Source: an uncultured Thermoplasmatales archaeon (lineage in GTDB: Archaea > Thermoplasmatota > E2 > UBA202 > DSCA01). Taken from it: a stretch of DNA of 64,000 nt. Both the position numbers and the translations under genes were made by a program. The notes below the pieces were generated by a model. The model did not search any database and was not told the origin of the DNA. It was given only the letters and a program-made list of their open reading frames with translations. Positions 1 to 64,000 of this stretch are shown here, piece after piece; the stretch's first letter is position 1; every line of letters begins with the position of its first letter. Location: positions 3,736 to 67,735 of the forward strand of contig CAZESS010000001.1 in assembly GCA_964514975.1 (NCBI GenBank), given 5' to 3'.

Positions 1-370
1 GTGGTGCGCTGGGCGGCTGGTTGGATGGTTCTGGTGGCTCTGGTTGTGGTGTGGGTGTGGTGGTGAAGGTGCTAGTGGTGGTGGTGCTGGTGTGGCTGTC
101 GGTGGCGGTGATGGTCCAGGTGTAGCTGGTGTTGCTGGCGAGGCTGGTATGGGCGGTTTGGGTGTGGGTGCCCTGGTAGATGGTTGTGGCGGGCTGACCG
201 GGTGCTTGGAGTGTGATGGTGTAGCTGAGCGGGTCGTTGTCGGGGTCGCTGCAGGTCCAGTGGAATGTGGTGTTGGTGGAGATGTTGGTGGCGCCAGGCG
301 TGGGGGTGAGCGCGTGTGGTGCGCTGGGCGGCTGGTTGGATGGTTCTGGTGGCTCTGGTTGTGGTGTGGG
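1..370. repeat. 55-bp direct repeat (1-55 and 316-370), 315-bp period, intragenic domain repeat
   Basis: gtggtgcgctgggcggctggttggatggttctggtggctctggttgtggtgtggg occurs at both positions. Confidence 0.9.
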
Positions 371-562
371 GTTAAATCGTTCTTTGAGCAGGTTGAATAT
401 GTATGAGAAAAAAATGCCGAATATGCCCTGGAGGGGGAAGGGTTTGACCGGTGTTTCCTGTGCCATCGGCTGTGGGGTTGCTTCGAGCGATGAGAATAAT
501 GGTAGTGCCAGCAGTAGTATAACGGATGTGATTGCCGTCGCCGCCCCTTTTCTGGTGAACAT
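1..562 (-). CDS. Secreted/surface protein with repeated Fn3/Ig-like modules and Pro-rich linkers (partial, runs off left edge)
   Basis: Not in ORF track. ATG at 562 reads MFTRKGAATAITSVILLLALPLFSS (signal peptide), then PTPQPEPPEPSNQPPSAP, WTCSDPDNDPLSY and YTWTITATD. The linker recurs 315 bp later. Confidence 0.75.
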   Translation of the reverse strand, partial: MFTRKGAATAITSVILLLALPLFSSLEATPQPMAQETPVKPFPLQGIFGIFFSYIFNLLKERFNPTPQPEPPEPSNQPPSAPHALTPTPGATNISTNTTFHWTCSDPDNDPLSYTITLQAPGQPATTIYQGTHTQTAHTSLASNTSYTWTITATDSHTSTTTTSTFTTTPTPQPEPPEPSNQPPSAP

Positions 563-717
563 TGTCCGTCTACCCCGGTCGCCGGCAAATAGCAGTATTA
601 TGCTAACTATTTGCTAGCAATATAGTTAACCGACCATCATATATATACTTTGCTATCATTATGCTTACAAATAGGACGGCCTTCAGGGAAAAATCAGTTA
701 AACAATCATCCATCTGC

Positions 718-1425
718 ATGCATGTGTATGACCCATTGCGGCTCTCCAGGCAGATGGAAACCGATGTGACCCAGGGAGACAACAGGAAATACTACCGGTT
801 TCGTGCCACCCGTTTTTATGGGGGGATTGCGACCGCTGACGCCGTCGGCTGCAACCTTCGCTGCCGGTTCTGCTGGTCGGGCACCACGGTATGGCACACC
901 GAAAAAGGCGATTTTTATAGCCCGGAGGAGGTGGCTGGCCGCCTTGCCCGCCTCGCTGCCTCGCATGGCTACGACAGGGTGCGACTGTCGGGCGGGGAGC
1001 CAACCCTGGGCCGGAATCATCTGCTCGCCCTCCTCAGCGCTCTTGACCCCTCGCTTCTTTTCGTGCTTGAGACCAACGGAATTCTGCTGGGTGCCGATGC
1101 TTCGTGTGTGGAGGAGCTTTCGGGGTTTGCGAACCTCCATGTCAGGGTGTCGTTGAAGGGTTGCACGCCCGAGGAGTTTTCGCGGCTGACCGGTGCAGCC
1201 TCCGAGGCATACCGTTTGCAGATGCAGGCGCTCCGCTATCTGCGAGACAGCCCGCTGAGCTTCAACATAGCGGTCATATCGTGCATGGACACGCTGCCCA
1301 TGTTGCTGGACCGTCTGCGCGAGATGGGGCTGGGCTCGGTGATGCTGGAGGAGGAAACCGTGAAGCTGTATCCACCGGTACGGAAGCGACTGCGCACGAT
1401 GGGGCTGCTCGAGTATTTTGAATAG
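718..1425 (+). CDS. Radical SAM protein
   Basis: CNLRCRFC CxxxCxxC motif, SGGEP and ETNG motifs; start chosen at MHVYDP. Confidence 0.85.
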   Translation: MHVYDPLRLSRQMETDVTQGDNRKYYRFRATRFYGGIATADAVGCNLRCRFCWSGTTVWHTEKGDFYSPEEVAGRLARLAASHGYDRVRLSGGEPTLGRNHLLALLSALDPSLLFVLETNGILLGADASCVEELSGFANLHVRVSLKGCTPEEFSRLTGAASEAYRLQMQALRYLRDSPLSFNIAVISCMDTLPMLLDRLREMGLGSVMLEEETVKLYPPVRKRLRTMGLLEYFE

Positions 1426-2214
1426 CTACAGCAGCTCCATGAGCCGTCGGGCGTTGTCGTACATCTGGAAGTTGTTGAACATGCAGTAGACCCGCTCATG
1501 GGTTTCGATGAGGTCGTCAATCCGGCCGGCGAGTTCTTTAAGCTCATCGGCGGAGTAATCATAGTCGTAGTCGTATTCGTCGTCGTTGAGCCCGTGCAAT
1601 CTGACATAGGCCATCGGATGAGCCGATACGGGCTCCCGCCGCATGATGTCTACGACATGGATGAGGTCGAGGTCGTCGCAGATGTTTTTCACCCTTTCGG
1701 GGCGCTGTTTCCAGTCCCCACGGGGCTCCCACGCAAGCTTAATGCCGTCTCGTTTGATACCGCTCAGCAGCTCCCGCATGTGTGCCTCGTGTTTGTCGGT
1801 GCAGCCAAAGCTCCCCGGTGTCTGCAGGAGGCACACCGGCGCGTTGAGCGCATCCGCCCGCTTCCGGGTTTCCCGCCATGCATCGACGACTGACTCGCCG
1901 GGGTACAGATATCCAAACTGGTTTTTTTGCCGCTCAGAGAGCCCGTCTCTGCGGTTCCGCCAGGTCGGGCTGCTCGTCGGATGGGTGAGCGCCTGCCATG
2001 CCTTCACCGTGAACACGAAATCGTCGGCGACCTCGCGGCGCCAGCGACGGGCGGTCCGGACCATCGGAAGCCTGTAAAACGTCCGGTTGAGCTCCACCGC
2101 CGGAAACGCGTGGCTGAAGGCCTGGAGCTTGCTGTCATAGCGCTCCTTCCAGCCCTCGGGCGGACGATAGTAGCCGTAGCCACAGGTGCCCACGATGACG
2201 TTTCCCGTCGACAT
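1426..2214 (-). CDS. DUF72 (YecE-like) protein
   Basis: VGTCGY, VELNRTFY, FTVKA, LLQTP, WEPRG, YVRLHG and FNN motifs. Confidence 0.88.
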   Translation of the reverse strand: MSTGNVIVGTCGYGYYRPPEGWKERYDSKLQAFSHAFPAVELNRTFYRLPMVRTARRWRREVADDFVFTVKAWQALTHPTSSPTWRNRRDGLSERQKNQFGYLYPGESVVDAWRETRKRADALNAPVCLLQTPGSFGCTDKHEAHMRELLSGIKRDGIKLAWEPRGDWKQRPERVKNICDDLDLIHVVDIMRREPVSAHPMAYVRLHGLNDDEYDYDYDYSADELKELAGRIDDLIETHERVYCMFNNFQMYDNARRLMELL

Positions 2215-2287
2215 ACCTCGTTCAATACAGCCCTGGTTTATTACGCTGTTCCCCATGTTTTTAAACACCGCCGGCTATGGTGTATAC

Positions 2288-3292
2288 ATGGAACAGGTAG
2301 CCATTCCCGACACCGACATCACCGCGTCCCGCATCGGCCTCGGGACATGGGCCATCGGCGGCTGGATGTGGGGCGGTACCGACCGGCAGCAGGCGATAGC
2401 AACGATACACGCCGCGCTCGACAACGGTATCACGCTCATCGATACCGCCCCGGTCTACGGCTTCGGGACGTCGGAACGCATCGTTGGGCAGGCCATCCAG
2501 GACTACGGCGCCCGCGAGGACGTGGTCATCGCCACCAAGGCGGGCCTCGAATGGGACAACGGCGACATCCACCGCAACGCGTCGCCGGAACGCATCAAAA
2601 AAGAGGTCGAAGACTCGCTCGAGCGGCTGCAGACCGACTACATCGACATCTACCAGATACACTGGCCTGACCCGGATGTTCCTTTCCAAAAAACCGCCCG
2701 GGCGATGAACGAGCTATACAGGGAAGGCATCATTCGGGCAATCGGCGTCAGCAACTTCTCGCCCCGGCAGATGGACGCCTTCCAGCAGGCGGCACCGCTC
2801 CATACGTCCCAGCCGCCATACAACCTTTTCGAGCGAGATGCCGAAACAGCGGTGCTGCCCTACTGCCGGACACAGGACATCGTGCTGCTCACCTATGGTG
2901 CGCTGTGCCGCGGCCTGCTCACCGGCACAATGGACATGGACACCACGTTCGAGGGCGACGATCTACGCAAGACGGACCCCAAGTTCCAGTCACCCCGTTA
3001 CCCGGAATATCTCGAAGCGGTCAACCGGCTCGACCGGCTGGCCCGCGACCGCTATGACCGACATGTGTTGCATCTGGCGGTACGATGGATTCTCGACCGG
3101 CATGACGGCGTTGCGCTGTGGGGTGCCCGGAAACCCGGACAGGTGGAGCCTGTCAGCGAGGTCATGGGCTGGCATCTCAGCGAGCGGGACATGGCGGACA
3201 TCGACGGCATGCTCGACAGCGTCATCACGCAGCCCGTCGGCCCCGGTTTCATGGCGCCGCCCGCCCATGACGATGCACGAGTAGGCCGGTAA
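2288..3292 (+). CDS. Aldo/keto reductase
   Basis: GLGTWAIGG, DTAPVYGFG, IATK, IDIYQIHWPD, IGVSNF and QPPYNLF motifs. Confidence 0.93.
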   Translation: MEQVAIPDTDITASRIGLGTWAIGGWMWGGTDRQQAIATIHAALDNGITLIDTAPVYGFGTSERIVGQAIQDYGAREDVVIATKAGLEWDNGDIHRNASPERIKKEVEDSLERLQTDYIDIYQIHWPDPDVPFQKTARAMNELYREGIIRAIGVSNFSPRQMDAFQQAAPLHTSQPPYNLFERDAETAVLPYCRTQDIVLLTYGALCRGLLTGTMDMDTTFEGDDLRKTDPKFQSPRYPEYLEAVNRLDRLARDRYDRHVLHLAVRWILDRHDGVALWGARKPGQVEPVSEVMGWHLSERDMADIDGMLDSVITQPVGPGFMAPPAHDDARVGR

Positions 3293-3325
3293 CCATTTAT
3301 ATGTTTCATCCGTTCGCATCATAAG

Positions 3326-3748
3326 ATGTGGGACGTCACGGCGCTTACAGTCGACCAGGTCGTCAAGATAGCCGTAGCCCTCGGGCTGGGCACGGTCATC
3401 GGCTTCGAGCGCGAATGGGCCGACAAGCCCGCCGGCATCCGTACCCACATCCTGGTCTGCGTGGCCGCCTGCATCATCACCATCATGGCCAGCTATTTCG
3501 AGGCAGAGGAGGCCCAGGCACGGCTCATGGAGGGCATCATCGTCGGCGTCGGATTTTTGGGCGCCGGCTCGATCATTTCCTCCGGTAATTCTGGCGTGCG
3601 AGGTCTCACCACCGCTGCCAGTATATGGATAACATGTGCCATCGGCATGACCGTCGGCAGCGGCAAATACGCCCTGGCAGCGCTGGCCGCCGTCGCCGTG
3701 TTCATCGTGCTACGCATGGGAAAGGCCAAGGAGCGCATCGGGGACTAA
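3326..3748 (+). CDS. MgtC/SapB family membrane protein
   Basis: IGFERE, AGIRTHILV, GVGFLGAG and GLTTAASIW motifs. Confidence 0.92.
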   Translation: MWDVTALTVDQVVKIAVALGLGTVIGFEREWADKPAGIRTHILVCVAACIITIMASYFEAEEAQARLMEGIIVGVGFLGAGSIISSGNSGVRGLTTAASIWITCAIGMTVGSGKYALAALAAVAVFIVLRMGKAKERIGD

Positions 3749-3924
3749 ACCCTGAAATTTTTTGGTATACCTCCGGAAAACGATGCCAGGGCAAGGGGCG
3801 AGCGCGTATCGACGGCACATCTGGCAGGATAGGTTTAAAAAAAGCGTCTAGGATAAGCAATAGGAGGCATGTGATACAGAAAAAAAGAACCAACCCGATA
3901 TCGGAGCTCACCAGGACATGGGGC

Positions 3925-4020
3925 ATGGGAGACCTTTACTGGGTGTTTGTTGTGGTCCTGGCCATGCTTGCCGTATTCGTTCTGTTCTTTCTATTAGTCA
4001 TATGGATCGCGTTGTCCTGA
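3925..4020 (+). CDS. Possible 31-aa single-TM small protein
   Basis: MGDLYWVFVVVLAMLAVFVLFFLLVIWIALS is one strongly hydrophobic helix. Confidence 0.4.
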   Translation: MGDLYWVFVVVLAMLAVFVLFFLLVIWIALS

Positions 4021-4071
4021 CACTATCAACATCATATTCCCCAAACAAACTCTCGTTCCCGCAAATTACCG

Positions 4072-4103
4072 GTAAAAGAGCGCTGAGGGAGGGATTTTAA
4101 CCC
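4072..4103. repeat. Distal att site: copy of tRNA-Ser 3' end plus 9 flanking bp
   Basis: gtaaaagagcgctgagggagggattttaaccc matches 24963-24994 at 31/32. Confidence 0.93.
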
Positions 4104-4144
4104 ATCTTTACTGGCATACTTTAAATATATCTGATAGGATGAGG

Positions 4145-7100
4145 TTAAATTGGTGATTTACGTTTTCTCAGCAACATAAAGGCCACGCTGGCAGCGGCTA
4201 GTAGTAGAGTAAACTCGAATGAAGGAACACTACTATCCTTCTTGCTAAAGTATGCTGTAACATTGGTGTTGCTGCTTATTGTGATTTGTATATTCGAGTT
4301 TGTCCCGCTGGCGTCGCCGCTCCAATGGTCAAACTCATAACCGCTGTTAGCGTTGGCGGTCACCGTAACTACTGTGCCCTCGTCATAGGTGCCACCAGGT
4401 GGACTCAACGTGACGGTACCTGTTCCTGACGGAATGACAGATGTGGTCATCGCATACTGTTCAACGATGTCTGATGACGAATAAAGTTTAATGTAATCAT
4501 GGTAGGCCTTGCCCGCTGACCCAGATGAGCGAGAGCCCAACATGATGTAGCATTCTGTTAGTAGTTCAGAATCAATAGCATCATCTGACTTGTAAATAAG
4601 TTCATTATCAACGTAATAGCTAACTTTGTAGTCCTGATCTATTTTTATTTTGTAATTGTGCCATCCATCTATTAGGTCATCACGCTGAATATTGCCATCA
4701 CCCTCTGAGGGTCCTTCATCCAGAATGTTCTGCTCGGTTTCGTATGCAAAGTTAAGATAAGCATGGCCTCTATACTGTTCTGGTGTTTGCAAGCAGCCGC
4801 CCCCACAGTAGCCAATACCCATGGAGAGGAACCATGGGAAATCTGTATCTGGACAGTTAGAACTTTCTCCTAACGGGTTGTTGTCGGATGCAAGGTAGAT
4901 GCTTGCTCCAGCCCAGCATCCTGACTCGTCCTGAAGATCGAGATACATATCGGCCTCTATGGTAATTGGGGGCACCAGAGAATAACTCTGCTGTGAGATC
5001 ACCCCGCTGCCACACCAGCTATCACCATTGTTGTCGAAGATACCAGATCTACCATCAATCGAGCTGACGATAACTGGCTGAGGGCTTCCGTACTTTTTCC
5101 ATGTAGATGTATCGATGTGACCATCATCGAATTTTTCTTCAAACGAAATATTGTCAGCTGTCACATTAAAGTGAGCTGTCACCGATTTATCGCTGTTCAT
5201 GGTAACGTCAACAGAAGTGCTGGTTCCACTGATGTCGCCGCTCCAATGGTCAAACTCATAACCGCTGTTAGCGTTGGCGGTCACCGTAACTACTGTGCCC
5301 TCGTCATAGGTGCCACCAGATGGAACTAATGAAATAGTACCGCCTTCAGCTGGGTCTACGGAAGCGTCTAAAGTATAATTTGCTAATAATATTGAATATG
5401 TTTTACTCGAAGAAATATTTGTATTTCCAGATGTATCGCTTACCCCGACTTTGTAATGATAGCTCCCAGAATTTTGGTAAGAGGTATTATGATAATAGCG
5501 GTCTGTACCACGTATGTTTACCATTGATTCATTATCACTGGAACCATCAGGATAAGTGATGTTTACCCACACGTTATTTACTGCGATATTGTCGGTTATA
5601 TCGCAGGAAATATTCACATGGCCGCCAGTTTCCTGCTGTTCCGGCGAGGTAGATATATTCGATATGGTTGGCGGATTTATATCCTCTATCTCAAATGAGG
5701 TCTCTGTTTGGTTTAACAATGTATCATTCTCTTTTATGGCCGCAGTAACAGTGTAAAGTCCTGCGTCCTTCCCTATCGTATCCCAAGTGAATACAAAATC
5801 TCTAGAAGCGAGGCTATCGATATACAGAATGGGTTTCGAGAACGTCGTATTTGTGCTCGGACCCTGAATTGTTACCTGCACAGTTAAGTCAACGAATGAT
5901 ACATCAGGATTACTATTTTGAGTGGAGACAGTAAAGGTAGCTTGATTTCCTGGGAGATAGCTTTCATTATGCGTTTCTATCGCTAACGGAAAATGAGTTA
6001 TTATTATCCCTTTAGTCAGCGTTGTCGGTCCTGTTTCCTGACAGGACGCGGTAAAATCAAGTGTTCCAGAACCTGGACTCAGGGCTGTGATATTCCACGG
6101 CATTGCTACTGTTTCACCGACTGCAAGAGTGTCAATTGTTTTTTCTGTCTCGCTTGAGGCAAAGTGTGCTGAAGAGTTCAATGTAGCGGTGATGCTGGAC
6201 GCGTTGCCCTCGCCGATATTTGTGATTTGTAGAACGGCAGAAAAGTTACTGCCCAATTTTACTTCATCTGGCACAGTCAGATCTACATCCAACTGCGGTA
6301 CAGTGACATTGATAATTTCCACCGTTTCTATTGTATGCGATACGGTTGCATCTGATGCATTTATTATTATCCCAAAATCTTCGGATGTAGATGCCGTTAC
6401 AGTCCATGTCATTGTTTTTGTTTCGCCTCCACTGAGATTGCCTATTACTCTTGTTGCATCTTCGCTGGCGGATACATTATTCGGCAGAGACAAGTTAATT
6501 ATTACATCGTGGAGCCACATATCACCCGTGTTGCTTACGTTAATCTTAAATTCGAATGGTTGGCTGGGGTACACCCAAGAAGGAGCAGACGGTGCAAGAG
6601 AAAGTTGGGGTGTCCGTAAGACTTGGGTGAAGGTGCTGCAGATTGTGGATATATTTTCGGCAGATGTCAGGGCGATGCTTATGGGAGCATATCCATATTC
6701 AAAGTCTGTTGCAGTCGCTTGCCACCCCAATGAAACCTGTTCTCCGCTGGTTAGTTCTCCGACCTGTACTGTCAAATTGTCAGATGTCTCGAAATCATTT
6801 GGCAGGTCAAGTGTAGCAGTAACATCCGAGAGGGATTCTTGCAGCTCATTTGTCAAGTTGACGGTAATGTATAATCCTTCTCCTTGGGTAACAGTATTTG
6901 GAACATCGAAGGTGACGTTGAACGCGCTTTCCACGATGAAGGTTGAATGAATCTTGTGTGTGCCGTCAGAAATTGTGACCAGATATGTTCCAAGTTGAGC
7001 CTTGTTTGGTATGGTATATTGGAAGGTAGCCGTTGTCTCGCCGTCAGCGGGCACATCAACTGATTCGGTGTAATTGTATATAATATGGTTAGAGTTCCAG

Positions 7101-10100
7101 ACTCCAGGTTCTGCTATCGTCATATGGAGAGACTTGGTTTCCCTCTCCTCTCCGGCATTGGAAAGGGTGAGATTGATATTGGCAGTCTGACCTGCACGAT
7201 AGTGGAATATTTCGTCCATATCGGGTGAGGAAAGATGTGTCAGTGTGTCTCCATGACTCAATATGTCCTGTGAAAAATTGGAATATATTTCTGGAAAACT
7301 TACACCTGTGCCATTTCGTGTTGACAAATAGGAGAGATAGGACATGGTGTGGCTTGGGGCTAGTGTACAATTTTGCACGGCTTGGATCTTGGCAACGCCG
7401 TCTAGGAAGCAGATATTTTCCAAGGATATATTTCGAGTGAACGTGTAAATATCTACAGGGCTTGCAGTTCCATTTGTTATGTTGTAGAAAACAAGGTATT
7501 CGGCAGTTGTATCTAAGCTCTGGTTTTCAGTTATCGTACCATATCCAGGTACATATACAGCATCGCCTATCCCGAGAAGCGGGATAGTCAGGTTATAGTG
7601 GTGTGTTTCATTGTCAGGATTGGTGATAACCCAGTTTTCACGAGTATAGTTGGTATAGTATTTAATCTCGTGTTCTAGAGAGACAGATGTATTATGTGGT
7701 TCCACATATGATTCAGTCGATATATTGGTGTCATTATTATAATGCAGAGAGGTCAGGTTTGCCGTATCTAGCCTGATAGTAGTATTAATCACTGATATTT
7801 GTGAATTATACTCGTCACAGAGGCCGGGAACACGTTTTCCCACTTTTGTTACTGTAGCTATGGAATGATACGGTGAATAAAGGCTATCATAGTAATCTAT
7901 CTCAGCTACAACATATCTGTCCCCCATTCTTTCGTAACGCTCATTTTGTGAGCCATAATCCGGCAGTTGATAAGTGCAGCTATATGTTTTTGTATCACCT
8001 GGCTGAAGAGTTTGTCGAATTTTTATATCTTTTATATGCCGGGTTCGAAATCGGGAAAGAGTGGGTTTATCGTAAACATTCAGGTGTAAGTAATCCTCAT
8101 TTATTTTGATATCACCGATGTTTTTAATGGTTATATCGACATTTACTGTATCAGAGTAATCATAATCGGATTTATCAAAAGTGAAGCTGATAGCTTTGGC
8201 ACGGTAGTTATATTGATTTTTTCTATCAATCACATCAATTTTTATACCTGGTGATACCACACCCCATGGTGAAATACTGCTAGTTTTGTAGGATGCCCAG
8301 AAATATCCTTGGTCTGAATATGTCCAAGGCGTGTTTGTTTCATCCCATGTGGGATCACAATGATGCCAATCTCCATCATAGTAGACCTCAGTTACAGCAT
8401 GGCCGCTGTCCCCGGCAAAAAAACCACCAATTTCTCTCGCAGGTATACCTGCTGACCGTGCATGAGATATTAGCAGAGGTGCATAGTCCGCGCACACCCC
8501 TGTCGGGCGGGGATACGGAAGGTTTTTTCTATCAGGATTAAAATTACTATCCTTGAACTTGTTAACGTCATACCACCAAGCATTCTGCTCAGGCCCACCA
8601 TCATTGGATTCATAATCTCTGTTACACCAAAAACTACCATAGATGTAATCCCCAAGTAAATGAGTGTTATCCGAGACTTCCTTGGTCTCATTATCATCCA
8701 TATGCCAATAGCCATAATGGGAATCATCCACACTACCTCCAATATCAATGCCGTGGCTAAAAGTTGTAAGTCTTTCTATCGCTTGAGAGGGGGAGTAAAT
8801 AGCGGGATAAAGATCCCATCTGGAGTTACCAGTTAGAGTTTCAAGTGTATTCTTCCAATTCCGATATTCCCATTGATGCAGATTATTGAACTTTACACCA
8901 AAAAAGTTAGCCCCAGGGATTATGGCTGGTGCCGGAGCGGCATGATGTATTTCTGCCGATATCTGGTGTGCCACAAAAGGTAATTTAAAAATCGGAGGAT
9001 TAAATATTAAATAGAACTGTTTTTGTTCTGAGGATGCTAATAATTCTCCCTGTTGGTTCTTTACCTCCACGGTTGCATTGTATTTGCCCACTGGATACTG
9101 GTCCGTCGGCTTCCAGCTGCATGAATATAAAATTGAGTTTCCAGATCCGCGGGCAATAGGTGTTGCTTCGATGTCTTTTCTTTCCATTTGATTGTGGTCG
9201 GTAATATTGAGATAGACCTCGATGTTGTCCTCTACATACGAGTATGTTGCTGTTCCATCGCTAAATAGTACCTCTGCGTTGAAGACTGGCTTATTGCTGT
9301 CGCTGTTTCGATGGTAAATCGGTGTGTCTGCGCTATTCTCGTATTGTGTCAATCGATTACCCTCTATCGAGAGCGTGACGCCGTCTATGGTAAAATCGAG
9401 GACCTCTATGGTGCTGCTATCGGACCCCCATCCGACAGATGTATCTGTACGCACCATGATGTTATAGTCTCCGCCTGTATCGGGCGCAGTTATCTCTAGC
9501 CTATAGTCGGTGCAGCTGATCCGGTTAAATCCGACTATATCCGCCTCTGATCCATCAAAAGTAACAATGAAATCTTCATCTTGAAGCGGATACAGGCAAT
9601 CTCCGCTGGCATCAGTAACGTCTGCACTGATAGTAACCCGTTCTCCCGGGCTATAAACCTGCTTGTCTGTGGAAATATCTACATTCACACCCCCGCCGGT
9701 TGTGGTTCCATAATAAGAAGTAACAGTCTCAGTTTCTCCAGGATGCAGCGACATATCCTCCCAGTACATTAACACACAGCTATCACTCTCTGGAGTTGAA
9801 GTATAGCCCGGAGTGTAGAAACGTCTGCTGGAACTCCATGAGTAATCATAGGATGTATCCACCGCTTCGGGCCAGTGAGCAAACACAATACGATCGGGTG
9901 TATCATCCCAACTTGCGTACTCGACTAGAGATCCTGGGTCAGGACGTGCGTAGGCGCTCCAATAGTTGAAGGTCACTGGTGAAAATGCAGCTTCAAAATA
10001 GCGTAGGGTGCCGCCCTCTTCCTTTAATGGAGAGCCATCGTTATCTGCAATCTGGGTATCCCATAGAAACCTCACCGACACATCTCTACCAACGCTATCC

Positions 10101-10543
10101 TCGTTTTCTAGAATAACATTAAATTTCGCCTGTTCGCCGACAAGCTCAATATGTTGCTCGATATGTATATCTTCTGGCAAATCCCATTCAGTAATTATCT
10201 CGTCATCATTAGAGGGATTTATGTAGCTATCCCGAGACCTATAATAGTCTAGATTATCATTATTTTCATTATCATATACATTTCCATCAACCTTCACCGT
10301 CAGCATCGATGTGTCACCAGGATAAAAGATGCATTCGCCAGAGGCTGTCTCACCTGTAAAGCCTCCATCAGCATAGACATTTATAGACAGATGCTCATTT
10401 GATATTACTGGATCACCATCTTCAAGTGACGCCGCTCCCACATCTATCATCTGTTCATCACTGTTTATTTCTCCCAAAACCAAGGATCCAACCACCACAC
10501 TCGCTATTAAGAGAGTAATTATTAGTAGTTTCTTTCCTTTCAT
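4145..10543 (-). CDS. 2132-aa cell-surface protein: transglutaminase-like core, Ig/CARDB-like repeats, two InlB B-repeat-like domains, lectin-like domain, PGF-CTERM-like anchor
   Basis: Signal peptide; Cys-His-Asp in GVCADYA...GHAVTEVYYDGDWHHCDPT; GGTYDEGTVVTVTANANSGYEFDHWSGD occurs twice; C-terminus VPSFEFTLLLAAASVAFMLLRKRK. Confidence 0.85.
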   Translation of the reverse strand: MKGKKLLIITLLIASVVVGSLVLGEINSDEQMIDVGAASLEDGDPVISNEHLSINVYADGGFTGETASGECIFYPGDTSMLTVKVDGNVYDNENNDNLDYYRSRDSYINPSNDDEIITEWDLPEDIHIEQHIELVGEQAKFNVILENEDSVGRDVSVRFLWDTQIADNDGSPLKEEGGTLRYFEAAFSPVTFNYWSAYARPDPGSLVEYASWDDTPDRIVFAHWPEAVDTSYDYSWSSSRRFYTPGYTSTPESDSCVLMYWEDMSLHPGETETVTSYYGTTTGGGVNVDISTDKQVYSPGERVTISADVTDASGDCLYPLQDEDFIVTFDGSEADIVGFNRISCTDYRLEITAPDTGGDYNIMVRTDTSVGWGSDSSTIEVLDFTIDGVTLSIEGNRLTQYENSADTPIYHRNSDSNKPVFNAEVLFSDGTATYSYVEDNIEVYLNITDHNQMERKDIEATPIARGSGNSILYSCSWKPTDQYPVGKYNATVEVKNQQGELLASSEQKQFYLIFNPPIFKLPFVAHQISAEIHHAAPAPAIIPGANFFGVKFNNLHQWEYRNWKNTLETLTGNSRWDLYPAIYSPSQAIERLTTFSHGIDIGGSVDDSHYGYWHMDDNETKEVSDNTHLLGDYIYGSFWCNRDYESNDGGPEQNAWWYDVNKFKDSNFNPDRKNLPYPRPTGVCADYAPLLISHARSAGIPAREIGGFFAGDSGHAVTEVYYDGDWHHCDPTWDETNTPWTYSDQGYFWASYKTSSISPWGVVSPGIKIDVIDRKNQYNYRAKAISFTFDKSDYDYSDTVNVDITIKNIGDIKINEDYLHLNVYDKPTLSRFRTRHIKDIKIRQTLQPGDTKTYSCTYQLPDYGSQNERYERMGDRYVVAEIDYYDSLYSPYHSIATVTKVGKRVPGLCDEYNSQISVINTTIRLDTANLTSLHYNNDTNISTESYVEPHNTSVSLEHEIKYYTNYTRENWVITNPDNETHHYNLTIPLLGIGDAVYVPGYGTITENQSLDTTAEYLVFYNITNGTASPVDIYTFTRNISLENICFLDGVAKIQAVQNCTLAPSHTMSYLSYLSTRNGTGVSFPEIYSNFSQDILSHGDTLTHLSSPDMDEIFHYRAGQTANINLTLSNAGEERETKSLHMTIAEPGVWNSNHIIYNYTESVDVPADGETTATFQYTIPNKAQLGTYLVTISDGTHKIHSTFIVESAFNVTFDVPNTVTQGEGLYITVNLTNELQESLSDVTATLDLPNDFETSDNLTVQVGELTSGEQVSLGWQATATDFEYGYAPISIALTSAENISTICSTFTQVLRTPQLSLAPSAPSWVYPSQPFEFKINVSNTGDMWLHDVIINLSLPNNVSASEDATRVIGNLSGGETKTMTWTVTASTSEDFGIIINASDATVSHTIETVEIINVTVPQLDVDLTVPDEVKLGSNFSAVLQITNIGEGNASSITATLNSSAHFASSETEKTIDTLAVGETVAMPWNITALSPGSGTLDFTASCQETGPTTLTKGIIITHFPLAIETHNESYLPGNQATFTVSTQNSNPDVSFVDLTVQVTIQGPSTNTTFSKPILYIDSLASRDFVFTWDTIGKDAGLYTVTAAIKENDTLLNQTETSFEIEDINPPTISNISTSPEQQETGGHVNISCDITDNIAVNNVWVNITYPDGSSDNESMVNIRGTDRYYHNTSYQNSGSYHYKVGVSDTSGNTNISSSKTYSILLANYTLDASVDPAEGGTISLVPSGGTYDEGTVVTVTANANSGYEFDHWSGDISGTSTSVDVTMNSDKSVTAHFNVTADNISFEEKFDDGHIDTSTWKKYGSPQPVIVSSIDGRSGIFDNNGDSWCGSGVISQQSYSLVPPITIEADMYLDLQDESGCWAGASIYLASDNNPLGESSNCPDTDFPWFLSMGIGYCGGGCLQTPEQYRGHAYLNFAYETEQNILDEGPSEGDGNIQRDDLIDGWHNYKIKIDQDYKVSYYVDNELIYKSDDAIDSELLTECYIMLGSRSSGSAGKAYHDYIKLYSSSDIVEQYAMTTSVIPSGTGTVTLSPPGGTYDEGTVVTVTANANSGYEFDHWSGDASGTNSNIQITISSNTNVTAYFSKKDSSVPSFEFTLLLAAASVAFMLLRKRKSPI
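4313..5319. repeat. 86-bp identical direct repeat (4313-4398 and 5234-5319) encoding the two B-repeat domains
   Basis: gtcgccgctccaatggtcaaactc...gccaccag is identical at both sites. Confidence 0.88.
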
Positions 10544-11019
10544 GTTTATGCCTCTATCACTAATATGTTTATTGCTTAATATATTATCGCATAAATTTTA
10601 TATAATTTATGAAATCAGGCCGGGAATACTGCGTGGTCTGGAGCTGAACGTAAGACCCGCAGATGAGAGGCCTGAACACATAAAAATGGCTTATCATCTT
10701 CCTATAGGAAGTGGTACAGAACGGTAAACCGATAAAATGCTTCATTTACTATACTCCCCCCCCCCAAATCGGTCCACCACGCACGATAAAATTCAGTTGA
10801 TGTAACTCCTTTATCACTCACGCTATTTGGTTAATATTCTTCATCCGTGTACCCAAAGTTCATATCTACAGCCAATGTATTCAACGAAGCATTTATTGAA
10901 TTATCCTCCCCCTCCATATCCCACTTAAGCAACCAACAAGTAACTCGGTAACCATCAACACCGCCATCACTGATGTCAGCTCTTTGTCTCTCAACACATT
11001 TGATATCTCTAATTTTCTT

Positions 11020-11724
11020 TTATTTAATGCGTCCCTTCTTCCCACAAGAAGGACAGAATACGGTCACTGGTTCATCGGGTTTCTCCATGCTCCATGTGTT
11101 ACCGCACTCTGGGCACTGGATGGTAATCCGTCCACCTGATGACTCCCATTCTACTTCTGCTTTCTCTCCTTCAGTAGGCTCATGTTGTGTTGGCGGTCGA
11201 TGATACCCGCTTGTGCGCCCAGGCAAACTAGCGAATGCATGCATAGACGCAGGAAGCACGAGGATGACATATCCAATAGACGCAACCAGTAGAATAATGC
11301 CCATAATCAAGGGAATGTAATTGAAGAAGTAAAAAGCATCCCCTGATAGATCATTTATTTCGCCTATTAGCCATACATGGTTTACAATATTTAGTATCCC
11401 GAACAAGACAATGATGCAGCCGGATAATAACAAGATATGACCGAATACACGGTAGCGGCCTATGTGGTACAGTGCAAAACCGAGGAGCGCTGCAATTCCG
11501 AAGATAATGGCCAGCCAGAAAGACCAACTGATCCAGTTCAAATTGTCGGAGCCGTCCCAGTCCGAATCATCTTGTGTTAAATATCCTGTGGGGAGATAGC
11601 TATTATCACCGTCATAGTCTATTGTTATCCAAGGGAATAGCGGTGTGCAGAGCAGACCGATGACGCTCGCCGTCATCATAATTCCGATGAGTTTCCTTAC
11701 ACGGTGAGAGAAATAATCATTCAT
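11020..11724 (-). CDS. Four-TM membrane protein with C-terminal zinc ribbon
   Basis: Four hydrophobic segments, FPW after TM1, CPEC...CPSC at the C-terminus. Confidence 0.8.
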   Translation of the reverse strand: MNDYFSHRVRKLIGIMMTASVIGLLCTPLFPWITIDYDGDNSYLPTGYLTQDDSDWDGSDNLNWISWSFWLAIIFGIAALLGFALYHIGRYRVFGHILLLSGCIIVLFGILNIVNHVWLIGEINDLSGDAFYFFNYIPLIMGIILLVASIGYVILVLPASMHAFASLPGRTSGYHRPPTQHEPTEGEKAEVEWESSGGRITIQCPECGNTWSMEKPDEPVTVFCPSCGKKGRIK

Positions 11725-11727
11725 TGT

Positions 11728-12354
11728 TTACCATCCTCTTGATACGGCCGCTGTTTCTCGTCTGATAATCCCGAATGATTTTCGGATAAAGATAAGGCCG
11801 ATAATCAATAAAATATATGCGGCAGGAAACAACAATACCCCTGAGGAATCTTCAGTTATGAGATGGATGACATTGAGACCCAAAAATCTTAGCCCTGCAA
11901 TAGCCACCCATAAACTTGGTATGATAGCTATGCCGCCAAGCAGTACACCAATGATTGAGAACCATATAGATGGTTGCCCATAACTTACCTGGGTCATGCC
12001 TAAAATTATGAGAATGATGCCTATGATAAGCAGAAAGATGAATCCTCCATCAGCAAGCCCCGGTGCATTGTCATAGTCGTCGATATTCGCTCGTATAAAA
12101 GCCTCGTCGTCACTGTTTTTAAGGTTATGTCCGAAGAAATCACTCTCGTAATTCTCAGAGTCTGTATATACCCAAGGAACTGTGTAGGAAAGTATCAGTC
12201 CAATTATGGCGGCAATAACGAGCATTATTCCTATCTTTGCCAGCGGACTCTGTCCCAGTAGTTGTCCCATAGCAGGTTCGGGCGTCGATGACTTATTAGA
12301 TGGATAATGGGAATACTGACCTTCCTCGTCTCGATTTCTTTCAACATCTGCCAT
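11728..12354 (-). CDS. Four-TM membrane protein
   Basis: Four hydrophobic segments, VPW after TM1; 3 bp from the next gene. Confidence 0.78.
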   Translation of the reverse strand: MADVERNRDEEGQYSHYPSNKSSTPEPAMGQLLGQSPLAKIGIMLVIAAIIGLILSYTVPWVYTDSENYESDFFGHNLKNSDDEAFIRANIDDYDNAPGLADGGFIFLLIIGIILIILGMTQVSYGQPSIWFSIIGVLLGGIAIIPSLWVAIAGLRFLGLNVIHLITEDSSGVLLFPAAYILLIIGLIFIRKSFGIIRRETAAVSRGW

Positions 12355-12483
12355 GCCTATTACCTCCTATGAATACTTAATTGATTGATGCCATATAAAT
12401 ATATCGGAATAATCTGATGGGTATTGGGGCAGCTAATAGCATCTCGTATGACTTTCGACATTCTCACTCAAAAAGTACTCCAT

Positions 12484-12627
12484 TCATTTCTCTATGGCGT
12501 CTTCTGGTGAGGTTGCATACCCATTCGAAATTACTATACCATCTTCTGATCCATCTAAACATCCCGATAGCAGACCTGTCAATAACAAGATGAAGAGGAT
12601 GGCCACTAGAAATCTTTCTATTTTCAT
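12484..12627 (-). pseudogene. Short or truncated lipoprotein ORF (47 aa)
   Basis: MKIERFLVAILFILLLTGLLSGCLDG has a lipobox; ATGA overlap with the upstream stop; early TGA. Confidence 0.55.
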
Positions 12628-13448
12628 TTTTCAACTATCATAAACTCATCCTGTTCTTCTGGATAATTTCTTCTTGTTTGTTGCATTCTTTGTGTAGCAC
12701 AGAGTCCAACCGCTGCAAGCAAGAGGATAAATCCACCAAGTGCCATAAACCAACCCACGGTACCTCCCCATGAGGCATGAACCTGAATGTAGGTATATCC
12801 ATAGGACAATTCTCCGTTGCCACTACCGAAAAAAGAGTCACTTGGGTCAGGCGAAAATTCAAGGCCTTCAAGAAATGCTAGTTCGGTTCCACCAATCTCT
12901 ACCTCTTCTGCCATGGCCCTCGGCAATGCCACCATAAGATACATGGGTGCTGCTAGAACAGCAATGGCTGCAATGATGCCAATAATTACTGTTGGTTTCA
13001 TTGATTTTTTAAGTATCCCCATCGTGATAACAGTAGCCACAAAAACAGTCGATAGCACTAATGCCACCAATGTCACCACTCCAGTATTCTCAAAAGTATT
13101 TAAATACCCCAAATTTTCCTCATACTCCGAAGGCATATCATCATATGAGCGAGTCTCATCAGAATAGCCAGAACGCTGAAGCTCAATTTTTTCAAGATAA
13201 TAGTTACTTTCTGAGTGGAAAGTTTCTCCTTCCGCTGTAGCATCAGCGGTGATATTATACCACGGCATAAAATAGGCTACGCTTAGCAACAATATTGAAA
13301 TTACTCCTAAAGCCACAGCTATATGCCATTTCTGCAGGTGAAGGGGCTCCTGCGATGTTCTTCTTTCATCCGGTACTGGTGCGCCACAATTAGGGCAAAA
13401 ATATGTTTCCTGAGGAAGCTTTATTCCACACTTCTGGCAATAAGGCAT
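12624..13448 (-). CDS. N-terminal zinc-ribbon four-TM membrane protein
   Basis: CQKC...CPNC at the N-terminus, MPW after TM1, four hydrophobic segments. Confidence 0.82.
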   Translation of the reverse strand: MPYCQKCGIKLPQETYFCPNCGAPVPDERRTSQEPLHLQKWHIAVALGVISILLLSVAYFMPWYNITADATAEGETFHSESNYYLEKIELQRSGYSDETRSYDDMPSEYEENLGYLNTFENTGVVTLVALVLSTVFVATVITMGILKKSMKPTVIIGIIAAIAVLAAPMYLMVALPRAMAEEVEIGGTELAFLEGLEFSPDPSDSFFGSGNGELSYGYTYIQVHASWGGTVGWFMALGGFILLLAAVGLCATQRMQQTRRNYPEEQDEFMIVEK

Positions 13449-13449
13449 T

Positions 13450-15228
13450 TTACTGTCTCCTCCTCAACATGACTGATGCCACGCCCACAGCAGCGAGTAA
13501 CATGATGAATTCAAAGCCGGGAGTATCACTATCCGGGGTCTGTTTTTCTAATATTTCAAGATTAGTCTGTTCGTTAATTTCTTCTTCTGATAAATCTGAG
13601 ATATTTTTAGGCATTGAACAACCATAATGAATTATCTCATCTTTTTCAATGTCTCCATGAGATTCCTCCACTAATTCTGTCCCATTTTTCACACTAGCTA
13701 TTAAGAGATCGTATTCTCCTTTACCAGTCCCCCTTACATAGATATCATAGTTGGCTGAGGTGTTACCAAGTGTGATATATTCTGGATCTGCCTTGGGCCC
13801 CGAATAAATGGCCTTATCAATTTCTTTTATAGCGCCCGCATAGTGGTTATCTTCATAGACTGCACCTACTCTTTTATTTGCCTCGTTTTTAATTAGTAAA
13901 TCGCCCGGGCTCATGAGGTTAATATTGTCCATATTCGCATCGATACCATATGCAGCATCTAATAGAGACTGCACCATCCGATCAACATCCCTGACATGGG
14001 TTTCTCCCGCCGTATCAACTACGATGATTTCATCTACTGTAACAAGGTCATCTGGAATAATGGCTGTTATGGCCGATAATAATCCATTCTTTAATGATTT
14101 ATATGTGTGGGCTAAGTATGCCAGTTCTATTTTATCTTCATCAGAAAGAAGGTGCAATTTTAGTTCCCCTTTGAAATGCCCTGGCTGATCCGTTTCATAT
14201 AACTCCACTTCACTAGGCCCGTCTTCTATACCGATAGCTTGTTTGATCTTATTGAGAGGACATGACCATGTCTGGGGAGTATACTCCATCTTTGCATAGA
14301 CCTGACTTACCATATCCGGTTGTGAAACGTCAACTTCAATATAAACATCGTAGGAAACAAGTTCAGTAAAGAATTTTTCTAATGCACTCCAATCTTCATA
14401 TCTTGAGCTCACATCTAGGTTTGATATTTCGATATCAGGTGTTTCTTCGAAATGTGCCGTTAGCGTCTTGTTGCCGGTCATTGTAAACGTGAAGGAGCTA
14501 TCTTTTCTGTATCCGGCAGGAAAATTGCCGCCCCAATACTCGAACGTGTAGTCCCTATCAGCATTGGCTGTGACTGTTACCGTGGTGCCCACATCATAGG
14601 TGCCTCCAGTTGGATTCAATGTAATAGAGCCAGCTACTGATGGTACGACGTTAGTAGTGAGAGTGTACTGCTTAACATCGTCACTGGTGACAATTATTTT
14701 TGCGTGGGGTAAAAGACCAGGTTGTTCATCATAGTTATTAACCGTATCCTCCATGCTGTACATGTGTCCGCTACACACCCAAATGGAATATGTTCCTGGC
14801 TCTTCTGGTGCCGTTATAGTCCATGAGTCTGTGTAATACTCCCCAGAATCAGAGGGAACAGAATTGTAAAGAGGGTGATAATCAGAAGGAGGCCACCCTG
14901 TGTTCCATGAGTATGCTACGAAATGCTGAATTATTGGGGAAGGAGCACCTCCGGGAGCATCTTGACAATACCCTTCATAATAAATCTGGATGGTTTCCCC
15001 AGGCGTTACAGTGACAATTTGCTGTACGCCTGACTGGGAAGAATCTAAATCTAGTTCCTCAACCATCTCCCAAGGTTCGTACAAGTTATCTCCCCGAATA
15101 ATTCCGGCCGGGAGAGATAAAATATCTGAATTACTTGGCTTTGCCGACGATATGGGACAAAGGGAAAAACCGATTACTATTAAAACTAGAGTCACCCTAA
15201 AGGGTGCCATATTTTTCTTTGCTTCCAT
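13450..15228 (-). CDS. Secreted protein with B-repeat-like domain and PGF-CTERM anchor
   Basis: Signal peptide; GGTYDVGTTVTVTANAD; C-terminus TPGFEFIMLLAAVGVASVMLRRRQ. Confidence 0.85.
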   Translation of the reverse strand: MEAKKNMAPFRVTLVLIVIGFSLCPISSAKPSNSDILSLPAGIIRGDNLYEPWEMVEELDLDSSQSGVQQIVTVTPGETIQIYYEGYCQDAPGGAPSPIIQHFVAYSWNTGWPPSDYHPLYNSVPSDSGEYYTDSWTITAPEEPGTYSIWVCSGHMYSMEDTVNNYDEQPGLLPHAKIIVTSDDVKQYTLTTNVVPSVAGSITLNPTGGTYDVGTTVTVTANADRDYTFEYWGGNFPAGYRKDSSFTFTMTGNKTLTAHFEETPDIEISNLDVSSRYEDWSALEKFFTELVSYDVYIEVDVSQPDMVSQVYAKMEYTPQTWSCPLNKIKQAIGIEDGPSEVELYETDQPGHFKGELKLHLLSDEDKIELAYLAHTYKSLKNGLLSAITAIIPDDLVTVDEIIVVDTAGETHVRDVDRMVQSLLDAAYGIDANMDNINLMSPGDLLIKNEANKRVGAVYEDNHYAGAIKEIDKAIYSGPKADPEYITLGNTSANYDIYVRGTGKGEYDLLIASVKNGTELVEESHGDIEKDEIIHYGCSMPKNISDLSEEEINEQTNLEILEKQTPDSDTPGFEFIMLLAAVGVASVMLRRRQ

Positions 15229-15721
15229 GTTCTGCCTCCGCTACCTGTAACCACAATATACTTATAATATTACCGGGAAAAGTAACAAATAATTGTTTCA
15301 TTGCAGATAAATAAATTTTCTCACAAATCTGGTAGGATTGTGAGAGATCTTACCGCGTTTGAGAAAGAAAACCCCTGTCCATATTTCAGATGGCAGGTTT
15401 GATCGAAAGAGGTCAATAAATCCGTGGATTTCTTTACAATCCAAATTTTATCTACCAACAGATAAGTGGGAAGCTCCGTGTGCAGCGATGGTTTTCTTTA
15501 CAGCTGTATTTCCAAACAGCGTACAAATTAACTGTGCTGTTAACTTTGAACAGGCTTTCAATAGGGGTATATAGCGAATCTACTGTTCAACCCACCAATA
15601 CTCGTGGCAAATATAGAACAATGATGTTAATTGTAAGTGGCTCTCTTCTTACGGCATCCTAGCATTTACGATGAAGTATGAACGAACAAAATATTTATAA
15701 AATATTTTTTCATATTCATTT

Positions 15722-17080
15722 ATGAAAAATTTACGGTTATTGTGTATTCTTACAGTTTTGGTGTTGCTTTTTGGGATATTACCATCTACTTATAAGGTGG
15801 ATGCTTCATTTTCTAATAATGAGGGAGAGGGATACGAGAACGATGGCATTGATTATTTTCCCTTTTTAAAAATATTAGAATTTAAGCCAGGCAACATTAA
15901 TAGTCAAACGGGAGAGAGGTATGCCGTGGCCGGAACTTTGTTTACAACAACAATAAAAATTAAAAATGAGGGTGCCAAACCCTTTGATGGCATTGTAATT
16001 ATTTTCTTAAAAGTCCGTGATACACGGGGGTATTACTTAGATAGAATACAGTATTCTGGTCCAGTGAGTTCAGAGAAAGTAGTAATCGACTCAGGCGATA
16101 CTATATCTCTTAATCTTACCTGTGATGTTCCAATCCAAATTAGATTGCCGTTGCAAGGAAAGCTAGGGGTAGGCTTCCTGAGTAAAATGGATTATATTAT
16201 GCCTGGTCTCTTCATACCAAGTTTTAGAGAAAAATATTATGGGCCACGTTTATTCACAATGCAACCCCCTGTTTTTATAGCAGGAGAATTATTTAAGATT
16301 ATGGCTCTGAATGCTAACCCCTTCATTCGATCATTATTGTGGTCTCATCCGTTATTCGCTATTCTTATTAATGTAGTATCTCCTTGCATATATTTAACAG
16401 CAGCGTCGGTTGCTTTTAAACAAGGGGAATTACCGGTTCACAAGATATTATTTTCGCAAATAGGAAGTGGTTCGTATGAATGGACAGAAACAGAGAAATT
16501 TAGAAAGCATTTTGGGAACTGGATTAATTTCTCAGTTTATATCAAACAAACGGAACCAGCTCAGATAGGTGTCGGGGAAGTACGTGTTTATGGATATCCA
16601 GATGGTAACGAAGACACTTCTCTTAATAGTGGAGAGAAAATTGTTGTTAATTTTACTATTTTCAATAAAGGAGCGAAGGAAACTGAGGTTAATATTTTTG
16701 TTGACCTTCTTGAACCCTCAGCTGTCGGTACAGATGCATTAAGAGCGAAAATTAATTTAAATATGTTAGAAGGGATGAAGATTGATCCTTTCGATAATAA
16801 ATCATCTGAATTAATATGTGTTGTACCTGACAACATTGAATCGGGGTTTTATGACCTGCAAGTTTCATGTACCACACCCTATGTTTATGGTCTTGATCTT
16901 CCAACATTAAACACTCGCCGAGTAAGAGTATCAATAAAGGGGTCTATGAATCCACAAATTGAAGCACTTTCATCCGATATAATGAAAACCATACCCATAA
17001 TTTTCTTTCTAGCATTAATTAGCGGGGCAATATTTATAATTATGTATTACAAATTTGGAGAATACTTTAGAAAAAAATAG
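15722..17080 (+). CDS. Secreted, C-terminally anchored protein with Ig/CARDB-like segments
   Basis: 452-aa ORF with signal peptide, IKNEG/IFNKG Ig-type strands, and a C-terminal TM plus basic tail. Confidence 0.7.
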   Translation: MKNLRLLCILTVLVLLFGILPSTYKVDASFSNNEGEGYENDGIDYFPFLKILEFKPGNINSQTGERYAVAGTLFTTTIKIKNEGAKPFDGIVIIFLKVRDTRGYYLDRIQYSGPVSSEKVVIDSGDTISLNLTCDVPIQIRLPLQGKLGVGFLSKMDYIMPGLFIPSFREKYYGPRLFTMQPPVFIAGELFKIMALNANPFIRSLLWSHPLFAILINVVSPCIYLTAASVAFKQGELPVHKILFSQIGSGSYEWTETEKFRKHFGNWINFSVYIKQTEPAQIGVGEVRVYGYPDGNEDTSLNSGEKIVVNFTIFNKGAKETEVNIFVDLLEPSAVGTDALRAKINLNMLEGMKIDPFDNKSSELICVVPDNIESGFYDLQVSCTTPYVYGLDLPTLNTRRVRVSIKGSMNPQIEALSSDIMKTIPIIFFLALISGAIFIIMYYKFGEYFRKK

Positions 17081-17433
17081 TAAAATTTGAAACTTCACTA
17101 CGTAGTTCACCTTTGGCGAGAGGAATAACTGGTGATATAGAATCATGATAATAACCAAGGTCCTGGCCGGCTTCTGTGGTTAACACCCCTTTTTGAAGGC
17201 TCGGCTTTTACTCGCAGAATGGCGCAATCCCATGGTGTATAATAAAACCATGACGCTGTATGAGGTTGCAGAACTGATTCATCATCTATCACGATGGTTT
17301 GCGTCAACTGACTAAACGGATTCGGAAAAATTCTAGAGTTGCAATAGTAAATTTTTAATATAGTTTTCATTATATAATACTACTAATCTGTTAAAAGTAT
17401 AATAAGAGACAGATTGGGTCCGGGAGGCCAAAT

Positions 17434-18624
17434 ATGAACAGTAAACTATCGAAATCGGCAACATGTATCCTAATAGCGATATTTTTTGTGACACCAGCTC
17501 TTCTAAGCTCAGGACAAATAATTGACCTAGAGCCAGGAAAGAGTCAACAGAACCTATTTGTTCTAGAGGCAATCGGGGAAATCAAAGAAGAAAATGGATA
17601 TACTGGTGACATGGTTGATCAAGAGCAGAATTCATCCTATGGTGGAGTTCGATGTCCATGGGGAAAACTCGCACAGTCATTTACGCCAAGTATGCCATAC
17701 ATGACACGCCTCCAATTATTTGGATGGCGAAATGGAAATCCTGACAAGCTCACCGTGTCAATACGCCCCGAACTCGACGACCCACCACTCGTAACATCAT
17801 CACTCACCTGGCATGATATACCAACCCAGATAGGAACCATAGAATTCGACTTTGAAGACATCGTTGTGACACCCGGTGAAAAATACTACATTATATGGAC
17901 GCAGGTGGGCGGTAATGGATACAACGTGTTCTACTGGGGGTTTGGTGATGGTAACCCGTACCCGCGGGGGGAGCCCTGGATTTATTCAGACGGCTATTGG
18001 GAACAACTTAGCTTAGATGTGGCCCTGAGCCCAGATTTTTGTTTCCGAACCTATGGCATGGATAACATGCCGCCCGTTGCAGATGCAGGAGGCCCATATC
18101 TTGGTGTTCCCGGCGATACCATCATGTTCGATGGCAGCGGCAGTTCCGACCCGGATGGTGACAACCTCTCCTATCAGTGGGATTTCGGTGATGGCACCAC
18201 CGGCACAGGCGTAACCCCCTCGCATGTATACACGTCGGAAGGCCAGTTTGAAGTTACGCTTACCGTAACTGACAGCCACGAAGCAAGCAGCACAAATACC
18301 ACGTCTGCCGTTATCGACGACAGTCCACCCGAGATACAGATACGGAAACCCGGCGGTGGGCTCTACTGGCTCGATAGAAAACTCGTGCCATTCCCCATAC
18401 CCATTGTAATTGGAGATGTCACCGTTGAAGTAGAAGCTTCTGACAGTCTGAGCGACATCAAAAAAGTATCATTTTATGTCGATGGTGAACAACGCTATGA
18501 GGTGACGGAGCAACCCTATGAATGGCGGTGGAGCCCTCAGCTTGGTAAACATAGCCTGAGTGTACTCGCATACGACCTTCTCGATCACACGGCAACCGAT
18601 GACCTCACGGTCTGGACAGGATAA
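17434..18624 (+). CDS. Secreted PKD and Ig-domain protein
   Basis: PPVADAGGPY...FDGSGSSDPDG...WDFGDG...HVY PKD signature; C-terminal Ig (VSFYVDG). Confidence 0.85.
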   Translation: MNSKLSKSATCILIAIFFVTPALLSSGQIIDLEPGKSQQNLFVLEAIGEIKEENGYTGDMVDQEQNSSYGGVRCPWGKLAQSFTPSMPYMTRLQLFGWRNGNPDKLTVSIRPELDDPPLVTSSLTWHDIPTQIGTIEFDFEDIVVTPGEKYYIIWTQVGGNGYNVFYWGFGDGNPYPRGEPWIYSDGYWEQLSLDVALSPDFCFRTYGMDNMPPVADAGGPYLGVPGDTIMFDGSGSSDPDGDNLSYQWDFGDGTTGTGVTPSHVYTSEGQFEVTLTVTDSHEASSTNTTSAVIDDSPPEIQIRKPGGGLYWLDRKLVPFPIPIVIGDVTVEVEASDSLSDIKKVSFYVDGEQRYEVTEQPYEWRWSPQLGKHSLSVLAYDLLDHTATDDLTVWTG

Positions 18625-18688
18625 GATAGGCGACCTGTTCCTCAAGATTTTGTCAAGGCCATATTGGTAGCAAGGGACAAATATTTGT

Positions 18689-19759
18689 CTATTGAAATCC
18701 TAACGGCAGTGTGAACATTGCTGATACTATTCGCTGAAAGATGTGTAGCCATAGTGATGGAGCTGAGAATGGGCGGGGCATGGTAACCACGAGTTTTTCC
18801 GACCAAATGCTTTCTATTCCATGTTCGTCTCTGGCTTTCACGCGTATATCATAGTCGCCGGTTGTATTCCATGCATGCCTTGTTTCCACGGTTTCTCCCG
18901 ATGGAGACAGCGATGTCCACATGTCCACTACTTTATCTCCGTTCCAGTCCCATCCATACTGAACCATGCCGCCGTCCATGTCTATGGTGCTTGTGCTATA
19001 TGTGTATTCACGCCCTGTTATCCCCAGTGAGGTTCCGGTTGGTGTGTCTGGCTTGTCTGGAGGATTTGAAATAGTTACTGTAAGGTTATCTGACCATTCG
19101 GACCAGTCTCGACTGTTATATGCCCGGACCCGCACTATGTATTCCCCGGCATCATTCCAGCTGTTGGAGAGCGTGACATTTGTTCCTGGTGGATAAAAGT
19201 CTGTCAGGCTGTAGTCGTTATCCCAGTCGAAATAATATTGCACATCCTTGCCGTAGGGGTCGGTTGTCCATGCAGTGTAGCTATAGCTTTCATCGGGGAC
19301 TCCAACGGTTGGGCCTGAAAGATGTGGCTTATGGGGTGGCTCCCAGTTATCAATCGTAAGCCAGTCCGATGAATCAGAGCTGACAAGACCGAGATAGGTA
19401 TATAAACATACACGGATTTTATAGTCTCCATCATCTATCAGCAGTGTATTTACACCGATAGTTTCTATGGTTTCAAATTCAGATGGAATAAATCCTGTTA
19501 TTGCTTTCCACACATCGCTTCCTCTCGCTTGTCGGTCAACTCTCACACTTGCTCCAAACTGGGGGGGAGATGTATCATACCATATCCAAGTCACTGGCTC
19601 CGTCCCAGACCACGTCTCACCGCCTGTTGGGTCGAGCAGCTCGATGGTGTAGTCGTCTGTGGTGTCAGTGGTCCTTTTTTCATCCATTTCTCCAAATGAT
19701 GTTGCACCACCAGCGCACAATAAAAGCACGATGATACCTCCTACCAATAGTTCCCTCAT
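18689..19759 (-). CDS. Secreted protein with two PKD-like repeats
   Basis: Signal peptide; TTDPYGKDVQYYFDW and TIDMDGGMVQYGWDW repeats, each followed by G-x-Y-x-V/I-RV-R/K-A...WS. Confidence 0.8.
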   Translation of the reverse strand: MRELLVGGIIVLLLCAGGATSFGEMDEKRTTDTTDDYTIELLDPTGGETWSGTEPVTWIWYDTSPPQFGASVRVDRQARGSDVWKAITGFIPSEFETIETIGVNTLLIDDGDYKIRVCLYTYLGLVSSDSSDWLTIDNWEPPHKPHLSGPTVGVPDESYSYTAWTTDPYGKDVQYYFDWDNDYSLTDFYPPGTNVTLSNSWNDAGEYIVRVRAYNSRDWSEWSDNLTVTISNPPDKPDTPTGTSLGITGREYTYSTSTIDMDGGMVQYGWDWNGDKVVDMWTSLSPSGETVETRHAWNTTGDYDIRVKARDEHGIESIWSEKLVVTMPRPFSAPSLWLHIFQRIVSAMFTLPLGFQ

Positions 19760-20156
19760 TGTTAGCCTCCAAACTATATAACCAAACAGGACATTTAAAC
19801 CCTTCTATGCAGGGCTTTAACCGCAGTTGTCACGGACCAGGAAAAGGCTTGCCCCTTAATTACTGCCCCCCCCTGTCTGACAAATTGCAGCATCATTGAA
19901 AGCAAGCAAATTGGTTTGTCCAAACCTTTTCTATAGGCCAGTTGATCAGTGGTTTTCATGAAAGTTCGCTATACATATCTGTTACTTTTGTGTATAGAAC
20001 AAGAGGGGGGTCTTCATATATCCCATATCAGCAAGTACCTGGCATGGCGGGAGGGGATCAAAGAATGTTAGTATAGCTTTAGTATTTAAGGAATATTTCT
20101 CAATTTTGGGATATTATTATAAAGTATTTTTTGTTATTGTGGGTGAGGTATGTAGG

Positions 20157-22100
20157 ATGTGGGGGAAGAGGTATACGATTTTAGCGGTTGTCACAGTTGT
20201 TATAGCATTGTTTAATGCTTCGATTGGAGGTATAACGGAGCATCGGGCAGCTCTTCCAGGTATGGGGCAACTGGATGCTTATGATGAATCGAGGGCATGT
20301 TCTGATAATCTTGAATCGTTTCAAGTTGACGTGAACTTTTCTAATCCGATAATACTGGAATATGGTAGATATATCAGAATATCATGTCATAGTGATGAAG
20401 ATATTTTGCTATGCCCTGGAATGCCAATGCTTCCTGTTGTAAATATCGTCGTAACAATTCCCCTGGGCAGTAAAATTATCGATGTGAATTATGTAGGTAG
20501 TTCATATGAAAAGATGGATTTACCAGGGAAGATAATGCCTGCTCCTATGCCATTTAAGATAAATGGAAAAGGGGTATCATCTGTTTGTAGCCAACAGTGT
20601 ATCCCTAAACTCGATGAATCTACGTATGGGAGTTCATCGTATTTTCCGTCGGAGTGGTATTCGTTTCATAGAGGTGGGGGATTGCTTGATGGAAAACGTG
20701 TATCTTTTCTTTCTATACATGTGTACCCGGTGAGATATGCACCCAGGCTTGATAGCATTCAATATACCCGGGGGGTGACTGTTGAAGTATTGTATGAAAA
20801 ACCAGAAACACAGTCTTTCATGGCTGGGGATGGGTATGATATGCTTGTTATATCTCCAAGCGAGTTTATCGGGGCTCTTAGACCGCTTGAGGATTATAAG
20901 AATAGTATCGGGGTTTCTACTAAACTGGTTGCTCTTGAGGAGATTACTTGTAGGGGCCGTGATACTCAGGAGCAGATAAAATACTGCATTAAGCAGGCGA
21001 TTGAGGACTGGGGGGTTACATACGTGCTGCTGGTAGGGAATCGGACTAAAGTGCCTGCTCGGGTGGTGGATTCGGGAGATATTCCTATTTATCCCCAGTT
21101 TGTTACTGATTTATATTATGGTGATGTGTTTGATTGTGATGGCAGATTTTGCTCATGGGATGCCAATAATAATAGCGTATTTGGTGAATTGAACGATACT
21201 GCGATTGTGGATGGAATGGACTTATATCCCGATGTGTATGTCGGGCGGCTTCTCTGCCGGAACCGTTCAGAGGTTGAATTGGTTGTGAATAAAACTATTA
21301 GTTACGAAGAAAATACATGGGGGAAACCATGGTTTAAGAACTTGGTTGTCTGTGGTGGCGATTCGCATTCGATGTGGAAGGATATTGTGTTTAACCTGTT
21401 TTTGGGCGGTGGTATAGCTCGTGAAGGAGAATACATTGGTGACCGGGTTGCTGAAAATATGAGCGAGAGTGGGTTTAACGTGACGAAATTGTATGCAAGT
21501 GCATTGTTTCCCTTTGGTGATGCAGATGCAGAGCGGCTTACTGTGGAGAATATTAATACGGCGATAAATAAGGGTGCTGGGTTCGTGGTATTCAGTGGCC
21601 ATGGGAATCCTCTGATGTGGGGTACACACCCTCCATCATTGGATGGCATATGGTTGCCGTTTCATCGTGGGTATTCAACGCCTGATGATCTAGCGTCGTT
21701 GCATAATTCTGGTAAGCTCCCTATCGTTGTTTTTGATGCATGCTCCTGCGGCGACTATAGCAATATCACCGGGGTGCCAAGTCCCCTTGCCTGGGATTTT
21801 GTGAATAAACCCGATAGTGGTGCTGTCGCCTCATATGCGTGTACGTCTCTTGCATTTGGGTATCCTGGTGAGCTTACCACTCAGACCTGTAATGGTTTTG
21901 TTTCTTCCCATCTGTTTTCAACGTATGCTGCGGGAGTTATGTATACGGGGGAATTACTCGCTGATACTCTTACGGCATACCTTAATAGTCAGGTTGCTAT
22001 GTCAAAATATGTGCCTGCGAGTATGAGTGTTTTATGTGTGGAGTATTGGACTCTTTTTGGAGATCCATCGTTACATATCGGGGGCTTTCCTCATAGGTAG
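20157..22100 (+). CDS. C25 family (gingipain-like) cysteine peptidase with propeptide
   Basis: PGMPMLP propeptide, YVLLVG, TDLYY, VGRL, catalytic SGHG and DACS, and LFGDP. Confidence 0.9.
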   Translation: MWGKRYTILAVVTVVIALFNASIGGITEHRAALPGMGQLDAYDESRACSDNLESFQVDVNFSNPIILEYGRYIRISCHSDEDILLCPGMPMLPVVNIVVTIPLGSKIIDVNYVGSSYEKMDLPGKIMPAPMPFKINGKGVSSVCSQQCIPKLDESTYGSSSYFPSEWYSFHRGGGLLDGKRVSFLSIHVYPVRYAPRLDSIQYTRGVTVEVLYEKPETQSFMAGDGYDMLVISPSEFIGALRPLEDYKNSIGVSTKLVALEEITCRGRDTQEQIKYCIKQAIEDWGVTYVLLVGNRTKVPARVVDSGDIPIYPQFVTDLYYGDVFDCDGRFCSWDANNNSVFGELNDTAIVDGMDLYPDVYVGRLLCRNRSEVELVVNKTISYEENTWGKPWFKNLVVCGGDSHSMWKDIVFNLFLGGGIAREGEYIGDRVAENMSESGFNVTKLYASALFPFGDADAERLTVENINTAINKGAGFVVFSGHGNPLMWGTHPPSLDGIWLPFHRGYSTPDDLASLHNSGKLPIVVFDACSCGDYSNITGVPSPLAWDFVNKPDSGAVASYACTSLAFGYPGELTTQTCNGFVSSHLFSTYAAGVMYTGELLADTLTAYLNSQVAMSKYVPASMSVLCVEYWTLFGDPSLHIGGFPHR

Positions 22101-22718
22101 TTGAAACACCGCTGGCTGACTCAAGGAAACGGCGATAAATCCCAACTTTGACACTTTCTACGTTAATTCTGGCCAGAAAATTAGTTTGACAGAAGATCTT
22201 TAGCAAGGGTATTTGAGCCTATTTTGGCATATTAATGGGTGATTTTGAGCAAAAATTACTGTCGAGATCGGCCTTAAAGTAGAGTGAATTTGTCTTTTTA
22301 AGTCTGCTGCCCCTATATTTCCTGCGAACTGTCAAATGCATTGCCAATATTTCGCTGAATAACCGTGAAAAATATCCTTTTTTCTCGAATAAAAACAAGT
22401 ATCCACAAACTGTCAAATGCCTAGTGGAAATAATGCTGGAAAAAATTGAAAACATGGCCAAAAATTGGTGAGAATATCAGCGTCTGGCTGGCTAACTGCC
22501 AAAGTTGGGATCCACGGGGAAGCTTCTGGAGCGGCTACGAGCATCATGAATCGACAGGAACAATCAACCTGGAGGAATCCAGTGCATATCTACAAGACCA
22601 GCCACGACATCACGGAGTGTCCATCATAGACGATGTTCAGCAGCAACTGCCAGGGTTCACCGCCGAGTGAGATGCGGCACGACCGAAGGGCGTGCCGAGG
22701 AACGAAGGCGGAATGGGG

Positions 22719-22847
22719 TTATAGGGGCACAGCCCCTATTTCACTCCCATTATATCCGATGTCGGCGACCTTCTGCAGTCGATCTCCAACCCAGCGGTCG
22801 ACTGCGGCGCCCACGGTCACCTTTTTATCAGAATCTGAGCCAGTCAT
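22719..22847 (-). CDS. Possible short or truncated ribbon-helix-helix protein (42 aa)
   Basis: MTGSDSDKKVTVGAAVDRWVGDRLQKVADIGYNGSEI begins 4 bp after the upstream ORF's stop. Confidence 0.4.
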   Translation of the reverse strand: MTGSDSDKKVTVGAAVDRWVGDRLQKVADIGYNGSEIGAVPL

Positions 22848-22851
22848 GCTA

Positions 22852-23079
22852 TCAGACCGCCTCGCCGACCACGTAGCCGCTGTCAGTTCGCAGGATGGCT
22901 ACCCGTGTTCCTTCTAGCTCTCGGAGCTTCTGATAGTAGTCCTTTCGGAAGGGAAACACGACTGTGCCAACCTCAGCGAGCGTGGCATATATGTGTCTAT
23001 CTTGATGGCGGACATCGTCGAGGATGCCCACCGCTTCTTCCCAGGCCCGTAAGTGTACGGGGTGTTGTTTTGGTAGCAT
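22852..23079 (-). CDS. Small hypothetical protein of the integrase module
   Basis: 75-aa ORF with globular composition, co-oriented with the integrase. Confidence 0.5.
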   Translation of the reverse strand: MLPKQHPVHLRAWEEAVGILDDVRHQDRHIYATLAEVGTVVFPFRKDYYQKLRELEGTRVAILRTDSGYVVGEAV

Positions 23080-23304
23080 GGTATCATTGTGCGTATGTCC
23101 CCTCCTGCGCCGGCAGCCATACAGCAGCTGCTACGGCAATTTCCTTAAAGACCTGGTTCTTTATAAGTTTACTGAACCATTACTCACGCATCACACTTTA
23201 TGTAATACGGCAAAAAAATTAAATACACATTAAAAGGATATAAGCTTCGCTTTTACACATATTGTGATACGGGCCGCGGCGGCCGCAGGCTGCACATGAC
23301 CGGC

Positions 23305-24255
23305 TTATTCCAGCCCGAGCTGCGGGATGCAGGCCAGATATTGTTTCCGCAGGTCCTCATGGTCGATATGGTTGTAGATGTCGATGGCGCCCTTGGGCGA
23401 GTCACCGCGAAGCTCCGCCACATACTCCCGGGGCATCCCCGCGCGGAACAAATGCGTGGTGAACCAGTGACGGCAGCAGTGCGGTGTGAAGTGGTCTTCC
23501 ATCTGGTCGGAGTCGGGGTCATGCAGGTCAACCTCGGCGGCCCAATACGTAAATGCATTGTAGATCCCGCTTCGTTTGAGCCGTCTGCCCTGTGTGTAGC
23601 CGACGAAGAGGGCCTGCTCGTTGGGTGCGGCGATGTCGTCGCGGCGTTGCAGCCATCGGTGGAGCACTCTGGCCGTCTCTGCATCGAAGTAGACGAGGCG
23701 GTTGGTCCGCTTCTGCGTCGGTTTCAGCATGATGCTCATGGTGTCCCAGTCGATGTCGCCGAGGTCGATGAGACTGATTTCTTTGCGTCCCCTTCCTGTT
23801 TTGGCGAGCAGGGTGCAGAGGGCCTTGTCTCGCGTGTCCATGATGGAATTCAGGAAGATCCGCATTTCTTCCACGCTGACAAGCTTCCGTTCGCTCCGTG
23901 AGCCCTGTTTTTTGTATCGGTGGAGGTAGCGGTTGCGGACGTCACCGATGGGGCTGCCCTGGATATGGCCTTCGTAGGAGAGGAAGTCGTAGAAGCTGCT
24001 CAGGGCACTGAAATGGTTTTCGATGGTTTTCTGTTTCCGGCCCTTGTTGCGGAGATGTTCGATGTATTGTCTGAGGTGGCGGCCGTTGACCTCGGTGAAC
24101 GTGATGTCGTGCTGGTGGATGAACTGTTTGAAGAGGCGGATGGGTGAGAGGTAGCTCTGGATGGTCCCCGTGGTGAGCCCGCGGATCTTGCTGTCATCTT
24201 CGAAGTCCTCGATGAGGTCATCGTCCGATGTCTGCACCGTTATGGTTTCTCCCAT
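23305..24255 (-). CDS. Tyrosine recombinase/integrase
   Basis: SAM-like N-domain (TIQSYL, ALSSFYDFL), LAKTGRGRKE, HCCRHWFTT and LRGD...IYNH motifs. Confidence 0.92.
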   Translation of the reverse strand: MGETITVQTSDDDLIEDFEDDSKIRGLTTGTIQSYLSPIRLFKQFIHQHDITFTEVNGRHLRQYIEHLRNKGRKQKTIENHFSALSSFYDFLSYEGHIQGSPIGDVRNRYLHRYKKQGSRSERKLVSVEEMRIFLNSIMDTRDKALCTLLAKTGRGRKEISLIDLGDIDWDTMSIMLKPTQKRTNRLVYFDAETARVLHRWLQRRDDIAAPNEQALFVGYTQGRRLKRSGIYNAFTYWAAEVDLHDPDSDQMEDHFTPHCCRHWFTTHLFRAGMPREYVAELRGDSPKGAIDIYNHIDHEDLRKQYLACIPQLGLE

Positions 24256-24923
24256 CGGTATCCCTCCGCTGTTTCTTTGACAAGGCCATATGCTTCGAGC
24301 TGTCGGAGTTGCCGGTTGACAGCCTTGACCACCTCGGTATCCTTAGGGTCGATGTCCAATGCATCGAGAAGATCACCATGTTTTACGGATCCCCGCGTCT
24401 GGATGACGTCGACGAGCTCCCGCTGATATGAGCGGGTGCCGCTGAACTCATCCTCGATGAACGGCTTGCTGTGGTGGCGTTTGACTTCGGCGTCCAATCG
24501 TTCGGCCAGGGTGTCCAGCATCCGATTCCGTTTCCGCAGCTCAGCATTCTCTTCCTTCAACTGGTTGATCTTGTCTATCAGCTCGGCGCGGGATTGATAC
24601 TTGTCATCGGTTTCCTCAGTGAGGACGTCTTCCATGTGCTCGACGATGAACTTGGAGATGGACATGCCCGCCTGCTTGGCATGCTGCTTCCACCGCTGCG
24701 TCATCTCCACCGAGGGCGGATAGACATAGATGGACCGTTCTTTGACGGTTTCGGTCTTCGGCCTGTTGGATCTGCACTCGCTGCAGTAGAGCGAGCTGCC
24801 ACGGACCACCGGCTCCCGCTCCTCCACATCCTCGACAGATGTCCACGTGTAGCCGCATTCCTCACATGACTTGCCTTTGAGGTCCTTGAGCAATTCTTTC
24901 GGGTTGGTGACTGTGGCGCTCAT
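24240..24923 (-). CDS. Integrase-linked regulator: Zn finger, RHH, coiled coil, winged helix
   Basis: CEEC...CSEC; SIYVY...WKQHAKQAGMSISKFI; heptad region; LRQLEAYGLV...GYRW; overlaps the integrase start. Confidence 0.75.
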   Translation of the reverse strand: MSATVTNPKELLKDLKGKSCEECGYTWTSVEDVEEREPVVRGSSLYCSECRSNRPKTETVKERSIYVYPPSVEMTQRWKQHAKQAGMSISKFIVEHMEDVLTEETDDKYQSRAELIDKINQLKEENAELRKRNRMLDTLAERLDAEVKRHHSKPFIEDEFSGTRSYQRELVDVIQTRGSVKHGDLLDALDIDPKDTEVVKAVNRQLRQLEAYGLVKETAEGYRWEKP

Positions 24924-24971
24924 CACATCATACAACAGCCAAATTATATATAAAGTTTACTCGTAAAAGAG

Positions 24972-25059
24972 CGCTGAGGGAGGGATTTGAACCCTCGTGG
25001 GGCGAAAGCCCCACCAGCTCTCAAGGCTGGCGCCGTAGTCCTGGCTTGGCTACCTCAGC
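24972..25059 (-). tRNA. tRNA-Ser (anticodon UGA)
   Basis: Acceptor stem GCTGAGG/CCTCAGC plus G discriminator, anticodon arm CCAGC-CTTGAGA-GCTGG, long variable arm, GGTTCAAATCC T-loop; CCA not encoded. Confidence 0.95.
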
Positions 25060-25118
25060 AGATAGATGGTAAAAAAGAATAGAGGGGAAAAGAAAAAGGT
25101 TGTGGAAAAAGCGCCGCC

Positions 25119-25430
25119 CTAGGATTTCAGCATTATCTCGATGTTGACGCCGTCAGGGACCTGGATGCGCATGAGCTGCCGCAATGCCCTATCCTGGGCA
25201 TCGAGCTCTATCAGGCGCTTGTGGATCCGCATTTCCCATTTGTCCCATGTCTCGGTGCCCTCGCCGTCGGGGCTCTTGCGGCATGGCACCCGGAGGTGCT
25301 TGGTGGGCAGCGGTATCGGACCGCTCATCTTGGTCCCCGTCCGCTCGGCTATCATCTTTATCTGGCTGCAGACGTTATCGATCTTTTTTGCGTCGGTGCC
25401 TGTTAACGAAACGCGCGCCTTCTGTGCCAT
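25119..25430 (-). CDS. rpsJ: 30S ribosomal protein S10 (uS10)
   Basis: [16 protein letters not shown] and [10 protein letters not shown] motifs. Confidence 0.97.
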
Positions 25431-25435
25431 GGTGT

Positions 25436-26710
25436 CTAGCGGGGTTCGACGTCAATGCATACGCCAGCGGCGACTGTTGATCCCATGTCACGGATGGCGA
25501 ATCGTCCCATCTCGGGGATGTCCTTCGCCTTTTCGATGACCATAGGGCGGGTCGGCCTGACTTTGACGATGGCCGCATCGCCCGTTTTCAGGAAGTCCGG
25601 GTTTTCCTCCTTGGTTTCGCCGGTCCGGGGGTCGATTTTCCGGACGAGTTCCTCGAACTTGCAGGCGATCTGTGCCGTGTAGGCATGGAACACCGGGGTG
25701 TAGCCGACGGTGATGACCGAGGGATGGTTGAGCACCATTATCTGGGCGGTGAACGTCCGAGCGACGGTTGGCGGATTGTCGACGTGGCCGGCGACGTCGC
25801 CGCGGCGGATGTCTTTTTTGCTGACGCCGCGCATGTTGACGCCGACGTTGTCGCCGGGCTCAGCCTTGGGTATTTCCTCGTGGTGCATCTCGATGGACTT
25901 GACTTCGCCGGTGACGCCGTCTGGCTGCGTCGACGGCAGAAAGATGAGCTTGTCGCCGGGTTTCATGACGCCCGTTTCCAGTCGTCCGACGGGGACGGTG
26001 CCGACGCCCGTAATCGAGTACACATCCTGGATGGGCCACCGCAGCGGCTTGTTGATGGGTTTTTCGGCGGTGGTGAGCTGATCAAGCGCCTCGATGATGG
26101 TGGGGCCGTCCCACCAGTCGAGCTCGCCCTTTTTGGTGGCGTTGTCTCCCTTGAACGCTGACACGGGGACGAACTGGACGTCCTTGTAGCCGATGGTCTT
26201 CAGCAGCTTCTGCACTTCCTGCTGGACCTCCTTGAAGCGCTCCTGGCTGTACGGCGGGTTGGTGGCGTCCATCTTGTTGATGGCCACGATGATCTGCTTG
26301 ACGCCGAGCGTTCGGGCGAGCCAGGCGTGCTCCTTGGTCTGGGCCATGACGCCCTCTGGAGCCGCGACGACCAGGATGGCCGCGTCTGCCTGCGACGTCC
26401 CGGTAATCATGTTTTTGACGAAGTCCCTATGGCCGGGAGCGTCGATGACGGTGAAGTAGTAGTTGTCGGTGTCGAATCGCTTGTGTGCGACATCGATGGT
26501 GACACCGCGCTCTCGCTCTTCCTTCACCTTGTCCATGATCCATGCGAGCGCGAAGGATTCTTTTCCCTTTTCTTTTGCTTCCTGCTTGTATTTTTCAACG
26601 ATGTGGTCGGGGAACTGACCGGTTTCCAGCAGCAGTCGTCCTACCAGCGTTGATTTGCCGTGGTCCACATGCCCTATCGTCGCCAGGTTTATATGAGGTT
26701 TATCTGCCAT
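25436..26710 (-). CDS. tuf: Translation elongation factor EF-1alpha
   Basis: [33 protein letters not shown] and GRFAIRDMG motifs. Confidence 0.98.
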
Positions 26711-27002
26711 TTTTCTTCCTCCTGAGTTGTTTGTATATTGCTTTTAGATATATATACTTTTACGGAGGGTAAATGGAGCTACGTTTAAAAATTTTTTCCA
26801 CTCCGGCGGTGCGAGATGATGCTGCACCCGCGCGTGCGACGCGAGTGCGGGGGCGAAAAATATAGAAAACAATATAAGAGCCGTGCTTTTTATACTTCGT
26901 TCGGGATGCGGGTGGTATTATGCTAACGGTTCATATGCGACCTGGGGGCGTTCATGATGCCGGTGTACGGTCGCTCGCCCGACGGCAGGGAGAGCGGATA
27001 GC

Positions 27003-27932
27003 ATGACGGATGTAAAGCGGTTTTTTCTCGCGCATGCCTGGAGCATCCTCCTGGGCTACATCGGGGTGGTGACCGCCAGCTTGGCCATCGCGCACGCGGT
27101 GCTGACCGGCACGCTCGGCCTCATTTCCGTTATCGGCCTGCTGCCGCTTCCCGCCCTCTTCCTGGCGGGCTATCTGTACAGCAAAACCATCCGGCTCGAG
27201 CGGGATGCCCGGGAACAGCGGGAGGAGCTGGAGGCGGTGCGCCGGGAGCTTGAGGACTACACCTATGTGGTGTCCCACGAGCTGAAGGAACCCCTTCGCT
27301 CGCTCCGCATCTTTTCCGGTTTTTTGCTCGAGGACTACGGCGACCGGCTGGACGAGCAGGGACGGGACTACGTGCAGCGCCTCCATCGCGCCTCGGTGAG
27401 ACTAAGCAGCCTCGTCGACGACCTGCTGCTGCTGTCGCGTATCGGGCGGGCGGAGCATGCGGTTGAGCGCGTGGACATGAACGAGCTGGTCGCTGAGACC
27501 GGGGATGAGCTCGCCGCCCTGGTCGAGGAGTCGGATGCGACGGTACGGGCGCAGCCGCTTCCCGTGGTGGCCTGCCAGCGCCGGCTGATGGGCGAGATAT
27601 TCAAAAACGTCATCGCCAACGGCATCCGCTTCAACGAGGAGGAGCATCCCGTGGTCGAGGTGTCCTGTGCCGAGCGGAACGGCGCCTTTTGTTTCAGTAT
27701 CAAGGATAACGGTATCGGCATCGAGCCGGATAAGCTCGAGGACGTGTTTGACCTGTTCACCCAGCTGCATCCCCGGGAGCGATATGGCGGGGACGGCGCC
27801 GGTCTGGCCATCTGCAAGAAAATCGTCGAGGCGCACGGCGGACGGATATGGGCCGAGAGCACCCCTGGGGAGGGAACCGTGGTGTGGTTTACCATCCCGA
27901 AGCATATGGAGGCGCCGGGGGAGGTGCTGTGA
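27003..27932 (+). CDS. Membrane sensor histidine kinase (2 TM, HisKA, HATPase_c)
   Basis: VSHELKEPL H-box; N, G1 (DNGIGI), F and G2 (GAGLAI) boxes. Confidence 0.93.
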   Translation: MTDVKRFFLAHAWSILLGYIGVVTASLAIAHAVLTGTLGLISVIGLLPLPALFLAGYLYSKTIRLERDAREQREELEAVRRELEDYTYVVSHELKEPLRSLRIFSGFLLEDYGDRLDEQGRDYVQRLHRASVRLSSLVDDLLLLSRIGRAEHAVERVDMNELVAETGDELAALVEESDATVRAQPLPVVACQRRLMGEIFKNVIANGIRFNEEEHPVVEVSCAERNGAFCFSIKDNGIGIEPDKLEDVFDLFTQLHPRERYGGDGAGLAICKKIVEAHGGRIWAESTPGEGTVVWFTIPKHMEAPGEVL

Positions 27933-28639
27933 TGGAGCAGAGCGACGTGGATGCCGGTGGAAACGAGCGCACTGCGCAGGTACTCTGCATCGAGGATAAC
28001 GAGGATGATTTCGAGGCGGTGAGGCTGTCGCTTGAGCGTCATCTTGATATGCCGGTCGCCGTGGTGCATGCGCCGACGGGCCGGGAGGGCCTGCATGCGA
28101 TGCGCAGAAGGCAGGTCGACGTGGTGGTGCTTGATTATCTGCTTCCTGACATGGACGGGCTCGAGGTCATGGAGATAATGCGGCGGGAGGGCATCGACAT
28201 GCCGGTGATCATGCTGACGGGGAAGGGGGATGAGAACGTTGCGGTGAAGGCGATGAAGCGGGGTATCCATGATTATATCGTGAAGGAGGACCTGGAGACG
28301 GAGAAGCTGAGTGACAGCGTTGGCAGGGTGCTCGAGCTGACCATGTTTCTCCGGGGGCATGATGCGGTGTTGACCGAGTTTCATATACCGGGGAAGCGGC
28401 GGGGCACGCTGGTTATCCTGGCGAACATTTTGACGGCTTCGATACACGGTATCAATAAGACGACGCTGGTGCACCGCACCAACCTTAATTTTAAGACGGT
28501 TAAGAAGTATCTTTTGTTTTTGCTCGACAATGATTTTTTGTCGGTGCATCATGTTGAGGGGAAGGACATGTATAAGACGACGGAGAAGGGGCTGTTGCTG
28601 CTGCAGAAGCTCCGTGAGGTCAAGCAATATCTCGAATAG
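27932..28639 (+). CDS. Response regulator: receiver plus C-terminal archaeal winged HTH
   Basis: IEDN, LDYLLP, LTG and IVK receiver residues; KTTLVHRTNLNFKTVKKYL...YKTTEKG wHTH. Confidence 0.9.
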   Translation: MEQSDVDAGGNERTAQVLCIEDNEDDFEAVRLSLERHLDMPVAVVHAPTGREGLHAMRRRQVDVVVLDYLLPDMDGLEVMEIMRREGIDMPVIMLTGKGDENVAVKAMKRGIHDYIVKEDLETEKLSDSVGRVLELTMFLRGHDAVLTEFHIPGKRRGTLVILANILTASIHGINKTTLVHRTNLNFKTVKKYLLFLLDNDFLSVHHVEGKDMYKTTEKGLLLLQKLREVKQYLE

Positions 28640-28687
28640 GTCAGCGCGGTGGGCGCCCTCCAGAGATGTGTAATTTTATTTAAATTT

Positions 28688-28781
28688 TTGCTATATAATT
28701 TTTGCTAATCTATCGTACGTAGGAAACGTTAGCAACCGGTTTATATGTAGATTGCTTACTAATTGCTAGCATGATGCTAGT
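28688..28781. promoter_or_regulatory. AT-rich promoter with TATA-like tttatat and clustered TGCT(A/T)/TAGCA boxes
   Basis: ttgcta 28688, ttgctaa 28702, ttagcaa 28729, ttgctta 28752, ttgctagca 28763, tgctag 28775. Confidence 0.5.
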
Positions 28782-28859
28782 AAAGCGTCATCGCACGCAA
28801 CGGCTGGGGCGGAACACAAAAAATCCCACCCCAGGGGTACCCAACATGGAGGATAAACC

Positions 28860-29528
28860 ATGAATGGAATGAGAAAAAAACTGCTGATCGTGGGCGTGGC
28901 ACTCGTCGCCGTCTCCGCGGTCGCCGCAACACAGTACGCCAGAGCCGAACTGAGCTACACATACAACATAAACCACCCGTCAAACGGCTTCATCCGCTTC
29001 GTCGGCGGAGACAACGCAACCGACGGCATGCGCGTCCTGCGCGCCACCAACGGCAACACAACGCTGGAGCTCGACTTCGGTGAAATGACGGCCGGCGTCA
29101 ACAAGACATACACCGCCGCCTTCGCCATCGTCAACGAAGAAAACTTCAGCGTCGACATCACCGACGTTGAAGTGACGACCAGCGACACGGACTACATGCA
29201 AATCTGGCTCCACGGCGACCCCGACGCCAAAGCAGAGGACGACGCATCGAGCGTCTTTGTCTGGAACAAGGGAACCGACGTCGACGGCGCCGCCACCGCC
29301 TGGACATGCGGAGCCGGCAACAGCAACCCCGCCGACATGGACGGCACCGCTATCGCCACAGCATGGGACAGCACCGCACAGGTCCGATACACCGAGGATG
29401 ACACCGAAGCATCGAGCGGCACCGATGACTACGTCTGGGTGCAGATATCCCTCGACATCCCGTCAGGTGCCAGCACGGGCGCAAGCACCGGTACCATCAC
29501 CTTCGACTTCGAGGCATCGACCCACTAG
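28860..29528 (+). CDS. Secreted TasA/CalY-like (SipW-substrate-type) protein
   Basis: MRKKLLIVGVALVAVSAVAATQYA signal; LDFGEMTAG...FAIVN; C-terminal VQISLDIP...GTITFDFEA; lies upstream of a signal peptidase. Confidence 0.65.
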   Translation: MNGMRKKLLIVGVALVAVSAVAATQYARAELSYTYNINHPSNGFIRFVGGDNATDGMRVLRATNGNTTLELDFGEMTAGVNKTYTAAFAIVNEENFSVDITDVEVTTSDTDYMQIWLHGDPDAKAEDDASSVFVWNKGTDVDGAATAWTCGAGNSNPADMDGTAIATAWDSTAQVRYTEDDTEASSGTDDYVWVQISLDIPSGASTGASTGTITFDFEASTH

Positions 29529-29592
29529 AAGCGAGCAGACGCAACCGTCCAACCCCCTTTCCCCTCTCCCCCCCTCTTTCCCCGTACAAACC

Positions 29593-30261
29593 ATGAGAAA
29601 AAAAATCGCTGTCATCGCCGTCCTGGCAACAGTCGCCATCTCACTGGGCAGCATGCATCCGCATCTCCTGCACGCGGAGCAGCACGCGGCCAGCGAAATA
29701 CCCGGCGGATACACCGTCATATCAGGCGGCAACGTCACCGCCACCTATAACTTCAGCGTCAACGCCGGTGTGGACAGATGGGCATACCGATATCAGACAT
29801 CCGACCAGCCGCCCGGCACGAACGACACCCCCGGCATGGCGTTCAACGCATCCCAGTACGCCCGCATCGAAGCCGACGAAGACACCCGGCAGATAGACCG
29901 GGCGACAGCATGGTTCTCCCATGCTGCCCACCGGTTCGTTTTCACGATAGCCCAGAACAAAAGCACCGTCACCCTGCTCCATGTCAGCTGGAACGGCGGC
30001 GGGGTACACACCGGCTCAACCGACGGCGCCATCCTCTACCTGTGGAACCACACCGCCGGCGCATACGACCAGCTGGGCAGCACCACGCTGGACACCGAGA
30101 TAACCCTCGAAGGGACAACCTCTGCTGGCGCCAACTACATCGACACCGCCGGAAACCTGACCGCCCTCGTCGTGCAGCAGCGGCGGACATTCCTGTTCTG
30201 GTACTCATACATCGCCACCGACTACATCGAGATAGATGTCACCCACACGGGAGGTGCATGA
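29593..30261 (+). CDS. Secreted beta-rich protein (accessory subunit candidate)
   Basis: MRKKIAVIAVLATVAISLG signal; LYLWNH...YDQL...YID...DYIEIDV jelly-roll-like pattern. Confidence 0.65.
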   Translation: MRKKIAVIAVLATVAISLGSMHPHLLHAEQHAASEIPGGYTVISGGNVTATYNFSVNAGVDRWAYRYQTSDQPPGTNDTPGMAFNASQYARIEADEDTRQIDRATAWFSHAAHRFVFTIAQNKSTVTLLHVSWNGGGVHTGSTDGAILYLWNHTAGAYDQLGSTTLDTEITLEGTTSAGANYIDTAGNLTALVVQQRRTFLFWYSYIATDYIEIDVTHTGGA

Positions 30262-30262
30262 A

Positions 30263-32008
30263 ATGGAGACGAGCGCAAAAAAGATCATCGGAAACGTGCT
30301 CTTCATCGCCGTCCTGCTGCTCATCATCGGCCGGTTTCTCAGCATCGCCGCCGGCACCCCGTTCCCCCTCAGCGTCGTCTCCTCCGACTCCATGGAACCC
30401 GCCCTGTTCAAAGGCGACGTGATGCCCTGGATGCCCTGCAGCATCGACACCGTCGAACCGGGAGACGTCGTGGTCTACGCCAGCGCCCAGAGCTGGGATA
30501 ACGAAAAACACGTCGTGCATCGTGTCACCTCGGTTCGCGAGACCAATGGAGAACGGACGCTCATCACCCGTGGCGACCAGAACAACTACACCGATCAGGC
30601 CGGCCCGCACGTGCCGGAGCCGCCGATAACCGGCGGGATGCTCAAGGGCAGAGCCATCATGCTCGGTGGGCAGCCGCTAAAAATCCCGCTGGCGGGCTAC
30701 CCGTGGCTCATGCTCCACTCCGGCATAGACGCGCTCACCCGGTCCATGTCCTGGGGGCAGCCACAGCCCGGCCACCACTATGGCGTGTTCGTGCCCGCCG
30801 TCATCGCGATATCGCTCGTCGTCGCAGGTGCCGTGCTCTGGGCTCCCGGGCGTGGACGCAACATGCGGGAAACACTGCATGACTGCATCCTGGGGCCGGA
30901 GCGGCTGTCCGGACGGCGCATGTTTGCCTACATCTTCCTGTTCTATGTCGTGTTCCTCATGATAGCGGCCTCGTTTTCGTATGACCGTCTCTCCGCATCG
31001 ATGGCGGTCGACGAGGCAGCGCCGGACAGCGACCTGTCGTTCGGCACCCTGCAGGCAACGTCGTCATCGTTCCCCCGGTCCGTTTCGGTGGTCAACCCGT
31101 CGATGCTGCCCGTGCGAGGGATGGTGTTCGCCTCCGGCGACATCGCCCGTTTCCTTGAGCCGGGGGATGCAGCAACGTTTTCCTTGGACAGCGGGGAGCG
31201 GTTCTCGGGCAACATCACCGCCAGCATTCCCGCCGGAACCCCGCCGGGCGTCTACACCGGTTCCCTCATCATTTATTCGTCTCCCTACTGGTCAATTGTT
31301 CCCGCCTCGGCTGTCGACGGCCTGCGGACATGGCATCACCGGGGCGCCATCGTTGCGCTCACCCTGCTCGCAGCGGGCACGCTCGCCGTGTCCACGTTTC
31401 TCCTGCTCGCCGTGCTGTCATGGATGATGGAGAAAAGCCGCCTCGTCCGCGGCTACCTTGCATGGCGGCTGCTGCCTGTGGAGGCACGGATGCCATCCTC
31501 GCGCCTGTACACCGGGGCAGCCTTGATAGCACAGCGGCTTCGCCGTTCCCTCCGCCGGACGCTATCCTGGCTGGATACCACGACCGGCGACGACGATGCT
31601 CCGATGCGGCCCATCGCCGTATCGCTCGTCGGCCTGCTGGCGGGCGCTCCTCTGCTATACTGGCGGCATAGCATCCTGGCGGCGCTGCTCGTGGCATCCA
31701 TTGTCGGCGGGATAGCGGCCTACCTGGTGGGCTGCCGCTGGCGCTCCCAGTTTCTGTATGCGGCGCTGCTGACCACCGGATGGCTCGCCGGCATGTATGC
31801 GGCTGTTTCGATGCTGCACGTGGTCCGGGCTGGCGGCTCGCTGTTCGTCCCGCTCGCCTCGTCGATCACCACAGCCGGGGTCATGCTGCTCCTGTATGCC
31901 GCCCTGGCGGTGCCGTCCGCGCTTCTCTTCTGGCTGCCGGGCCATGTCATGCATTCGATTCGTGAAAAATGGAACCCCGTGGTATTGCTTCGGGGGTGTG
32001 ACCTATGA
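30263..32008 (+). CDS. S26 signal peptidase (SipW/Sec11 type) with long C-terminal Ig-like and multi-TM extension
   Basis: VVSSDSMEPALFKGD (catalytic Ser), VVHRV (His) and TRGDQNNYTD; about 400 further residues, mostly membrane segments. Confidence 0.88.
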   Translation: METSAKKIIGNVLFIAVLLLIIGRFLSIAAGTPFPLSVVSSDSMEPALFKGDVMPWMPCSIDTVEPGDVVVYASAQSWDNEKHVVHRVTSVRETNGERTLITRGDQNNYTDQAGPHVPEPPITGGMLKGRAIMLGGQPLKIPLAGYPWLMLHSGIDALTRSMSWGQPQPGHHYGVFVPAVIAISLVVAGAVLWAPGRGRNMRETLHDCILGPERLSGRRMFAYIFLFYVVFLMIAASFSYDRLSASMAVDEAAPDSDLSFGTLQATSSSFPRSVSVVNPSMLPVRGMVFASGDIARFLEPGDAATFSLDSGERFSGNITASIPAGTPPGVYTGSLIIYSSPYWSIVPASAVDGLRTWHHRGAIVALTLLAAGTLAVSTFLLLAVLSWMMEKSRLVRGYLAWRLLPVEARMPSSRLYTGAALIAQRLRRSLRRTLSWLDTTTGDDDAPMRPIAVSLVGLLAGAPLLYWRHSILAALLVASIVGGIAAYLVGCRWRSQFLYAALLTTGWLAGMYAAVSMLHVVRAGGSLFVPLASSITTAGVMLLLYAALAVPSALLFWLPGHVMHSIREKWNPVVLLRGCDL

Positions 32009-33222
32009 AAAAACAACTACAGCATCTATATGAAAAAATAAAGAAGACCATCTGGCCGTTCTGGGGCACCGCCGTCGAGGGCACCCCGGTCTACTACGAG
32101 GACACCGGCGACCGGATGGGCACCGTCGTCGAGGTCGTCAGAAATGCCGGAGGTGCGCCGTCAGGCTACCGGGTCCGCCATGGGGAAACCGGGACGGTGA
32201 CCATGCTTCCCGCCGACGCGTTGCAGTCCACCAAGCGGGGACTGCTGTTCACGCCCGTCTGGCACGTGGAGGCCGTATCGCTTGTCAGAGAACTCGAATA
32301 CGCGGCGCGGCATCCACGGCTCCATGACCTCGTCGACGGCGCCTCGCTGACAGACGACGAGCCGCAGGACATGGCGACATCCGACCCGGAGCTGCGGCGG
32401 AAAATCGACCATGCACGGCAGGTCAGGCGGTCGCTCGCACGTCAGCTCGAGGAACTCGAGCGGAAACGCCAGGATGTCAGGGAGCAGCTCATGGCGCTCT
32501 CGGAGCAGCGCCTGCTGCGGGACATCAGCCGCCGGGCGTTCGCCGAGGCGGTCACCGAGGCACGGCGCCGCGCCCGCATCCTGGACATCAACATTGAGCG
32601 CTGCAACGACCTGCTCGTCCGCTTCAGCGATCTCCCGTTTCTGCCCGCGGAGGCGCCACGGCAGGATGACGCTGAGCCGGAGGGGGTCATGCCGCTCAGG
32701 GAGCTCATGCACAGCATTCCCATAAACGTGGCCGTGATGGACCGGTCGGGCGTCATCCGGAGCGTCAACGAGCAGTTCACCGAAAACCTGCACTACGAGC
32801 CCGGGGAGGTAACGGGACGGCCGCTGTCCGCGCTCATGGTCGGCGACGGGCAGCATGTTGCCGAGATGTGCGATGACGGCGGCGCCAGCGACATGGAGTT
32901 CACCATCCGGGACGGCCGGGGGAAAGAGCGCTGCATGTACGGGCGGGCGATGCTGGTCTCCGACAACGGCCACGGCGAGGTCATGGCGCTTGCCTTCCAG
33001 GAGAAAATGGAGGAAAGCGACACGTTCCGGAAGATGCTTACCGACCAGATATCCCACGAGTTTTTCAACCCGCTCTGCATCGCCCAGGGTTACCTCTACC
33101 TGCTCGACGAGGGCAAATACGGCGACCTGACGCCGGAGCAGCAGCGGCAGGTCCGCTCGATCGCCAAAAACCTTAAACGGATAGAGCAGCTTGTCAAGGA
33201 GACGGTGCAAGTGAAACCGTGA
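32005..33222 (+). CDS. PRC-barrel-like, coiled coil, PAS and HisKA protein lacking HATPase
   Basis: GTPVYYEDTGDRMGTVVEV; IPINVAVMDRSG...VN PAS; ISHEFFNPLCIAQGYL; ends about 55 aa after the His. Confidence 0.8.
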   Translation: MKKQLQHLYEKIKKTIWPFWGTAVEGTPVYYEDTGDRMGTVVEVVRNAGGAPSGYRVRHGETGTVTMLPADALQSTKRGLLFTPVWHVEAVSLVRELEYAARHPRLHDLVDGASLTDDEPQDMATSDPELRRKIDHARQVRRSLARQLEELERKRQDVREQLMALSEQRLLRDISRRAFAEAVTEARRRARILDINIERCNDLLVRFSDLPFLPAEAPRQDDAEPEGVMPLRELMHSIPINVAVMDRSGVIRSVNEQFTENLHYEPGEVTGRPLSALMVGDGQHVAEMCDDGGASDMEFTIRDGRGKERCMYGRAMLVSDNGHGEVMALAFQEKMEESDTFRKMLTDQISHEFFNPLCIAQGYLYLLDEGKYGDLTPEQQRQVRSIAKNLKRIEQLVKETVQVKP

Positions 33223-33611
33223 CCACCATCCTCCTTGTGGACGACGAGCCCGACATCCACCACATCCTCGAGATAGCGCTTGAGCGGCGCAGCAGCCAGC
33301 TCCAGATGGAGCACGCCTACGACGGTGCGGCAGCCATCGAGATGTACCGGCAGCTGCAGCATGACACCCCGGATGGATGTCTCGTCCTCATGGATATAAA
33401 GATGCCGGGCATGGACGGCATCGAGGCAACCAGACGCCTCGTCGACATCGATCCGGATGCGTTTATCTACATCTTCACCGCCTACGCACATACCGATTTT
33501 GCTGACGAGGCCGTCAACGCCGGTGCCCGAGGGCTCATCCAGAAGTCGGACGACATCAGGGAGATGCTGGCGTGCATCCACGAGGCGGCCGCCCGGCTGG
33601 ATAACATTTAA
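33219..33611 (+). CDS. Stand-alone response regulator receiver
   Basis: LVDDE, LMDIKMPGMDG, FTA and IQK; GTGA overlap with the upstream gene. Confidence 0.93.
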   Translation: MTTILLVDDEPDIHHILEIALERRSSQLQMEHAYDGAAAIEMYRQLQHDTPDGCLVLMDIKMPGMDGIEATRRLVDIDPDAFIYIFTAYAHTDFADEAVNAGARGLIQKSDDIREMLACIHEAAARLDNI

Positions 33612-33637
33612 ACCTCGTTGTGTATTACGGTATTTGG

Positions 33638-36600
33638 ATGGGTGACATTCAGACCTATTTTTCGGAGATAGAGCGGCATGTTGAGCGATGCTACGGCATT
33701 GCGGAGAAGGCTCGTGCCAGGGGCTACGACCCCACCAGGGAGGTCGAGGTCCCGACGGCCAACGATTTTGCGGAACGCGTCGAGGAGCTTGTCGGGCCGG
33801 AGGGCATCGCCTCAGTTATCCGCAAACGCCTTGCGGATATGAGCCGCGAGCAGACGGCGCTGTCCGTTGCCATCGACATCGCCGAGGAACACGCGGGCAG
33901 CACCGAGCAGACGGTCGATCAGGCGGTGCGGACGGGCCTCGCCATCCTGACGGAGGGCGTCCTGGTGGCGCCTATCGAGGGCATCTCGGCGGTGAAAATC
34001 GGGAGCAACGCCGACGGCGGCAGCTACGTCGACCTCTATTTTGCCGGTCCCATCCGCTCCGCTGGCGGCACGGGCGAGGCCATGAGCGTGCTCATCGCCG
34101 ACGTGGTCCGCCGCAGGCTCGACATCGGCCGCTACCGGCCGACGGATGACGAGGTCGAGCGGTACAAGGAGGAGGTCCCCCTGTATGACCGCATCACGAC
34201 GCTGCAGTATTCCCCCTCGCTTGAGGAAATCGAGACCATCGTCCGCAACTGCCCTGTCTGCATCAACGGTGAGCCGACGGAGCAGAAAGAGGTGACGGGC
34301 AAGCGAAACCTGCCGCGGGTACACACCAACCGGGTCCGGGGCGGCGCCTGCCTGGTCATCGCCGAGGGACTGTGCCTCAAGGCGCCCAAGCTCCTGAAAC
34401 ATGTCGACAGCATGCAGCTCGAGGGATGGGACTTCCTCAATGCGTTCATACAGGACAACGGGGAGGAATCCCGCACCATCGCCCCGTCGGCGAAATACAT
34501 GAAAAGCCTCATCGCCGGCCGCCCCGTGTTTTCGCATCCCTCCAGCAAGGGTGGATTCCGCCTGCGTTACGGCCGCGGCCGGACCTGCGGACTGGCGTCA
34601 ACCGCCATCCATCCGGCGGCGATGCACATCCTCGACGACTTCGTTGCCCTGGGAACGCAGCTCAAAACCGAGCGGCCCGGCAAGGGAACCATCGGGACGA
34701 GCTGCACGTCCATCGAGGGGCCCATGGTCCTGCTCGACAGCGGCGACTTCGTTCAGCTTTACACGTCGGCGGAGGCACAGGAGGTAAAGGAGCACATCCA
34801 GGAAATCATCGACCTCGGCGAAATTTTGGTTCCCTTCGGCGAGTTCGTCGAAAACAACGCCATCCTGCCGCAGGCAAGCTACTGCCATGAATGGTGGATA
34901 CAGGAACTGGAGGAAGCCATCCAGGTCACCGACGAGGACATGGCGGCGGAGCATGTAGCCGAGCGACTTGGCCGGACGATGTCGCTTCATGAGCCATCGC
35001 CGGAGGAAGCGTTTTTCATCGCGGAGACGTTCGACGTGCCGCTCCATCCACGGCACACGCTCTTCTGGCATGACCTTTCCACTGACGACATAGCTGCGCT
35101 CGCCTATGCGCTCCAGCAGGCATCCTACAACGATGGCCGCCTCGAGATACCGAATGATGGAGAGGTCAAGGAGCTGCTCATGCAGCTGGGCGCCCTGCAC
35201 GTGGAAAACGAGACACATGACAGGCTCATATTGGACCGGTGTGCGCTTCCGCTGCTGCGCTGCTGCGGCTATAGGGTGGAGGACGGCCGGGTCAGGCAGC
35301 ATACATCGCCGGGGTCGGTCGACGCCACGGATGTGCTGGAGCTCGTATCGGCGCTCGCCGGCGTTTCCGTCAGGGCGAGAGCTCCCTCGCGCATCGGCAC
35401 CCGGATGGGCCGGCCGGAAAAAGCGGCGAAGCGAACCATGCGAGCGACGCCCCATGTGCTGTTTCCCGTCGGGCGGGCCGGCGGGCGAGAGCGACTGGTC
35501 AATGCTGCAGCGCGGGCGAACAAGATATCGTTCGAGGCGGGATCCCGGCAGTGCCAGCGCTGCGGCAACGTCACCTACAAGACCCGCTGCCAGTGCGGCG
35601 GCACCACCGTTTCCACGGGACGAATCGAGCGGCGGGAGGTCAAGCTGTACATGGAGGTCGACGAGGCCAAGGAGCGCATCGGCATGGTGCACATGCCCGA
35701 CAAGGTCAAGGGCGTCATCGGGCTGTCATCCCGGAGCAAGACCCCGGAGAGCCTGGAGAAGGGATTGCTCAGGGCGAAGCATGACATCTACGTGTTCAAG
35801 GATGGCACCGCTCGTTTCGACATGACCAACATGCCGCTCACTCACTTTAAACCGGAGGAGATCGGGACATCGGTGGAGCGACTCCGCGAGCTCGGCTACA
35901 CTCATGACTGGCGAGGGGACCCCCTCGAACGGCCTGACCAGGTCTGCGAGCTCAGGGTGCAGGATGTCATCCCGTCATGCTCGTGCGGCCGGTATCTCGC
36001 TCGGGTCGCCCGGTTCATCGACGAGCTCCTCGAACACTATTACGACATGGAGCCCTTCTACAACGTTGACGATCCCGCGGACCTTATCGGCAGCATGGTG
36101 GTCGGCATGTCTCCGCACACCTCCGCCGGGGCGGTCGGCCGCATCATCGGGTTCATCGACGCCGCCGTGTGCTGCGCCCACCCGTTCTATCATGCGGCCA
36201 AGCGCCGGAACTGCGACGGCGACGAGGACACCCTGATGCTCCTGATGGACGTGCTGGTCAATTTTTCGCTGGAATACATCCCTGAGAAGCGGGGCGGCCA
36301 CATGGACCTGCCCCTGGTGCTCGCCACCCGGATATCGCCCGCGGAGATCGACAAGGAGGCGGAAAACCTGGACGTGCTTTCCCGCTACCCGCTCCCGTTT
36401 TTCCAGGCGACGACACGTCACGCGCACCCAAAAGAGGTGGAGGAGGAGATGGATCTCGTTGCCGGTCGCATCGGCACCGGTCGGGAATACGACGGCTTCG
36501 GGTTCACCCATGACACCGGGGACATCGCCGACGGCGTCACCGTCTCGGCATACAAGACGCTGGGCAAGATGGAGGAAAAATTGTATGCGCAGCTCGCCCT

Positions 36601-36964
36601 GGCTCGAATCATCCGCGCCGTCGACGAAAGCGACGTTGCAGCCAGGGTGATACAGACACATTTCCTGCCCGACCTCATCGGCAACCTCAGGGCGTTCACC
36701 AAGCAGCAGGTCCGCTGCGTCAAATGCAACACCAAATACCGGCGCATCCCGCTCAAGGGGCGGTGCACCAACTGCGGCAAATCGCTGACGCTGACCGTCC
36801 ACGAAAAGTCAATCAAAAAATACCTGGAGCCCGCCAAGCGCATCATAGAGGACTTCGAGGTGCCCACCTACACCAGGCAGCGCCTTCTTTTGTTCGAAAA
36901 ATCCGCCGAGTCATTGTTCACCAACGACAAGGTCACGCAGACGAAGCTGCCGGGCTTCGGATAA
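33638..36964 (+). CDS. polC: DNA polymerase D large subunit (DP2)
   Basis: YFAGPIRSAGGT, GGFRLRYGR, HAAKRRNCDGDED, and C-terminal CVKC...CTNC. Confidence 0.97.
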   Translation: MGDIQTYFSEIERHVERCYGIAEKARARGYDPTREVEVPTANDFAERVEELVGPEGIASVIRKRLADMSREQTALSVAIDIAEEHAGSTEQTVDQAVRTGLAILTEGVLVAPIEGISAVKIGSNADGGSYVDLYFAGPIRSAGGTGEAMSVLIADVVRRRLDIGRYRPTDDEVERYKEEVPLYDRITTLQYSPSLEEIETIVRNCPVCINGEPTEQKEVTGKRNLPRVHTNRVRGGACLVIAEGLCLKAPKLLKHVDSMQLEGWDFLNAFIQDNGEESRTIAPSAKYMKSLIAGRPVFSHPSSKGGFRLRYGRGRTCGLASTAIHPAAMHILDDFVALGTQLKTERPGKGTIGTSCTSIEGPMVLLDSGDFVQLYTSAEAQEVKEHIQEIIDLGEILVPFGEFVENNAILPQASYCHEWWIQELEEAIQVTDEDMAAEHVAERLGRTMSLHEPSPEEAFFIAETFDVPLHPRHTLFWHDLSTDDIAALAYALQQASYNDGRLEIPNDGEVKELLMQLGALHVENETHDRLILDRCALPLLRCCGYRVEDGRVRQHTSPGSVDATDVLELVSALAGVSVRARAPSRIGTRMGRPEKAAKRTMRATPHVLFPVGRAGGRERLVNAAARANKISFEAGSRQCQRCGNVTYKTRCQCGGTTVSTGRIERREVKLYMEVDEAKERIGMVHMPDKVKGVIGLSSRSKTPESLEKGLLRAKHDIYVFKDGTARFDMTNMPLTHFKPEEIGTSVERLRELGYTHDWRGDPLERPDQVCELRVQDVIPSCSCGRYLARVARFIDELLEHYYDMEPFYNVDDPADLIGSMVVGMSPHTSAGAVGRIIGFIDAAVCCAHPFYHAAKRRNCDGDEDTLMLLMDVLVNFSLEYIPEKRGGHMDLPLVLATRISPAEIDKEAENLDVLSRYPLPFFQATTRHAHPKEVEEEMDLVAGRIGTGREYDGFGFTHDTGDIADGVTVSAYKTLGKMEEKLYAQLALARIIRAVDESDVAARVIQTHFLPDLIGNLRAFTKQQVRCVKCNTKYRRIPLKGRCTNCGKSLTLTVHEKSIKKYLEPAKRIIEDFEVPTYTRQRLLLFEKSAESLFTNDKVTQTKLPGFG

Positions 36965-37093
36965 AAAAAGAAATACATAAATATTTCCAGTCGTTGGTAT
37001 ATGCGCCGTGCTGTACCGACACGTCCGGCATGGAGGAGTCCCGTGTTACAACGTTTCCGCAGCCTGTTTTTTCACGAGCCGGGAGCACCGGGC

Positions 37094-37930
37094 ATGCGGT
37101 TTTCAACGGTGCAGGAATGGCGCGAAAACGTTTTCTACGCTATTTTCGTCGTCACGCTCATCCTCGGCACGGTCGCGCTCCTCGTCAGCGCATTCTACGC
37201 CGTGCGACATGGTGACTGGCTCAACCTGGCCGTTTTCTGCGGGGTATATGCCCTCGCTCTCATTTTTACGTTCACCGCCCGGGTGCCCTTCCGCGCCCGG
37301 GTGACCGGCTGGCTGGTTATTTTTTATCTGCTGGGCCTGGTGACGTTTCTGTCGCTCGGGCCGGTGGGCAGCTTTCGCATCTGGTGGTTTTCGCTGGCCG
37401 TCATCGCCGGCCTCCTGCTCGGGCTTTATGAGGGCATCGTCGCGGTGGTCGTCAACGCGGCGTCGCTGACCGTGCTTGGATACCTCGCCGCCGTCGGCCA
37501 TGTAAGCTGGTCATCCGCCGCGTTCGCACCAGAGACATGGGCGATTACCGGGGTAACCTTCGTTTTTTTGAACGCGGTGGCCGTGGTGTCTGTCGCGCTG
37601 CTCATCCGGGGTATCGAGCATCTTTTCGTCACCGCCACCCGTCACGCCGAGGCGCTCCGTGCGTCGCACCGCCGGCTGGAGACCGAGGTAATGGAGCGTA
37701 AAAGAGCCGAGGAGGAAATGGAGCGCGCCCTGGAGCTCGAAAAACGGTTCAAGGCCGATGCGGCGCATTTCTTTTTGAACCCTATCGCCATCGCCAAGGG
37801 CTACATGGACCTCGCCATGGAGCGGATGAGCCAGCCGGGGCGACGGCGCCTTGCCGCGGCGCGTGCCGCCATCCGGCGCGTGGAATCCGTCATCAAGAAC
37901 ATCGTTGAAAAGGGAGAGATACGCGAATAG
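37094..37930 (+). CDS. Six-TM sensor plus HisKA protein lacking HATPase
   Basis: Multiple TMs, ERKRAEEE linker, AAHFFLNPIAIAKGY; stop after VEKGEIRE. Confidence 0.8.
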   Translation: MRFSTVQEWRENVFYAIFVVTLILGTVALLVSAFYAVRHGDWLNLAVFCGVYALALIFTFTARVPFRARVTGWLVIFYLLGLVTFLSLGPVGSFRIWWFSLAVIAGLLLGLYEGIVAVVVNAASLTVLGYLAAVGHVSWSSAAFAPETWAITGVTFVFLNAVAVVSVALLIRGIEHLFVTATRHAEALRASHRRLETEVMERKRAEEEMERALELEKRFKADAAHFFLNPIAIAKGYMDLAMERMSQPGRRRLAAARAAIRRVESVIKNIVEKGEIRE

Positions 37931-37933
37931 CCG

Positions 37934-38518
37934 CTATTCTTTGAGCTCGCCGTCGTAGATGACGTTTTTGACCACGGTTTCGATCCGGGCGAGCGCCTGT
38001 CTGGCCGCCTCGAGCATCGCCTCGTCGTCGCCGTTGCTTTCCCGGTTGAGCACGAGCTGGAGGTAGCCCTGGGCGATGCAGAGCGGGTTGAAGAAATGAT
38101 GGGAGATGCATTCCTTGAACAGCCGCTCCCGGCAGAGCTGGCTTTGCAGGTTGCGTTCCATCTGTTTGACCATGTCGAGGTTTCTGACGACGCCGACGTA
38201 CTGCGGGTGTCTGCCATTGCTGGCTACCCGATGGAACCGTATCTCCACCGTCGTCGCGTTGCCGTTGTTCCGGAGGGAGCGGTAGAGCAGCCGGCCGCCG
38301 TCCCGGAGCGTGTTCATTACGTTGTCGCCGTCCTCGGATGTGGGCTGGAGCAGCTCCTGCAGCGGTATATCCCGCGTTTTTTCCGGGTGTCTGCCTAGCA
38401 GCGAGGCGGCGGTGTCGCTGAGATGGATGCAGCGTCCGTCTGTGTCGAGCAGCATGATGCCCTCCTCGGTGCTGATGCCGGTGCGGGATGCCTCTCGGGT
38501 GACGGTACACAGCTCCAT
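37934..38518 (-). CDS. PAS plus HisKA protein lacking HATPase
   Basis: EGIMLLDTDG...AASLLG PAS, VGVVRN, ISHHFFNPLCIAQGYL; stop after YDGELKE. Confidence 0.8.
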   Translation of the reverse strand: MELCTVTREASRTGISTEEGIMLLDTDGRCIHLSDTAASLLGRHPEKTRDIPLQELLQPTSEDGDNVMNTLRDGGRLLYRSLRNNGNATTVEIRFHRVASNGRHPQYVGVVRNLDMVKQMERNLQSQLCRERLFKECISHHFFNPLCIAQGYLQLVLNRESNGDDEAMLEAARQALARIETVVKNVIYDGELKE

Positions 38519-38650
38519 GGTTGCCTCGTTTGCTTGCAAAATACAAACATTATACAAACATTGGTATATATTGTTTACTTTTCACAATTTTGTGCCGATG
38601 GCGCAACACGGGCGCCGCATGTTTTTAGTACCGCGGCTGCTTCCCCATTC

Positions 38651-39094
38651 ATGGAGATACGAAGAGCCCGTTCAGGCGATGCGGTACACATCGCAGACCA
38701 CAACATCGCGCTTGCCCGGGAAACAGAAAACAGGTCCATCGCCCGGGACACGGCGCTCCGGGGCGTCCGCGCCGTCCTCGACGACTCCGGCAGGGGCTTC
38801 TACCTCGTTGCAGCAGACGGGGACACCATTGTCGGCCAGCTCATGGTCACCTCGGAATGGAGCGACTGGCGTGCCCGCCCGATATGGTGGCTGCAGAGCG
38901 TCTACGTCAGGCCTTCATGGCGGCAGCGAGGCATATTCCGCCGGATGCTCACCTCGCTGCGCCAGATGGCCCGCGAGCACGACGTCTGCGAGCTCCGCCT
39001 CTACGTCCACCAGGACAACCAAAAAGCATGCAGGGCCTACCGCCAGCTCGGGTTCACCCGGCTTCCCTACCAGATGTACGGCATCGACGCATAA
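38651..39094 (+). CDS. GNAT family N-acetyltransferase
   Basis: SVYVRPSWRQRGIF and N..A...YRQLGF motifs. Confidence 0.9.
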   Translation: MEIRRARSGDAVHIADHNIALARETENRSIARDTALRGVRAVLDDSGRGFYLVAADGDTIVGQLMVTSEWSDWRARPIWWLQSVYVRPSWRQRGIFRRMLTSLRQMAREHDVCELRLYVHQDNQKACRAYRQLGFTRLPYQMYGIDA

Positions 39095-39173
39095 CCAACG
39101 CATCCTTTTTATAGTCGCTGTTTATCAATACAGCCATCAACCATGCGGCCCGGATGCCGCGAGGAGACACCAC

Positions 39174-40025
39174 ATGTCCATGTCAACACATTTCGAGGAC
39201 CACTCCGGGTTTCTCTGCACCGGGGAGCCATATGAAACGGCAGACGTCACGCTCTTCGGCGTCCCCTATGACGGCACAGCCAGCTTCACCCCCGGCGCAC
39301 GACACGGCCCCGCAGCCATCCGCCATGCATCCTGGGGGCTGGAGCCATACAGCCCGGCGCTGGAACGCACGCTGCTCGACCTGTCCATCTGTGACCTCTA
39401 TGACCTGCCGACGTTTGGCACACAGCGGGAGATATTCCGCAACGTCAGAGCGGCAGCGGAGCAGGCTGCCAGGGACGGCATGCCATTTCTCGCGCTCGGC
39501 GGCGACCATTCCGTGACCTATCCACTCGTCGAGGGCACACACCGCGTGGTGGACACTCTCGCCGTGCTGGTCTTCGACGCCCATCTCGACCTCCGCGACA
39601 CCTACCAGGGCAACCCGCTCTCCCATGCCTGCACGGTCCGTCGCTGCCATGAAACAGTCCCCGAGGTCTACCATTTCGGCGGCCGCTCCGGCGTCGAAGA
39701 GGAATGGCAGGAACAGGAGATACATCGACATGCGGGGCTGCTCCCCGAAACAGTTGTCGAGGAGCTCATGGACGGCGACTGCCCGCTCTACGTCAGCATC
39801 GACATCGACGTGCTCGACCCCGCATATGCCCCCGGTGTCGGCACACCGGAGCCGGGCGGCTGCACCACCCGGGAGCTTATCAGCGCAATCCACCGGCTCA
39901 GCATGCTCCGGCCTCGCCTCGTCGGCTGCGACATCATGGAGGTCACCCCCGCGCAGGACCCCGCCGGGATAACCGCCAGCGCCGCGGCGTTTCTCGCACG
40001 CGAGCTCCTCATGCTGCTGGCATAG
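39174..40025 (+). CDS. speB: Agmatinase
   Basis: GGDHS, DAHLD, SHA and SIDIDVLDPAYAPGVGTPEPGG motifs. Confidence 0.9.
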   Translation: MSMSTHFEDHSGFLCTGEPYETADVTLFGVPYDGTASFTPGARHGPAAIRHASWGLEPYSPALERTLLDLSICDLYDLPTFGTQREIFRNVRAAAEQAARDGMPFLALGGDHSVTYPLVEGTHRVVDTLAVLVFDAHLDLRDTYQGNPLSHACTVRRCHETVPEVYHFGGRSGVEEEWQEQEIHRHAGLLPETVVEELMDGDCPLYVSIDIDVLDPAYAPGVGTPEPGGCTTRELISAIHRLSMLRPRLVGCDIMEVTPAQDPAGITASAAAFLARELLMLLA

Positions 40026-40064
40026 AAATAGTTAAAAGAGGGGCGGCCATGTTGCCCTGATACC

Positions 40065-40982
40065 ATGGACACGGAGCTGGCAGTCATCGGGGCAGGAAGC
40101 GCGGGCTACACAGCCGCCATCTACGCCGGCAGAGCGGGCATCGACGCCATCGTCTTCGACACGGGCATGGGCGGCGGTCTCTCCACCTGGGCACCCCGGA
40201 TAGAAAACTATCCCGGCTTCCCCGACATATCCGGCGTCGACCTCATGGACCGGATGAAAGAGCACGCGGAGCCCTACGCCACGTTTCGCTACAACGAGGA
40301 GGTCGCCGCCATCGAGCCAGACGGCGACGGCTTCAAGGTCACCACGGCAAAGGATACCTACACCTCCGGCGCAATAATCATCGCCACCGGCACCACCCCA
40401 CGGCAGCTCGATGTCCCCGGAGAAAACAAGCTCCGGGGGCGCGGCGTCTCCTACTGCGCCACCTGCGACGGCTCCTTTTTCACCGGCAAAAAGGTAGCCG
40501 TGGTCGGCGGCGGCAACAGCGCCGTCAACGAGGCCATCTACCTCCACGGTCTGGGCTGCAACGTCACCCTCATCCACCGGCGCGACAGGCTCCGCGCAGA
40601 GGAAGCACTCGCCCGCGAAATTGATGACAAGGACATCCCGGTCATCTGGAACACCGTCGTCGAGGAGATACGGGGCGACCCCGTGGTCGAAACACTGGCG
40701 CTCAAAAACCGCAAGACCGGCGAAACCACCGAACAACAGTTTGACGGTGTCTTCATCTCCGTCGGCGAAACACCGCAGTCGTCGCTCGCCACATCCCTCG
40801 GCGTGGAAACCGACAGCCATGGATACATCAAAACCGACGAACGGCAACGCACCACCATCGAGGGCGTCTACGCCGCAGGCGACATCACGGGCGGCGTCCG
40901 GCAGATCATCACCGCCTGCGCCGAGGGCGCAACCGCAGCGCTCACCTCCATGCACACGCTGGGCAAAAGCTATCCGTTCTAG
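40065..40982 (+). CDS. trxB: Thioredoxin-disulfide reductase
   Basis: [23 protein letters not shown] and YAAGD motifs. Confidence 0.93.
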
Positions 40983-41704
40983 GCCACCCGGCTCATCCGG
41001 AAGGCGCCGGTCAGCCTGACCTCGTCCTGTTCGAGGAGGTAGTCGATCCAGTTGCGGGAGACGACCTCGCCGCAGCCCTGCGTCCGTATCTGCATGCGGG
41101 CGCCCTCCTCCTTCATTTCGATGACGCCGTCCATGAGATGCTTGATGGTTTGCACCTCGAGCTCCTCGTGCATCCCCCGGGTCATCGTGAAAATCGAGGT
41201 TGAGCCCATCCGCTTGCAGGTTCCGCTCACCACCTGCAGGAAGCGGAAGACGGCTTTTGCGTCGGCGTACACGATAAGGGTTGACAGCGAGTCCAGGATG
41301 AGCCGATGCTGCTCGTATTCCTGGGTGAACGCCTTCTCGGCTTTGATGATAGATGCGGTTATCTGCTCACGGTTGACGGGGCTGTCGACAAAGGTCACAT
41401 TGGGGCCGGTTTCGTCCAGCTCGACGCTTTTCGAATAGACGTCGATGTAGCGCACCATGCCCTCGTCCTCATAATTGGCGTAGTCGTCGTCCAGCTGGTC
41501 CATCTCCTTTTTTATGTCCATGAACGACCGGTCGGTCAGCACGAAGATAACCGGCTCGCCGTTTTGCAGCCCGGCCAGCGCATAGTATTTCATGATGATG
41601 TCCTTGCCGATAAAGGGCGCCGCATACAGCAGCGTGTTGGTCACCGCGGGCAGTCCGCCCTTCAGCAGCTCGTCCAGCCGGTCGATGCCGGTTTCAACAA
41701 GCAT
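40979..41704 (-). CDS. KaiC/RAD55-like ATPase (degenerate Walker A)
   Basis: [28 protein letters not shown] and MDGVIE motifs. Confidence 0.88.
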
Positions 41705-42869
41705 CTGATACCTCCTCCAAAAGATTGGTGAGCGCCTCGAACGTCTCCAGCACGCCGCGCCCCGAGGTCGCCACGGTCCCGATGACGGGCACGTCGGGGA
41801 TGTCGAGCGCCCGGCGTATCTCCCCGTCGCTTGCGTCGTCCGGCAGGTCGCGCTTGTTGGCTGCGACCACGAACGGTATGCCGGCGTCGCGGATGTAGTC
41901 GACTGCCTCCCGCGCCTTTTCAAATGACGGGTTCGAGGCGTCGATGACCAGGATGGCGCACGAGGCGGTGGCGCCCATTTTTTCCATAAGCGGCGCAAAC
42001 CGTTCCTGTCCGGGAATGCCGAACAGCTCGGCCCGGTAGCCGCCATGGTCGACCGTTCCATGTTCGACTGAGACGGTGGCGCCCATCCGGTCGACCTGCG
42101 TGGAGCGCTCGGAGAGCGCCTTGATGAACGTGGTCTTGCCGGCCTTGAACGGGCCGACCACCAGCATTTTTGGAATGTAGAGCTTGATGCCGCCCGGCCG
42201 AAACACCTTGAAGGGCACCGACACGCCGGTGACGCCGTTCCAGTTCGTCTGCTTCACCCGGAACGCCTGGCCGGTGAACGCGCCCTGGCTGACCGAGTGC
42301 ACCTCGACGATGCCGTCAAAGCGGCGCTGTATCCGGTACATGATGTTTTCCTTGTAGGGCCAGGCCGTGAAATTGTAGATGGCGATGCTGTTCCGCTCGG
42401 AGATTTCCTCATTGATGCGCTTGACGCCCTTCAGGGCATCGCGTTCCCCGCAGAGGTCCATCACGTTGGACAGCGAGTCGAAGGCCAGCAGCGAGCCCTC
42501 TGGCACCGTTCCGAGCAGCAGCTCCTCGATGACGTCCTCGTAGCTCAGGATGTCATGTGGCTCGTAGATGAGATAGTCCTCGTCCGATGGAGCGCCGATG
42601 AGACGGGAGTAGCCGTCGACCATCCAGAGCCGCCCCGGGTAGTCGTCGAGCGGCCATCCGAACTCCTTGAAGGCCTGGCGGACCTGTCTGGGCGAGGACT
42701 TTGACACGATGTAGATACAGTCATTTCCCTGTTTCAGGTTGTGCTGCAGCACATGGATGCCCATGTTGCTTTCTTCTACCTCAGGCGAGATAGAAAACAG
42801 GAGGGATTTCTGCTCCGGAATACCGCCGTCCAGGTATGTATCCAGCCGCGGTATGCCTGTTTCTATCAT
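41694..42869 (-). CDS. Inactive KaiC-like domain fused to MglA/Arf-like small GTPase
   Basis: TGIPRLDTYLDGGIP with no P-loop Lys; then GPFKAGKTT, FGIPGQERF, NKRD and VAT. Confidence 0.87.
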   Translation of the reverse strand: MIETGIPRLDTYLDGGIPEQKSLLFSISPEVEESNMGIHVLQHNLKQGNDCIYIVSKSSPRQVRQAFKEFGWPLDDYPGRLWMVDGYSRLIGAPSDEDYLIYEPHDILSYEDVIEELLLGTVPEGSLLAFDSLSNVMDLCGERDALKGVKRINEEISERNSIAIYNFTAWPYKENIMYRIQRRFDGIVEVHSVSQGAFTGQAFRVKQTNWNGVTGVSVPFKVFRPGGIKLYIPKMLVVGPFKAGKTTFIKALSERSTQVDRMGATVSVEHGTVDHGGYRAELFGIPGQERFAPLMEKMGATASCAILVIDASNPSFEKAREAVDYIRDAGIPFVVAANKRDLPDDASDGEIRRALDIPDVPVIGTVATSGRGVLETFEALTNLLEEVSDAC

Positions 42870-42876
42870 GTCACCA

Positions 42877-43233
42877 TCACACCATCTCGGTAATCGATTT
42901 GGCCGCCTTCCGCATGGCCTCACATACCTGTGTGCAGTCATCCGCCGGGGTGGCAACGGCGAGCAGCGCCTGCGGCCCGGCACCCATGACGATGAGGGTA
43001 TGTTCCTTTGTTTTGACCTGTACATGTGAGGGCACACCGCTCCCGATTTCGTCCATGGCGGTTTCGGCAGCTCCCAGCAGGGTAGCAGTCATCGCGGCGA
43101 GAGCCTCGGGGCTCGTCCCGCTGGATGCCTCCGCCGCCATCAGAAGCCCATCGCGAGAGATGATGAAGCTCTGCTCGACGTCTGCCTCGGCCTCCAGGTC
43201 GCTTAGAATGTTTTTATACTGCTTGCTCTGCAT
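42877..43233 (-). CDS. Roadblock/LC7 (MglB-like) protein
   Basis: IISRDGLLMA and AAMTATLLGAAE motifs. Confidence 0.9.
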   Translation of the reverse strand: MQSKQYKNILSDLEAEADVEQSFIISRDGLLMAAEASSGTSPEALAAMTATLLGAAETAMDEIGSGVPSHVQVKTKEHTLIVMGAGPQALLAVATPADDCTQVCEAMRKAAKSITEMV

Positions 43234-43301
43234 GGTTCGCGCTCCTCTACCATGGATAAATGCCTTATTTTATAATAACTTTTCTAAATACGTCGCCCTG
43301 G

Positions 43302-45032
43302 CTACATGACGAGCTTGAACAGGATGTAGGTCACGATGACCATGATGGTGCCGTGGCGCAGCCCCGCCGCGATTTTTCCCTCGCCGAGCAGGCCGGCGAC
43401 GACGCCGTTGCCGATTGCCTGGACCAGGGCGGTGCTGACATAGATGAACTTGTATTCCTCGAGGTCGACGTTGCCGAACGAGATGCTGCCGACACTGGTC
43501 GAGTTTTCGGTTGCCGCGCCGAACTCGGGGAGAAACGTGGTGGTGAGGATGACGATGACCGCCAGGAAGACGAAAAAGGCGACGTATATGATCAGCAGGT
43601 ACATCTGCATCTCCATCTTCCGCTCGGCCTGCAAAATTTTTATCTCCCGGACGTTTTTCGCCGCGGCCTCGATAACCTCGGCGATTTTGCCGCCGGCCTC
43701 CGACGCCTTCACCACCAGGGAGGTCGTCCGCCGGACCAGCGGGGTCTTGATGCGCTCGCCGAACCGCCAGAAGGCGTCGGTGAACGAGGTGCCCCATGAT
43801 ATCTGGACGGCCATTTTTTTGATTTCGGTGCTCAGCAGCCCGTAGTCCCCGCGCGCCGAGGTTTCGACAGCCCGGGCCATGGTCATGCCGGCCTTGCGTG
43901 ACTCGGACAGGTCGCGCAGAAACTCGGGGAATCGTTCCTCCATCAGGTTCATCCGTCGGAAGCGCGCATATTCGTAGAAGCCGAACGGGCCGATGGCGGA
44001 GAGGATGGCGAACACGGTGAAATCGATGGCGTTTTTCTTGATGAGCGATATGGGGCCGAGACTGGTGATGACGCCGAACTGGATGAGCATGGCGATGGCG
44101 ATGAACACCGCGGTGAATGCGGCCGAGGTCGACAGCACCATGATGCGCTGCAGTGTTTCCTCGTCAAATTTTTCTTTCAGCGCCCCGGTCTGCTCCGGCA
44201 TGATGAGGATGATGTACAGGATGAGGCTGACCAGCAGGCCGACGCTGACCGCGATGAACGCGTATTCCCATGGAAAATTGCTCAGGCGGACGCCGCCGGG
44301 CAATCCGAACACCGCGACCAGGTTGACGATCACGAAGAGGATGATGAAGATGAGGATGCTCAGGTAGATGACGTTGCGCTGCATGATCATCGGGCGTTCT
44401 TCCCGGAACTTCGCTCGCTCGTAGACCCCTGTCACCGATGCAGTCGGCGAGGGCATTTCCCCGCCCAGCATCAGCGAGGTGACCTCGAACAGCAGCGCGA
44501 CGTTGAGGAGCAGCAACGGGTTTGACAGCTCGATGAGCAACGGCGCCGCGTCTTCGGGCAGCTCGATGCCGGTTTCCAGCTGCGACCCGATGACGATGAC
44601 GGTGAACGCCAGCGCGACGAGAAACAGGATGGTGTACCCCTTGCTTTTTTCGACCGTCGGGATGGACAGCACCGTGTACAGCATGAGCAGTATCACGCCG
44701 CCCAGCAGCACGGTGACCAGCACGTCGGATATCGGCATGTCGAAGAAGATGATGAACACGTTGAGAATCGTCGCGAAGATGACAACGATGAAGGCGACGA
44801 GCGACGACATGAAATATTTCCATTCGGATTCCTTGAACTCCTCGGACACGAACCCGAGCATGTCCTCCTTGATTTTCCGTTGCGCCCAGGAAAAAACCAG
44901 GAAGCCGCCCAGGGAGGCGCCGAGCAGCAGCGTGGAGGCCGTCGGCATGCCGACCGTCCGGGTCACCACGGCCAGGGCGATGAGGGTCAACAGCGACACG
45001 AACGAGATCCAGGAGATCTTTTTTCCTATCAT
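43302..45032 (-). CDS. TadC/ArlJ-like (T2SS F family) platform protein with large N-terminal multi-TM extension
   Basis: FPEFLRDLSE...GMT...A, YGLLS.EI and ASEAGG motifs; about 10 additional N-terminal TMs. Confidence 0.85.
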   Translation of the reverse strand: MIGKKISWISFVSLLTLIALAVVTRTVGMPTASTLLLGASLGGFLVFSWAQRKIKEDMLGFVSEEFKESEWKYFMSSLVAFIVVIFATILNVFIIFFDMPISDVLVTVLLGGVILLMLYTVLSIPTVEKSKGYTILFLVALAFTVIVIGSQLETGIELPEDAAPLLIELSNPLLLLNVALLFEVTSLMLGGEMPSPTASVTGVYERAKFREERPMIMQRNVIYLSILIFIILFVIVNLVAVFGLPGGVRLSNFPWEYAFIAVSVGLLVSLILYIILIMPEQTGALKEKFDEETLQRIMVLSTSAAFTAVFIAIAMLIQFGVITSLGPISLIKKNAIDFTVFAILSAIGPFGFYEYARFRRMNLMEERFPEFLRDLSESRKAGMTMARAVETSARGDYGLLSTEIKKMAVQISWGTSFTDAFWRFGERIKTPLVRRTTSLVVKASEAGGKIAEVIEAAAKNVREIKILQAERKMEMQMYLLIIYVAFFVFLAVIVILTTTFLPEFGAATENSTSVGSISFGNVDLEEYKFIYVSTALVQAIGNGVVAGLLGEGKIAAGLRHGTIMVIVTYILFKLVM

Positions 45033-45923
45033 TTATACCTCCGGGGTCATCGAGGTAATCACGACGGCGAAGCCGAGATGCGCCAGCGGCAGCATCACGA
45101 ATGCGACGAGGTACATGACCATCACTGAGCTCCCGCCCCCACCTCCGCCCTGGCTGACCATGCTCATCACGGAGATCATGACGATGAGGAACAATGGCGC
45201 CGCCACCACGACGGTGACATAGCTCTCTGCCATGACGCCCAGCGTCTCCATGAACTCCTTCTGCTCCCGGCGGTTTTCCCGCATGTATTCCTCGGCCTTG
45301 GTGAAAAAATAGCTTTTCAGGTTGCCGCCCGACGTCACCGTGGTGATGGCGCCCTGTATGAACTCCTGGAACTTTATCGACGGCGTCCGGTTGGCCGCGT
45401 TCCGCAGCGCGTTCACGATGTCGATATTGAAAATCGAGATGTCACGATAGATCCAGGCTGCCTCCTTCTGGACCTCCCCGTAGATGGGCTGCTCCGCCAG
45501 CGCCTTGAACGCGATCGCCGGGGTCACACCCGCTGAGGCCATCGCCGCCAGGAAGTTCAACGCATAGGGCAGCTTGTTTTTGATGTCCTTCCGCCGGCTG
45601 TTCGCCTTGCTCTCCGGGATCATCATCGTCACCAGGTAGGCGACGGCGCCTACGAGGATGGGAGCAGGAATGATGACAATAAGCAGCTTCGGGGGCAGCG
45701 TGGTGCCCATGGCCGGCATGACCACCAGCGCGAAAATGATAAACCCGACACCGGCGACGCCGCCCAGGATGCCGTTCATCCAGGCATAGGCGATATAGGC
45801 CTCCGGCCGCATCTCGAGATAGGCACGCTCGATGGAGCGCTTGATGTATTCTATCTGCGTCGACTTCGATGCCTTCTCGCCGAGGAGACGATAACACAGG
45901 CTCTGGTATCTATTCAGCGGCAT
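45033..45923 (-). CDS. TadC/ArlJ-like (T2SS F family) platform protein
   Basis: LPYALNFLAAMASAG, YGEV, RTPS and SGGNL motifs. Confidence 0.88.
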   Translation of the reverse strand: MPLNRYQSLCYRLLGEKASKSTQIEYIKRSIERAYLEMRPEAYIAYAWMNGILGGVAGVGFIIFALVVMPAMGTTLPPKLLIVIIPAPILVGAVAYLVTMMIPESKANSRRKDIKNKLPYALNFLAAMASAGVTPAIAFKALAEQPIYGEVQKEAAWIYRDISIFNIDIVNALRNAANRTPSIKFQEFIQGAITTVTSGGNLKSYFFTKAEEYMRENRREQKEFMETLGVMAESYVTVVVAAPLFLIVMISVMSMVSQGGGGGGSSVMVMYLVAFVMLPLAHLGFAVVITSMTPEV

Positions 45924-47871
45924 GGGATGCCTCGTCGTCGCGTTCATCCATTTCCGCGTCCGGCTCCACTGGTCCGGCGGCGGGCTGCTTTTGCTCCTCC
46001 GCCCCCTCGCCCTCCTCTGGCGGCGGGCGCTGCGGGGCGGGTATCTCCTCCACGTCGACATCCTCGGGGAATTCCTCTTCCTCGGCCTCGGCAGTCAGCG
46101 GCACCGGCTCCGGTGATGCCTCCTCTCCAGGTTCCGGCTCCGTGGCCTGGCCGTCGCCGCGGACGCGTTTCATCACCCGGTCGGGGTCCTTGTAGTAGGC
46201 GGCCAGTATCTCGCCGACGTCGACATAGTTCTTGATGCCGTTGTCAACCATCCATTTGATGACGTCGCGGCGGCGGTCGAACTCCTCGTTGAGCTCCCGG
46301 TCCGTCCAGTTCCGCTGCTCGGCGACCTTGTCCAAAACATGGCCCTTGCCATAATAATCGAAGGTGTCCTTCCGGGGATTCCAGCTGAACACCTCGTTGG
46401 TGAGAATGTCCTCGGTGTTCGGGTCGATGCCCACCACCTCGACCACTTTTCTGATGCGGCGCACGCGCTTCCGGCCGATGCGGAGCAGCGCCTGGATGGC
46501 CACCACGTTCAACGCCTGCAGCTGCACGCGGGGAATGTTGATGGGGTCGCCCTCGAGCCGGTGGACCACCGAGAAGATGGAGTCGGCGTGCATCGTCGAA
46601 TACACGGTATGGCCGGTCGCCATCGCCTGGAACAACACCACGGCTTCCTCGCCGCGAATCTCGCCGACCAGGATATATTCGGGTCGCTGCCGTAGCGCCG
46701 CCTTCAGCAGATCGAACATGCCCACGTTGGCGCCCTTTTCGGACTCCTCCGACCCCTCGCGGGTAATCGAGGCGATCCAGTTGGGATGAGGCAGGTTTAT
46801 CTCCCGGGTGTCCTCGATGGAGATGATCTTCATCTGCGGGGGGATGAACAACGACAGTGCGTTCAGCGACGTGGTCTTCCCCGAGGCGGTGCCGCCTGCC
46901 AGGACGGCGGAGGCGCCGTTTTCCACGGCCATCCAGAAATAGGCGGCGACCTCGGGAGAGATAGTGTTATATTCGACGAGATGGCTCGGCGTGAAGGGCT
47001 CCTCCCGGAAGCGCCGGATGGTGAAATTCGAGCCCATCGACGACACCTCCTTCGACAGGCAGGCCTGGATGCGGGAGCCGTCGGGCATCGTTGCGTCCAT
47101 CAGCGGCCGGGCGATCGAGATATGGCGGCCGCATTTCTGCGCGAGCTGGATGACGAAGCTGTCGAGCTCGTCGTCGGATGAAAACGTGACATTGGTGCGA
47201 AGCGACTCATAGTTGCGGTGATAAATGTAGATGGGCACCTGCGGCGAATCACAGGAGATATCCTCTATCATCGGGTCGATCATCAGCACGTCTATCTTGC
47301 CGTAGCCCAGGAAATCCCGGATGATGTAGTACATGATTTTTTCTTTCGGCTTGTCGTCGATGGAGATGGAATAATCGCTGAGAATCCGCTCGGTGTTTTT
47401 CCGCAGATAGTCCTTGGCCTCGTCGTCGGTGAACTCGGTTATCTCGACGTCCATGGTCTTGATGAGCGTTTCCTTCAAAAACTCAAATATTTTTTGCTCC
47501 TCGACCGAGAGCGTCGGCTCGATGACCTCATAGATGTACTCGTTCTTGTGGTTGTTAAACAAAACGCGGACGAAGGAAAACGGCTTCTTTATGGGATGCT
47601 GCTCGACGACCTCCATGTTTTCGTCCTTCGGCGGCGACAGGTCGACGACCTCCTCGTATTCACCGAGGATGTCCTTCACCCGCTTGCCCGCCTTGAGCGC
47701 CGAAAGCCGCTCCCGCGCCTTGGATTTTTCCTCCATCTGCTGGATGTTCAGCAGCTCCGACAGCTTATCATCGCGGGCGGACAGCCGGTCGCCTATCTCA
47801 AGGTCTTCTATGAGCTGCGACGCCCGTTTTTCTTCCTGCTTCTTCTGAAGCTCAAGCTCGCTCTTTGCCAT
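45910..47871 (-). CDS. Type IV pilus/archaellum-type assembly ATPase (TadA/ArlI family)
   Basis: DPMIEDISCD, GGTASGKTT, IEDTRE, ALRQRPEYILVGEIRG and TGH...STMHA motifs; acidic Pro-rich tail. Confidence 0.95.
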   Translation of the reverse strand: MAKSELELQKKQEEKRASQLIEDLEIGDRLSARDDKLSELLNIQQMEEKSKARERLSALKAGKRVKDILGEYEEVVDLSPPKDENMEVVEQHPIKKPFSFVRVLFNNHKNEYIYEVIEPTLSVEEQKIFEFLKETLIKTMDVEITEFTDDEAKDYLRKNTERILSDYSISIDDKPKEKIMYYIIRDFLGYGKIDVLMIDPMIEDISCDSPQVPIYIYHRNYESLRTNVTFSSDDELDSFVIQLAQKCGRHISIARPLMDATMPDGSRIQACLSKEVSSMGSNFTIRRFREEPFTPSHLVEYNTISPEVAAYFWMAVENGASAVLAGGTASGKTTSLNALSLFIPPQMKIISIEDTREINLPHPNWIASITREGSEESEKGANVGMFDLLKAALRQRPEYILVGEIRGEEAVVLFQAMATGHTVYSTMHADSIFSVVHRLEGDPINIPRVQLQALNVVAIQALLRIGRKRVRRIRKVVEVVGIDPNTEDILTNEVFSWNPRKDTFDYYGKGHVLDKVAEQRNWTDRELNEEFDRRRDVIKWMVDNGIKNYVDVGEILAAYYKDPDRVMKRVRGDGQATEPEPGEEASPEPVPLTAEAEEEEFPEDVDVEEIPAPQRPPPEEGEGAEEQKQPAAGPVEPDAEMDERDDEASHAAE

Positions 47872-47949
47872 GGAGCCACCAGGTGCTAAAACAACACCAG
47901 CCCCTATTTATACGTTATTATTTTTATAGAGGCGGGCCGTGCGCGCCGG

Positions 47950-49059
47950 CTACGGCATGTTACCGATGATTTCCTGGGTCATCTCCAGCGTCGACGCGTC
48001 GCCGCCCATGTCATAGGTCAGCATGTCGCCCTTGCTGATGGTCGCAGCGATGCCCTGCTCAAGCCGCTCGGCCATGTCCCGCTCGCCCAGATATTCGAGC
48101 ATCATCTTCGCGGAGCGAAGCATCGCCGTCGGGTTGACCTTGTACATGCCCGCATATTTCGGCGCGGAGCCATGCGTCGGTTCGAACAGGGCATAGTCGT
48201 CGCCGATGTTGCCGCTGCAGGCGAAGCCCATCCCGCCGATGAGCTGCGCCGACAGGTCTGAAACGATGTCGCCGAACATGTTCGAGGTCACCAGCACGCC
48301 GTAGTCCTGCGGGTTTTTCACCAGCCACATGCACATCGCGTCGATATTGGTCTCCCAGAGCTCGATGTCCGGGTAATCCTTCGCGATCTCCCGTGCATGC
48401 TCGATCATCATGCCAGAGGTCTCCCGTATCACGTTGGGCTTCTCCACCACGGTCACCGTCTCCCGGTCGTTCTCATCGGCATACTCGAACGCCTTCCGGA
48501 GGATGCGGCGGCAGCCCTCCCGGGTGAAAATCCGCGTCGAAACGGCAAGTTCGTCCGAGGGCACATCCCGGAAGCGCTCCATGTTGGGATGCGTCATCAG
48601 CGCCTTCCTGACGTTATCCGGCAGGGGCCGGAACTCCACGCCCGCATACAATCCCTGCGTGTTCTCCCGGAAGATAACCAGGTCGATGTCATCGCGGAAG
48701 TTCAACGGGTTGCCGGGATACGCCTTGCAGGGACGCACATTGGCATACAGGTCGAAGAGCTGGCGGAGCTTGACGATCGGGCTGAAATACTCACGTCCCT
48801 TGAGCTCCGGGGGCAGCTCCTTTTCGGCCTCCTGCTTCGGCTTCGAGGTGATAGCGCCGAACAGGCAGCAGTCCGTCTCCCGCAGCAGGTTTACGGTGCG
48901 CTCGGGCAGCGGGTTGCCCTCCGTTTTCCAGAACTCCCAGCCAACGTCGCCCTCGATGTAGTCCGCATCCAGGCCGAGCGCGTCGAGCGCCATCCCGGCG
49001 GCTTCCATTACGTCTTTGCCCACGCCGTCTCCGGGCAGCCATGCAATCTTATATGTCAT
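47950..49059 (-). CDS. Isocitrate/isopropylmalate/homoisocitrate dehydrogenase family
   Basis: PGDGVG, LYANVRP, RENT, NMFGDIVSD and FEPTHGSAP motifs. Confidence 0.92.
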   Translation of the reverse strand: MTYKIAWLPGDGVGKDVMEAAGMALDALGLDADYIEGDVGWEFWKTEGNPLPERTVNLLRETDCCLFGAITSKPKQEAEKELPPELKGREYFSPIVKLRQLFDLYANVRPCKAYPGNPLNFRDDIDLVIFRENTQGLYAGVEFRPLPDNVRKALMTHPNMERFRDVPSDELAVSTRIFTREGCRRILRKAFEYADENDRETVTVVEKPNVIRETSGMMIEHAREIAKDYPDIELWETNIDAMCMWLVKNPQDYGVLVTSNMFGDIVSDLSAQLIGGMGFACSGNIGDDYALFEPTHGSAPKYAGMYKVNPTAMLRSAKMMLEYLGERDMAERLEQGIAATISKGDMLTYDMGGDASTLEMTQEIIGNMP

Positions 49060-49153
49060 GTTTTTTCCTCCTGGGTGTATAGCGTATTACGTCGCCATAT
49101 TAATGGTTTGCTTTCCATCGGAAGACATTAAAACGGCAGCGCCCTGTGCAGCC

Positions 49154-49771
49154 ATGGGCACGATGGATGACCTCCGCGCCGAATTGCGACAGCTCATCGA
49201 CTCCCCGGTCAGCGAAACCGTCAGGCAGCGCATGCAGCAGTTCGCCTCCATCGACGACCCGTTCTGCGAGCTCTGCTTCTGCACGCTGACCGCTAACACA
49301 TCAGCCGAAAAAGCCATCGAGGTACAGCAACAATTGGGCGACGACTTCTGCACCCTCGGGCAGGAGGAACTCCGGGCCAGGCTCAAACAGGTCGGCTACC
49401 GTTTCACCAACCGCGCCGCCTACATCTGCCACAACCGCCGCTACCAAAACATCGGCACCATTCTCCAGCGCTTCGACGATGCACACGAAGCACGGGGATG
49501 GCTCGTCGAGCACATAAAAGGCCTGGGCTACAAGGAGGCCAGCCATTTCCTCCGCAACGTCGGCTACACAGACGTCGCGATCATCGACCGGCACATCCTC
49601 CGGGTCATAGAGCGCCACGGCCTCATCGACACCATCCCGTCGTCGCTGGCCCGGCGGCGCTACCTCGCGATGGAGGACACGCTCCGCAGCCTCGCAGCCT
49701 CGCTCGACATATCCCTGGCGGAGCTCGACCTGTATCTCTGGTACATGGAAACCGGGAAGATACTGAAATAA
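49154..49771 (+). CDS. ogg: 8-oxoguanine DNA glycosylase/AP lyase
   Basis: ELCFCTLTAN, IKGLGYKEASHFLRNVG, IIDRH and C-terminal TGKILK motifs. Confidence 0.92.
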   Translation: MGTMDDLRAELRQLIDSPVSETVRQRMQQFASIDDPFCELCFCTLTANTSAEKAIEVQQQLGDDFCTLGQEELRARLKQVGYRFTNRAAYICHNRRYQNIGTILQRFDDAHEARGWLVEHIKGLGYKEASHFLRNVGYTDVAIIDRHILRVIERHGLIDTIPSSLARRRYLAMEDTLRSLAASLDISLAELDLYLWYMETGKILK

Positions 49772-49835
49772 TACGTTCGGACCGCAGATATACTCTTACA
49801 GCCTTGCGTTTTCGGACTACTTCTTTTCTAGCTCA

Positions 49836-50720
49836 TCAGGTGTGATGCTTGTAGGCGACGAACGGGCAGAAGCCGATGGCCGGCACGAGGCAGAAAATGA
49901 TGCCGGTGAATCCAAACGTTATCGCCTCGATGGTTTCTCTACCATCCAGTTCTATGTGTTGTCCTCCGCCGCCAAATCCTCGTACCTCTATACCGCCGGC
50001 GCCTGGTGCGGGGCCGGGGTTGAGAGAGCGTCCAATGTTCCAGTGGCCAATGGTGGTTGGACATGGAATTAAGTCAACTGTCACCAATATCCCGAGCAGA
50101 ATGATTGGTATCCGCCATGCGTCTGGGAAAAGATTATGCAGCAAATCGGTGAGGGCCAGAATGGGAACTTTGACAGGGAATGTTGCCCCAATTCCTCCCC
50201 ACGCATGTAGATAACACATGGCTTTCGTGCGCCATCCGTTTTGCTCGAAGAGATGCGCCATCCCCGGCAATCGCTGCCCCCTAGCATGGTCGTGCGCCTT
50301 GCGGTATCCGCCGGTAATGAGTGACTTCACCCTCGATACCGACGTGTCTCCCAGCAAACCATTTTCCTTCAGTTTGCGAAGGAATGTATCAATGATGTGG
50401 TGCGCTTCCCGTTTTCCTTCAGCCGAGGCCTGTACCATATGCAACGTTTGAACTGCCTTCCGTGTCTGGTTGAGCGTCGAATACAACGTTTTTACTGTCT
50501 CGACGGGTAGTTCCCTTGTTATCTCTCTGATGCCATCCAGCGTGTGAATCTCCACTGGCACCTCAACCATCTTTGTATCGGTGTAGGTTTCTCCTCCTGC
50601 AACGGGCGGCCCATCCCCCTGCTCGGTCAACGCCTTCTGCTGGCTGCCGACCACGGGAACCACCGATGCCGCCATCAGGATGACAATGGCGGCCACTGCA
50701 AATTCCATCCTCCCGTTCAT
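49836..50720 (-). CDS. Secreted hypothetical protein
   Basis: 294-aa ORF with N-terminal signal peptide; no family recognised. Confidence 0.65.
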   Translation of the reverse strand: MNGRMEFAVAAIVILMAASVVPVVGSQQKALTEQGDGPPVAGGETYTDTKMVEVPVEIHTLDGIREITRELPVETVKTLYSTLNQTRKAVQTLHMVQASAEGKREAHHIIDTFLRKLKENGLLGDTSVSRVKSLITGGYRKAHDHARGQRLPGMAHLFEQNGWRTKAMCYLHAWGGIGATFPVKVPILALTDLLHNLFPDAWRIPIILLGILVTVDLIPCPTTIGHWNIGRSLNPGPAPGAGGIEVRGFGGGGQHIELDGRETIEAITFGFTGIIFCLVPAIGFCPFVAYKHHT

Positions 50721-50902
50721 GGTATCATATCATCACCCACCGCGCGTATATAGGTTTCTTTTTCGTTCGGTTCCACGCCAGTATAAAAACCGTTGTCTAT
50801 TGTGTCTGAAATTGGAGAATGTCGGCGATGCCGTCGAAAGCACCCGGCAGGATACTGAGATGATACCCCGGCAGCTATATATACGCCGGGCGGAATAGCT
50901 GC

Positions 50903-53623
50903 ATGAGGCACATGAGAACCATACATGTATTTTTCGTCGTTGCGGTGCTGACGATGGCCCCGATTTTATCACTGACATTTCACGTGCTGCCTGCTGCGGC
51001 CGTCAACCCGGCGACGGGCCAACAGGTCACCGCCTACGGTGCATTTGCTATCAACTGGCAGTCAATGAAAAACAACCTTGCATCCAAGGGATTTACCGGT
51101 CCGTCATTTTCGAACAGCACGAACACACTACAGTTCATATTCAACACGTCTGGCGGCCCGGTTACCGGGCAGGGTACCGTGGCATGGACCGGCACAGGCA
51201 CTGGCACCAACTATACCTGGGATGGGCACTCACAGCGAACCTATACTTTTTCAGGCACGTATCACTCCCAATCAGGTTATTTTGGCGGGACTGGCACATG
51301 GGGCGTACAGGATAGCATCACGGTTCACTTTGCCGGTGGGGATGAAACATATCCTGGCTCTACATCCCAGAGTTTCACTTGGGATGCCGTCGCCGATGCC
51401 ACCGGACACATGCAGGGCAACATCACCATGCAGGGCGTCCAGGCCATGAAGTTCTCCGCCCAGTTCACCCCGCAGCCGCTTGCCGTGCAAAGCGACGTGG
51501 CTGGTGTCGTCGCCGACGGCTCGTCCAGCGCCGCCATAACGGTCACGCTCCCTGCCGCCGGGGATGCAACGGTCACGCTGACCGACGGGGCAGCCGCGAT
51601 GTCCACATCGGCGTCAGGCGGCCTGGCCACGTTTACCTACGTGCCCGATCCGGAGCAGCTCGGTATCCCCCTGGTGGACATCCCCGCCGCCGGCACTGAG
51701 ATAACGCTCACCGCTGCAACGTCCGATGGTGCCACTGGCAACGCAACGTTGCGCATCTTCCGGCCGCCGGTGCTGCTCGTCCACGGCCTCTGGTCGGGCA
51801 GCCACATGTGGGACAAGATGGTGCAGCGGCTGGCCGCCGACGGCTTCACCGTCTACACCGTCGACTATCCCAACGTGGACTCGCCCGCCCGCATCGCCAT
51901 CATGGAGTTCGCCGGCAAGATACAGACCATCCGGCAGGAATACCTCGCGCAGGGCATCAACGCCTCATCGGTGGATGTCATCGGGCACAGCATGGGCGGC
52001 GTCGTCGCCCGGCATTACATCAACCAATATCAGGGCGGTCCCGACGTTGACATTAACACCCTCATCACGGTGGGCACACCGCACAGGGGAAGCCCCTGGC
52101 CGCAGATATACTATGGCTGGGTGAACGCCCGCTCGAACCTCGAGATGGGGCTGCTCCTCGCCCAGCATTATCTGCCCGAGGGCTCGATGGGCAAGATGGG
52201 TCCCGCGCTGGTCGACCTGATGCCCGACAGCGGCTTCCTCCGGCAGCTCAACAGCCAGCCGCTCAACCCGCACGTGGACTACTATGCCATCTGCGGGACC
52301 TACAACCTCCTCTCAAACATCTGCCTCCTCGACATCTACGACAACCTTGACGACTATGAACGAGCCGTCGTCGGGCAGACCCGTTTCAGGCAGCTCGTGC
52401 AGAGCATCGCGGGGGGCAGCGCGCAGACCATCCGGGGAGACGGCGTCGTCGAGCTGAGCAGCCAGCGTTTCGCTGAGCGGATATCGGAGGGCTACTATGT
52501 CAACGCCTGGCACTGCGGCGAGGGCGGCAACCGCGGCGTCTACGAGATATCCTCCCATCTTCTCACCGGCCGCAGACAAGAGATATCGCAGGCATACCGG
52601 CAGCCGTCGCTGCCCTCGATAAAGGTATCGTATTTCTATGCCACGTCGGATATGTTTGAGCTCATCCGGCTGGGCTACATCCAGGGTATTACCGACGACA
52701 CACTAACCGTGGGCGACACCGTCGAGCCGGGCGACAGCATCGACATCATGTATGACAGTTACAGCACCTGCAAGGATGACTACGCCTGGGTGAAGCTCCA
52801 GGTGACAGACCAGGGCGCCACGGCGGGCACCGTGTTCGTACGCCTCTGCTTTCCACGGGACGACTATGTCCGGCTGAAACCATTCGTCCGCATAGACATC
52901 CTCAGCCCGCAGAGCTTCCATGTCCACAATCCCTACGAGGGCGACGTCCAGGCTCGCATTGTCTACGGCGGGGCGATGTCGGTGGTCACCGACACCGGCC
53001 TGTTCACCAGCCCCGACCCCGACCTTGTGCTCTCCCTTGACGATGCAAACAACACACAGGTAGCTCTCCTGGAAGGCGAGGTGACCGCGTACGACGCATA
53101 CAACGGCAGCGCCGCGGTGCAGCCCGGGCAGATGGTTGAACTCCCGGGGGACGCACCGATGCAGCCCCCCGTAAGCCTGACGAGCTCGGACATGACGCGA
53201 TGGTGGGCAGCCGACCTGCAGGAGCACGTCCTGTGCACCTGGGTTGACGCGGCAGGGCAGCCTGACCAGGAGACGTCGTCCTTCACCATCGCCGACGCGG
53301 CGCATTCATTGCTTCGCCTGGAAAACGTGTCACATGGCGACGTCGTCACCTGGCAGTTCACCGGACCCGGGAATCTGTCCCATGAATCATCATATACGGC
53401 AGACTGGAGCGGCGAGGGATGGTGCTCGTCATGGGTCAACCTTTCCGATTATGGCAGCGAAGCCCGCGGCGACTGGACCCTCGATGTCATGATGAACCAG
53501 GAGCCGTTGGTCACCGCCGGATTCACCGTTGCCGATAAGTCGTCCACGCCGGCCTTCGAGCTGCTCCTCGGCCTGGTGGCCCTTATGATGCTGGCATTCA
53601 TCCGGAAAAAACGTGGCGTCTAG
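50903..53623 (+). CDS. Surface-anchored alpha/beta hydrolase (PGAP1/lipase-like) with Ig domains and PGF-CTERM-like anchor
   Basis: PVLLVHGLWS, GHSMGG, GTPHRGS and DGVV motifs; C-terminus TPAFELLLGLVALMMLAFIRKKR. Confidence 0.87.
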   Translation: MRHMRTIHVFFVVAVLTMAPILSLTFHVLPAAAVNPATGQQVTAYGAFAINWQSMKNNLASKGFTGPSFSNSTNTLQFIFNTSGGPVTGQGTVAWTGTGTGTNYTWDGHSQRTYTFSGTYHSQSGYFGGTGTWGVQDSITVHFAGGDETYPGSTSQSFTWDAVADATGHMQGNITMQGVQAMKFSAQFTPQPLAVQSDVAGVVADGSSSAAITVTLPAAGDATVTLTDGAAAMSTSASGGLATFTYVPDPEQLGIPLVDIPAAGTEITLTAATSDGATGNATLRIFRPPVLLVHGLWSGSHMWDKMVQRLAADGFTVYTVDYPNVDSPARIAIMEFAGKIQTIRQEYLAQGINASSVDVIGHSMGGVVARHYINQYQGGPDVDINTLITVGTPHRGSPWPQIYYGWVNARSNLEMGLLLAQHYLPEGSMGKMGPALVDLMPDSGFLRQLNSQPLNPHVDYYAICGTYNLLSNICLLDIYDNLDDYERAVVGQTRFRQLVQSIAGGSAQTIRGDGVVELSSQRFAERISEGYYVNAWHCGEGGNRGVYEISSHLLTGRRQEISQAYRQPSLPSIKVSYFYATSDMFELIRLGYIQGITDDTLTVGDTVEPGDSIDIMYDSYSTCKDDYAWVKLQVTDQGATAGTVFVRLCFPRDDYVRLKPFVRIDILSPQSFHVHNPYEGDVQARIVYGGAMSVVTDTGLFTSPDPDLVLSLDDANNTQVALLEGEVTAYDAYNGSAAVQPGQMVELPGDAPMQPPVSLTSSDMTRWWAADLQEHVLCTWVDAAGQPDQETSSFTIADAAHSLLRLENVSHGDVVTWQFTGPGNLSHESSYTADWSGEGWCSSWVNLSDYGSEARGDWTLDVMMNQEPLVTAGFTVADKSSTPAFELLLGLVALMMLAFIRKKRGV

Positions 53624-54087
53624 CCGTCATCGCTCAGTGCTTGAAGTGCTTGCTCCAGCTCCCGCCGGCCATCCCGTATGAACGGCGCGCCGTGGTGCAC
53701 ATTGAGCCGCCCCGTTTGCAGATTCGCCGTCCAGGAGACGGTGGCATGGGAGCGCGCAATGTCTCGCTTGTTCTTCGGCATCTCTTCGGGGGCAGTATCG
53801 CTGAACATGAACACGACGATGGCTCCCGCCGGGAACAGCGGCGGTGTTGCTGCCTCACTTGTCAGAGAGTGCGCCTGCTCTAATGTCTCCTGCATCTCTA
53901 TCCGGGATAGTGCATCACCGTCGACGAAAAAGAGGGCCACTCGAGTGTGCACGACCAACATGGATTTTTCTCGGGCCAGTATCATGTCGAATCGTGCCGG
54001 CGCCTCGTCGATGGTGCGCCATCCCTGCTTGGTGAGCCGCCGTGCTGCCTCACGGAGAAATCGGATGACGATGGCTGTCGACGCCAT
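53620..54087 (-). CDS. Hypothetical protein
   Basis: 155-aa ORF filling the gap downstream of aeRF1. Confidence 0.55.
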   Translation of the reverse strand: MASTAIVIRFLREAARRLTKQGWRTIDEAPARFDMILAREKSMLVVHTRVALFFVDGDALSRIEMQETLEQAHSLTSEAATPPLFPAGAIVVFMFSDTAPEEMPKNKRDIARSHATVSWTANLQTGRLNVHHGAPFIRDGRRELEQALQALSDDG

Positions 54088-54120
54088 GACGTGTATCCGT
54101 TGCTGCTTAAAAACCGTTTT

Positions 54121-55341
54121 CTATCGTATCTGGAAGCGGAGGATGCCTGCCACGCCGCCGAACGCGTCCAGCAGGATGCTGCCCTCCTCCGTTTCGTTGG
54201 AGATGATGGTGACCTCGGATGAGACCTCCTCGGCCATGTCGGCATATTCCTCGAGCATGTCCTTTTTTTCCTGGATGGTGACGGAGCCATCGCATTCCGG
54301 GCAGGAGAGCTCCTTGGGGTTTTTGACGATGTCCTCGCCGCTATAGCCGCATTCGTCGCAGGAAAACGTGACCTTGTACTTGCGGAGCTCGTCGGAGAGA
54401 ATGAGCTCGTCGACGGCGCCAATGGTCAGCGCTCGTTTGACTTCGTCTTCGCCGTAGACGGCCAGCCCTGAGCCGGTTTTGAGTTCGCGCATGAACCGGT
54501 TCATGACTTTTTTTTCTCGGATGATGTCCATTTCTTCGAGGTCGTCGATGGCCGTGTCGACGAGCTCTCCGAGCCCGAATTCGTCGGTGTAGCCCGTGTC
54601 GTAGATGCCGATGAGGCTGTCTTTGACCCGGTAGTCGAGGTAGTCCTTGTTGGCGAATGTCCGCTTGGTGGGGCCGGGGCCGCCGAGCAGGATGCCTCTG
54701 AGGTTCTCTTTGTTCAGGAACAGCTGCGAGGCTTTTTCCCCGGCTTTTTTGAACCATTCGTTGGCCGCGATTTCGATGAGCCGTTCGAATCGGCCGGCTG
54801 ACTGGCCGCCGCGGCTGTGTTTGCCGGGCACCCGGGAGGTCATGTAGGCGGCCATCTCGATGTTGTTGCCGTGGAGGAAGCCGATGGTGCATTCCCGCCG
54901 GTCGATGAGCAGCAAACCGTAGACGTCTTTTTCTTCCAGCATCTCCTTGAGCGGCTCGATGTAGAACGAGGAGTCGCAGCGGTACAGGTACATGGAGATG
55001 GGTATCGGCGGCTCGATTATCTCGGAGACCATCTCTGTCTTGTTGCCGTCCGTCTTGCCTTCGCCGACGAAGAAGACGACCCCGTTTTCCGGGGGCTGGT
55101 TGAAGTATTTGAGTCGGGACATGATGGACTCGATGGCGGAGAGCACGTTTTTCCGGGTCTGCTTGGACTTGATGTTGGAGGACTGCGAGTATTCGTCGCG
55201 CAGCTGCGCCGTGACGTCGGATATCTGCTTGTCCGGCGGTATGTAGAGCGAGATGAGCTCGGTGTGCTGCCCTGATACCTGCTCGAGCTCTTCGAGCTGC
55301 CGTTTGAATCGATATTTTTCCGCCGGTGAGAGGCGCTGCAT
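54121..55341 (-). CDS. prf1: Peptide chain release factor aRF1
   Basis: TELISLYIP, NIKS, YRCDS, GGQSAGRF and AFGGVAGILRF motifs. Confidence 0.97.
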   Translation of the reverse strand: MQRLSPAEKYRFKRQLEELEQVSGQHTELISLYIPPDKQISDVTAQLRDEYSQSSNIKSKQTRKNVLSAIESIMSRLKYFNQPPENGVVFFVGEGKTDGNKTEMVSEIIEPPIPISMYLYRCDSSFYIEPLKEMLEEKDVYGLLLIDRRECTIGFLHGNNIEMAAYMTSRVPGKHSRGGQSAGRFERLIEIAANEWFKKAGEKASQLFLNKENLRGILLGGPGPTKRTFANKDYLDYRVKDSLIGIYDTGYTDEFGLGELVDTAIDDLEEMDIIREKKVMNRFMRELKTGSGLAVYGEDEVKRALTIGAVDELILSDELRKYKVTFSCDECGYSGEDIVKNPKELSCPECDGSVTIQEKKDMLEEYADMAEEVSSEVTIISNETEEGSILLDAFGGVAGILRFQIR

Positions 55342-55493
55342 GCCCGGCAAATCCCGCCCTCTTTTTAAACTTTGGGCATCGCCCTCTGGCAGAAGGCCGG
55401 CCATGTCGACGCCCGGTCCTTGTTCAATTTGGTTTAAACCAACTTAAACTCCGGTTTAAAATAAATGTTTTAATATGCCATCGATACAGCAGT

Positions 55494-56861
55494 GTGGACG
55501 GAACACCTGCTTTTACCCAGTACATACAGTCGTTCAATCAATGCCTGCAAAAATACATCGTGCCGGAGCCCTGGACACCCGCCGAGGAGGCGCTCATCCG
55601 GCCGGACAACCTGTTCGACGTTCCATCCGGGGAGGCTGACACCATGCGCATCAGAGCGATCCGGCATGCCTTCCAGCACCACTATGACAACAACCCATTC
55701 TACCGGAACTTTTGCCGGGACAGCGGGATGGCCCCTGAGATGCTCACGGACATGGACGACCTCGCCCGGATACCGCTCATCCCGGACACGTTTTTCAAGG
55801 AATACCCGGAGGGCGCGGACTTCGCCCGCTGGATAACCAGCCTGTACACCGGCCAGCTGCCCCCGGTGACCATCACCAGGCGGGAGCCCTCCTATGACGA
55901 CGTCATCAGCGCTCTCAACGAGGCTGGTATGCACATTGCCTACAGCAGCGGCACCAGCGGCCGACATACCTTCATCCCCCGCGACCAGCGGACCTTCTAT
56001 GCCTCCGAGTATGCCATCGCCAAGTCGGTCATCAGCATGATATATCCCTTCTGGCAGCACGACATGGACGGCTACCTGATGATGCCCAGCCCGCTCAAAA
56101 CAAACGTCTACGCGGGCAAGGTCTGCACCATGTATTTCGACGCCATCGAAAACGTCGAGGTTGCCATCGACCGCGACCTCCCGGCCGACCTCATCCAGCA
56201 GGTCATGCAGGACGGCGTCAAGAGCAGGCTCATCAGGTTCGCCATCCGGCGGGAGAACAAAAAGATGGTGGACCGCATCATCAGATGGCTCCGCCAGCGG
56301 GAGCAGAGCGACCGCAAGATCACAATGGCCGGCCTGCCGTTCATCCTGCACTTCGTCATGGAACGCCTCGAGCAAACCGGCGAGACATTCGACTTCGGGG
56401 AGCGAGGCGCCATCGCCACCGGCGGCGGCTGGAAGATATACGAAAACAGCCGGATGCCCGTGGAGGACTTCCGCAGGCGCGTCGAGGAGCTCCTGGGCAT
56501 TCCATCCCACCGCTGTCTCGACGTGTACGGCATGGTCGAGGGCAACGGCTGGATGGTCCACTGCCCCGAAGGACACTACTTCCATGTTCCCCATTCCTAT
56601 TTCCATCCGTTGATTCTCGACGAGACATATGAACCCGTCGGCCCTGGCGAATGGGGCCGGTTTGCATTCCTCGACCCGCTGGCGACGAGCTACCCGGGAT
56701 TCATCATGACCGGCGACCGCGTCCGCCTCCTCGAGCACTGCCCCGTCTGCGAGCGCCCCGGACCCGTCCTGGAACCCGAGATACAGCGCATCGAGGGGGC
56801 AGAGATGCGGGGATGCGCCGAGGAAATGCGCCGGGTGCTCGCCGTCGACCTTGGAGGATAA
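55494..56861 (+). CDS. LuxE-like acyl-protein synthetase (ANL superfamily)
   Basis: SSGTSG, TGGGWK, DVYGMVE, SYPGFIMTGD and C-terminal RGC motifs; start uncertain (GTG chosen). Confidence 0.85.
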   Translation: MDGTPAFTQYIQSFNQCLQKYIVPEPWTPAEEALIRPDNLFDVPSGEADTMRIRAIRHAFQHHYDNNPFYRNFCRDSGMAPEMLTDMDDLARIPLIPDTFFKEYPEGADFARWITSLYTGQLPPVTITRREPSYDDVISALNEAGMHIAYSSGTSGRHTFIPRDQRTFYASEYAIAKSVISMIYPFWQHDMDGYLMMPSPLKTNVYAGKVCTMYFDAIENVEVAIDRDLPADLIQQVMQDGVKSRLIRFAIRRENKKMVDRIIRWLRQREQSDRKITMAGLPFILHFVMERLEQTGETFDFGERGAIATGGGWKIYENSRMPVEDFRRRVEELLGIPSHRCLDVYGMVEGNGWMVHCPEGHYFHVPHSYFHPLILDETYEPVGPGEWGRFAFLDPLATSYPGFIMTGDRVRLLEHCPVCERPGPVLEPEIQRIEGAEMRGCAEEMRRVLAVDLGG

Positions 56862-56863
56862 CC

Positions 56864-57844
56864 ATGACAGGATTACATGAAATGAAGGAACGAGGGTACA
56901 TCCCGCAGCGAACCTACCTCAAGCTCATGCTCGGCGGCGCCCTTTCGCTCACCAAGACATTGCTCACCAACCTGCGGGCGCTCAAAAAAGTCCGCAACAT
57001 GGGGCCGGGGGAGCTCCGCTACGAGCGGCCACCGCGCTCCTATGACATCCCGGGCTACCGGGAGACCATGGAGCACTGTATATCCGACGAGAAATATCTC
57101 CGCCCGACCCTGTACTGCAATCCATGCCACTCGGACATCGTTGCCATGGCGCACGAGCTCGGTGCTTTCCGGCTGTCCGACAGCGAATATGCGGAGGCGG
57201 CCTTCGAGTTCGTGAAACGCAACGTCACCCTCGAGATACTGCCGATGGACGGCGTGGAGGCGACGCTGTGGCGGGGGACGGGCACCTGCTTCCATCAGAT
57301 ATCGCTGTTCATCGCGCTCTGCCGCGCCGCCGGCATCAAAACCCGCTACAAGATGTTCGCCATGAACATGATAAAGGCCTGGTATGATGCCACCATCGAC
57401 GTGGATCCGCTCATCAAAAAATGGTATGACTCGATGGGCTATTTCATGATAGAAGGCGAGGGCGAGGCATACATCGACGGCGAATGGACGGTCGCCCATG
57501 TCGGGCCGACGCCCGAGCGTCAGGCAGCCGCCGGTATCCCGATAACGAGGTTCGGCGAGGACTCCCTGGGCAAATGGTTCTTCGCGCTCCCCGGCACCAT
57601 CATGCGGATGGAGTCCATCCCCTACGGCCTGGGCGGCGTCACTGGACTGCTCAAAAAAATCGCTCCGGGCTCGATGGAGCGCGTCAACGCCAGCATCCAG
57701 CGGCAGATACGGCATGGTCGCGACATCCTGGAGGAGGCAGGCGGCGAACGGGCCTATGACCTCCGGGCAAGGAAAAAAAAGGCACCTAAAATGCCCAGGA
57801 TAGAGCTGGAAGAGGAAACACCGATAACGTTCACCGCCGGCTAG
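56864..57844 (+). CDS. Transglutaminase-like domain protein with atypical triad
   Basis: YLRPTLYC, AFEFVK, GTCFHQISLFIALCRAAGIKTRY and EAYIDGEW motifs. Confidence 0.85.
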   Translation: MTGLHEMKERGYIPQRTYLKLMLGGALSLTKTLLTNLRALKKVRNMGPGELRYERPPRSYDIPGYRETMEHCISDEKYLRPTLYCNPCHSDIVAMAHELGAFRLSDSEYAEAAFEFVKRNVTLEILPMDGVEATLWRGTGTCFHQISLFIALCRAAGIKTRYKMFAMNMIKAWYDATIDVDPLIKKWYDSMGYFMIEGEGEAYIDGEWTVAHVGPTPERQAAAGIPITRFGEDSLGKWFFALPGTIMRMESIPYGLGGVTGLLKKIAPGSMERVNASIQRQIRHGRDILEEAGGERAYDLRARKKKAPKMPRIELEEETPITFTAG

Positions 57845-57848
57845 CGGG

Positions 57849-58766
57849 CTACCAGCCGCGCTCCTGCAGCCGCTCCCCCTCGGGGATCTGGTCGATGTTG
57901 GTGCCCGCCATCGCCTTGCCGAGCCCACGGGAGATCTCCGCGATGACCTCGGGCTCGTCGAAATGCGTCACCGCCTCGACGATGGCCTTCCCCATTTTCA
58001 TGGGATTCGCGGACTTGAACACGCCGGAGCCGACGAACACGCCGTCGTTGCCAAGCTGCATCATCAACGCCGCGTCAGATGGCGTCGCGATGCCCCCGGC
58101 GGCGAAGTCGACGACGGGCAGCCGCTGCCGCTCCGCGACCTCTCGCACAAGATCAAATGGTGCCTCTATCTTCCGGGCGACGTCCATGAGCTCGCTGTCC
58201 TCTTTTTCCCTGAGCTCCCTGATCTGCCGCAAAATGAGCCGGCGGTGGCGGACCGCCTCTATAATGTTGCCCGTCCCTGCTTCGCCCTTCGTCCGGATCA
58301 TCGCCGCGCCCTCATGGATGCGCCGCAACGCCTCGCCCAGGTTGCGGGCGCCGCAGACAAACGGGGTATCAAAATCATGTTTCCAGACATGCTGGAACGG
58401 GTCAGCCGGGGTGAGCACCTCGCTCTCATCGATCATGTCGACACCCAGGCTCTCCAGCACCCTGGCCTCCGCGATGTGACCGATGCGGCATTTCGCCATC
58501 ACCGGAATCGAAACAGCTTCCATGATCTCCTGCACGATCTTGGGGTCAGCCATCCGGGCGACGCCTCCCGCTGTGCGAATGTCGGCGGGCACCCGCTCGA
58601 GCGCCATCACCGCGACAGCACCGGCATCCTCGGCCGTGATAGCCTCCTTCGGCGTGGTGACATCCATGACGACGCCGCCCTTCTGCATCTTCGCGAAGCC
58701 GCGCTTGATGAGCTCGGTGCCATAGGAAAGTCCTTCAAGGTCAAGGTCAAGGGACATGGGTGGCAT
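57849..58766 (-). CDS. pdxS: Pyridoxal 5'-phosphate synthase subunit PdxS
   Basis: [36 protein letters not shown] and C-terminal QERGW motifs. Confidence 0.97.
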
Positions 58767-58868
58767 ATTGCCCCGGCATTTTATAAATTTTGCGTAGACG
58801 GGCTGACGCTGCCCCTGCCACCTGAATATATAAATAATGGCATCTCCTACTCTTTACACATCGATACC

Positions 58869-59588
58869 ATGAGTGATATGCTACAAAAAATCAGTTTCGT
58901 CATCCCCACCCTCAACGAGGAGGCGGGCATCGGCCCGACCATCGACAGCATCGACCGCACGGCGTATGAGCAGCGGGGCCTGGACATCGAAGTCCTGGTC
59001 GTCGACGGCGCCTCGACTGACAGGACGAGGGAGATCGCCGAAGAAAAAGGCGCCCGCGTCATCCTGGAAAAACGCAAAGGCTATGGCCGCGCCTACAAGA
59101 CCGGCATGCCCGAAGCCACTGGCGACATCATCATCACCGGGGACGCCGACGGCACCTACCCGTTCCATCTCACCCATGAATACGTCGACATCCTCCTCGA
59201 CGACAACCTCGACTTCATCACCACCAACCGCTTCGCCGACCTGGGCATGGAGTCAATGAGCGCCAAACATTTCCTGGGCAACTTCATGCTCTCCACCACG
59301 CTCCGCTTGCTCTACTGGGTCGGCGTCCGGGACTCACAGAGCGGCATGTGGATATTCCGCAAAAAAGCGCTCGACCGGCTGCCCAAGCCCCTGCAGGTGT
59401 TCAACGACGGGATGCCCTTCAGCGAGGAAATCAAGATAGAGATGTTCCGCTGCCCCGAGGTCAGGGCACGGGAGATCCCATCTGAGCTATATGCCCGGAA
59501 GGGCGAAGCCAAGATAGAATCGTTCAGCGACGGCTGGAAAAACTTCAAGTTCCTCTTTGTCAACAGGTGCCGCACATGGACCCGTTGA
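58869..59588 (+). CDS. Glycosyltransferase family 2 (Dol-P-Man synthase-like)
   Basis: IPTLNEE, VVDGASTDRT, GYGRA, DADGTY and DSQSG motifs. Confidence 0.9.
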   Translation: MSDMLQKISFVIPTLNEEAGIGPTIDSIDRTAYEQRGLDIEVLVVDGASTDRTREIAEEKGARVILEKRKGYGRAYKTGMPEATGDIIITGDADGTYPFHLTHEYVDILLDDNLDFITTNRFADLGMESMSAKHFLGNFMLSTTLRLLYWVGVRDSQSGMWIFRKKALDRLPKPLQVFNDGMPFSEEIKIEMFRCPEVRAREIPSELYARKGEAKIESFSDGWKNFKFLFVNRCRTWTR

Positions 59589-59968
59589 TGCTCGCATGGA
59601 TATTCGTCATCGGCCTCCTCATCGGCTTCCTCGCCGGCGTCGCCATCATCTACCGGCGCGGCGTCAAGCCATGGAAAGAGGAGGCGCAGGAGGCCAGGCA
59701 CCGCAAGCGCTCGCTGTCCACCACCTACGGCAAAATCACCGAACAGTTCGCACCCTTCATGGACCGATATCCCTACAACGCAAAGCATTTCAGGTTCATC
59801 GGCTCTCCCATAGACGGCATACAGTTCACCGACGACGCCATCTACCTCGTCGAAATCAAGAGCGCCGGCAGCCAGCTCACGGCCAGACAGCGCAACATCC
59901 GGCAGCTCGTCGAAGATGGCCACGTGTTCTGGTACACGTTCGAGGTGAACGATGGGCGTCAACCTTAA
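59576..59968 (+). CDS. Membrane-anchored Holliday junction resolvase-like endonuclease
   Basis: N-terminal TM; GKITEQFAPF, FIGSPID, VEIKS and QLTARQ motifs. Confidence 0.8.
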   Translation: MDPLMLAWIFVIGLLIGFLAGVAIIYRRGVKPWKEEAQEARHRKRSLSTTYGKITEQFAPFMDRYPYNAKHFRFIGSPIDGIQFTDDAIYLVEIKSAGSQLTARQRNIRQLVEDGHVFWYTFEVNDGRQP

Positions 59969-60962
59969 ACCGCTCACCGAGCCACACGAGCGCACCTGGA
60001 ACGACCTCCGGCACAGCAGCGTCGCCATCGACGCATACAACGCGCTCCACCAGTTTCTCTCCATCATCCGGCAGCGTGACGGCACCCCGCTCAAGGATGC
60101 CAAGGGCCGCATTACCTCGCATCTCACCGGATTGTTCTACCGGACTGCCAACCTGATAGAACGGGACATCCGGCCCGTCTATGTCTTCGACGGCGAACCC
60201 CACGAGCTCAAACAGGACACCCTGGACATCCGGCGGGCCCGCAAGGAACAGGCCAAACAGGACTGGCAGGCAGCAAAACAGCGAGGCGACCTCGAAGAAG
60301 CCAAAAAAAAGGCGCAGCAGACCTCGACGCTCACCTGGGACCGGGTCGAGGAAGCACAGCAACTGCTCCAGGCGCTCGGCATCCCCTACATCGAGGCACC
60401 AGGCGAGGGCGAAGCGCAGGCATCATACATGTGCAGCCGGGGCGACGTCGACTATGCAGGGTCGCAGGACTTCGACTGCCTGCTGTTCGGCGCCCCACAA
60501 TTGTTGCGCAATCTCACCATCTCCGGGCGGCGGAAGCTCCCAGGCAAACAAAAATGGGTGCAGATATCCCCGGAAACCATCACGCTTAAAGAGCTGCTCG
60601 AAGCACACGACATCACCCGGGAGCAGCTCGTCGATATCGCCATCCTCATGGGCACCGACTTCAACGACGGCATCAAGGGCATTGGCCCCAAGACCGGGCT
60701 CAAGCTGGTCAAAAAACACGGCGACATCGAATCCATCGACCGGGACATCACCATCGACCACCTCGACGACATCCGCAGCATCTTCCTGCACCCCCGGACC
60801 ACGGACGACTACCACGTCGAATGGCAGCCCGTCGACGAGGACGCAACCAGGGCATATCTCTGTGGGGAGCACCAGTTCAGCCGGCAGCGCGTGGACAGCA
60901 CCCTCGACAAGTTCCAGGGCTTCGCCGAATCGCTCGACCAGAAAAACCTGCTCGACTTTTAA
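59952..60962 (+). CDS. fen: Flap endonuclease 1
   Basis: IDAYNALHQFL, VFDG, EGEAQA, SQDFD, GTDFN.GIKGIGPK, and PIP-like QKNLLDF. Confidence 0.97.
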   Translation: MGVNLKPLTEPHERTWNDLRHSSVAIDAYNALHQFLSIIRQRDGTPLKDAKGRITSHLTGLFYRTANLIERDIRPVYVFDGEPHELKQDTLDIRRARKEQAKQDWQAAKQRGDLEEAKKKAQQTSTLTWDRVEEAQQLLQALGIPYIEAPGEGEAQASYMCSRGDVDYAGSQDFDCLLFGAPQLLRNLTISGRRKLPGKQKWVQISPETITLKELLEAHDITREQLVDIAILMGTDFNDGIKGIGPKTGLKLVKKHGDIESIDRDITIDHLDDIRSIFLHPRTTDDYHVEWQPVDEDATRAYLCGEHQFSRQRVDSTLDKFQGFAESLDQKNLLDF

Positions 60963-61067
60963 AACACAAAAAAAAAACACAAATACCGTTTTTAGAGGAG
61001 TTTTTAATATATATTAATATTCGAAGTATTTATATATACTGTAGCAACTTTGCGAGTGCGTGGAAAC

Positions 61068-64000
61068 ATGAAAGAAAAAATTGTAACCCTACTAACGGTA
61101 AGCTTGCTGATACTCGCTGGTCTGTCTTCACTGGCAGGCGGCCAATCAGCCGCGGACAGCACAGCGCCTGTAGAAGGCGCATCGGTCAATCTAGCTTGGA
61201 CTGATGGCACATACACTGACGGGAACTCTACCTCCACTAACGCTACCGGCTACTATGAAATGAATGTGGCAGAGGGAACCGTAAATATCACGGTGGAACA
61301 TTCAGACACACAGGAGAACGAAACCCTGAATGTCAAAAATTTCACGGGTAACTTCACCGTCGCTGACTGTCCATCCACATACTGGAAAAACATAACGTTG
61401 CCCGCCTTTCCGCAGGACAACGCCACCCTCGTCGGGACCGTCTACGACAATAGCACCGGCGACCCCGTCGAGGCCGATATTAGCATATCATTCACCGGCA
61501 GCTACTTTACCGGCAGCAACAGCACGACCTGCGCCACCGATGGATCCTACAGCATAGATCTTCCTCCATCGGAAGTGACGGTCACCGCCGATGCGACGGG
61601 ATACTATTCAGCGTCCAATACGACTACTATCGGCGAGGAGACGAAAACCCTTAACGTCTATTTGGAACCGGAGCCACCTGAAACAGCCACGGTCAAAGGA
61701 TACGTTACCAACAGCGACAACGGCACAGGCATAGAGAACATGTTTTTGTATTTCTCTAGTCTAAACTCCAGCTATTCCAACTACACGTATAGTAATGCAG
61801 ACGGATACTACGAATGCGACCTTGCTGCAGAAAACTTCAGCATTTCTCCATATCCGGATGAATATTTCTCGAACTCCACTATGTTTGAGCTAAACGACAG
61901 CGAGGTTAAATGGGTTAACATGTCCTTTATTCCGACTCCGCCGGACAACGCCTGGGTGGAAGGACATGTGTATGATAATGCAACCGGTTCACCGCTTGCC
62001 AATGCAGGTGTCTCTGTTTCCGGCTCTTCTCGCCTCGATTTCTATAATTACAGCCACTATTTCAACAACGGAACTATGACTAACAGCAGCGGCTATTACA
62101 ATGTTTCAATCCCGGCTGTCGAAGCAGTTGAACTCTATACTTATTATAAAAATAAAACAGAAATATATTCCATATATGCATATAAAGCCGACTACTTTGA
62201 CAATAGCAGCAGTGGGGACATCATCGAGCCGGGCGGTGTCATGGTCAGAGACATCAATCTGACGGCCAAGCCACCAGAAAACTGCATCGTGAAAGGGTAT
62301 ATCAACCAGAGTGGAGCCCCATCTGGCAATACGCCGCCGTCGGCGTCGTTCACGATTGAGCCGGGTAGTATTTCGACGGGTGAGACGGTTTATTTCAATA
62401 GCACCTCGACGGATAGTGACGGCAGCATCGCGAGCTGGAGCTGGGAGTTCGGCGATGGCTCCACTGCGACGGGTGCGGAGGTGACGCATAGCTACAGCGA
62501 TGATGGCAGCTACACGGTGAATCTGACGGTTGCGGATGATGACGGCGCCAGCGACACTGCCAGTGAGACGGTGACTGTGGGTGCTGATATCTATGTCGAT
62601 GACGATGCTCCTGATAGCTGGTATGACGCCACTCATGTCCACACCATTCAGGAAGGAGTAGATAATGCAACAGCTGGCGATACCATATTAACAGAACCAG
62701 GAGAATATGAGGAAAATATTGATATTTATAGATCAAATATCACGCTCAGGTCAAGCGAGAGTCATGAAGCAGTTATCAATGGCTCGGTAGAGATAACAGC
62801 AGATGGAGTAACCGTTGAAGGTATGAATATAACCAACGCTGATTATTATGAACTCCCTCAGAATTCTGGTACAGTTGGTATTTATGTAAACCAATCAGAG
62901 GATGGCTTTGAGGTTGACTTACGGGACAATAGAATCGCCGGAGCAGATTATGGAATCTATATAAGGGATAAAAACGAGGGGCATGGTGGTTTGGCAACCA
63001 TAGAAGGGAATGACATCACAGATATCGAAGAACACGCTATCTTCTTCCACGCTCATGGAACCTATACAGTTGAACACGTTACCGTAACCAACAACACCAT
63101 TACAGACAGCGTTAAAGGCATAAAGATATACGCATGTGATCAATCCATAATAGAGACTGTAACCGTAGAAAACAATACTTTCAAAGAAGAAAAATCCGAT
63201 AAGGGTCATGCCATCCGTGTACATGCCGGAGGCGGCTGGGAAGCAGATGAATACGGGGGCCGTATAGATGCGGTGACAATTGATAATAACATCGTTATCG
63301 GAGAAATAGACAGTGACCAAGGACATGGAATCCGGGTTCACTCAGGTTATTTGAGTCGTGGCATCGGCAGCGTTGATATAACTGACAACGTGGTTGAATA
63401 CCCTGGAGAGCAGGGAATCAGAGTGCAGTTGCATGGAAACTCTACAGAGGAAGGAGTAACCATCACAGACAACGAAGTAACAGGAAATGACTTTACAAAG
63501 AAGGGCATTCGAGTAGATACTGCCTCTTCTGAGCCTGGTCATATTATTACATTGAAGGATGTAGTTGTTGAGAACAACCTTGTCACCGAAATCGATGGTA
63601 GCGACAAGAACGTTATAGGAATTCGTGTCAAGGCAGGAGGATACGATGACGCTACTCATATTGAAAATGTTAGCGTAATAGGAAACGAGGTTACTGATGG
63701 TGCCGGAGAAGGAATCCGCGTCCAAACAGGAGGAATAGACGAAAACATAAGCACCATGGGGACAGTAATCGTAGAAAACAACACTGTAACCGATAATGAA
63801 GAACGAGGAATCCGTGTCCACGCAGGGGCAGGAAATTATTCGAAATCTTCTCATCCGGACAGTTATCCCACTGGATCTAGTATTGATACGGCAATTGTTG
63901 AAGGTAATATTGTCATTGATAATGGTGTTATCGGAGTTCGGGTCAGTGCAGGTAATAACTCCATTGTTAGCACGGCAACTATCGAAGACAACTACGTCGA
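61068..64000 (+). CDS. Large secreted glycoprotein: four carboxypeptidase-regulatory-like repeats, PKD, right-handed beta-helix (partial, runs off right edge)
   Basis: Not in ORF track; the frame is open from ATG 61068 to the window end. MKEKIVTLLTVSLLILAGLSSLA signal; TNATGYY-type repeats; WSWEFGDG; IQEGVDNA followed by GIRV...V..N coils; many NxS/T sequons. Confidence 0.88.
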   Translation, partial: MKEKIVTLLTVSLLILAGLSSLAGGQSAADSTAPVEGASVNLAWTDGTYTDGNSTSTNATGYYEMNVAEGTVNITVEHSDTQENETLNVKNFTGNFTVADCPSTYWKNITLPAFPQDNATLVGTVYDNSTGDPVEADISISFTGSYFTGSNSTTCATDGSYSIDLPPSEVTVTADATGYYSASNTTTIGEETKTLNVYLEPEPPETATVKGYVTNSDNGTGIENMFLYFSSLNSSYSNYTYSNADGYYECDLAAENFSISPYPDEYFSNSTMFELNDSEVKWVNMSFIPTPPDNAWVEGHVYDNATGSPLANAGVSVSGSSRLDFYNYSHYFNNGTMTNSSGYYNVSIPAVEAVELYTYYKNKTEIYSIYAYKADYFDNSSSGDIIEPGGVMVRDINLTAKPPENCIVKGYINQSGAPSGNTPPSASFTIEPGSISTGETVYFNSTSTDSDGSIASWSWEFGDGSTATGAEVTHSYSDDGSYTVNLTVADDDGASDTASETVTVGADIYVDDDAPDSWYDATHVHTIQEGVDNATAGDTILTEPGEYEENIDIYRSNITLRSSESHEAVINGSVEITADGVTVEGMNITNADYYELPQNSGTVGIYVNQSEDGFEVDLRDNRIAGADYGIYIRDKNEGHGGLATIEGNDITDIEEHAIFFHAHGTYTVEHVTVTNNTITDSVKGIKIYACDQSIIETVTVENNTFKEEKSDKGHAIRVHAGGGWEADEYGGRIDAVTIDNNIVIGEIDSDQGHGIRVHSGYLSRGIGSVDITDNVVEYPGEQGIRVQLHGNSTEEGVTITDNEVTGNDFTKKGIRVDTASSEPGHIITLKDVVVENNLVTEIDGSDKNVIGIRVKAGGYDDATHIENVSVIGNEVTDGAGEGIRVQTGGIDENISTMGTVIVENNTVTDNEERGIRVHAGAGNYSKSSHPDSYPTGSSIDTAIVEGNIVIDNGVIGVRVSAGNNSIVSTATIEDNYV

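Follow-up and report, generated by a model that had tools for sequence, protein, structure and literature searches.

The locus described here, from an uncultured Thermoplasmatales archaeon, probably encodes a Sec-dependent, taf-like surface-filament system of the Thermoplasmata, whose subunits would be joined by donor-strand exchange. To our knowledge, donor-strand filaments built without type IV machinery, exemplified by TasA, bundling pili, threads, tafi and AbpX, have been recognised in archaea only since 2022. The first-pass annotation had read the locus as a fibre operon resembling tasA/tapA/sipW, with a filament not of type IV. From that reading, the dedicated peptidase, the subunit fold, the synteny and, in models, the strand exchange are retained; membership of the TasA family, a SipW equivalog and a subunit-like domain inside the peptidase are not supported.

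Organization of the locus

All positions are those of the analysed window, a 64,000-nucleotide stretch of contig CAZESS010000001.1 (assembly GCA_964514975.1). The open reading frames lie where they had first been placed.

27003..28639, + strand: upstream histidine kinase (HisKA and HATPase) and response regulator with an HTH_45 winged helix
28670..28720, + strand: candidate promoter, an AT-rich TATA-like stretch read from the sequence, in the 220-nt gap 5′ of the P0001 gene
28860..29528, + strand: P0001, candidate major fibre subunit, 222 aa
29593..30261, + strand: P0002, second secreted protein, 222 aa
30263..30781, + strand: long peptidase, membrane helix 1 and extracellular Sec11/S26B-type catalytic domain
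30782..30982, + strand: long peptidase, membrane helices 2 and 3, basic cytoplasmic loop with conserved GPERLS
30983..31339, + strand: long peptidase, internal extracellular Ig-like domain
31340..32008, + strand: long peptidase, membrane helix 4, basic cytoplasmic segment and four-helix C-terminal tail
32005..32679, + strand: CdvA-like N-terminal module (PRC barrel and coiled coil) of a 405-aa protein
32680..33222, + strand: PAS and HisKA part (DHp, SHEFFNPL H-box) of the 405-aa protein, without ATPase domain
33219..33611, + strand: stand-alone receiver domain, downstream in closer relatives only

A GGAGG motif is found about 8 nt 5′ of the P0001 start codon (ATG 28860). The peptidase frame (30236-32008) has 590 codons, but translation likely starts at ATG 30263, yielding 581 residues: this codon is preceded by GGAGGT 8 nt upstream, lies 1 nt past the P0002 stop and coincides with the start of the homologues. 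The overlaps described earlier, ATGA (32005-32008) between the peptidase and 405-aa genes and GTGA (33219-33222) between the latter and the receiver gene, are present, and a domain scan recovered the DHp-only sensor and receiver as PAS-HisKA without ATPase followed by a lone receiver. The upstream kinase and response regulator are candidates for transcriptional control of the operon; the regulator is kept in related loci L003, L005, L006 and L008.

The order P0001-like gene, peptidase, 405-aa gene is conserved among relatives far beyond chance. In 14 related loci, a P0001-like gene precedes that of the long peptidase. Where at least 1.2 kb of downstream DNA is available, which is the case in 23 loci, the 405-aa gene is the very next one downstream in 18, in the same orientation. 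This synteny had been put forward as a check on the operon.

The long peptidase is homologous to TafD-type peptidases

The enlarged S26 peptidase noticed at first sight is indeed so built. Hydrophobicity and an AF2 model give eight membrane helices and, beyond the catalytic part, an all-beta domain of about 115 residues inserted between helices 3 and 4. The archaeal signal peptidase I model TIGR02228 is matched by residues 18-121 only (71.6 bits, cut-off 51.85). Sec11-type enzymes are marked by a Ser/His catalytic pair accompanied by conserved Asp residues, and all 15 aligned homologues have Ser52, His95, Asp114 and Asp120 (590-residue numbering). Against the SipW equivalog NF046067, the protein scored 31.3 bits for a cut-off of 190.

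The long peptidase is homologous to TafD-type peptidases, and its Ig-like domain to the second domain of these enzymes. A profile of 27 long peptidases aligned with a 336-aa Halobaculum peptidase over 272 columns, including both extracellular domains (probability 97.6%, E = 3.8e-12); the Halobaculum gene has a DUF5305 gene (Pfam, 2.1e-38) two positions downstream. TafD-type peptidases have four membrane helices and two extracellular domains, one catalytic and one Ig-like, and genetics showed that TafD is needed for TafA processing and tafi formation (PMC11821415). As modelled, the Ig-like domain of the present enzyme is seven-stranded with an MSP/PapD-like fold and contains invariant NPS and YSSPYW motifs. 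A fold search with the whole 581-aa model covered the catalytic and Ig-like domains only.

An echo of P0001 had been perceived in this internal domain. BLASTP gave 11 identities over 37 positions with an E-value of 0.24, and profile-profile comparison aligned 22 columns only (an IPxGxxxGxYTGxI hairpin, probability 15.6%), leaving unaligned the first of the motif pairs that had suggested the likeness, ELDFGEM and DLSFGTL. Distant peptidase homologues lack both echo motifs because their domain has only about 80 residues. Homology between P0001 and the internal domain has no support from BLASTP or hhalign.

The last ~200 residues of the long peptidase extend past the end of the haloarchaeal homologue. 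This tail consists of four helices with almost no ectodomain and displays conserved GCRWR, TNHSL and IHxxRE...CDL motifs. A free-standing version (residues 396-590) was not found among proteins shorter than 324 aa by a search of limited sensitivity, since the method depends on shared words. We rejected the assignment of the tail to DUF5305, because it gave no Pfam match and its topology is unlike the beta-sandwich ectodomain described for DUF5305 in the AbpX preprint (bioRxiv 10.64898/2026.01.04.697558). In the whole genome, the best DUF5305 score was 17.2 bits (cut-off 29), in an unrelated 1348-aa frame, and neither the peptidase nor its neighbours matched.

P0001 is predicted to polymerise by donor-strand exchange

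P0001 starts with MNGMRKK and P0002 with MRKK, each followed by a hydrophobic stretch, in line with the secreted pair first proposed. The signal of P0001 is of the Sec type, with cleavage predicted after the invariant Ala23 in the motif A|TQYA. Mature P0001 has an N-terminal amphipathic strand (residues ~29-38), the candidate donor strand, ahead of an all-beta body. Among 45 homologues, positions 29, 31, 33, 35 and 37 are hydrophobic in 71-100% of sequences and positions 28, 30, 32, 34 and 36 in 0-24%.

Oligomer modelling had been suggested as a check of strand complementation. When residues 24-222 were modelled as a trimer, the N-terminal strand complemented in trans, with an ipSAE of 0.73 (runs at 0.75, 0.73 and 0.55), whereas the best control reached 0.00. 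At least 88% of contacts agreed between runs and partner pLDDT was at least 82. Residues 24-40 of one copy touched strands 68-80 and 198-220 of another, Tyr33, Tyr35 and Ile37 having the lowest error. In a calibration, 20 of 30 proteins with a solved same-chain pair attained the ipSAE mark, as did 1 of 23 whose solved structure is a single chain; these counts hold only roughly for P0001 because a custom alignment and three copies were used. Overall, these models support polymerisation of P0001 by donor-strand exchange.

A fold search against 48,161 chains gave filament subunits as the best matches, spanning most of the domain, with P0001 closer to AbpA and threads than to TafE. The structural comparison suggested at the outset points to a filament-subunit fold resembling AbpA and threads; profiles matched neither DUF1102 nor the TasA family. 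DUF1102 models matched 0 of 45 family members; a protein-language model gave a lead from the family to a DUF1102 cluster (score 0.92, 184 shared features). Membership of the TasA family was rejected on the Peptidase_M73 profile (PF12389, TasA/camelysin), which matched 0 of 45 members at E-values up to 1; its best score in the genome was 12.2 bits (cut-off 22.5), away from the locus. Scans of Pfam and NCBIfam gave no family for P0001. For the family as a whole, 114 representative clusters were found, and none of the 45 tested members matches a Pfam model. Against PDB sequences, the family profile returned nothing significant, the best matches being a nanobody and a ricin B chain at chance level. 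With the 184-aa protein encoded beside the Halobaculum TafD-like gene, the family reached an hhalign probability of 20%. In longer family members, the C-terminal part contains beta-propeller, Laminin_G_3 or Kre9_KNH domains; these adhesin-like forms were counted for the fibre reading.

Alternatively, P0001 and P0002 could be non-polymerising surface or secreted glycoproteins, such as adhesins or envelope parts, that need a special signal peptidase and whose strand folds into their own sandwich. A self-complemented monomer model is no argument against exchange, since AlphaFold self-complements the AbpA monomer as well (PMC9245690). The non-polymerising alternative appears unlikely in view of the strand placed confidently in trans with all controls at 0.00, of the filament subunits heading the fold search, and of a peptidase homologous to those of taf clusters, whose filaments were shown by experiment (PMC11821415, PMC12337348).

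P0002 may be an accessory end subunit

P0002 has in common with P0001 an A-x-Q-[YH] junction and the strand that follows. BLASTP found no match between the two proteins, and the sole match between the family profiles is the 20-column signal junction and first strand (probability 63.9%, E = 6.6e-5). Neither protein matched TIGR04088, which we take to be the SipW-cognate signal peptide, in an NCBIfam scan at E-values up to 1. P0002 has a conserved C-terminal domain of about 170 aa, listed for its homologues as PF27237 (AF_1625_C), and inserts lengthen these homologues to 670-823 aa; the papers searched make no mention of AF_1625. In Pfam and NCBIfam, P0002 itself gave only a sub-threshold NF038127 score (17.6 bits, cut-off 29). 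The family profile had no significant match among PDB sequences, the best chance-level one being a spore filament subunit (E = 0.11). By analogy with proposals for TapA and TafC/TafF, P0002 is most likely an accessory end subunit acting as nucleator, tip or terminator.

A CdvA-like protein is co-inherited with the long peptidase

Over residues 35-179, the N-terminal 225 aa of the 405-aa protein match CdvA of the PDB by profile (E = 1.6e-8). As in CdvA of Sulfolobales (PDB 9s9g/9s9i), a PRC barrel precedes a CdvA coiled-coil hairpin; among 11 members, 7 have the PRC barrel and 4 PF18822. The output part varies, being PAS-HisKA here and zinc ribbons in loci L019 and L020. The C-terminus of CdvA binds ESCRT-III, and its gene is partnered by cdvB and cdvC. 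The present protein differs in ending with PAS-HisKA or zinc ribbons, and in being encoded in a candidate fibre operon rather than a cdv operon. A Snf7 Pfam search of the genome gave 15.9 bits; this search is insensitive, as the same model stayed below cut-off in a Sulfolobus control. The term signal peptidase does not occur in the available text of an ESCRT survey (PMC11188069).

Of 401 sampled Thermoplasmatota genomes, the extension of the peptidase was detected in 36, from four family-level groups, in frames of 502-616 aa except for one of 340 aa (G367). The CdvA-like module is encoded in 35 of these 36 genomes, and in 33 of the 35 it follows the peptidase gene immediately, in the same orientation and within one contig. 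We tentatively suggest, while considering it rather doubtful as a whole, that the tail docks the CdvA-like protein, that both form a transmembrane platform whose scaffold places or gates fibre assembly, and that the Ig-like domain is a built-in chaperone for the cut subunit. Such a scaffold would be of a polymer-forming, cell-division type; it bears a PAS-DHp phosphotransfer module in the clade of this archaeon and zinc ribbons in others.

One may go further and see the core of the system in the long peptidase and the CdvA-like protein, as a membrane platform that a cytoplasmic scaffold would position, for instance where the cell divides or at a pole, and that would feed into a phosphorelay, with the secreted proteins as regulated cargo and the fibre secondary or absent. 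The near-constant linkage of the two genes, the variable output part and the conserved cytoplasmic motifs of the tail argue for this, as do the absence of P0002 from L019 and L020 and of an upstream P0001 homologue from L025. Yet L025 is the sole locus that has ample upstream DNA but no P0001 homologue, and a P0001-like gene accompanies the peptidase in 14 loci. Conservation is also stronger in P0001 than in the peptidase, with identities in L003-L006 of 72-77% and 47-67%, respectively. We regard this view as improbable; it is compatible with the fibre reading rather than exclusive of it.

That the long peptidase is the housekeeping Sec11 with chance neighbours is refuted: although it is the sole TIGR02228 match above cut-off in its genome (73.5 bits, against 18 bits for the other enzyme), a 264-aa signal peptidase with SGSM...HRA...GDNN motifs and a C-terminal membrane helix is also encoded there and in 387 of the 401 sampled genomes overall, 82-87% identical within the genus, whereas the long form has its restricted distribution and kept neighbours, as expected of a dedicated enzyme.

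Comparison with known systems and proposed assembly

Known tafi are those of Haloarcula hispanica and Natrinema sp. J7-2, and Sec-type taf-like clusters occur in Thermococcus, Pyrococcus and Archaeoglobus (PMC11821415, PMC12337348); Thermoplasma(ta) has no occurrence in the main texts of these two papers. Like taf loci, the present one has a dedicated TafD-type peptidase with catalytic and Ig-like domains outside and small secreted beta-sandwich subunits for which donor-strand exchange is predicted. In both, another secreted protein varies more, and a transcriptional regulator is encoded nearby. The Sec-type signal is as in the non-halophilic clusters. Unlike taf, the peptidase has the extra four-helix tail and is coupled to a CdvA-like cytoplasmic protein, no DUF5305 (TafG) gene is present in locus or genome, no TafF-like anchor was found, and the subunits, which gave no match to DUF1102 models, are more similar to AbpA and threads than to TafE.

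Biomatrix loci of the AbpX/AbpA/TasA superfamily likewise have an enlarged dedicated SPase I (bioRxiv 10.64898/2026.01.04.697558, PMC9245690), although the Pyrobaculum abp operon is described without a dedicated peptidase (PMC9245690). In the AbpX loci, the part fused to the peptidase is DUF5305, which is not matched here (Pfam, E up to 1), and the enzyme has ten helices instead of eight; the string 'Thermoplasmat' is absent from the main text of the preprint. In function, the locus resembles Bacillus subtilis tapA-sipW-tasA: a major subunit is accompanied by an accessory secreted protein that has the cognate signal and first strand in common with it, the signal peptidase is dedicated and of the archaeal type and, as modelled here, assembly is by donor-strand exchange (PMC9674648, PMC10151520).

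In the mechanism that we favour, Sec would export P0001, and the peptidase encoded in the operon would cleave it behind the invariant Ala. Each cut P0001 would then use its amphipathic N-terminal strand to complete the open beta-sandwich of the following copy, giving a polymer. P0002, with the same junction and strand on a different, variably extended body, would cap or start it as the accessory end subunit. The peptidase is a TafD-type enzyme with an acquired four-helix tail. In other taf/AbpX loci a DUF5305 accessory protein is encoded separately; the tail probably stands in for it and may dock the co-inherited cytoplasmic CdvA-like protein.

How such filaments are nucleated, anchored and positioned are open questions in the field. 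The locus widens the taf-type system to uncultured Thermoplasmata and provides an example of a peptidase into which extra membrane modules were taken up. It also points to a tightly co-inherited, unexpected cytoplasmic partner of the CdvA type, which offers a handle on how the fibre is coupled to the inside of the cell and suggests that CdvA-like proteins have a second role beyond ESCRT-based division. If the platform exists, Cdv-type scaffolds would for the first time be linked to surface-filament biogenesis, and a chaperone/usher-like function would be placed within a signal peptidase.

Organization of the locus

The fibre genes and their immediate surroundings are listed below.

Features of the candidate fibre locus (residue numbers of the peptidase refer to the 590-aa frame)
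27003-28639: histidine kinase and receiver-HTH_45 regulator, directly upstream of the fibre genes
about 28670-28720: AT-rich, TATA-like stretch 5′ of P0001
28860-29528 (+): P0001, first secreted protein, candidate major fibre subunit, 222 aa
29593-30261 (+): P0002, second secreted protein, candidate accessory, 222 aa
30236-32008 (+): long signal-peptidase frame
32005-32679: CdvA-like module (PRC-barrel and coiled-coil), the N-terminal 225 aa of a protein first annotated as a "DHp-only sensor"

The first-pass annotation had proposed two secreted proteins followed by a long signal peptidase. These frames were recovered, and P0001 and P0002 both open with the basic residues MRKK and then a hydrophobic stretch. 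The sequence also confirmed the proposed overlaps, ATGA and GTGA, with the two genes that follow. Translation of the peptidase most likely starts at ATG 30263, giving 581 aa, because this codon lies 1 nt past the P0002 stop, is preceded 8 nt upstream by GGAGGT and aligns with the start of all homologues.

The HTH_45 regulator occupies the same upstream position in four related loci (L003, L005, L006 and L008). It is possible that the locus contains parts of a multi-step phosphorelay, comprising the upstream kinase and regulator and, further downstream, the DHp-only protein and a lone receiver. From reading of the translations, the module appears to be flanked by an EF-1alpha gene and the PolD (DNA polymerase II) large-subunit gene, at 25436-26710 (-) and 33620-36964 (+). 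The PolD link is retained in L003-L009, showing that the context is chromosomal core and not an island.

P0001 is predicted to assemble by strand exchange

Searching a library of 1.84 billion proteins (E up to 0.001) gave a P0001 family of 114 representative clusters. None of 45 scanned members matched a relevant Pfam model, and the P0001 profile found no significant solved relative by sequence. The AF2 model is confident (pLDDT 88.6, pTM 0.82) and consists of an N-terminal signal helix followed by an all-beta body. A TasA/AbpA-like fold had been anticipated; in Foldseek, the first match was the Sulfolobus thread subunit 7pnb_A (E 2.9e-4, prob 1.00), with AbpA 4th and TasA 12th.

In 45 aligned sequences, the invariant Ala23 is followed by T-Q-Y-A and then by a strictly alternating strand, with positions 29/31/33/35/37 hydrophobic in 71-100% of cases and positions 28/30/32/34/36 in 0-24%. 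Three copies of residues 24-222 were modelled together. As had been expected of such a subunit, N-terminal strand complementation was predicted in trans, with an ipSAE of 0.73 (runs 0.75, 0.73 and 0.55) as compared to 0.00 for the best of three controls. Contact agreement between runs was at least 88% and partner pLDDT at least 82. In the tool's calibration, 20 of 30 proteins with a solved same-chain pair attained this mark, as did 1 of 23 with a solved single chain; these counts are only rough here because of the custom alignment and the three copies. Residues 24-40 of one copy pack onto strands 68-80 and 198-220 in a second copy, the lowest expected errors being at Tyr33, Tyr35 and Ile37. 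In the model, this interface corresponds to donor-strand complementation, though the prediction may partly reflect the predictor's memory of solved filaments. The main rival explanation is a surface protein that does not polymerise but has a peptidase of its own; it fits poorly with the predicted interface, and we consider it unlikely.

P0001 carries four N-x-S/T sequons (NAT, NTT, NKT, NFS). The NKT sequon lies within the most conserved block, NKTYTAAFAIVNEE, which suggests that P0001 may be glycosylated like other archaeal filaments. Many homologues (P0021-P0060) are longer, at 400-939 aa, with an N-terminal P0001-like domain that is followed by beta-propeller (SBBP), Laminin_G_3 or Kre9_KNH domains.

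P0002, a candidate accessory subunit

No model of the Pfam version used matched P0002; its homologues are listed under PF27237, which the Atlas calls AF_1625_C. The sole profile similarity between the P0001 and P0002 families spans 20 columns covering the signal end and first strand (probability 63.9%, E 6.6e-5). Most of 10 aligned P0002 homologues have an A-x-Q-[YH] junction. Since the junction and strand are in common with P0001 while the body differs and the inserts vary, we infer that P0002 may serve in an accessory role at a filament end, of the kind suggested for TapA, TafC or TafF.

Five homologues are expanded to 741-823 aa (L005:3531-6002, L006:3699-6014, L017:3585-6002, L018:3789-6014, L022:787-3123) by inserts that separate the signal from the conserved C-terminal domain. 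These proteins have a common terminal motif, ...VLxDVT[IL]xYxGG, and resemble a constant module topped by variable heads of adhesin type.

Conservation of the gene set

A scan of genome contigs gave 31 loci, of which 25 (L003-L027) come from Thermoplasmata or unclassified archaeal genomes with the long peptidase or a fragment of it. A P0001 homologue was found upstream of the peptidase in 14 (L003-L006, L008, L013, L014, L017-L020, L022, L023 and L026; tblastn and ORF tables); in several others, the upstream DNA was too short to judge. L025 showed no P0001 homologue within 2.7 kb of upstream DNA. In most of the 14 loci, a P0002 homologue lies between P0001 and the peptidase, with 220-455 aa or the expanded size (two loci truncated at contig ends give 670 and 683 aa). 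In the Methanomassiliicoccales-like L019 and L020, P0001 immediately precedes the peptidase and P0002 is absent. P0001 is better conserved than the peptidase in L003-L006 (72-77% versus 47-67% identity).

The long peptidase is a dedicated enzyme of TafD type

The TIGR02228 (archaeal signal peptidase I) match is confined to residues 18-121 (71.6 bits, cut-off 51.85). Ser52, His95, Asp114 and Asp120 are invariant in 15/15 and in 27/27 homologues. The AF2 model from 27 sequences (pLDDT 72.4, pTM 0.47) shows eight membrane helices and two extracellular domains. The internal domain had been thought to echo P0001. However, sequence and profile comparison detected no relationship, and in distant homologues the domain is reduced to about 80 aa and lacks the motifs concerned.

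The host genome (66 contigs, 98.9% complete) encodes a second signal peptidase of 264 aa (L002:1216-2010, contig C15). From the translations, we read SGSM, HRA and GDNN motifs and a membrane helix at its C-terminus, with dCMP deaminase-like and Orc1/Cdc6-like genes on either side. Its homologues occur in 387 of 401 sampled Thermoplasmatota genomes, with 82-87% identity within the genus, whereas the extension that sets the long enzyme apart (residues 252-590) occurs in 36. The long enzyme is therefore a dedicated peptidase, and the case that would have counted against the first-pass proposal, a sole housekeeping Sec11 among unconserved neighbours, does not apply. The extension is found in family-level groups f1 (9/11), f2 (6/14), f3 (19/54) and f17 (1/1), in open frames of 502-616 aa except for a 340-aa frame in G367. 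The 264-aa enzyme has a catalytic-domain insertion and scores only 18 bits with TIGR02228; the phylum's housekeeping signal peptidase seems to go undetected by this curated model.

In a tblastn search of plasmids, a Halobaculum halophilum gene covered 86% of peptidase residues 10-405. In that record, consecutive genes encode a hypothetical protein of 184 aa, a signal peptidase I of 336 aa, a hypothetical protein of 132 aa and the taf accessory protein DUF5305 (Pfam 2.1e-38). No DUF5305 was found in the host genome. The long-peptidase profile aligned with the 336-aa enzyme over 272 columns (probability 97.6%, E 3.8e-12), taking in both extracellular domains and the IPxGxxxGxYT hairpin. This alignment indicates that residues 1 to ~370 are a TafD-type peptidase, to which the last about 200 residues (four helices) were added. 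No free-standing tail was found among shorter proteins.

The architecture of the long peptidase is accounted for by systems known in the literature. A 2026 preprint describes dedicated SPase I enzymes with ten helices at AbpX loci as well as fusions of SPase with DUF5305, and compares them to the eukaryotic signal peptidase complex (10.64898/2026.01.04.697558). The first-pass annotation took it as established that Pyrobaculum bundling pili are processed by a dedicated SipW-type peptidase; this is contradicted by the ABP paper, which places no dedicated peptidase gene near the abp operon (PMC9245690).

A CdvA-like module accompanies the peptidase

The 405-aa "DHp-only sensor" combines a PAS with a HisKA domain and lacks an ATPase domain; its first 225 residues form a CdvA-like module. 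An 11-sequence profile of this module matches the CdvA structures 9s9g (E 1.6e-8) and 9s9i (E 8.3e-8); 7/11 members have a PRC barrel and 4/11 the CdvA coiled-coil domain.

It is this module, not the PAS-DHp part, that travels with the long peptidase. Of 23 loci whose downstream DNA is long enough, 18 have it as the next gene in the same orientation and four (L019, L020, L024 and L025) have it close by in the opposite orientation; it is absent from L027. In L019 (1256-2350 -) and L020 (3265-4305 -), it ends in zinc-ribbon motifs instead of PAS-HisKA. Among the 401 genomes, 39 carry the module. Of the 36 that encode the long peptidase, 35 have it; in the exception, G167, the peptidase is at a contig end and the module was not detected. 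In 33 of the 35 genomes with both, the module follows the peptidase directly and in the same orientation on one contig, and four genomes have the module with no long peptidase detected. The host genome has one copy. The tail and loops of the peptidase carry conserved cytoplasmic motifs (GPERLS, GCRWR, IHxxRE...CDL), which may bind the CdvA-like protein. The portions available of the taf papers, the AbpX preprint and the ESCRT survey (PMC11188069) make no mention of a link between CdvA-like proteins and a fibre peptidase.

Overall, the locus probably encodes a taf-like surface filament that is Sec-dependent, assembles by donor-strand exchange and is served by a TafD-type peptidase of its own. 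Compared with known taf-like systems, the subunits would belong to an unannotated family, the peptidase would bear a tail and lack DUF5305, and a CdvA-like/PAS-DHp protein would be coupled to it; a histidine kinase, response regulators and a winged-helix regulator are encoded nearby.

Follow-up and report, generated by a model that had tools for sequence, protein, structure and literature searches.

Sensor proteins ending at a HisKA-type DHp hairpin form a lineage-specific family of candidate receiver phosphatases in uncultured Thermoplasmatota

Three genes in a 64,000-nucleotide stretch of DNA from an uncultured Thermoplasmatales archaeon (contig CAZESS010000001.1; the whole stretch is herein called the window) belong to a lineage-specific family in which a sensor is joined to a DHp hairpin and the protein ends at that hairpin. 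With modest confidence, we read the family as signal-gated receiver phosphatases that would oppose complete kinases, a transient back-transfer of phosphoryl groups to the His being possible.

Genes and features in the window

The three genes, named A, B, and C, and the features discussed with them are located as follows.

27003–27932, + strand: complete small membrane histidine kinase, used as comparator; HisKA 50.5 bits (H-E-L-K-E-P), HATPase_c 93.5 bits
32005–33222, + strand: gene A, a 405-aa cytoplasmic sensor; the N-terminus is weakly PRC-like, a coiled coil and a PAS domain follow, and the DHp is C-terminal
32980–33219, + strand: DHp hairpin of gene A, its His at the alignment position of the H-box His in ThkA (3a0r) and KinB (3d36)
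33055–33057, + strand: codon of the phospho-acceptor-equivalent His of gene A
33064–33089, + strand, identical to 38067–38092, - strand: 26-nt stretch encoding FNPLCIAQG of the H-box
33067–33069, + strand: codon of the invariant Asn (H+4) of gene A
33219–33611, + strand: stand-alone receiver of 130 aa; Response_reg 80 bits, with DD, D, T, and K intact
37001–37930, + strand: gene B, a MASE11 membrane sensor with a C-terminal DHp; start at 37001 or 37094
37934–38518, - strand: gene C, PAS with the DHp at the C-terminus; 194 aa, or 207 aa with the TTG at 38557 as start

The open reading frames, H-boxes, and C-termini of the three genes are exactly as given in a preliminary description of this DNA, which had also claimed that all three lack a HATPase domain and end after the DHp. 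The Pfam scan agreed: it returned no HATPase match in A, B, or C and put HisKA at the extreme C-terminus in every case, at residues 344–399 of 405 in A (33.8 bits), 248–302 of 309 in B (17.2 bits), and 151–200 in the 207-aa form of C (21.9 bits). The gathering cut-off of Pfam HisKA (PF00512) is 26.9 bits, which A passes and B and C do not. On the family HMM, A scores 86.7 and B 120.2 bits. Each protein stops 0–1 residue past a HisKA-type DHp hairpin, the last residues being VQVKP in A, EKGEIRE in B, and YDGELKE in C. The H-box is AAHFFLNP in B (His codon 37766–37768) and ISHHFFNP in C (His codon 38099–38101), and H-E is found at this box in A alone. For gene C, the start at 38518 agrees with the closest homologue, P0052, whose residues 1–194 align to residues 14–207 of the 207-aa form.

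Regarding the sensors, the PAS domain of A scores 29.4 bits, while the PRC-like input attributed to its N-terminus stays below threshold (16.2 vs. 21.2 bits, E 0.011), and what had been called a 6-TM sensor in B is a clear MASE11 domain (105.3 bits). The identical 26-nt stretch in A and C is real, as none of 100 shuffles reached two matches, but it is not special, since identical runs of 26–35 nt occur at the H-box in nine paralog pairs of the genome. Gene A is coupled to the stand-alone receiver, as had been noted, the GTG start of the latter overlapping the TGA stop of the former by 4 nt (GTGA). The comparator kinase similarly overlaps the start of its own REC-wHTH regulator (27929–28639). 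Genes B and C are convergent, with 3 nt between their stop codons, so a downstream ATPase exon is impossible.

Size and distribution of the family

The preliminary description spoke of a family of three. The three genes do form one family, which has 13 members in the genome (86.7–120.7 bits on the family profile), and the next-best match there is a canonical kinase at 19.7 bits. The domain ends the protein in 12 of the 13 paralogs, the remaining one being a DHp-REC fusion. The sensors joined to the family DHp vary, including one to six PAS domains, GAF, REC, MASE11, and other membrane domains. By hmmscan, only A (33.8 bits) and L004 (27.3 bits) pass the HisKA cut-off, six members fall below it, and five have no match at E ≤ 0.01, while in a six-frame search three of the 13 pass. 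Public records label the members variously as "PAS domain S-box protein," "hypothetical protein," or "signal transduction histidine kinase."

In other Thermoplasmatota MAGs, the profile gave 83 domain matches in 80 loci, all of which stop 0–1 aa past the domain and none of which has a HATPase in the same frame. From a search of 1.84 billion proteins, the best 150 family-level representatives were taken, of which 126 scored at least 60 bits; 120 of these end within 3 aa of the domain, five carry tails of 4–13 aa, and one runs into a REC. A HATPase domain was present in none of the 126, and the HATPase-bearing proteins among the best 150 scored only 27.5–49.5 bits. In the other sampled genomes of the order, all nine of family f1 and all 11 of family f2 were positive, with two to 11 copies each (two to 13 per genome across the order as sampled, when the present genome is included). 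Other families of the phylum had zero copies, save two weak 42-bit matches in f31.

The absence of HATPase from three neighboring genes is the sole point in favor of regarding them as local truncations, pseudogenes, or assembly artifacts of ordinary kinases. We rejected this reading, to which we give practically no credence: the stops are in register in all 83 matches and 120 of the 126 representatives, a G-E-I-x-E motif is conserved at the extreme C-terminus, receiver starts overlap the stops of members, and B and C converge as described. That every one of the 83 matches stops in register and none of the 126 representatives has a HATPase supports the claim, made earlier for the three genes, that the ATPase-less architecture is selected rather than a product of random truncation.

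Residues of the DHp hairpin

The family profile matches the DHp of ThkA (3a0r, E 2e-6) and of KinB (3d36), with the His aligned. In an AF2 model of C (pLDDT 86.3), a PAS domain (19–113) is followed by two helices (115–158 and 164–189), with His140 on the first, and the best PDB fold matches of this model are PAS/LOV histidine kinases. The defining elements of a HisKA-type DHp, namely the hairpin, the His on helix 1, and the motif H-x-x-x-[TN]-P, are thus all present.

The H-box consensus is [SA]-H-[YHFE]-F-F-N-P-[LI]-x-I-A-K-G-Y. The conservation of the His, raised as a point to be checked, is complete: together with the Asn at H+4, the Pro at H+5, and an I, a G, and an R, it is found in all 82 unique family sequences, across which domain identity averages about 50%. 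The residue at H+1, on the other hand, is Y in 47, H in 17, E in nine, F in seven, and another residue in two. An acidic H+1, present as D or E in each of the 14 complete kinases that the genome encodes, is therefore lost in 73 of the 82 and confined to the subfamily of gene A in the other nine.

According to Willett and Kirby (2012), kinase activity needs an acidic H+1 and phosphatase activity does not, while the reverse holds for a Thr or Asn at H+4; the latter feature of their E/D-x-x-T/N motif is present, as Asn, in 82 of the 82 sequences. The lack of an ATP-binding domain, the loss of the acidic H+1 from most members, and the retention of the Asn together point to a signal-gated phosphatase, an assignment in which we infer function by extending to this family what mutations in bacterial HisKA kinases have shown. 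The earlier idea that such sensors act as phosphatases or phosphotransferases fits these residues. Some kinases have phosphatase activity without a strict need for the invariant His, and the same residue pattern is for this reason compatible with pure phosphotransfer as well.

If the hairpin served only to dimerize or to bind partners, sequestering receivers or blocking kinases without any chemistry at the His, the output would be nonphosphoryl. The class to which the family belongs was indeed named "nonenzymatic" by Galperin et al. (2018, PMC5847659), orphan members without an adjacent receiver are common, and Arg often replaces the conserved Lys in partner receivers. The invariance of H, N, and P over 82 sequences at such identity is, however, hard to explain by packing alone, and the docking model described below turns all three toward the active site of the receiver, so that we hold this reading to be very improbable.

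Receivers and docking

The genome has 22 REC matches. A stand-alone receiver overlaps or follows five of its 12 family genes and one further member is fused, while six of the 12, B and C among them, have no adjacent receiver. Elsewhere, a REC domain starts 5–100 nt downstream on the same strand in 23 of 83 family genes, and the other 60 have no receiver adjacent to them. At L006, a single REC is flanked by a family member on one side and a complete kinase on the other. Pairs orthologous to gene A and its receiver occur at loci L010–L013, L015, and L017. Among the partner receivers of the main subfamily, most have Arg in place of the conserved Lys; their phosphorylation chemistry may therefore be atypical.

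Two copies of the DHp of A were modeled with its own receiver from custom alignments. The median docking score was 0.61, against 0.00 for the best of three controls. In the calibration, 58 of 80 solved complexes attained the mark, as did two of 110 mismatched pairs; the two-plus-one chain layout is unlike that used there. At least 88% of the contacts were common to the runs, and the partner pLDDT was at least 82. The modeled interface sets H30, N34, and the part of helix alpha1 below them against alpha1 of the receiver and the loops beside D59, T87, and K108. Such a pass can stem from likeness to solved kinase-regulator complexes.

In the phosphatase reading, the family hairpin would dimerize into a four-helix bundle and dock a receiver in the manner usual for kinases and their regulators. 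Phosphoryl groups would be removed from receivers charged by the complete kinases of the genome or by small-molecule donors, with back-transfer to the invariant His possible as a transient step. Separate sensors would then switch each pathway "on" (the complete kinases) and "off" (the DHp-only family).

The receivers also bear on a different possibility, a His-Asp-His-Asp relay in which the DHp-only proteins would be sensor-gated histidine phosphotransferases, functionally like Spo0B or ChpT, that accept the phosphoryl group of one receiver on the invariant His and hand it to a second receiver. The invariant His and the plentiful stand-alone receivers suit it, as do the fusions of DHp to REC (member L009 and representative P0045) and the cluster at L003, which looks like a multistep relay in its order HK, REC, REC-HK, REC-GAF-PAS-DHp-only, REC. 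A phosphoacceptor or phosphotransfer role was also among the options raised for the class (Galperin et al. 2018). Most loci, though, have at most one adjacent receiver instead of two, and most members have lost the acidic H+1 that complete kinases retain, while the phosphatase-specific Asn is in all. The degenerate CA-like domain of Spo0B and ChpT is likewise absent from the family. We consider the relay rather unlikely, if the most serious of the alternatives.

Complete kinases

Complete kinases were found in all 39 searched genomes of the order, with two to 16 HATPase matches each. They could act on the family directly, the CA of a complete kinase phosphorylating the His of a DHp-only protein, in a heterodimer or in trans, and so turning it into a phosphodonor. 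Some members do lie directly behind a complete kinase: at L002, the kinase (1265–4228) overlaps the family member (4225–5451) by 4 nt, and at L001 it lies 560 nt upstream. Gene A is about 5.4 kb from a small complete kinase (in G000, with similar spacing in G259, G147, and G163), and it keeps H-E and could therefore still be phosphorylated in trans. Against this stands the distance of the family DHp from those of the kinases of the genome, the best of which scores 19.7 bits vs. 87–121 for members, so that mixed dimers would be unusual; the H+1 residue is, moreover, nonacidic in 73 of 82 sequences. The free CA subunit that had been proposed to act in trans found no counterpart, given that each of the 14 kinase-type HATPase frames in the genome spans 324 aa or more and has its own H-box, leaving no stand-alone CA protein among them, and that HATPase genes occur within ±4 kb of only three of the 83 family genes elsewhere. 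Phosphorylation by complete kinases, in a heterodimer or in trans, seems to us very unlikely.

A bolder proposal, which we regard as quite unlikely, is that two-component signaling in the order is split between distinct "on" and "off" sensors. The DHp-only sensors, about as numerous as complete kinases, and the unusual insert-bearing stand-alone receivers with Lys replaced by Arg would constitute an autonomous, ATP-independent branch. Small-molecule phosphodonors would supply the phosphate with which the receivers charge themselves, and it would be drained or shuttled by the sensors via the invariant His, in a "reverse" two-component system whose sensor never uses ATP.

Significance

Censuses of archaea have listed sensors with a DHp but no ATPase since 2018. 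The family offers a clean test case, with a sharp boundary, an invariant architecture, and residues that separate kinase from phosphatase determinants, and its compact gene pairs and triplets (sensor-DHp, receiver, and sometimes a complete kinase) suit expression and assay. If its members proved to be signal-gated and dedicated to removing or transferring the phosphoryl groups of receivers, an explanation would be at hand for the entire class of "incomplete kinases" and counts of archaeal signaling capacity would change, the present genome then having 14 kinases and 13 opposing sensors.

Comparison with known systems

Spo0B and ChpT are ATP-independent four-helix bundles of the DHp type, phosphoryl groups passing between their His and receivers. 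They act between two receivers, have no sensor, and carry a degenerate CA-like alpha/beta domain after the bundle. The family differs in having sensors and nothing after the hairpin, and it does not belong with them.

With the bifunctional HisKA kinases (CrdS, HK853, EnvZ, and PhoR; relatives with solved structures are ThkA, 3a0r, and KinB, 3d36), the family shares a homologous DHp, a helix-1 His followed by x-x-x-N-P-L...I..G-Y, a predicted PAS-DHp stalk, and a predicted canonical mode of receiver docking. Its Asn at H+4 is the equivalent of N375, a phosphatase determinant of CrdS (Willett and Kirby 2012). Unlike these kinases, it has no CA/HATPase_c, its H+1 is mostly Tyr, His, or Phe, it has the G-E-I-x-E tail, and 11 of its 13 members in the genome are below the Pfam HisKA cut-off. 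A classical sensor histidine kinase has HATPase_c after the DHp and an acidic H+1, which sets the family outside that category.

Silly, Perriere, and Ortet (2026, bioRxiv 10.64898/2026.02.27.708494) state that incomplete kinases without HisKA or without HATPase are already on record. Their work on "incomplete" kinases and divergent H-boxes covers HATPase-keeping proteins only, in which HisKA goes unrecognized, and the present family is the converse case.

The preliminary description overstated novelty, since archaeal proteins with a sensor and a HisKA-like domain but no HATPase were presented as "nonenzymatic HK-like proteins" by Galperin, Makarova, Wolf, and Koonin (2018, J Bacteriol, PMC5847659), who give the P2CS name "possible incomplete histidine kinase." That account proposes phosphoacceptor/phosphotransfer or phosphatase roles and reports no experiments on the class. 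It places the class mainly in Archaeoglobi and Methanomicrobia, with seven genes each in three named genomes, also lists REC-(PAS)n-HisKA forms, and counts three kinases and four regulators in 11 genomes of Thermoplasmata. The family has the features that define the class, namely an N-terminal PAS, GAF, or other sensor, a C-terminal HisKA-like domain with the conserved His, and no HATPase. It is set apart by its distribution, in one order of uncultured Thermoplasmatota among the genomes searched. The architecture and its hypotheses are thus already published (PMC5847659), and what is new within them is the lineage-specific family.

Genes encoding sensors that end in a DHp hairpin

Three genes of the window, A, B and C, encode a sensor followed by a C-terminal HisKA-type DHp (the helical hairpin bearing the His), without the ATP-binding CA (HATPase) domain.

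32005–33222, + strand: gene A, 405 aa
37001 or 37094 to 37930, + strand: gene B
37934–38557, − strand: gene C, likely start 38518

The start of C is probably 38518, because its closest homologue, the cluster representative P0052, can be aligned over its whole length with residues 14–207. In Pfam searches, a HisKA match lay at the far C-terminal end of each protein: residues 344–399 of 405 in A (33.8 bits), 248–302 of 309 in B (17.2 bits), and 151–200 of 207 in C (21.9 bits). As the HisKA gathering cut-off is 26.9 bits, A alone passes. Pfam found no HATPase in A, B, or C, and NCBIfam gave no specific family for any of them. The comparator kinase at 27003–27932 matched HisKA at 50.5 bits and, in addition, HATPase_c at 93.5 bits. 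The three ORFs were confirmed as given in the preliminary description, and then extended to a larger family.

B has an unambiguous MASE11 domain as its sensor (105 bits, Pfam), while the PRC-like part ascribed to A was indeed matched, but below threshold (16.2 bits vs. a cut-off of 21.2). The 26-nt identity reported between A and C is exact; it was rejected as special evidence, however, since comparable identical runs occur in nine paralog pairs, and it reflects paralogy. Independent codon choice would yield ∼0.002 such runs per pair, so gene conversion is possibly behind it.

Genes B and C are convergent, with 3 nt between their stop codons. The TGA stop of A overlaps the GTG start (GTGA) of an intact receiver (REC; 33219–33611, + strand) that scores 80 bits for Response_reg and keeps all of the DD/D/T/K residues. 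On the other side of A lies a gene for a 590-aa multi-pass membrane protein (30236–32008, + strand), whose stop overlaps the start of A by 4 nt and which is kept directly upstream of A orthologues in eight loci. This protein has no Pfam match at E ≤ 1e-4; inspection by eye revealed a putative signal-peptidase-like SMEP motif.

Apart from these genes, a block of ∼20 kb (4000–24300) has a GC content of 0.41–0.48, against ∼0.60 elsewhere, and ends at a tyrosine integrase adjoining a tRNA gene. It looks like an integrated element, and its surface proteins include PKD-domain proteins.

4145–10543, − strand: 2132-aa transglutaminase-core/InlB-B-repeat surface protein
20106–22100, + strand: C25 peptidase
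23305–24255, − strand: tyrosine integrase
24971–25059, − strand: tRNA-Ser

Fold of the C-terminal domain

The AF2 model of C (pLDDT 86.3) consists of a PAS domain (19–113), a long helix bearing the His (115–158), a turn, and a second helix (164–189), the final five residues being non-helical. Its best PDB fold matches, over ∼200 columns, were the PAS/LOV histidine kinases YF1 (4gcz), SB2F1, WalK, and VicK. The family profile matched the DHp of ThkA (3a0r, E 2e-6) and of KinB (3d36), with the His aligned with their H-box His. Together, the model and the profile matches argue that the domain is a genuine HisKA-derived DHp. Most members finish in the segment G-E-I-[RHY]-E (Gly and Glu in 70/82 each), encoded at 37913–37927 in B and 37937–37951 in C; the subfamily of gene A does not have it.

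Size and distribution of the family

An HMM built from the C-termini of A, B, and C was searched against all six-frame ORFs of the window's own genome (1.96 Mb, 66 contigs). The domain was the exact protein end in 12 ORFs, and in one more a receiver came directly after it. Against a profile of the 13 sequences, these members reached 86.7–120.7 bits; a canonical kinase came next, at 19.7 bits. The proposed family is therefore real, but this genome holds 13 members rather than three. Their sensors vary, drawing on PAS (one to six copies), GAF, N-terminal REC, MASE11, and other membrane regions. By hmmscan, only two of the 13 reached the Pfam HisKA cut-off and five had no HisKA match at E ≤ 0.01, which accounts for public annotations like "PAS domain S-box protein," "hypothetical protein," and "signal transduction histidine kinase."

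In a sample of 301 genomes of the phylum, all nine other genomes of the window's taxonomic family and all 11 from a second family within the order carried the domain, at 2–11 copies each; the window's genome has 13. For the remaining families sampled, the search turned up only two 42-bit matches, within frames of 838 and 919 aa.

A profile search over 1.84 billion cluster representatives gave 674 proteins at E ≤ 1e-3 (130 at E ≤ 1e-10), of which the 150 listed were re-scored. Among those 150, 126 scored at least 60 bits, and in 120 of these the domain lay within three residues of the protein end; five had tails of 4–13 residues, a single one (P0045) ran on into a receiver, and none had a HATPase. 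Among the matches listed, a HATPase followed the match only in proteins scoring 27.5–49.5 bits, with ordinary H-boxes (SHELRTPL, SHDLRNPL).

A scan of genome contigs, with one genome per species, yielded 137 relatives. The analysis retained the 80 best loci, 77 of them from Thermoplasmatota/Thermoplasmata/Thermoplasmatales MAG records and three from a record titled "archaeon." In these 80 loci, the stop codon lay 0–1 residue past the domain in 83 of 83 domain matches, and none shared its frame with a HATPase. Taken with the 301-genome sample, these results establish that the ATPase-less end is selected, as had been suggested from the aligned C-termini of A, B, and C, and they mark the domain as that of an order-specific, multi-copy family that never carries CA. 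A reading as truncations or pseudogenes is excluded by the 83/83 ends at a stop and by the absence of HATPase from all 126 listed representatives.

Residues around the H-box His

In 82 unique family sequences, the His, Asn at H+4 (the fourth residue after the H-box His), Pro at H+5, Ile at H+8, Gly at H+11, and one helix-2 Arg were each present in 82/82. Position H+1 was Tyr in 47, His in 17, Glu in nine, Phe in seven, and another residue in two; all nine Glu came from the subfamily of gene A. At H+1, the 14 complete kinases of the same genome all carry Asp or Glu, as read by eye upstream of their HATPase matches (12 backed by HisKA matches). According to Willett and Kirby (2012), in CrdS, two homologues, and HK853, an acidic H+1 is required for kinase and not phosphatase activity, and Thr/Asn at H+4 for phosphatase and not kinase activity. 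Read against that report, the family thus appears to retain the His and the phosphatase determinant, with the kinase determinant mostly dropped, as is expected once the ATPase has gone.

Phosphorylation in trans by a complete kinase is accordingly most plausible for gene A, which keeps H-E and has a small complete kinase ∼5.4 kb away; the spacing from the A orthologue to the kinase is similar in three sampled genomes (G259, G147, and G163). For the family, with its mostly non-acidic H+1, we consider it improbable.

Nine kinases of the same genome (e.g., locus L002 1265–4228, and L091) have the H-box M-R-H-D-I-L-N-x-L-Q-I-A and score 15–29 bits, at or below the Pfam HisKA cut-off. They make up most complete kinases here, and this H-box represents another DHp type that is divergent and typical of the lineage, with the HATPase retained.

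Coupling to receivers

The link to receivers, first noticed at gene A, recurs. A stand-alone receiver gene overlaps or immediately follows five of the 12 terminal-DHp genes of the genome (A and members on contigs C26, C19, C21, and C3), and one further member is a DHp-REC fusion. In the best 80 of 137 loci elsewhere, a REC domain starts 5–100 nt downstream on the same strand in at least 23 of 83 family genes, a lower bound since some loci end near the gene, while only three of the 83 have a HATPase at all within their ±4 kb locus. When the 972 ORFs lying within ±2.5 kb of these 83 genes were clustered, receivers were the only recurrent signalling partners; nothing else, a non-GHKL kinase for instance, recurred as a conserved partner. 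The remaining recurrent clusters were shadow ORFs or synteny of orthologous loci, namely a ∼295-aa coiled-coil protein (17 loci), the DNA polymerase II large subunit, and the 590-aa membrane protein.

In locus L006, the sensor stop and the receiver ATG overlap by 8 nt, and the receiver is followed by a complete kinase. This three-gene cassette (4685–8577: ATPase-less GAF-PAS sensor at 4685–6784, receiver at 6777–7220, complete kinase at 7180–8577) has one receiver flanked by both sensor kinds, and L065 has the orthologous arrangement. In L002, a complete kinase and a family member overlap by 4 nt.

A subfamily of stand-alone receivers, ten of them in the window's genome, has Arg for the conserved beta5 Lys, five of them with an ∼18-residue insert right after the phospho-acceptor Asp (MDLNLSGSN...HR.GED..MDGV). 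They come after ATPase-less sensors and complete kinases alike.

Arg-for-Lys receiver subfamily: in the window's genome, e.g., L006 6777–7220, L001, L003, L007, L091; further loci L046, L056, L058, L064, L065, L072–L075, L077

Docking of two A hairpins with the receiver of A gave a median of 0.61 over three runs, and none of the three controls rose above 0.00; the docking mark is reached by 58/80 solved complexes and 2/110 mismatched pairs. The runs had at least 88% of contacts in common, with a partner pLDDT of at least 82. The modelled interface sets the turn with the His and Asn, along with the helix beneath, against helix 1 of the receiver and the loops beside D59, T87, and K108. As kinase–regulator complexes have already been solved, the predicted model shows likeness to them and is not a demonstration that this pair binds.

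Possible mechanism

The conserved output of these proteins is a CA-less DHp with invariant His, Asn, and Pro, frequently coupled translationally to receivers. Of the overall interpretation first offered, the ATPase-less end and the receiver link hold, but the suggested free CA subunit acting in trans does not. No stand-alone CA gene was found among the 15 HATPase_c matches of the genome: 14 are kinase-type frames (324–2007 aa), each with its own H-box, and one is topoisomerase-VI-B-like.

On balance we lean towards a model in which the hairpin would dimerise, dock receivers, and work against the complete kinases as a signal-gated phosphatase, with back-transfer via the His as an option. A Spo0B-like relay through the same invariant His seems rather unlikely, and to a purely structural role, with these residues so uniformly kept, we give little credence. 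Among the 39 genomes of the order that were searched, no family-bearing genome lacks kinases; HATPase matches occur in all 39 (2–16 each), so the phyletic pattern does not separate the models.

Locus L003 encodes a 339-aa REC + HATPase protein (8482–9501, − strand) with an R-H-D-G-I-N-K H-box and no PF00512 match; its neighbours are a stand-alone REC on one side and a 1347-aa REC-GAF-PAS-DHp-only gene on the other. This dense signalling cluster is suggestive of a relay.

Comparison with known systems

Galperin et al. (2018; PMC5847659) describe archaeal "nonenzymatic HK-like proteins," in which sensors are joined to a HisKA-like domain at the C-terminus; its His is conserved, and there is no HATPase. 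These proteins are found mainly in Archaeoglobi and Methanomicrobia and, according to these authors, are misannotated as kinases; phosphoacceptor/phosphotransfer or phosphatase roles were suggested. REC-(PAS)n-HisKA proteins are also listed there, and the census gives Thermoplasmata three kinases and four regulators in 11 genomes. Compared by description, the present family fits that definition, and its kind is therefore already known. A 2026 preprint on incomplete kinases (10.64898/2026.02.27.708494) covers the converse case, in which the HATPase is kept, unlike here. No experimental study of any sensor-DHp-only protein, and no study of the present Thermoplasmatota family, turned up in the literature searched. 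New in the present case are the lineage, the family's size and sharp boundary, its unvarying stop, the H+1/H+4 contrast with the genome's own kinases, and the coupled receivers. While the architecture itself will not surprise a specialist, the family makes the roles suggested for such proteins directly testable.
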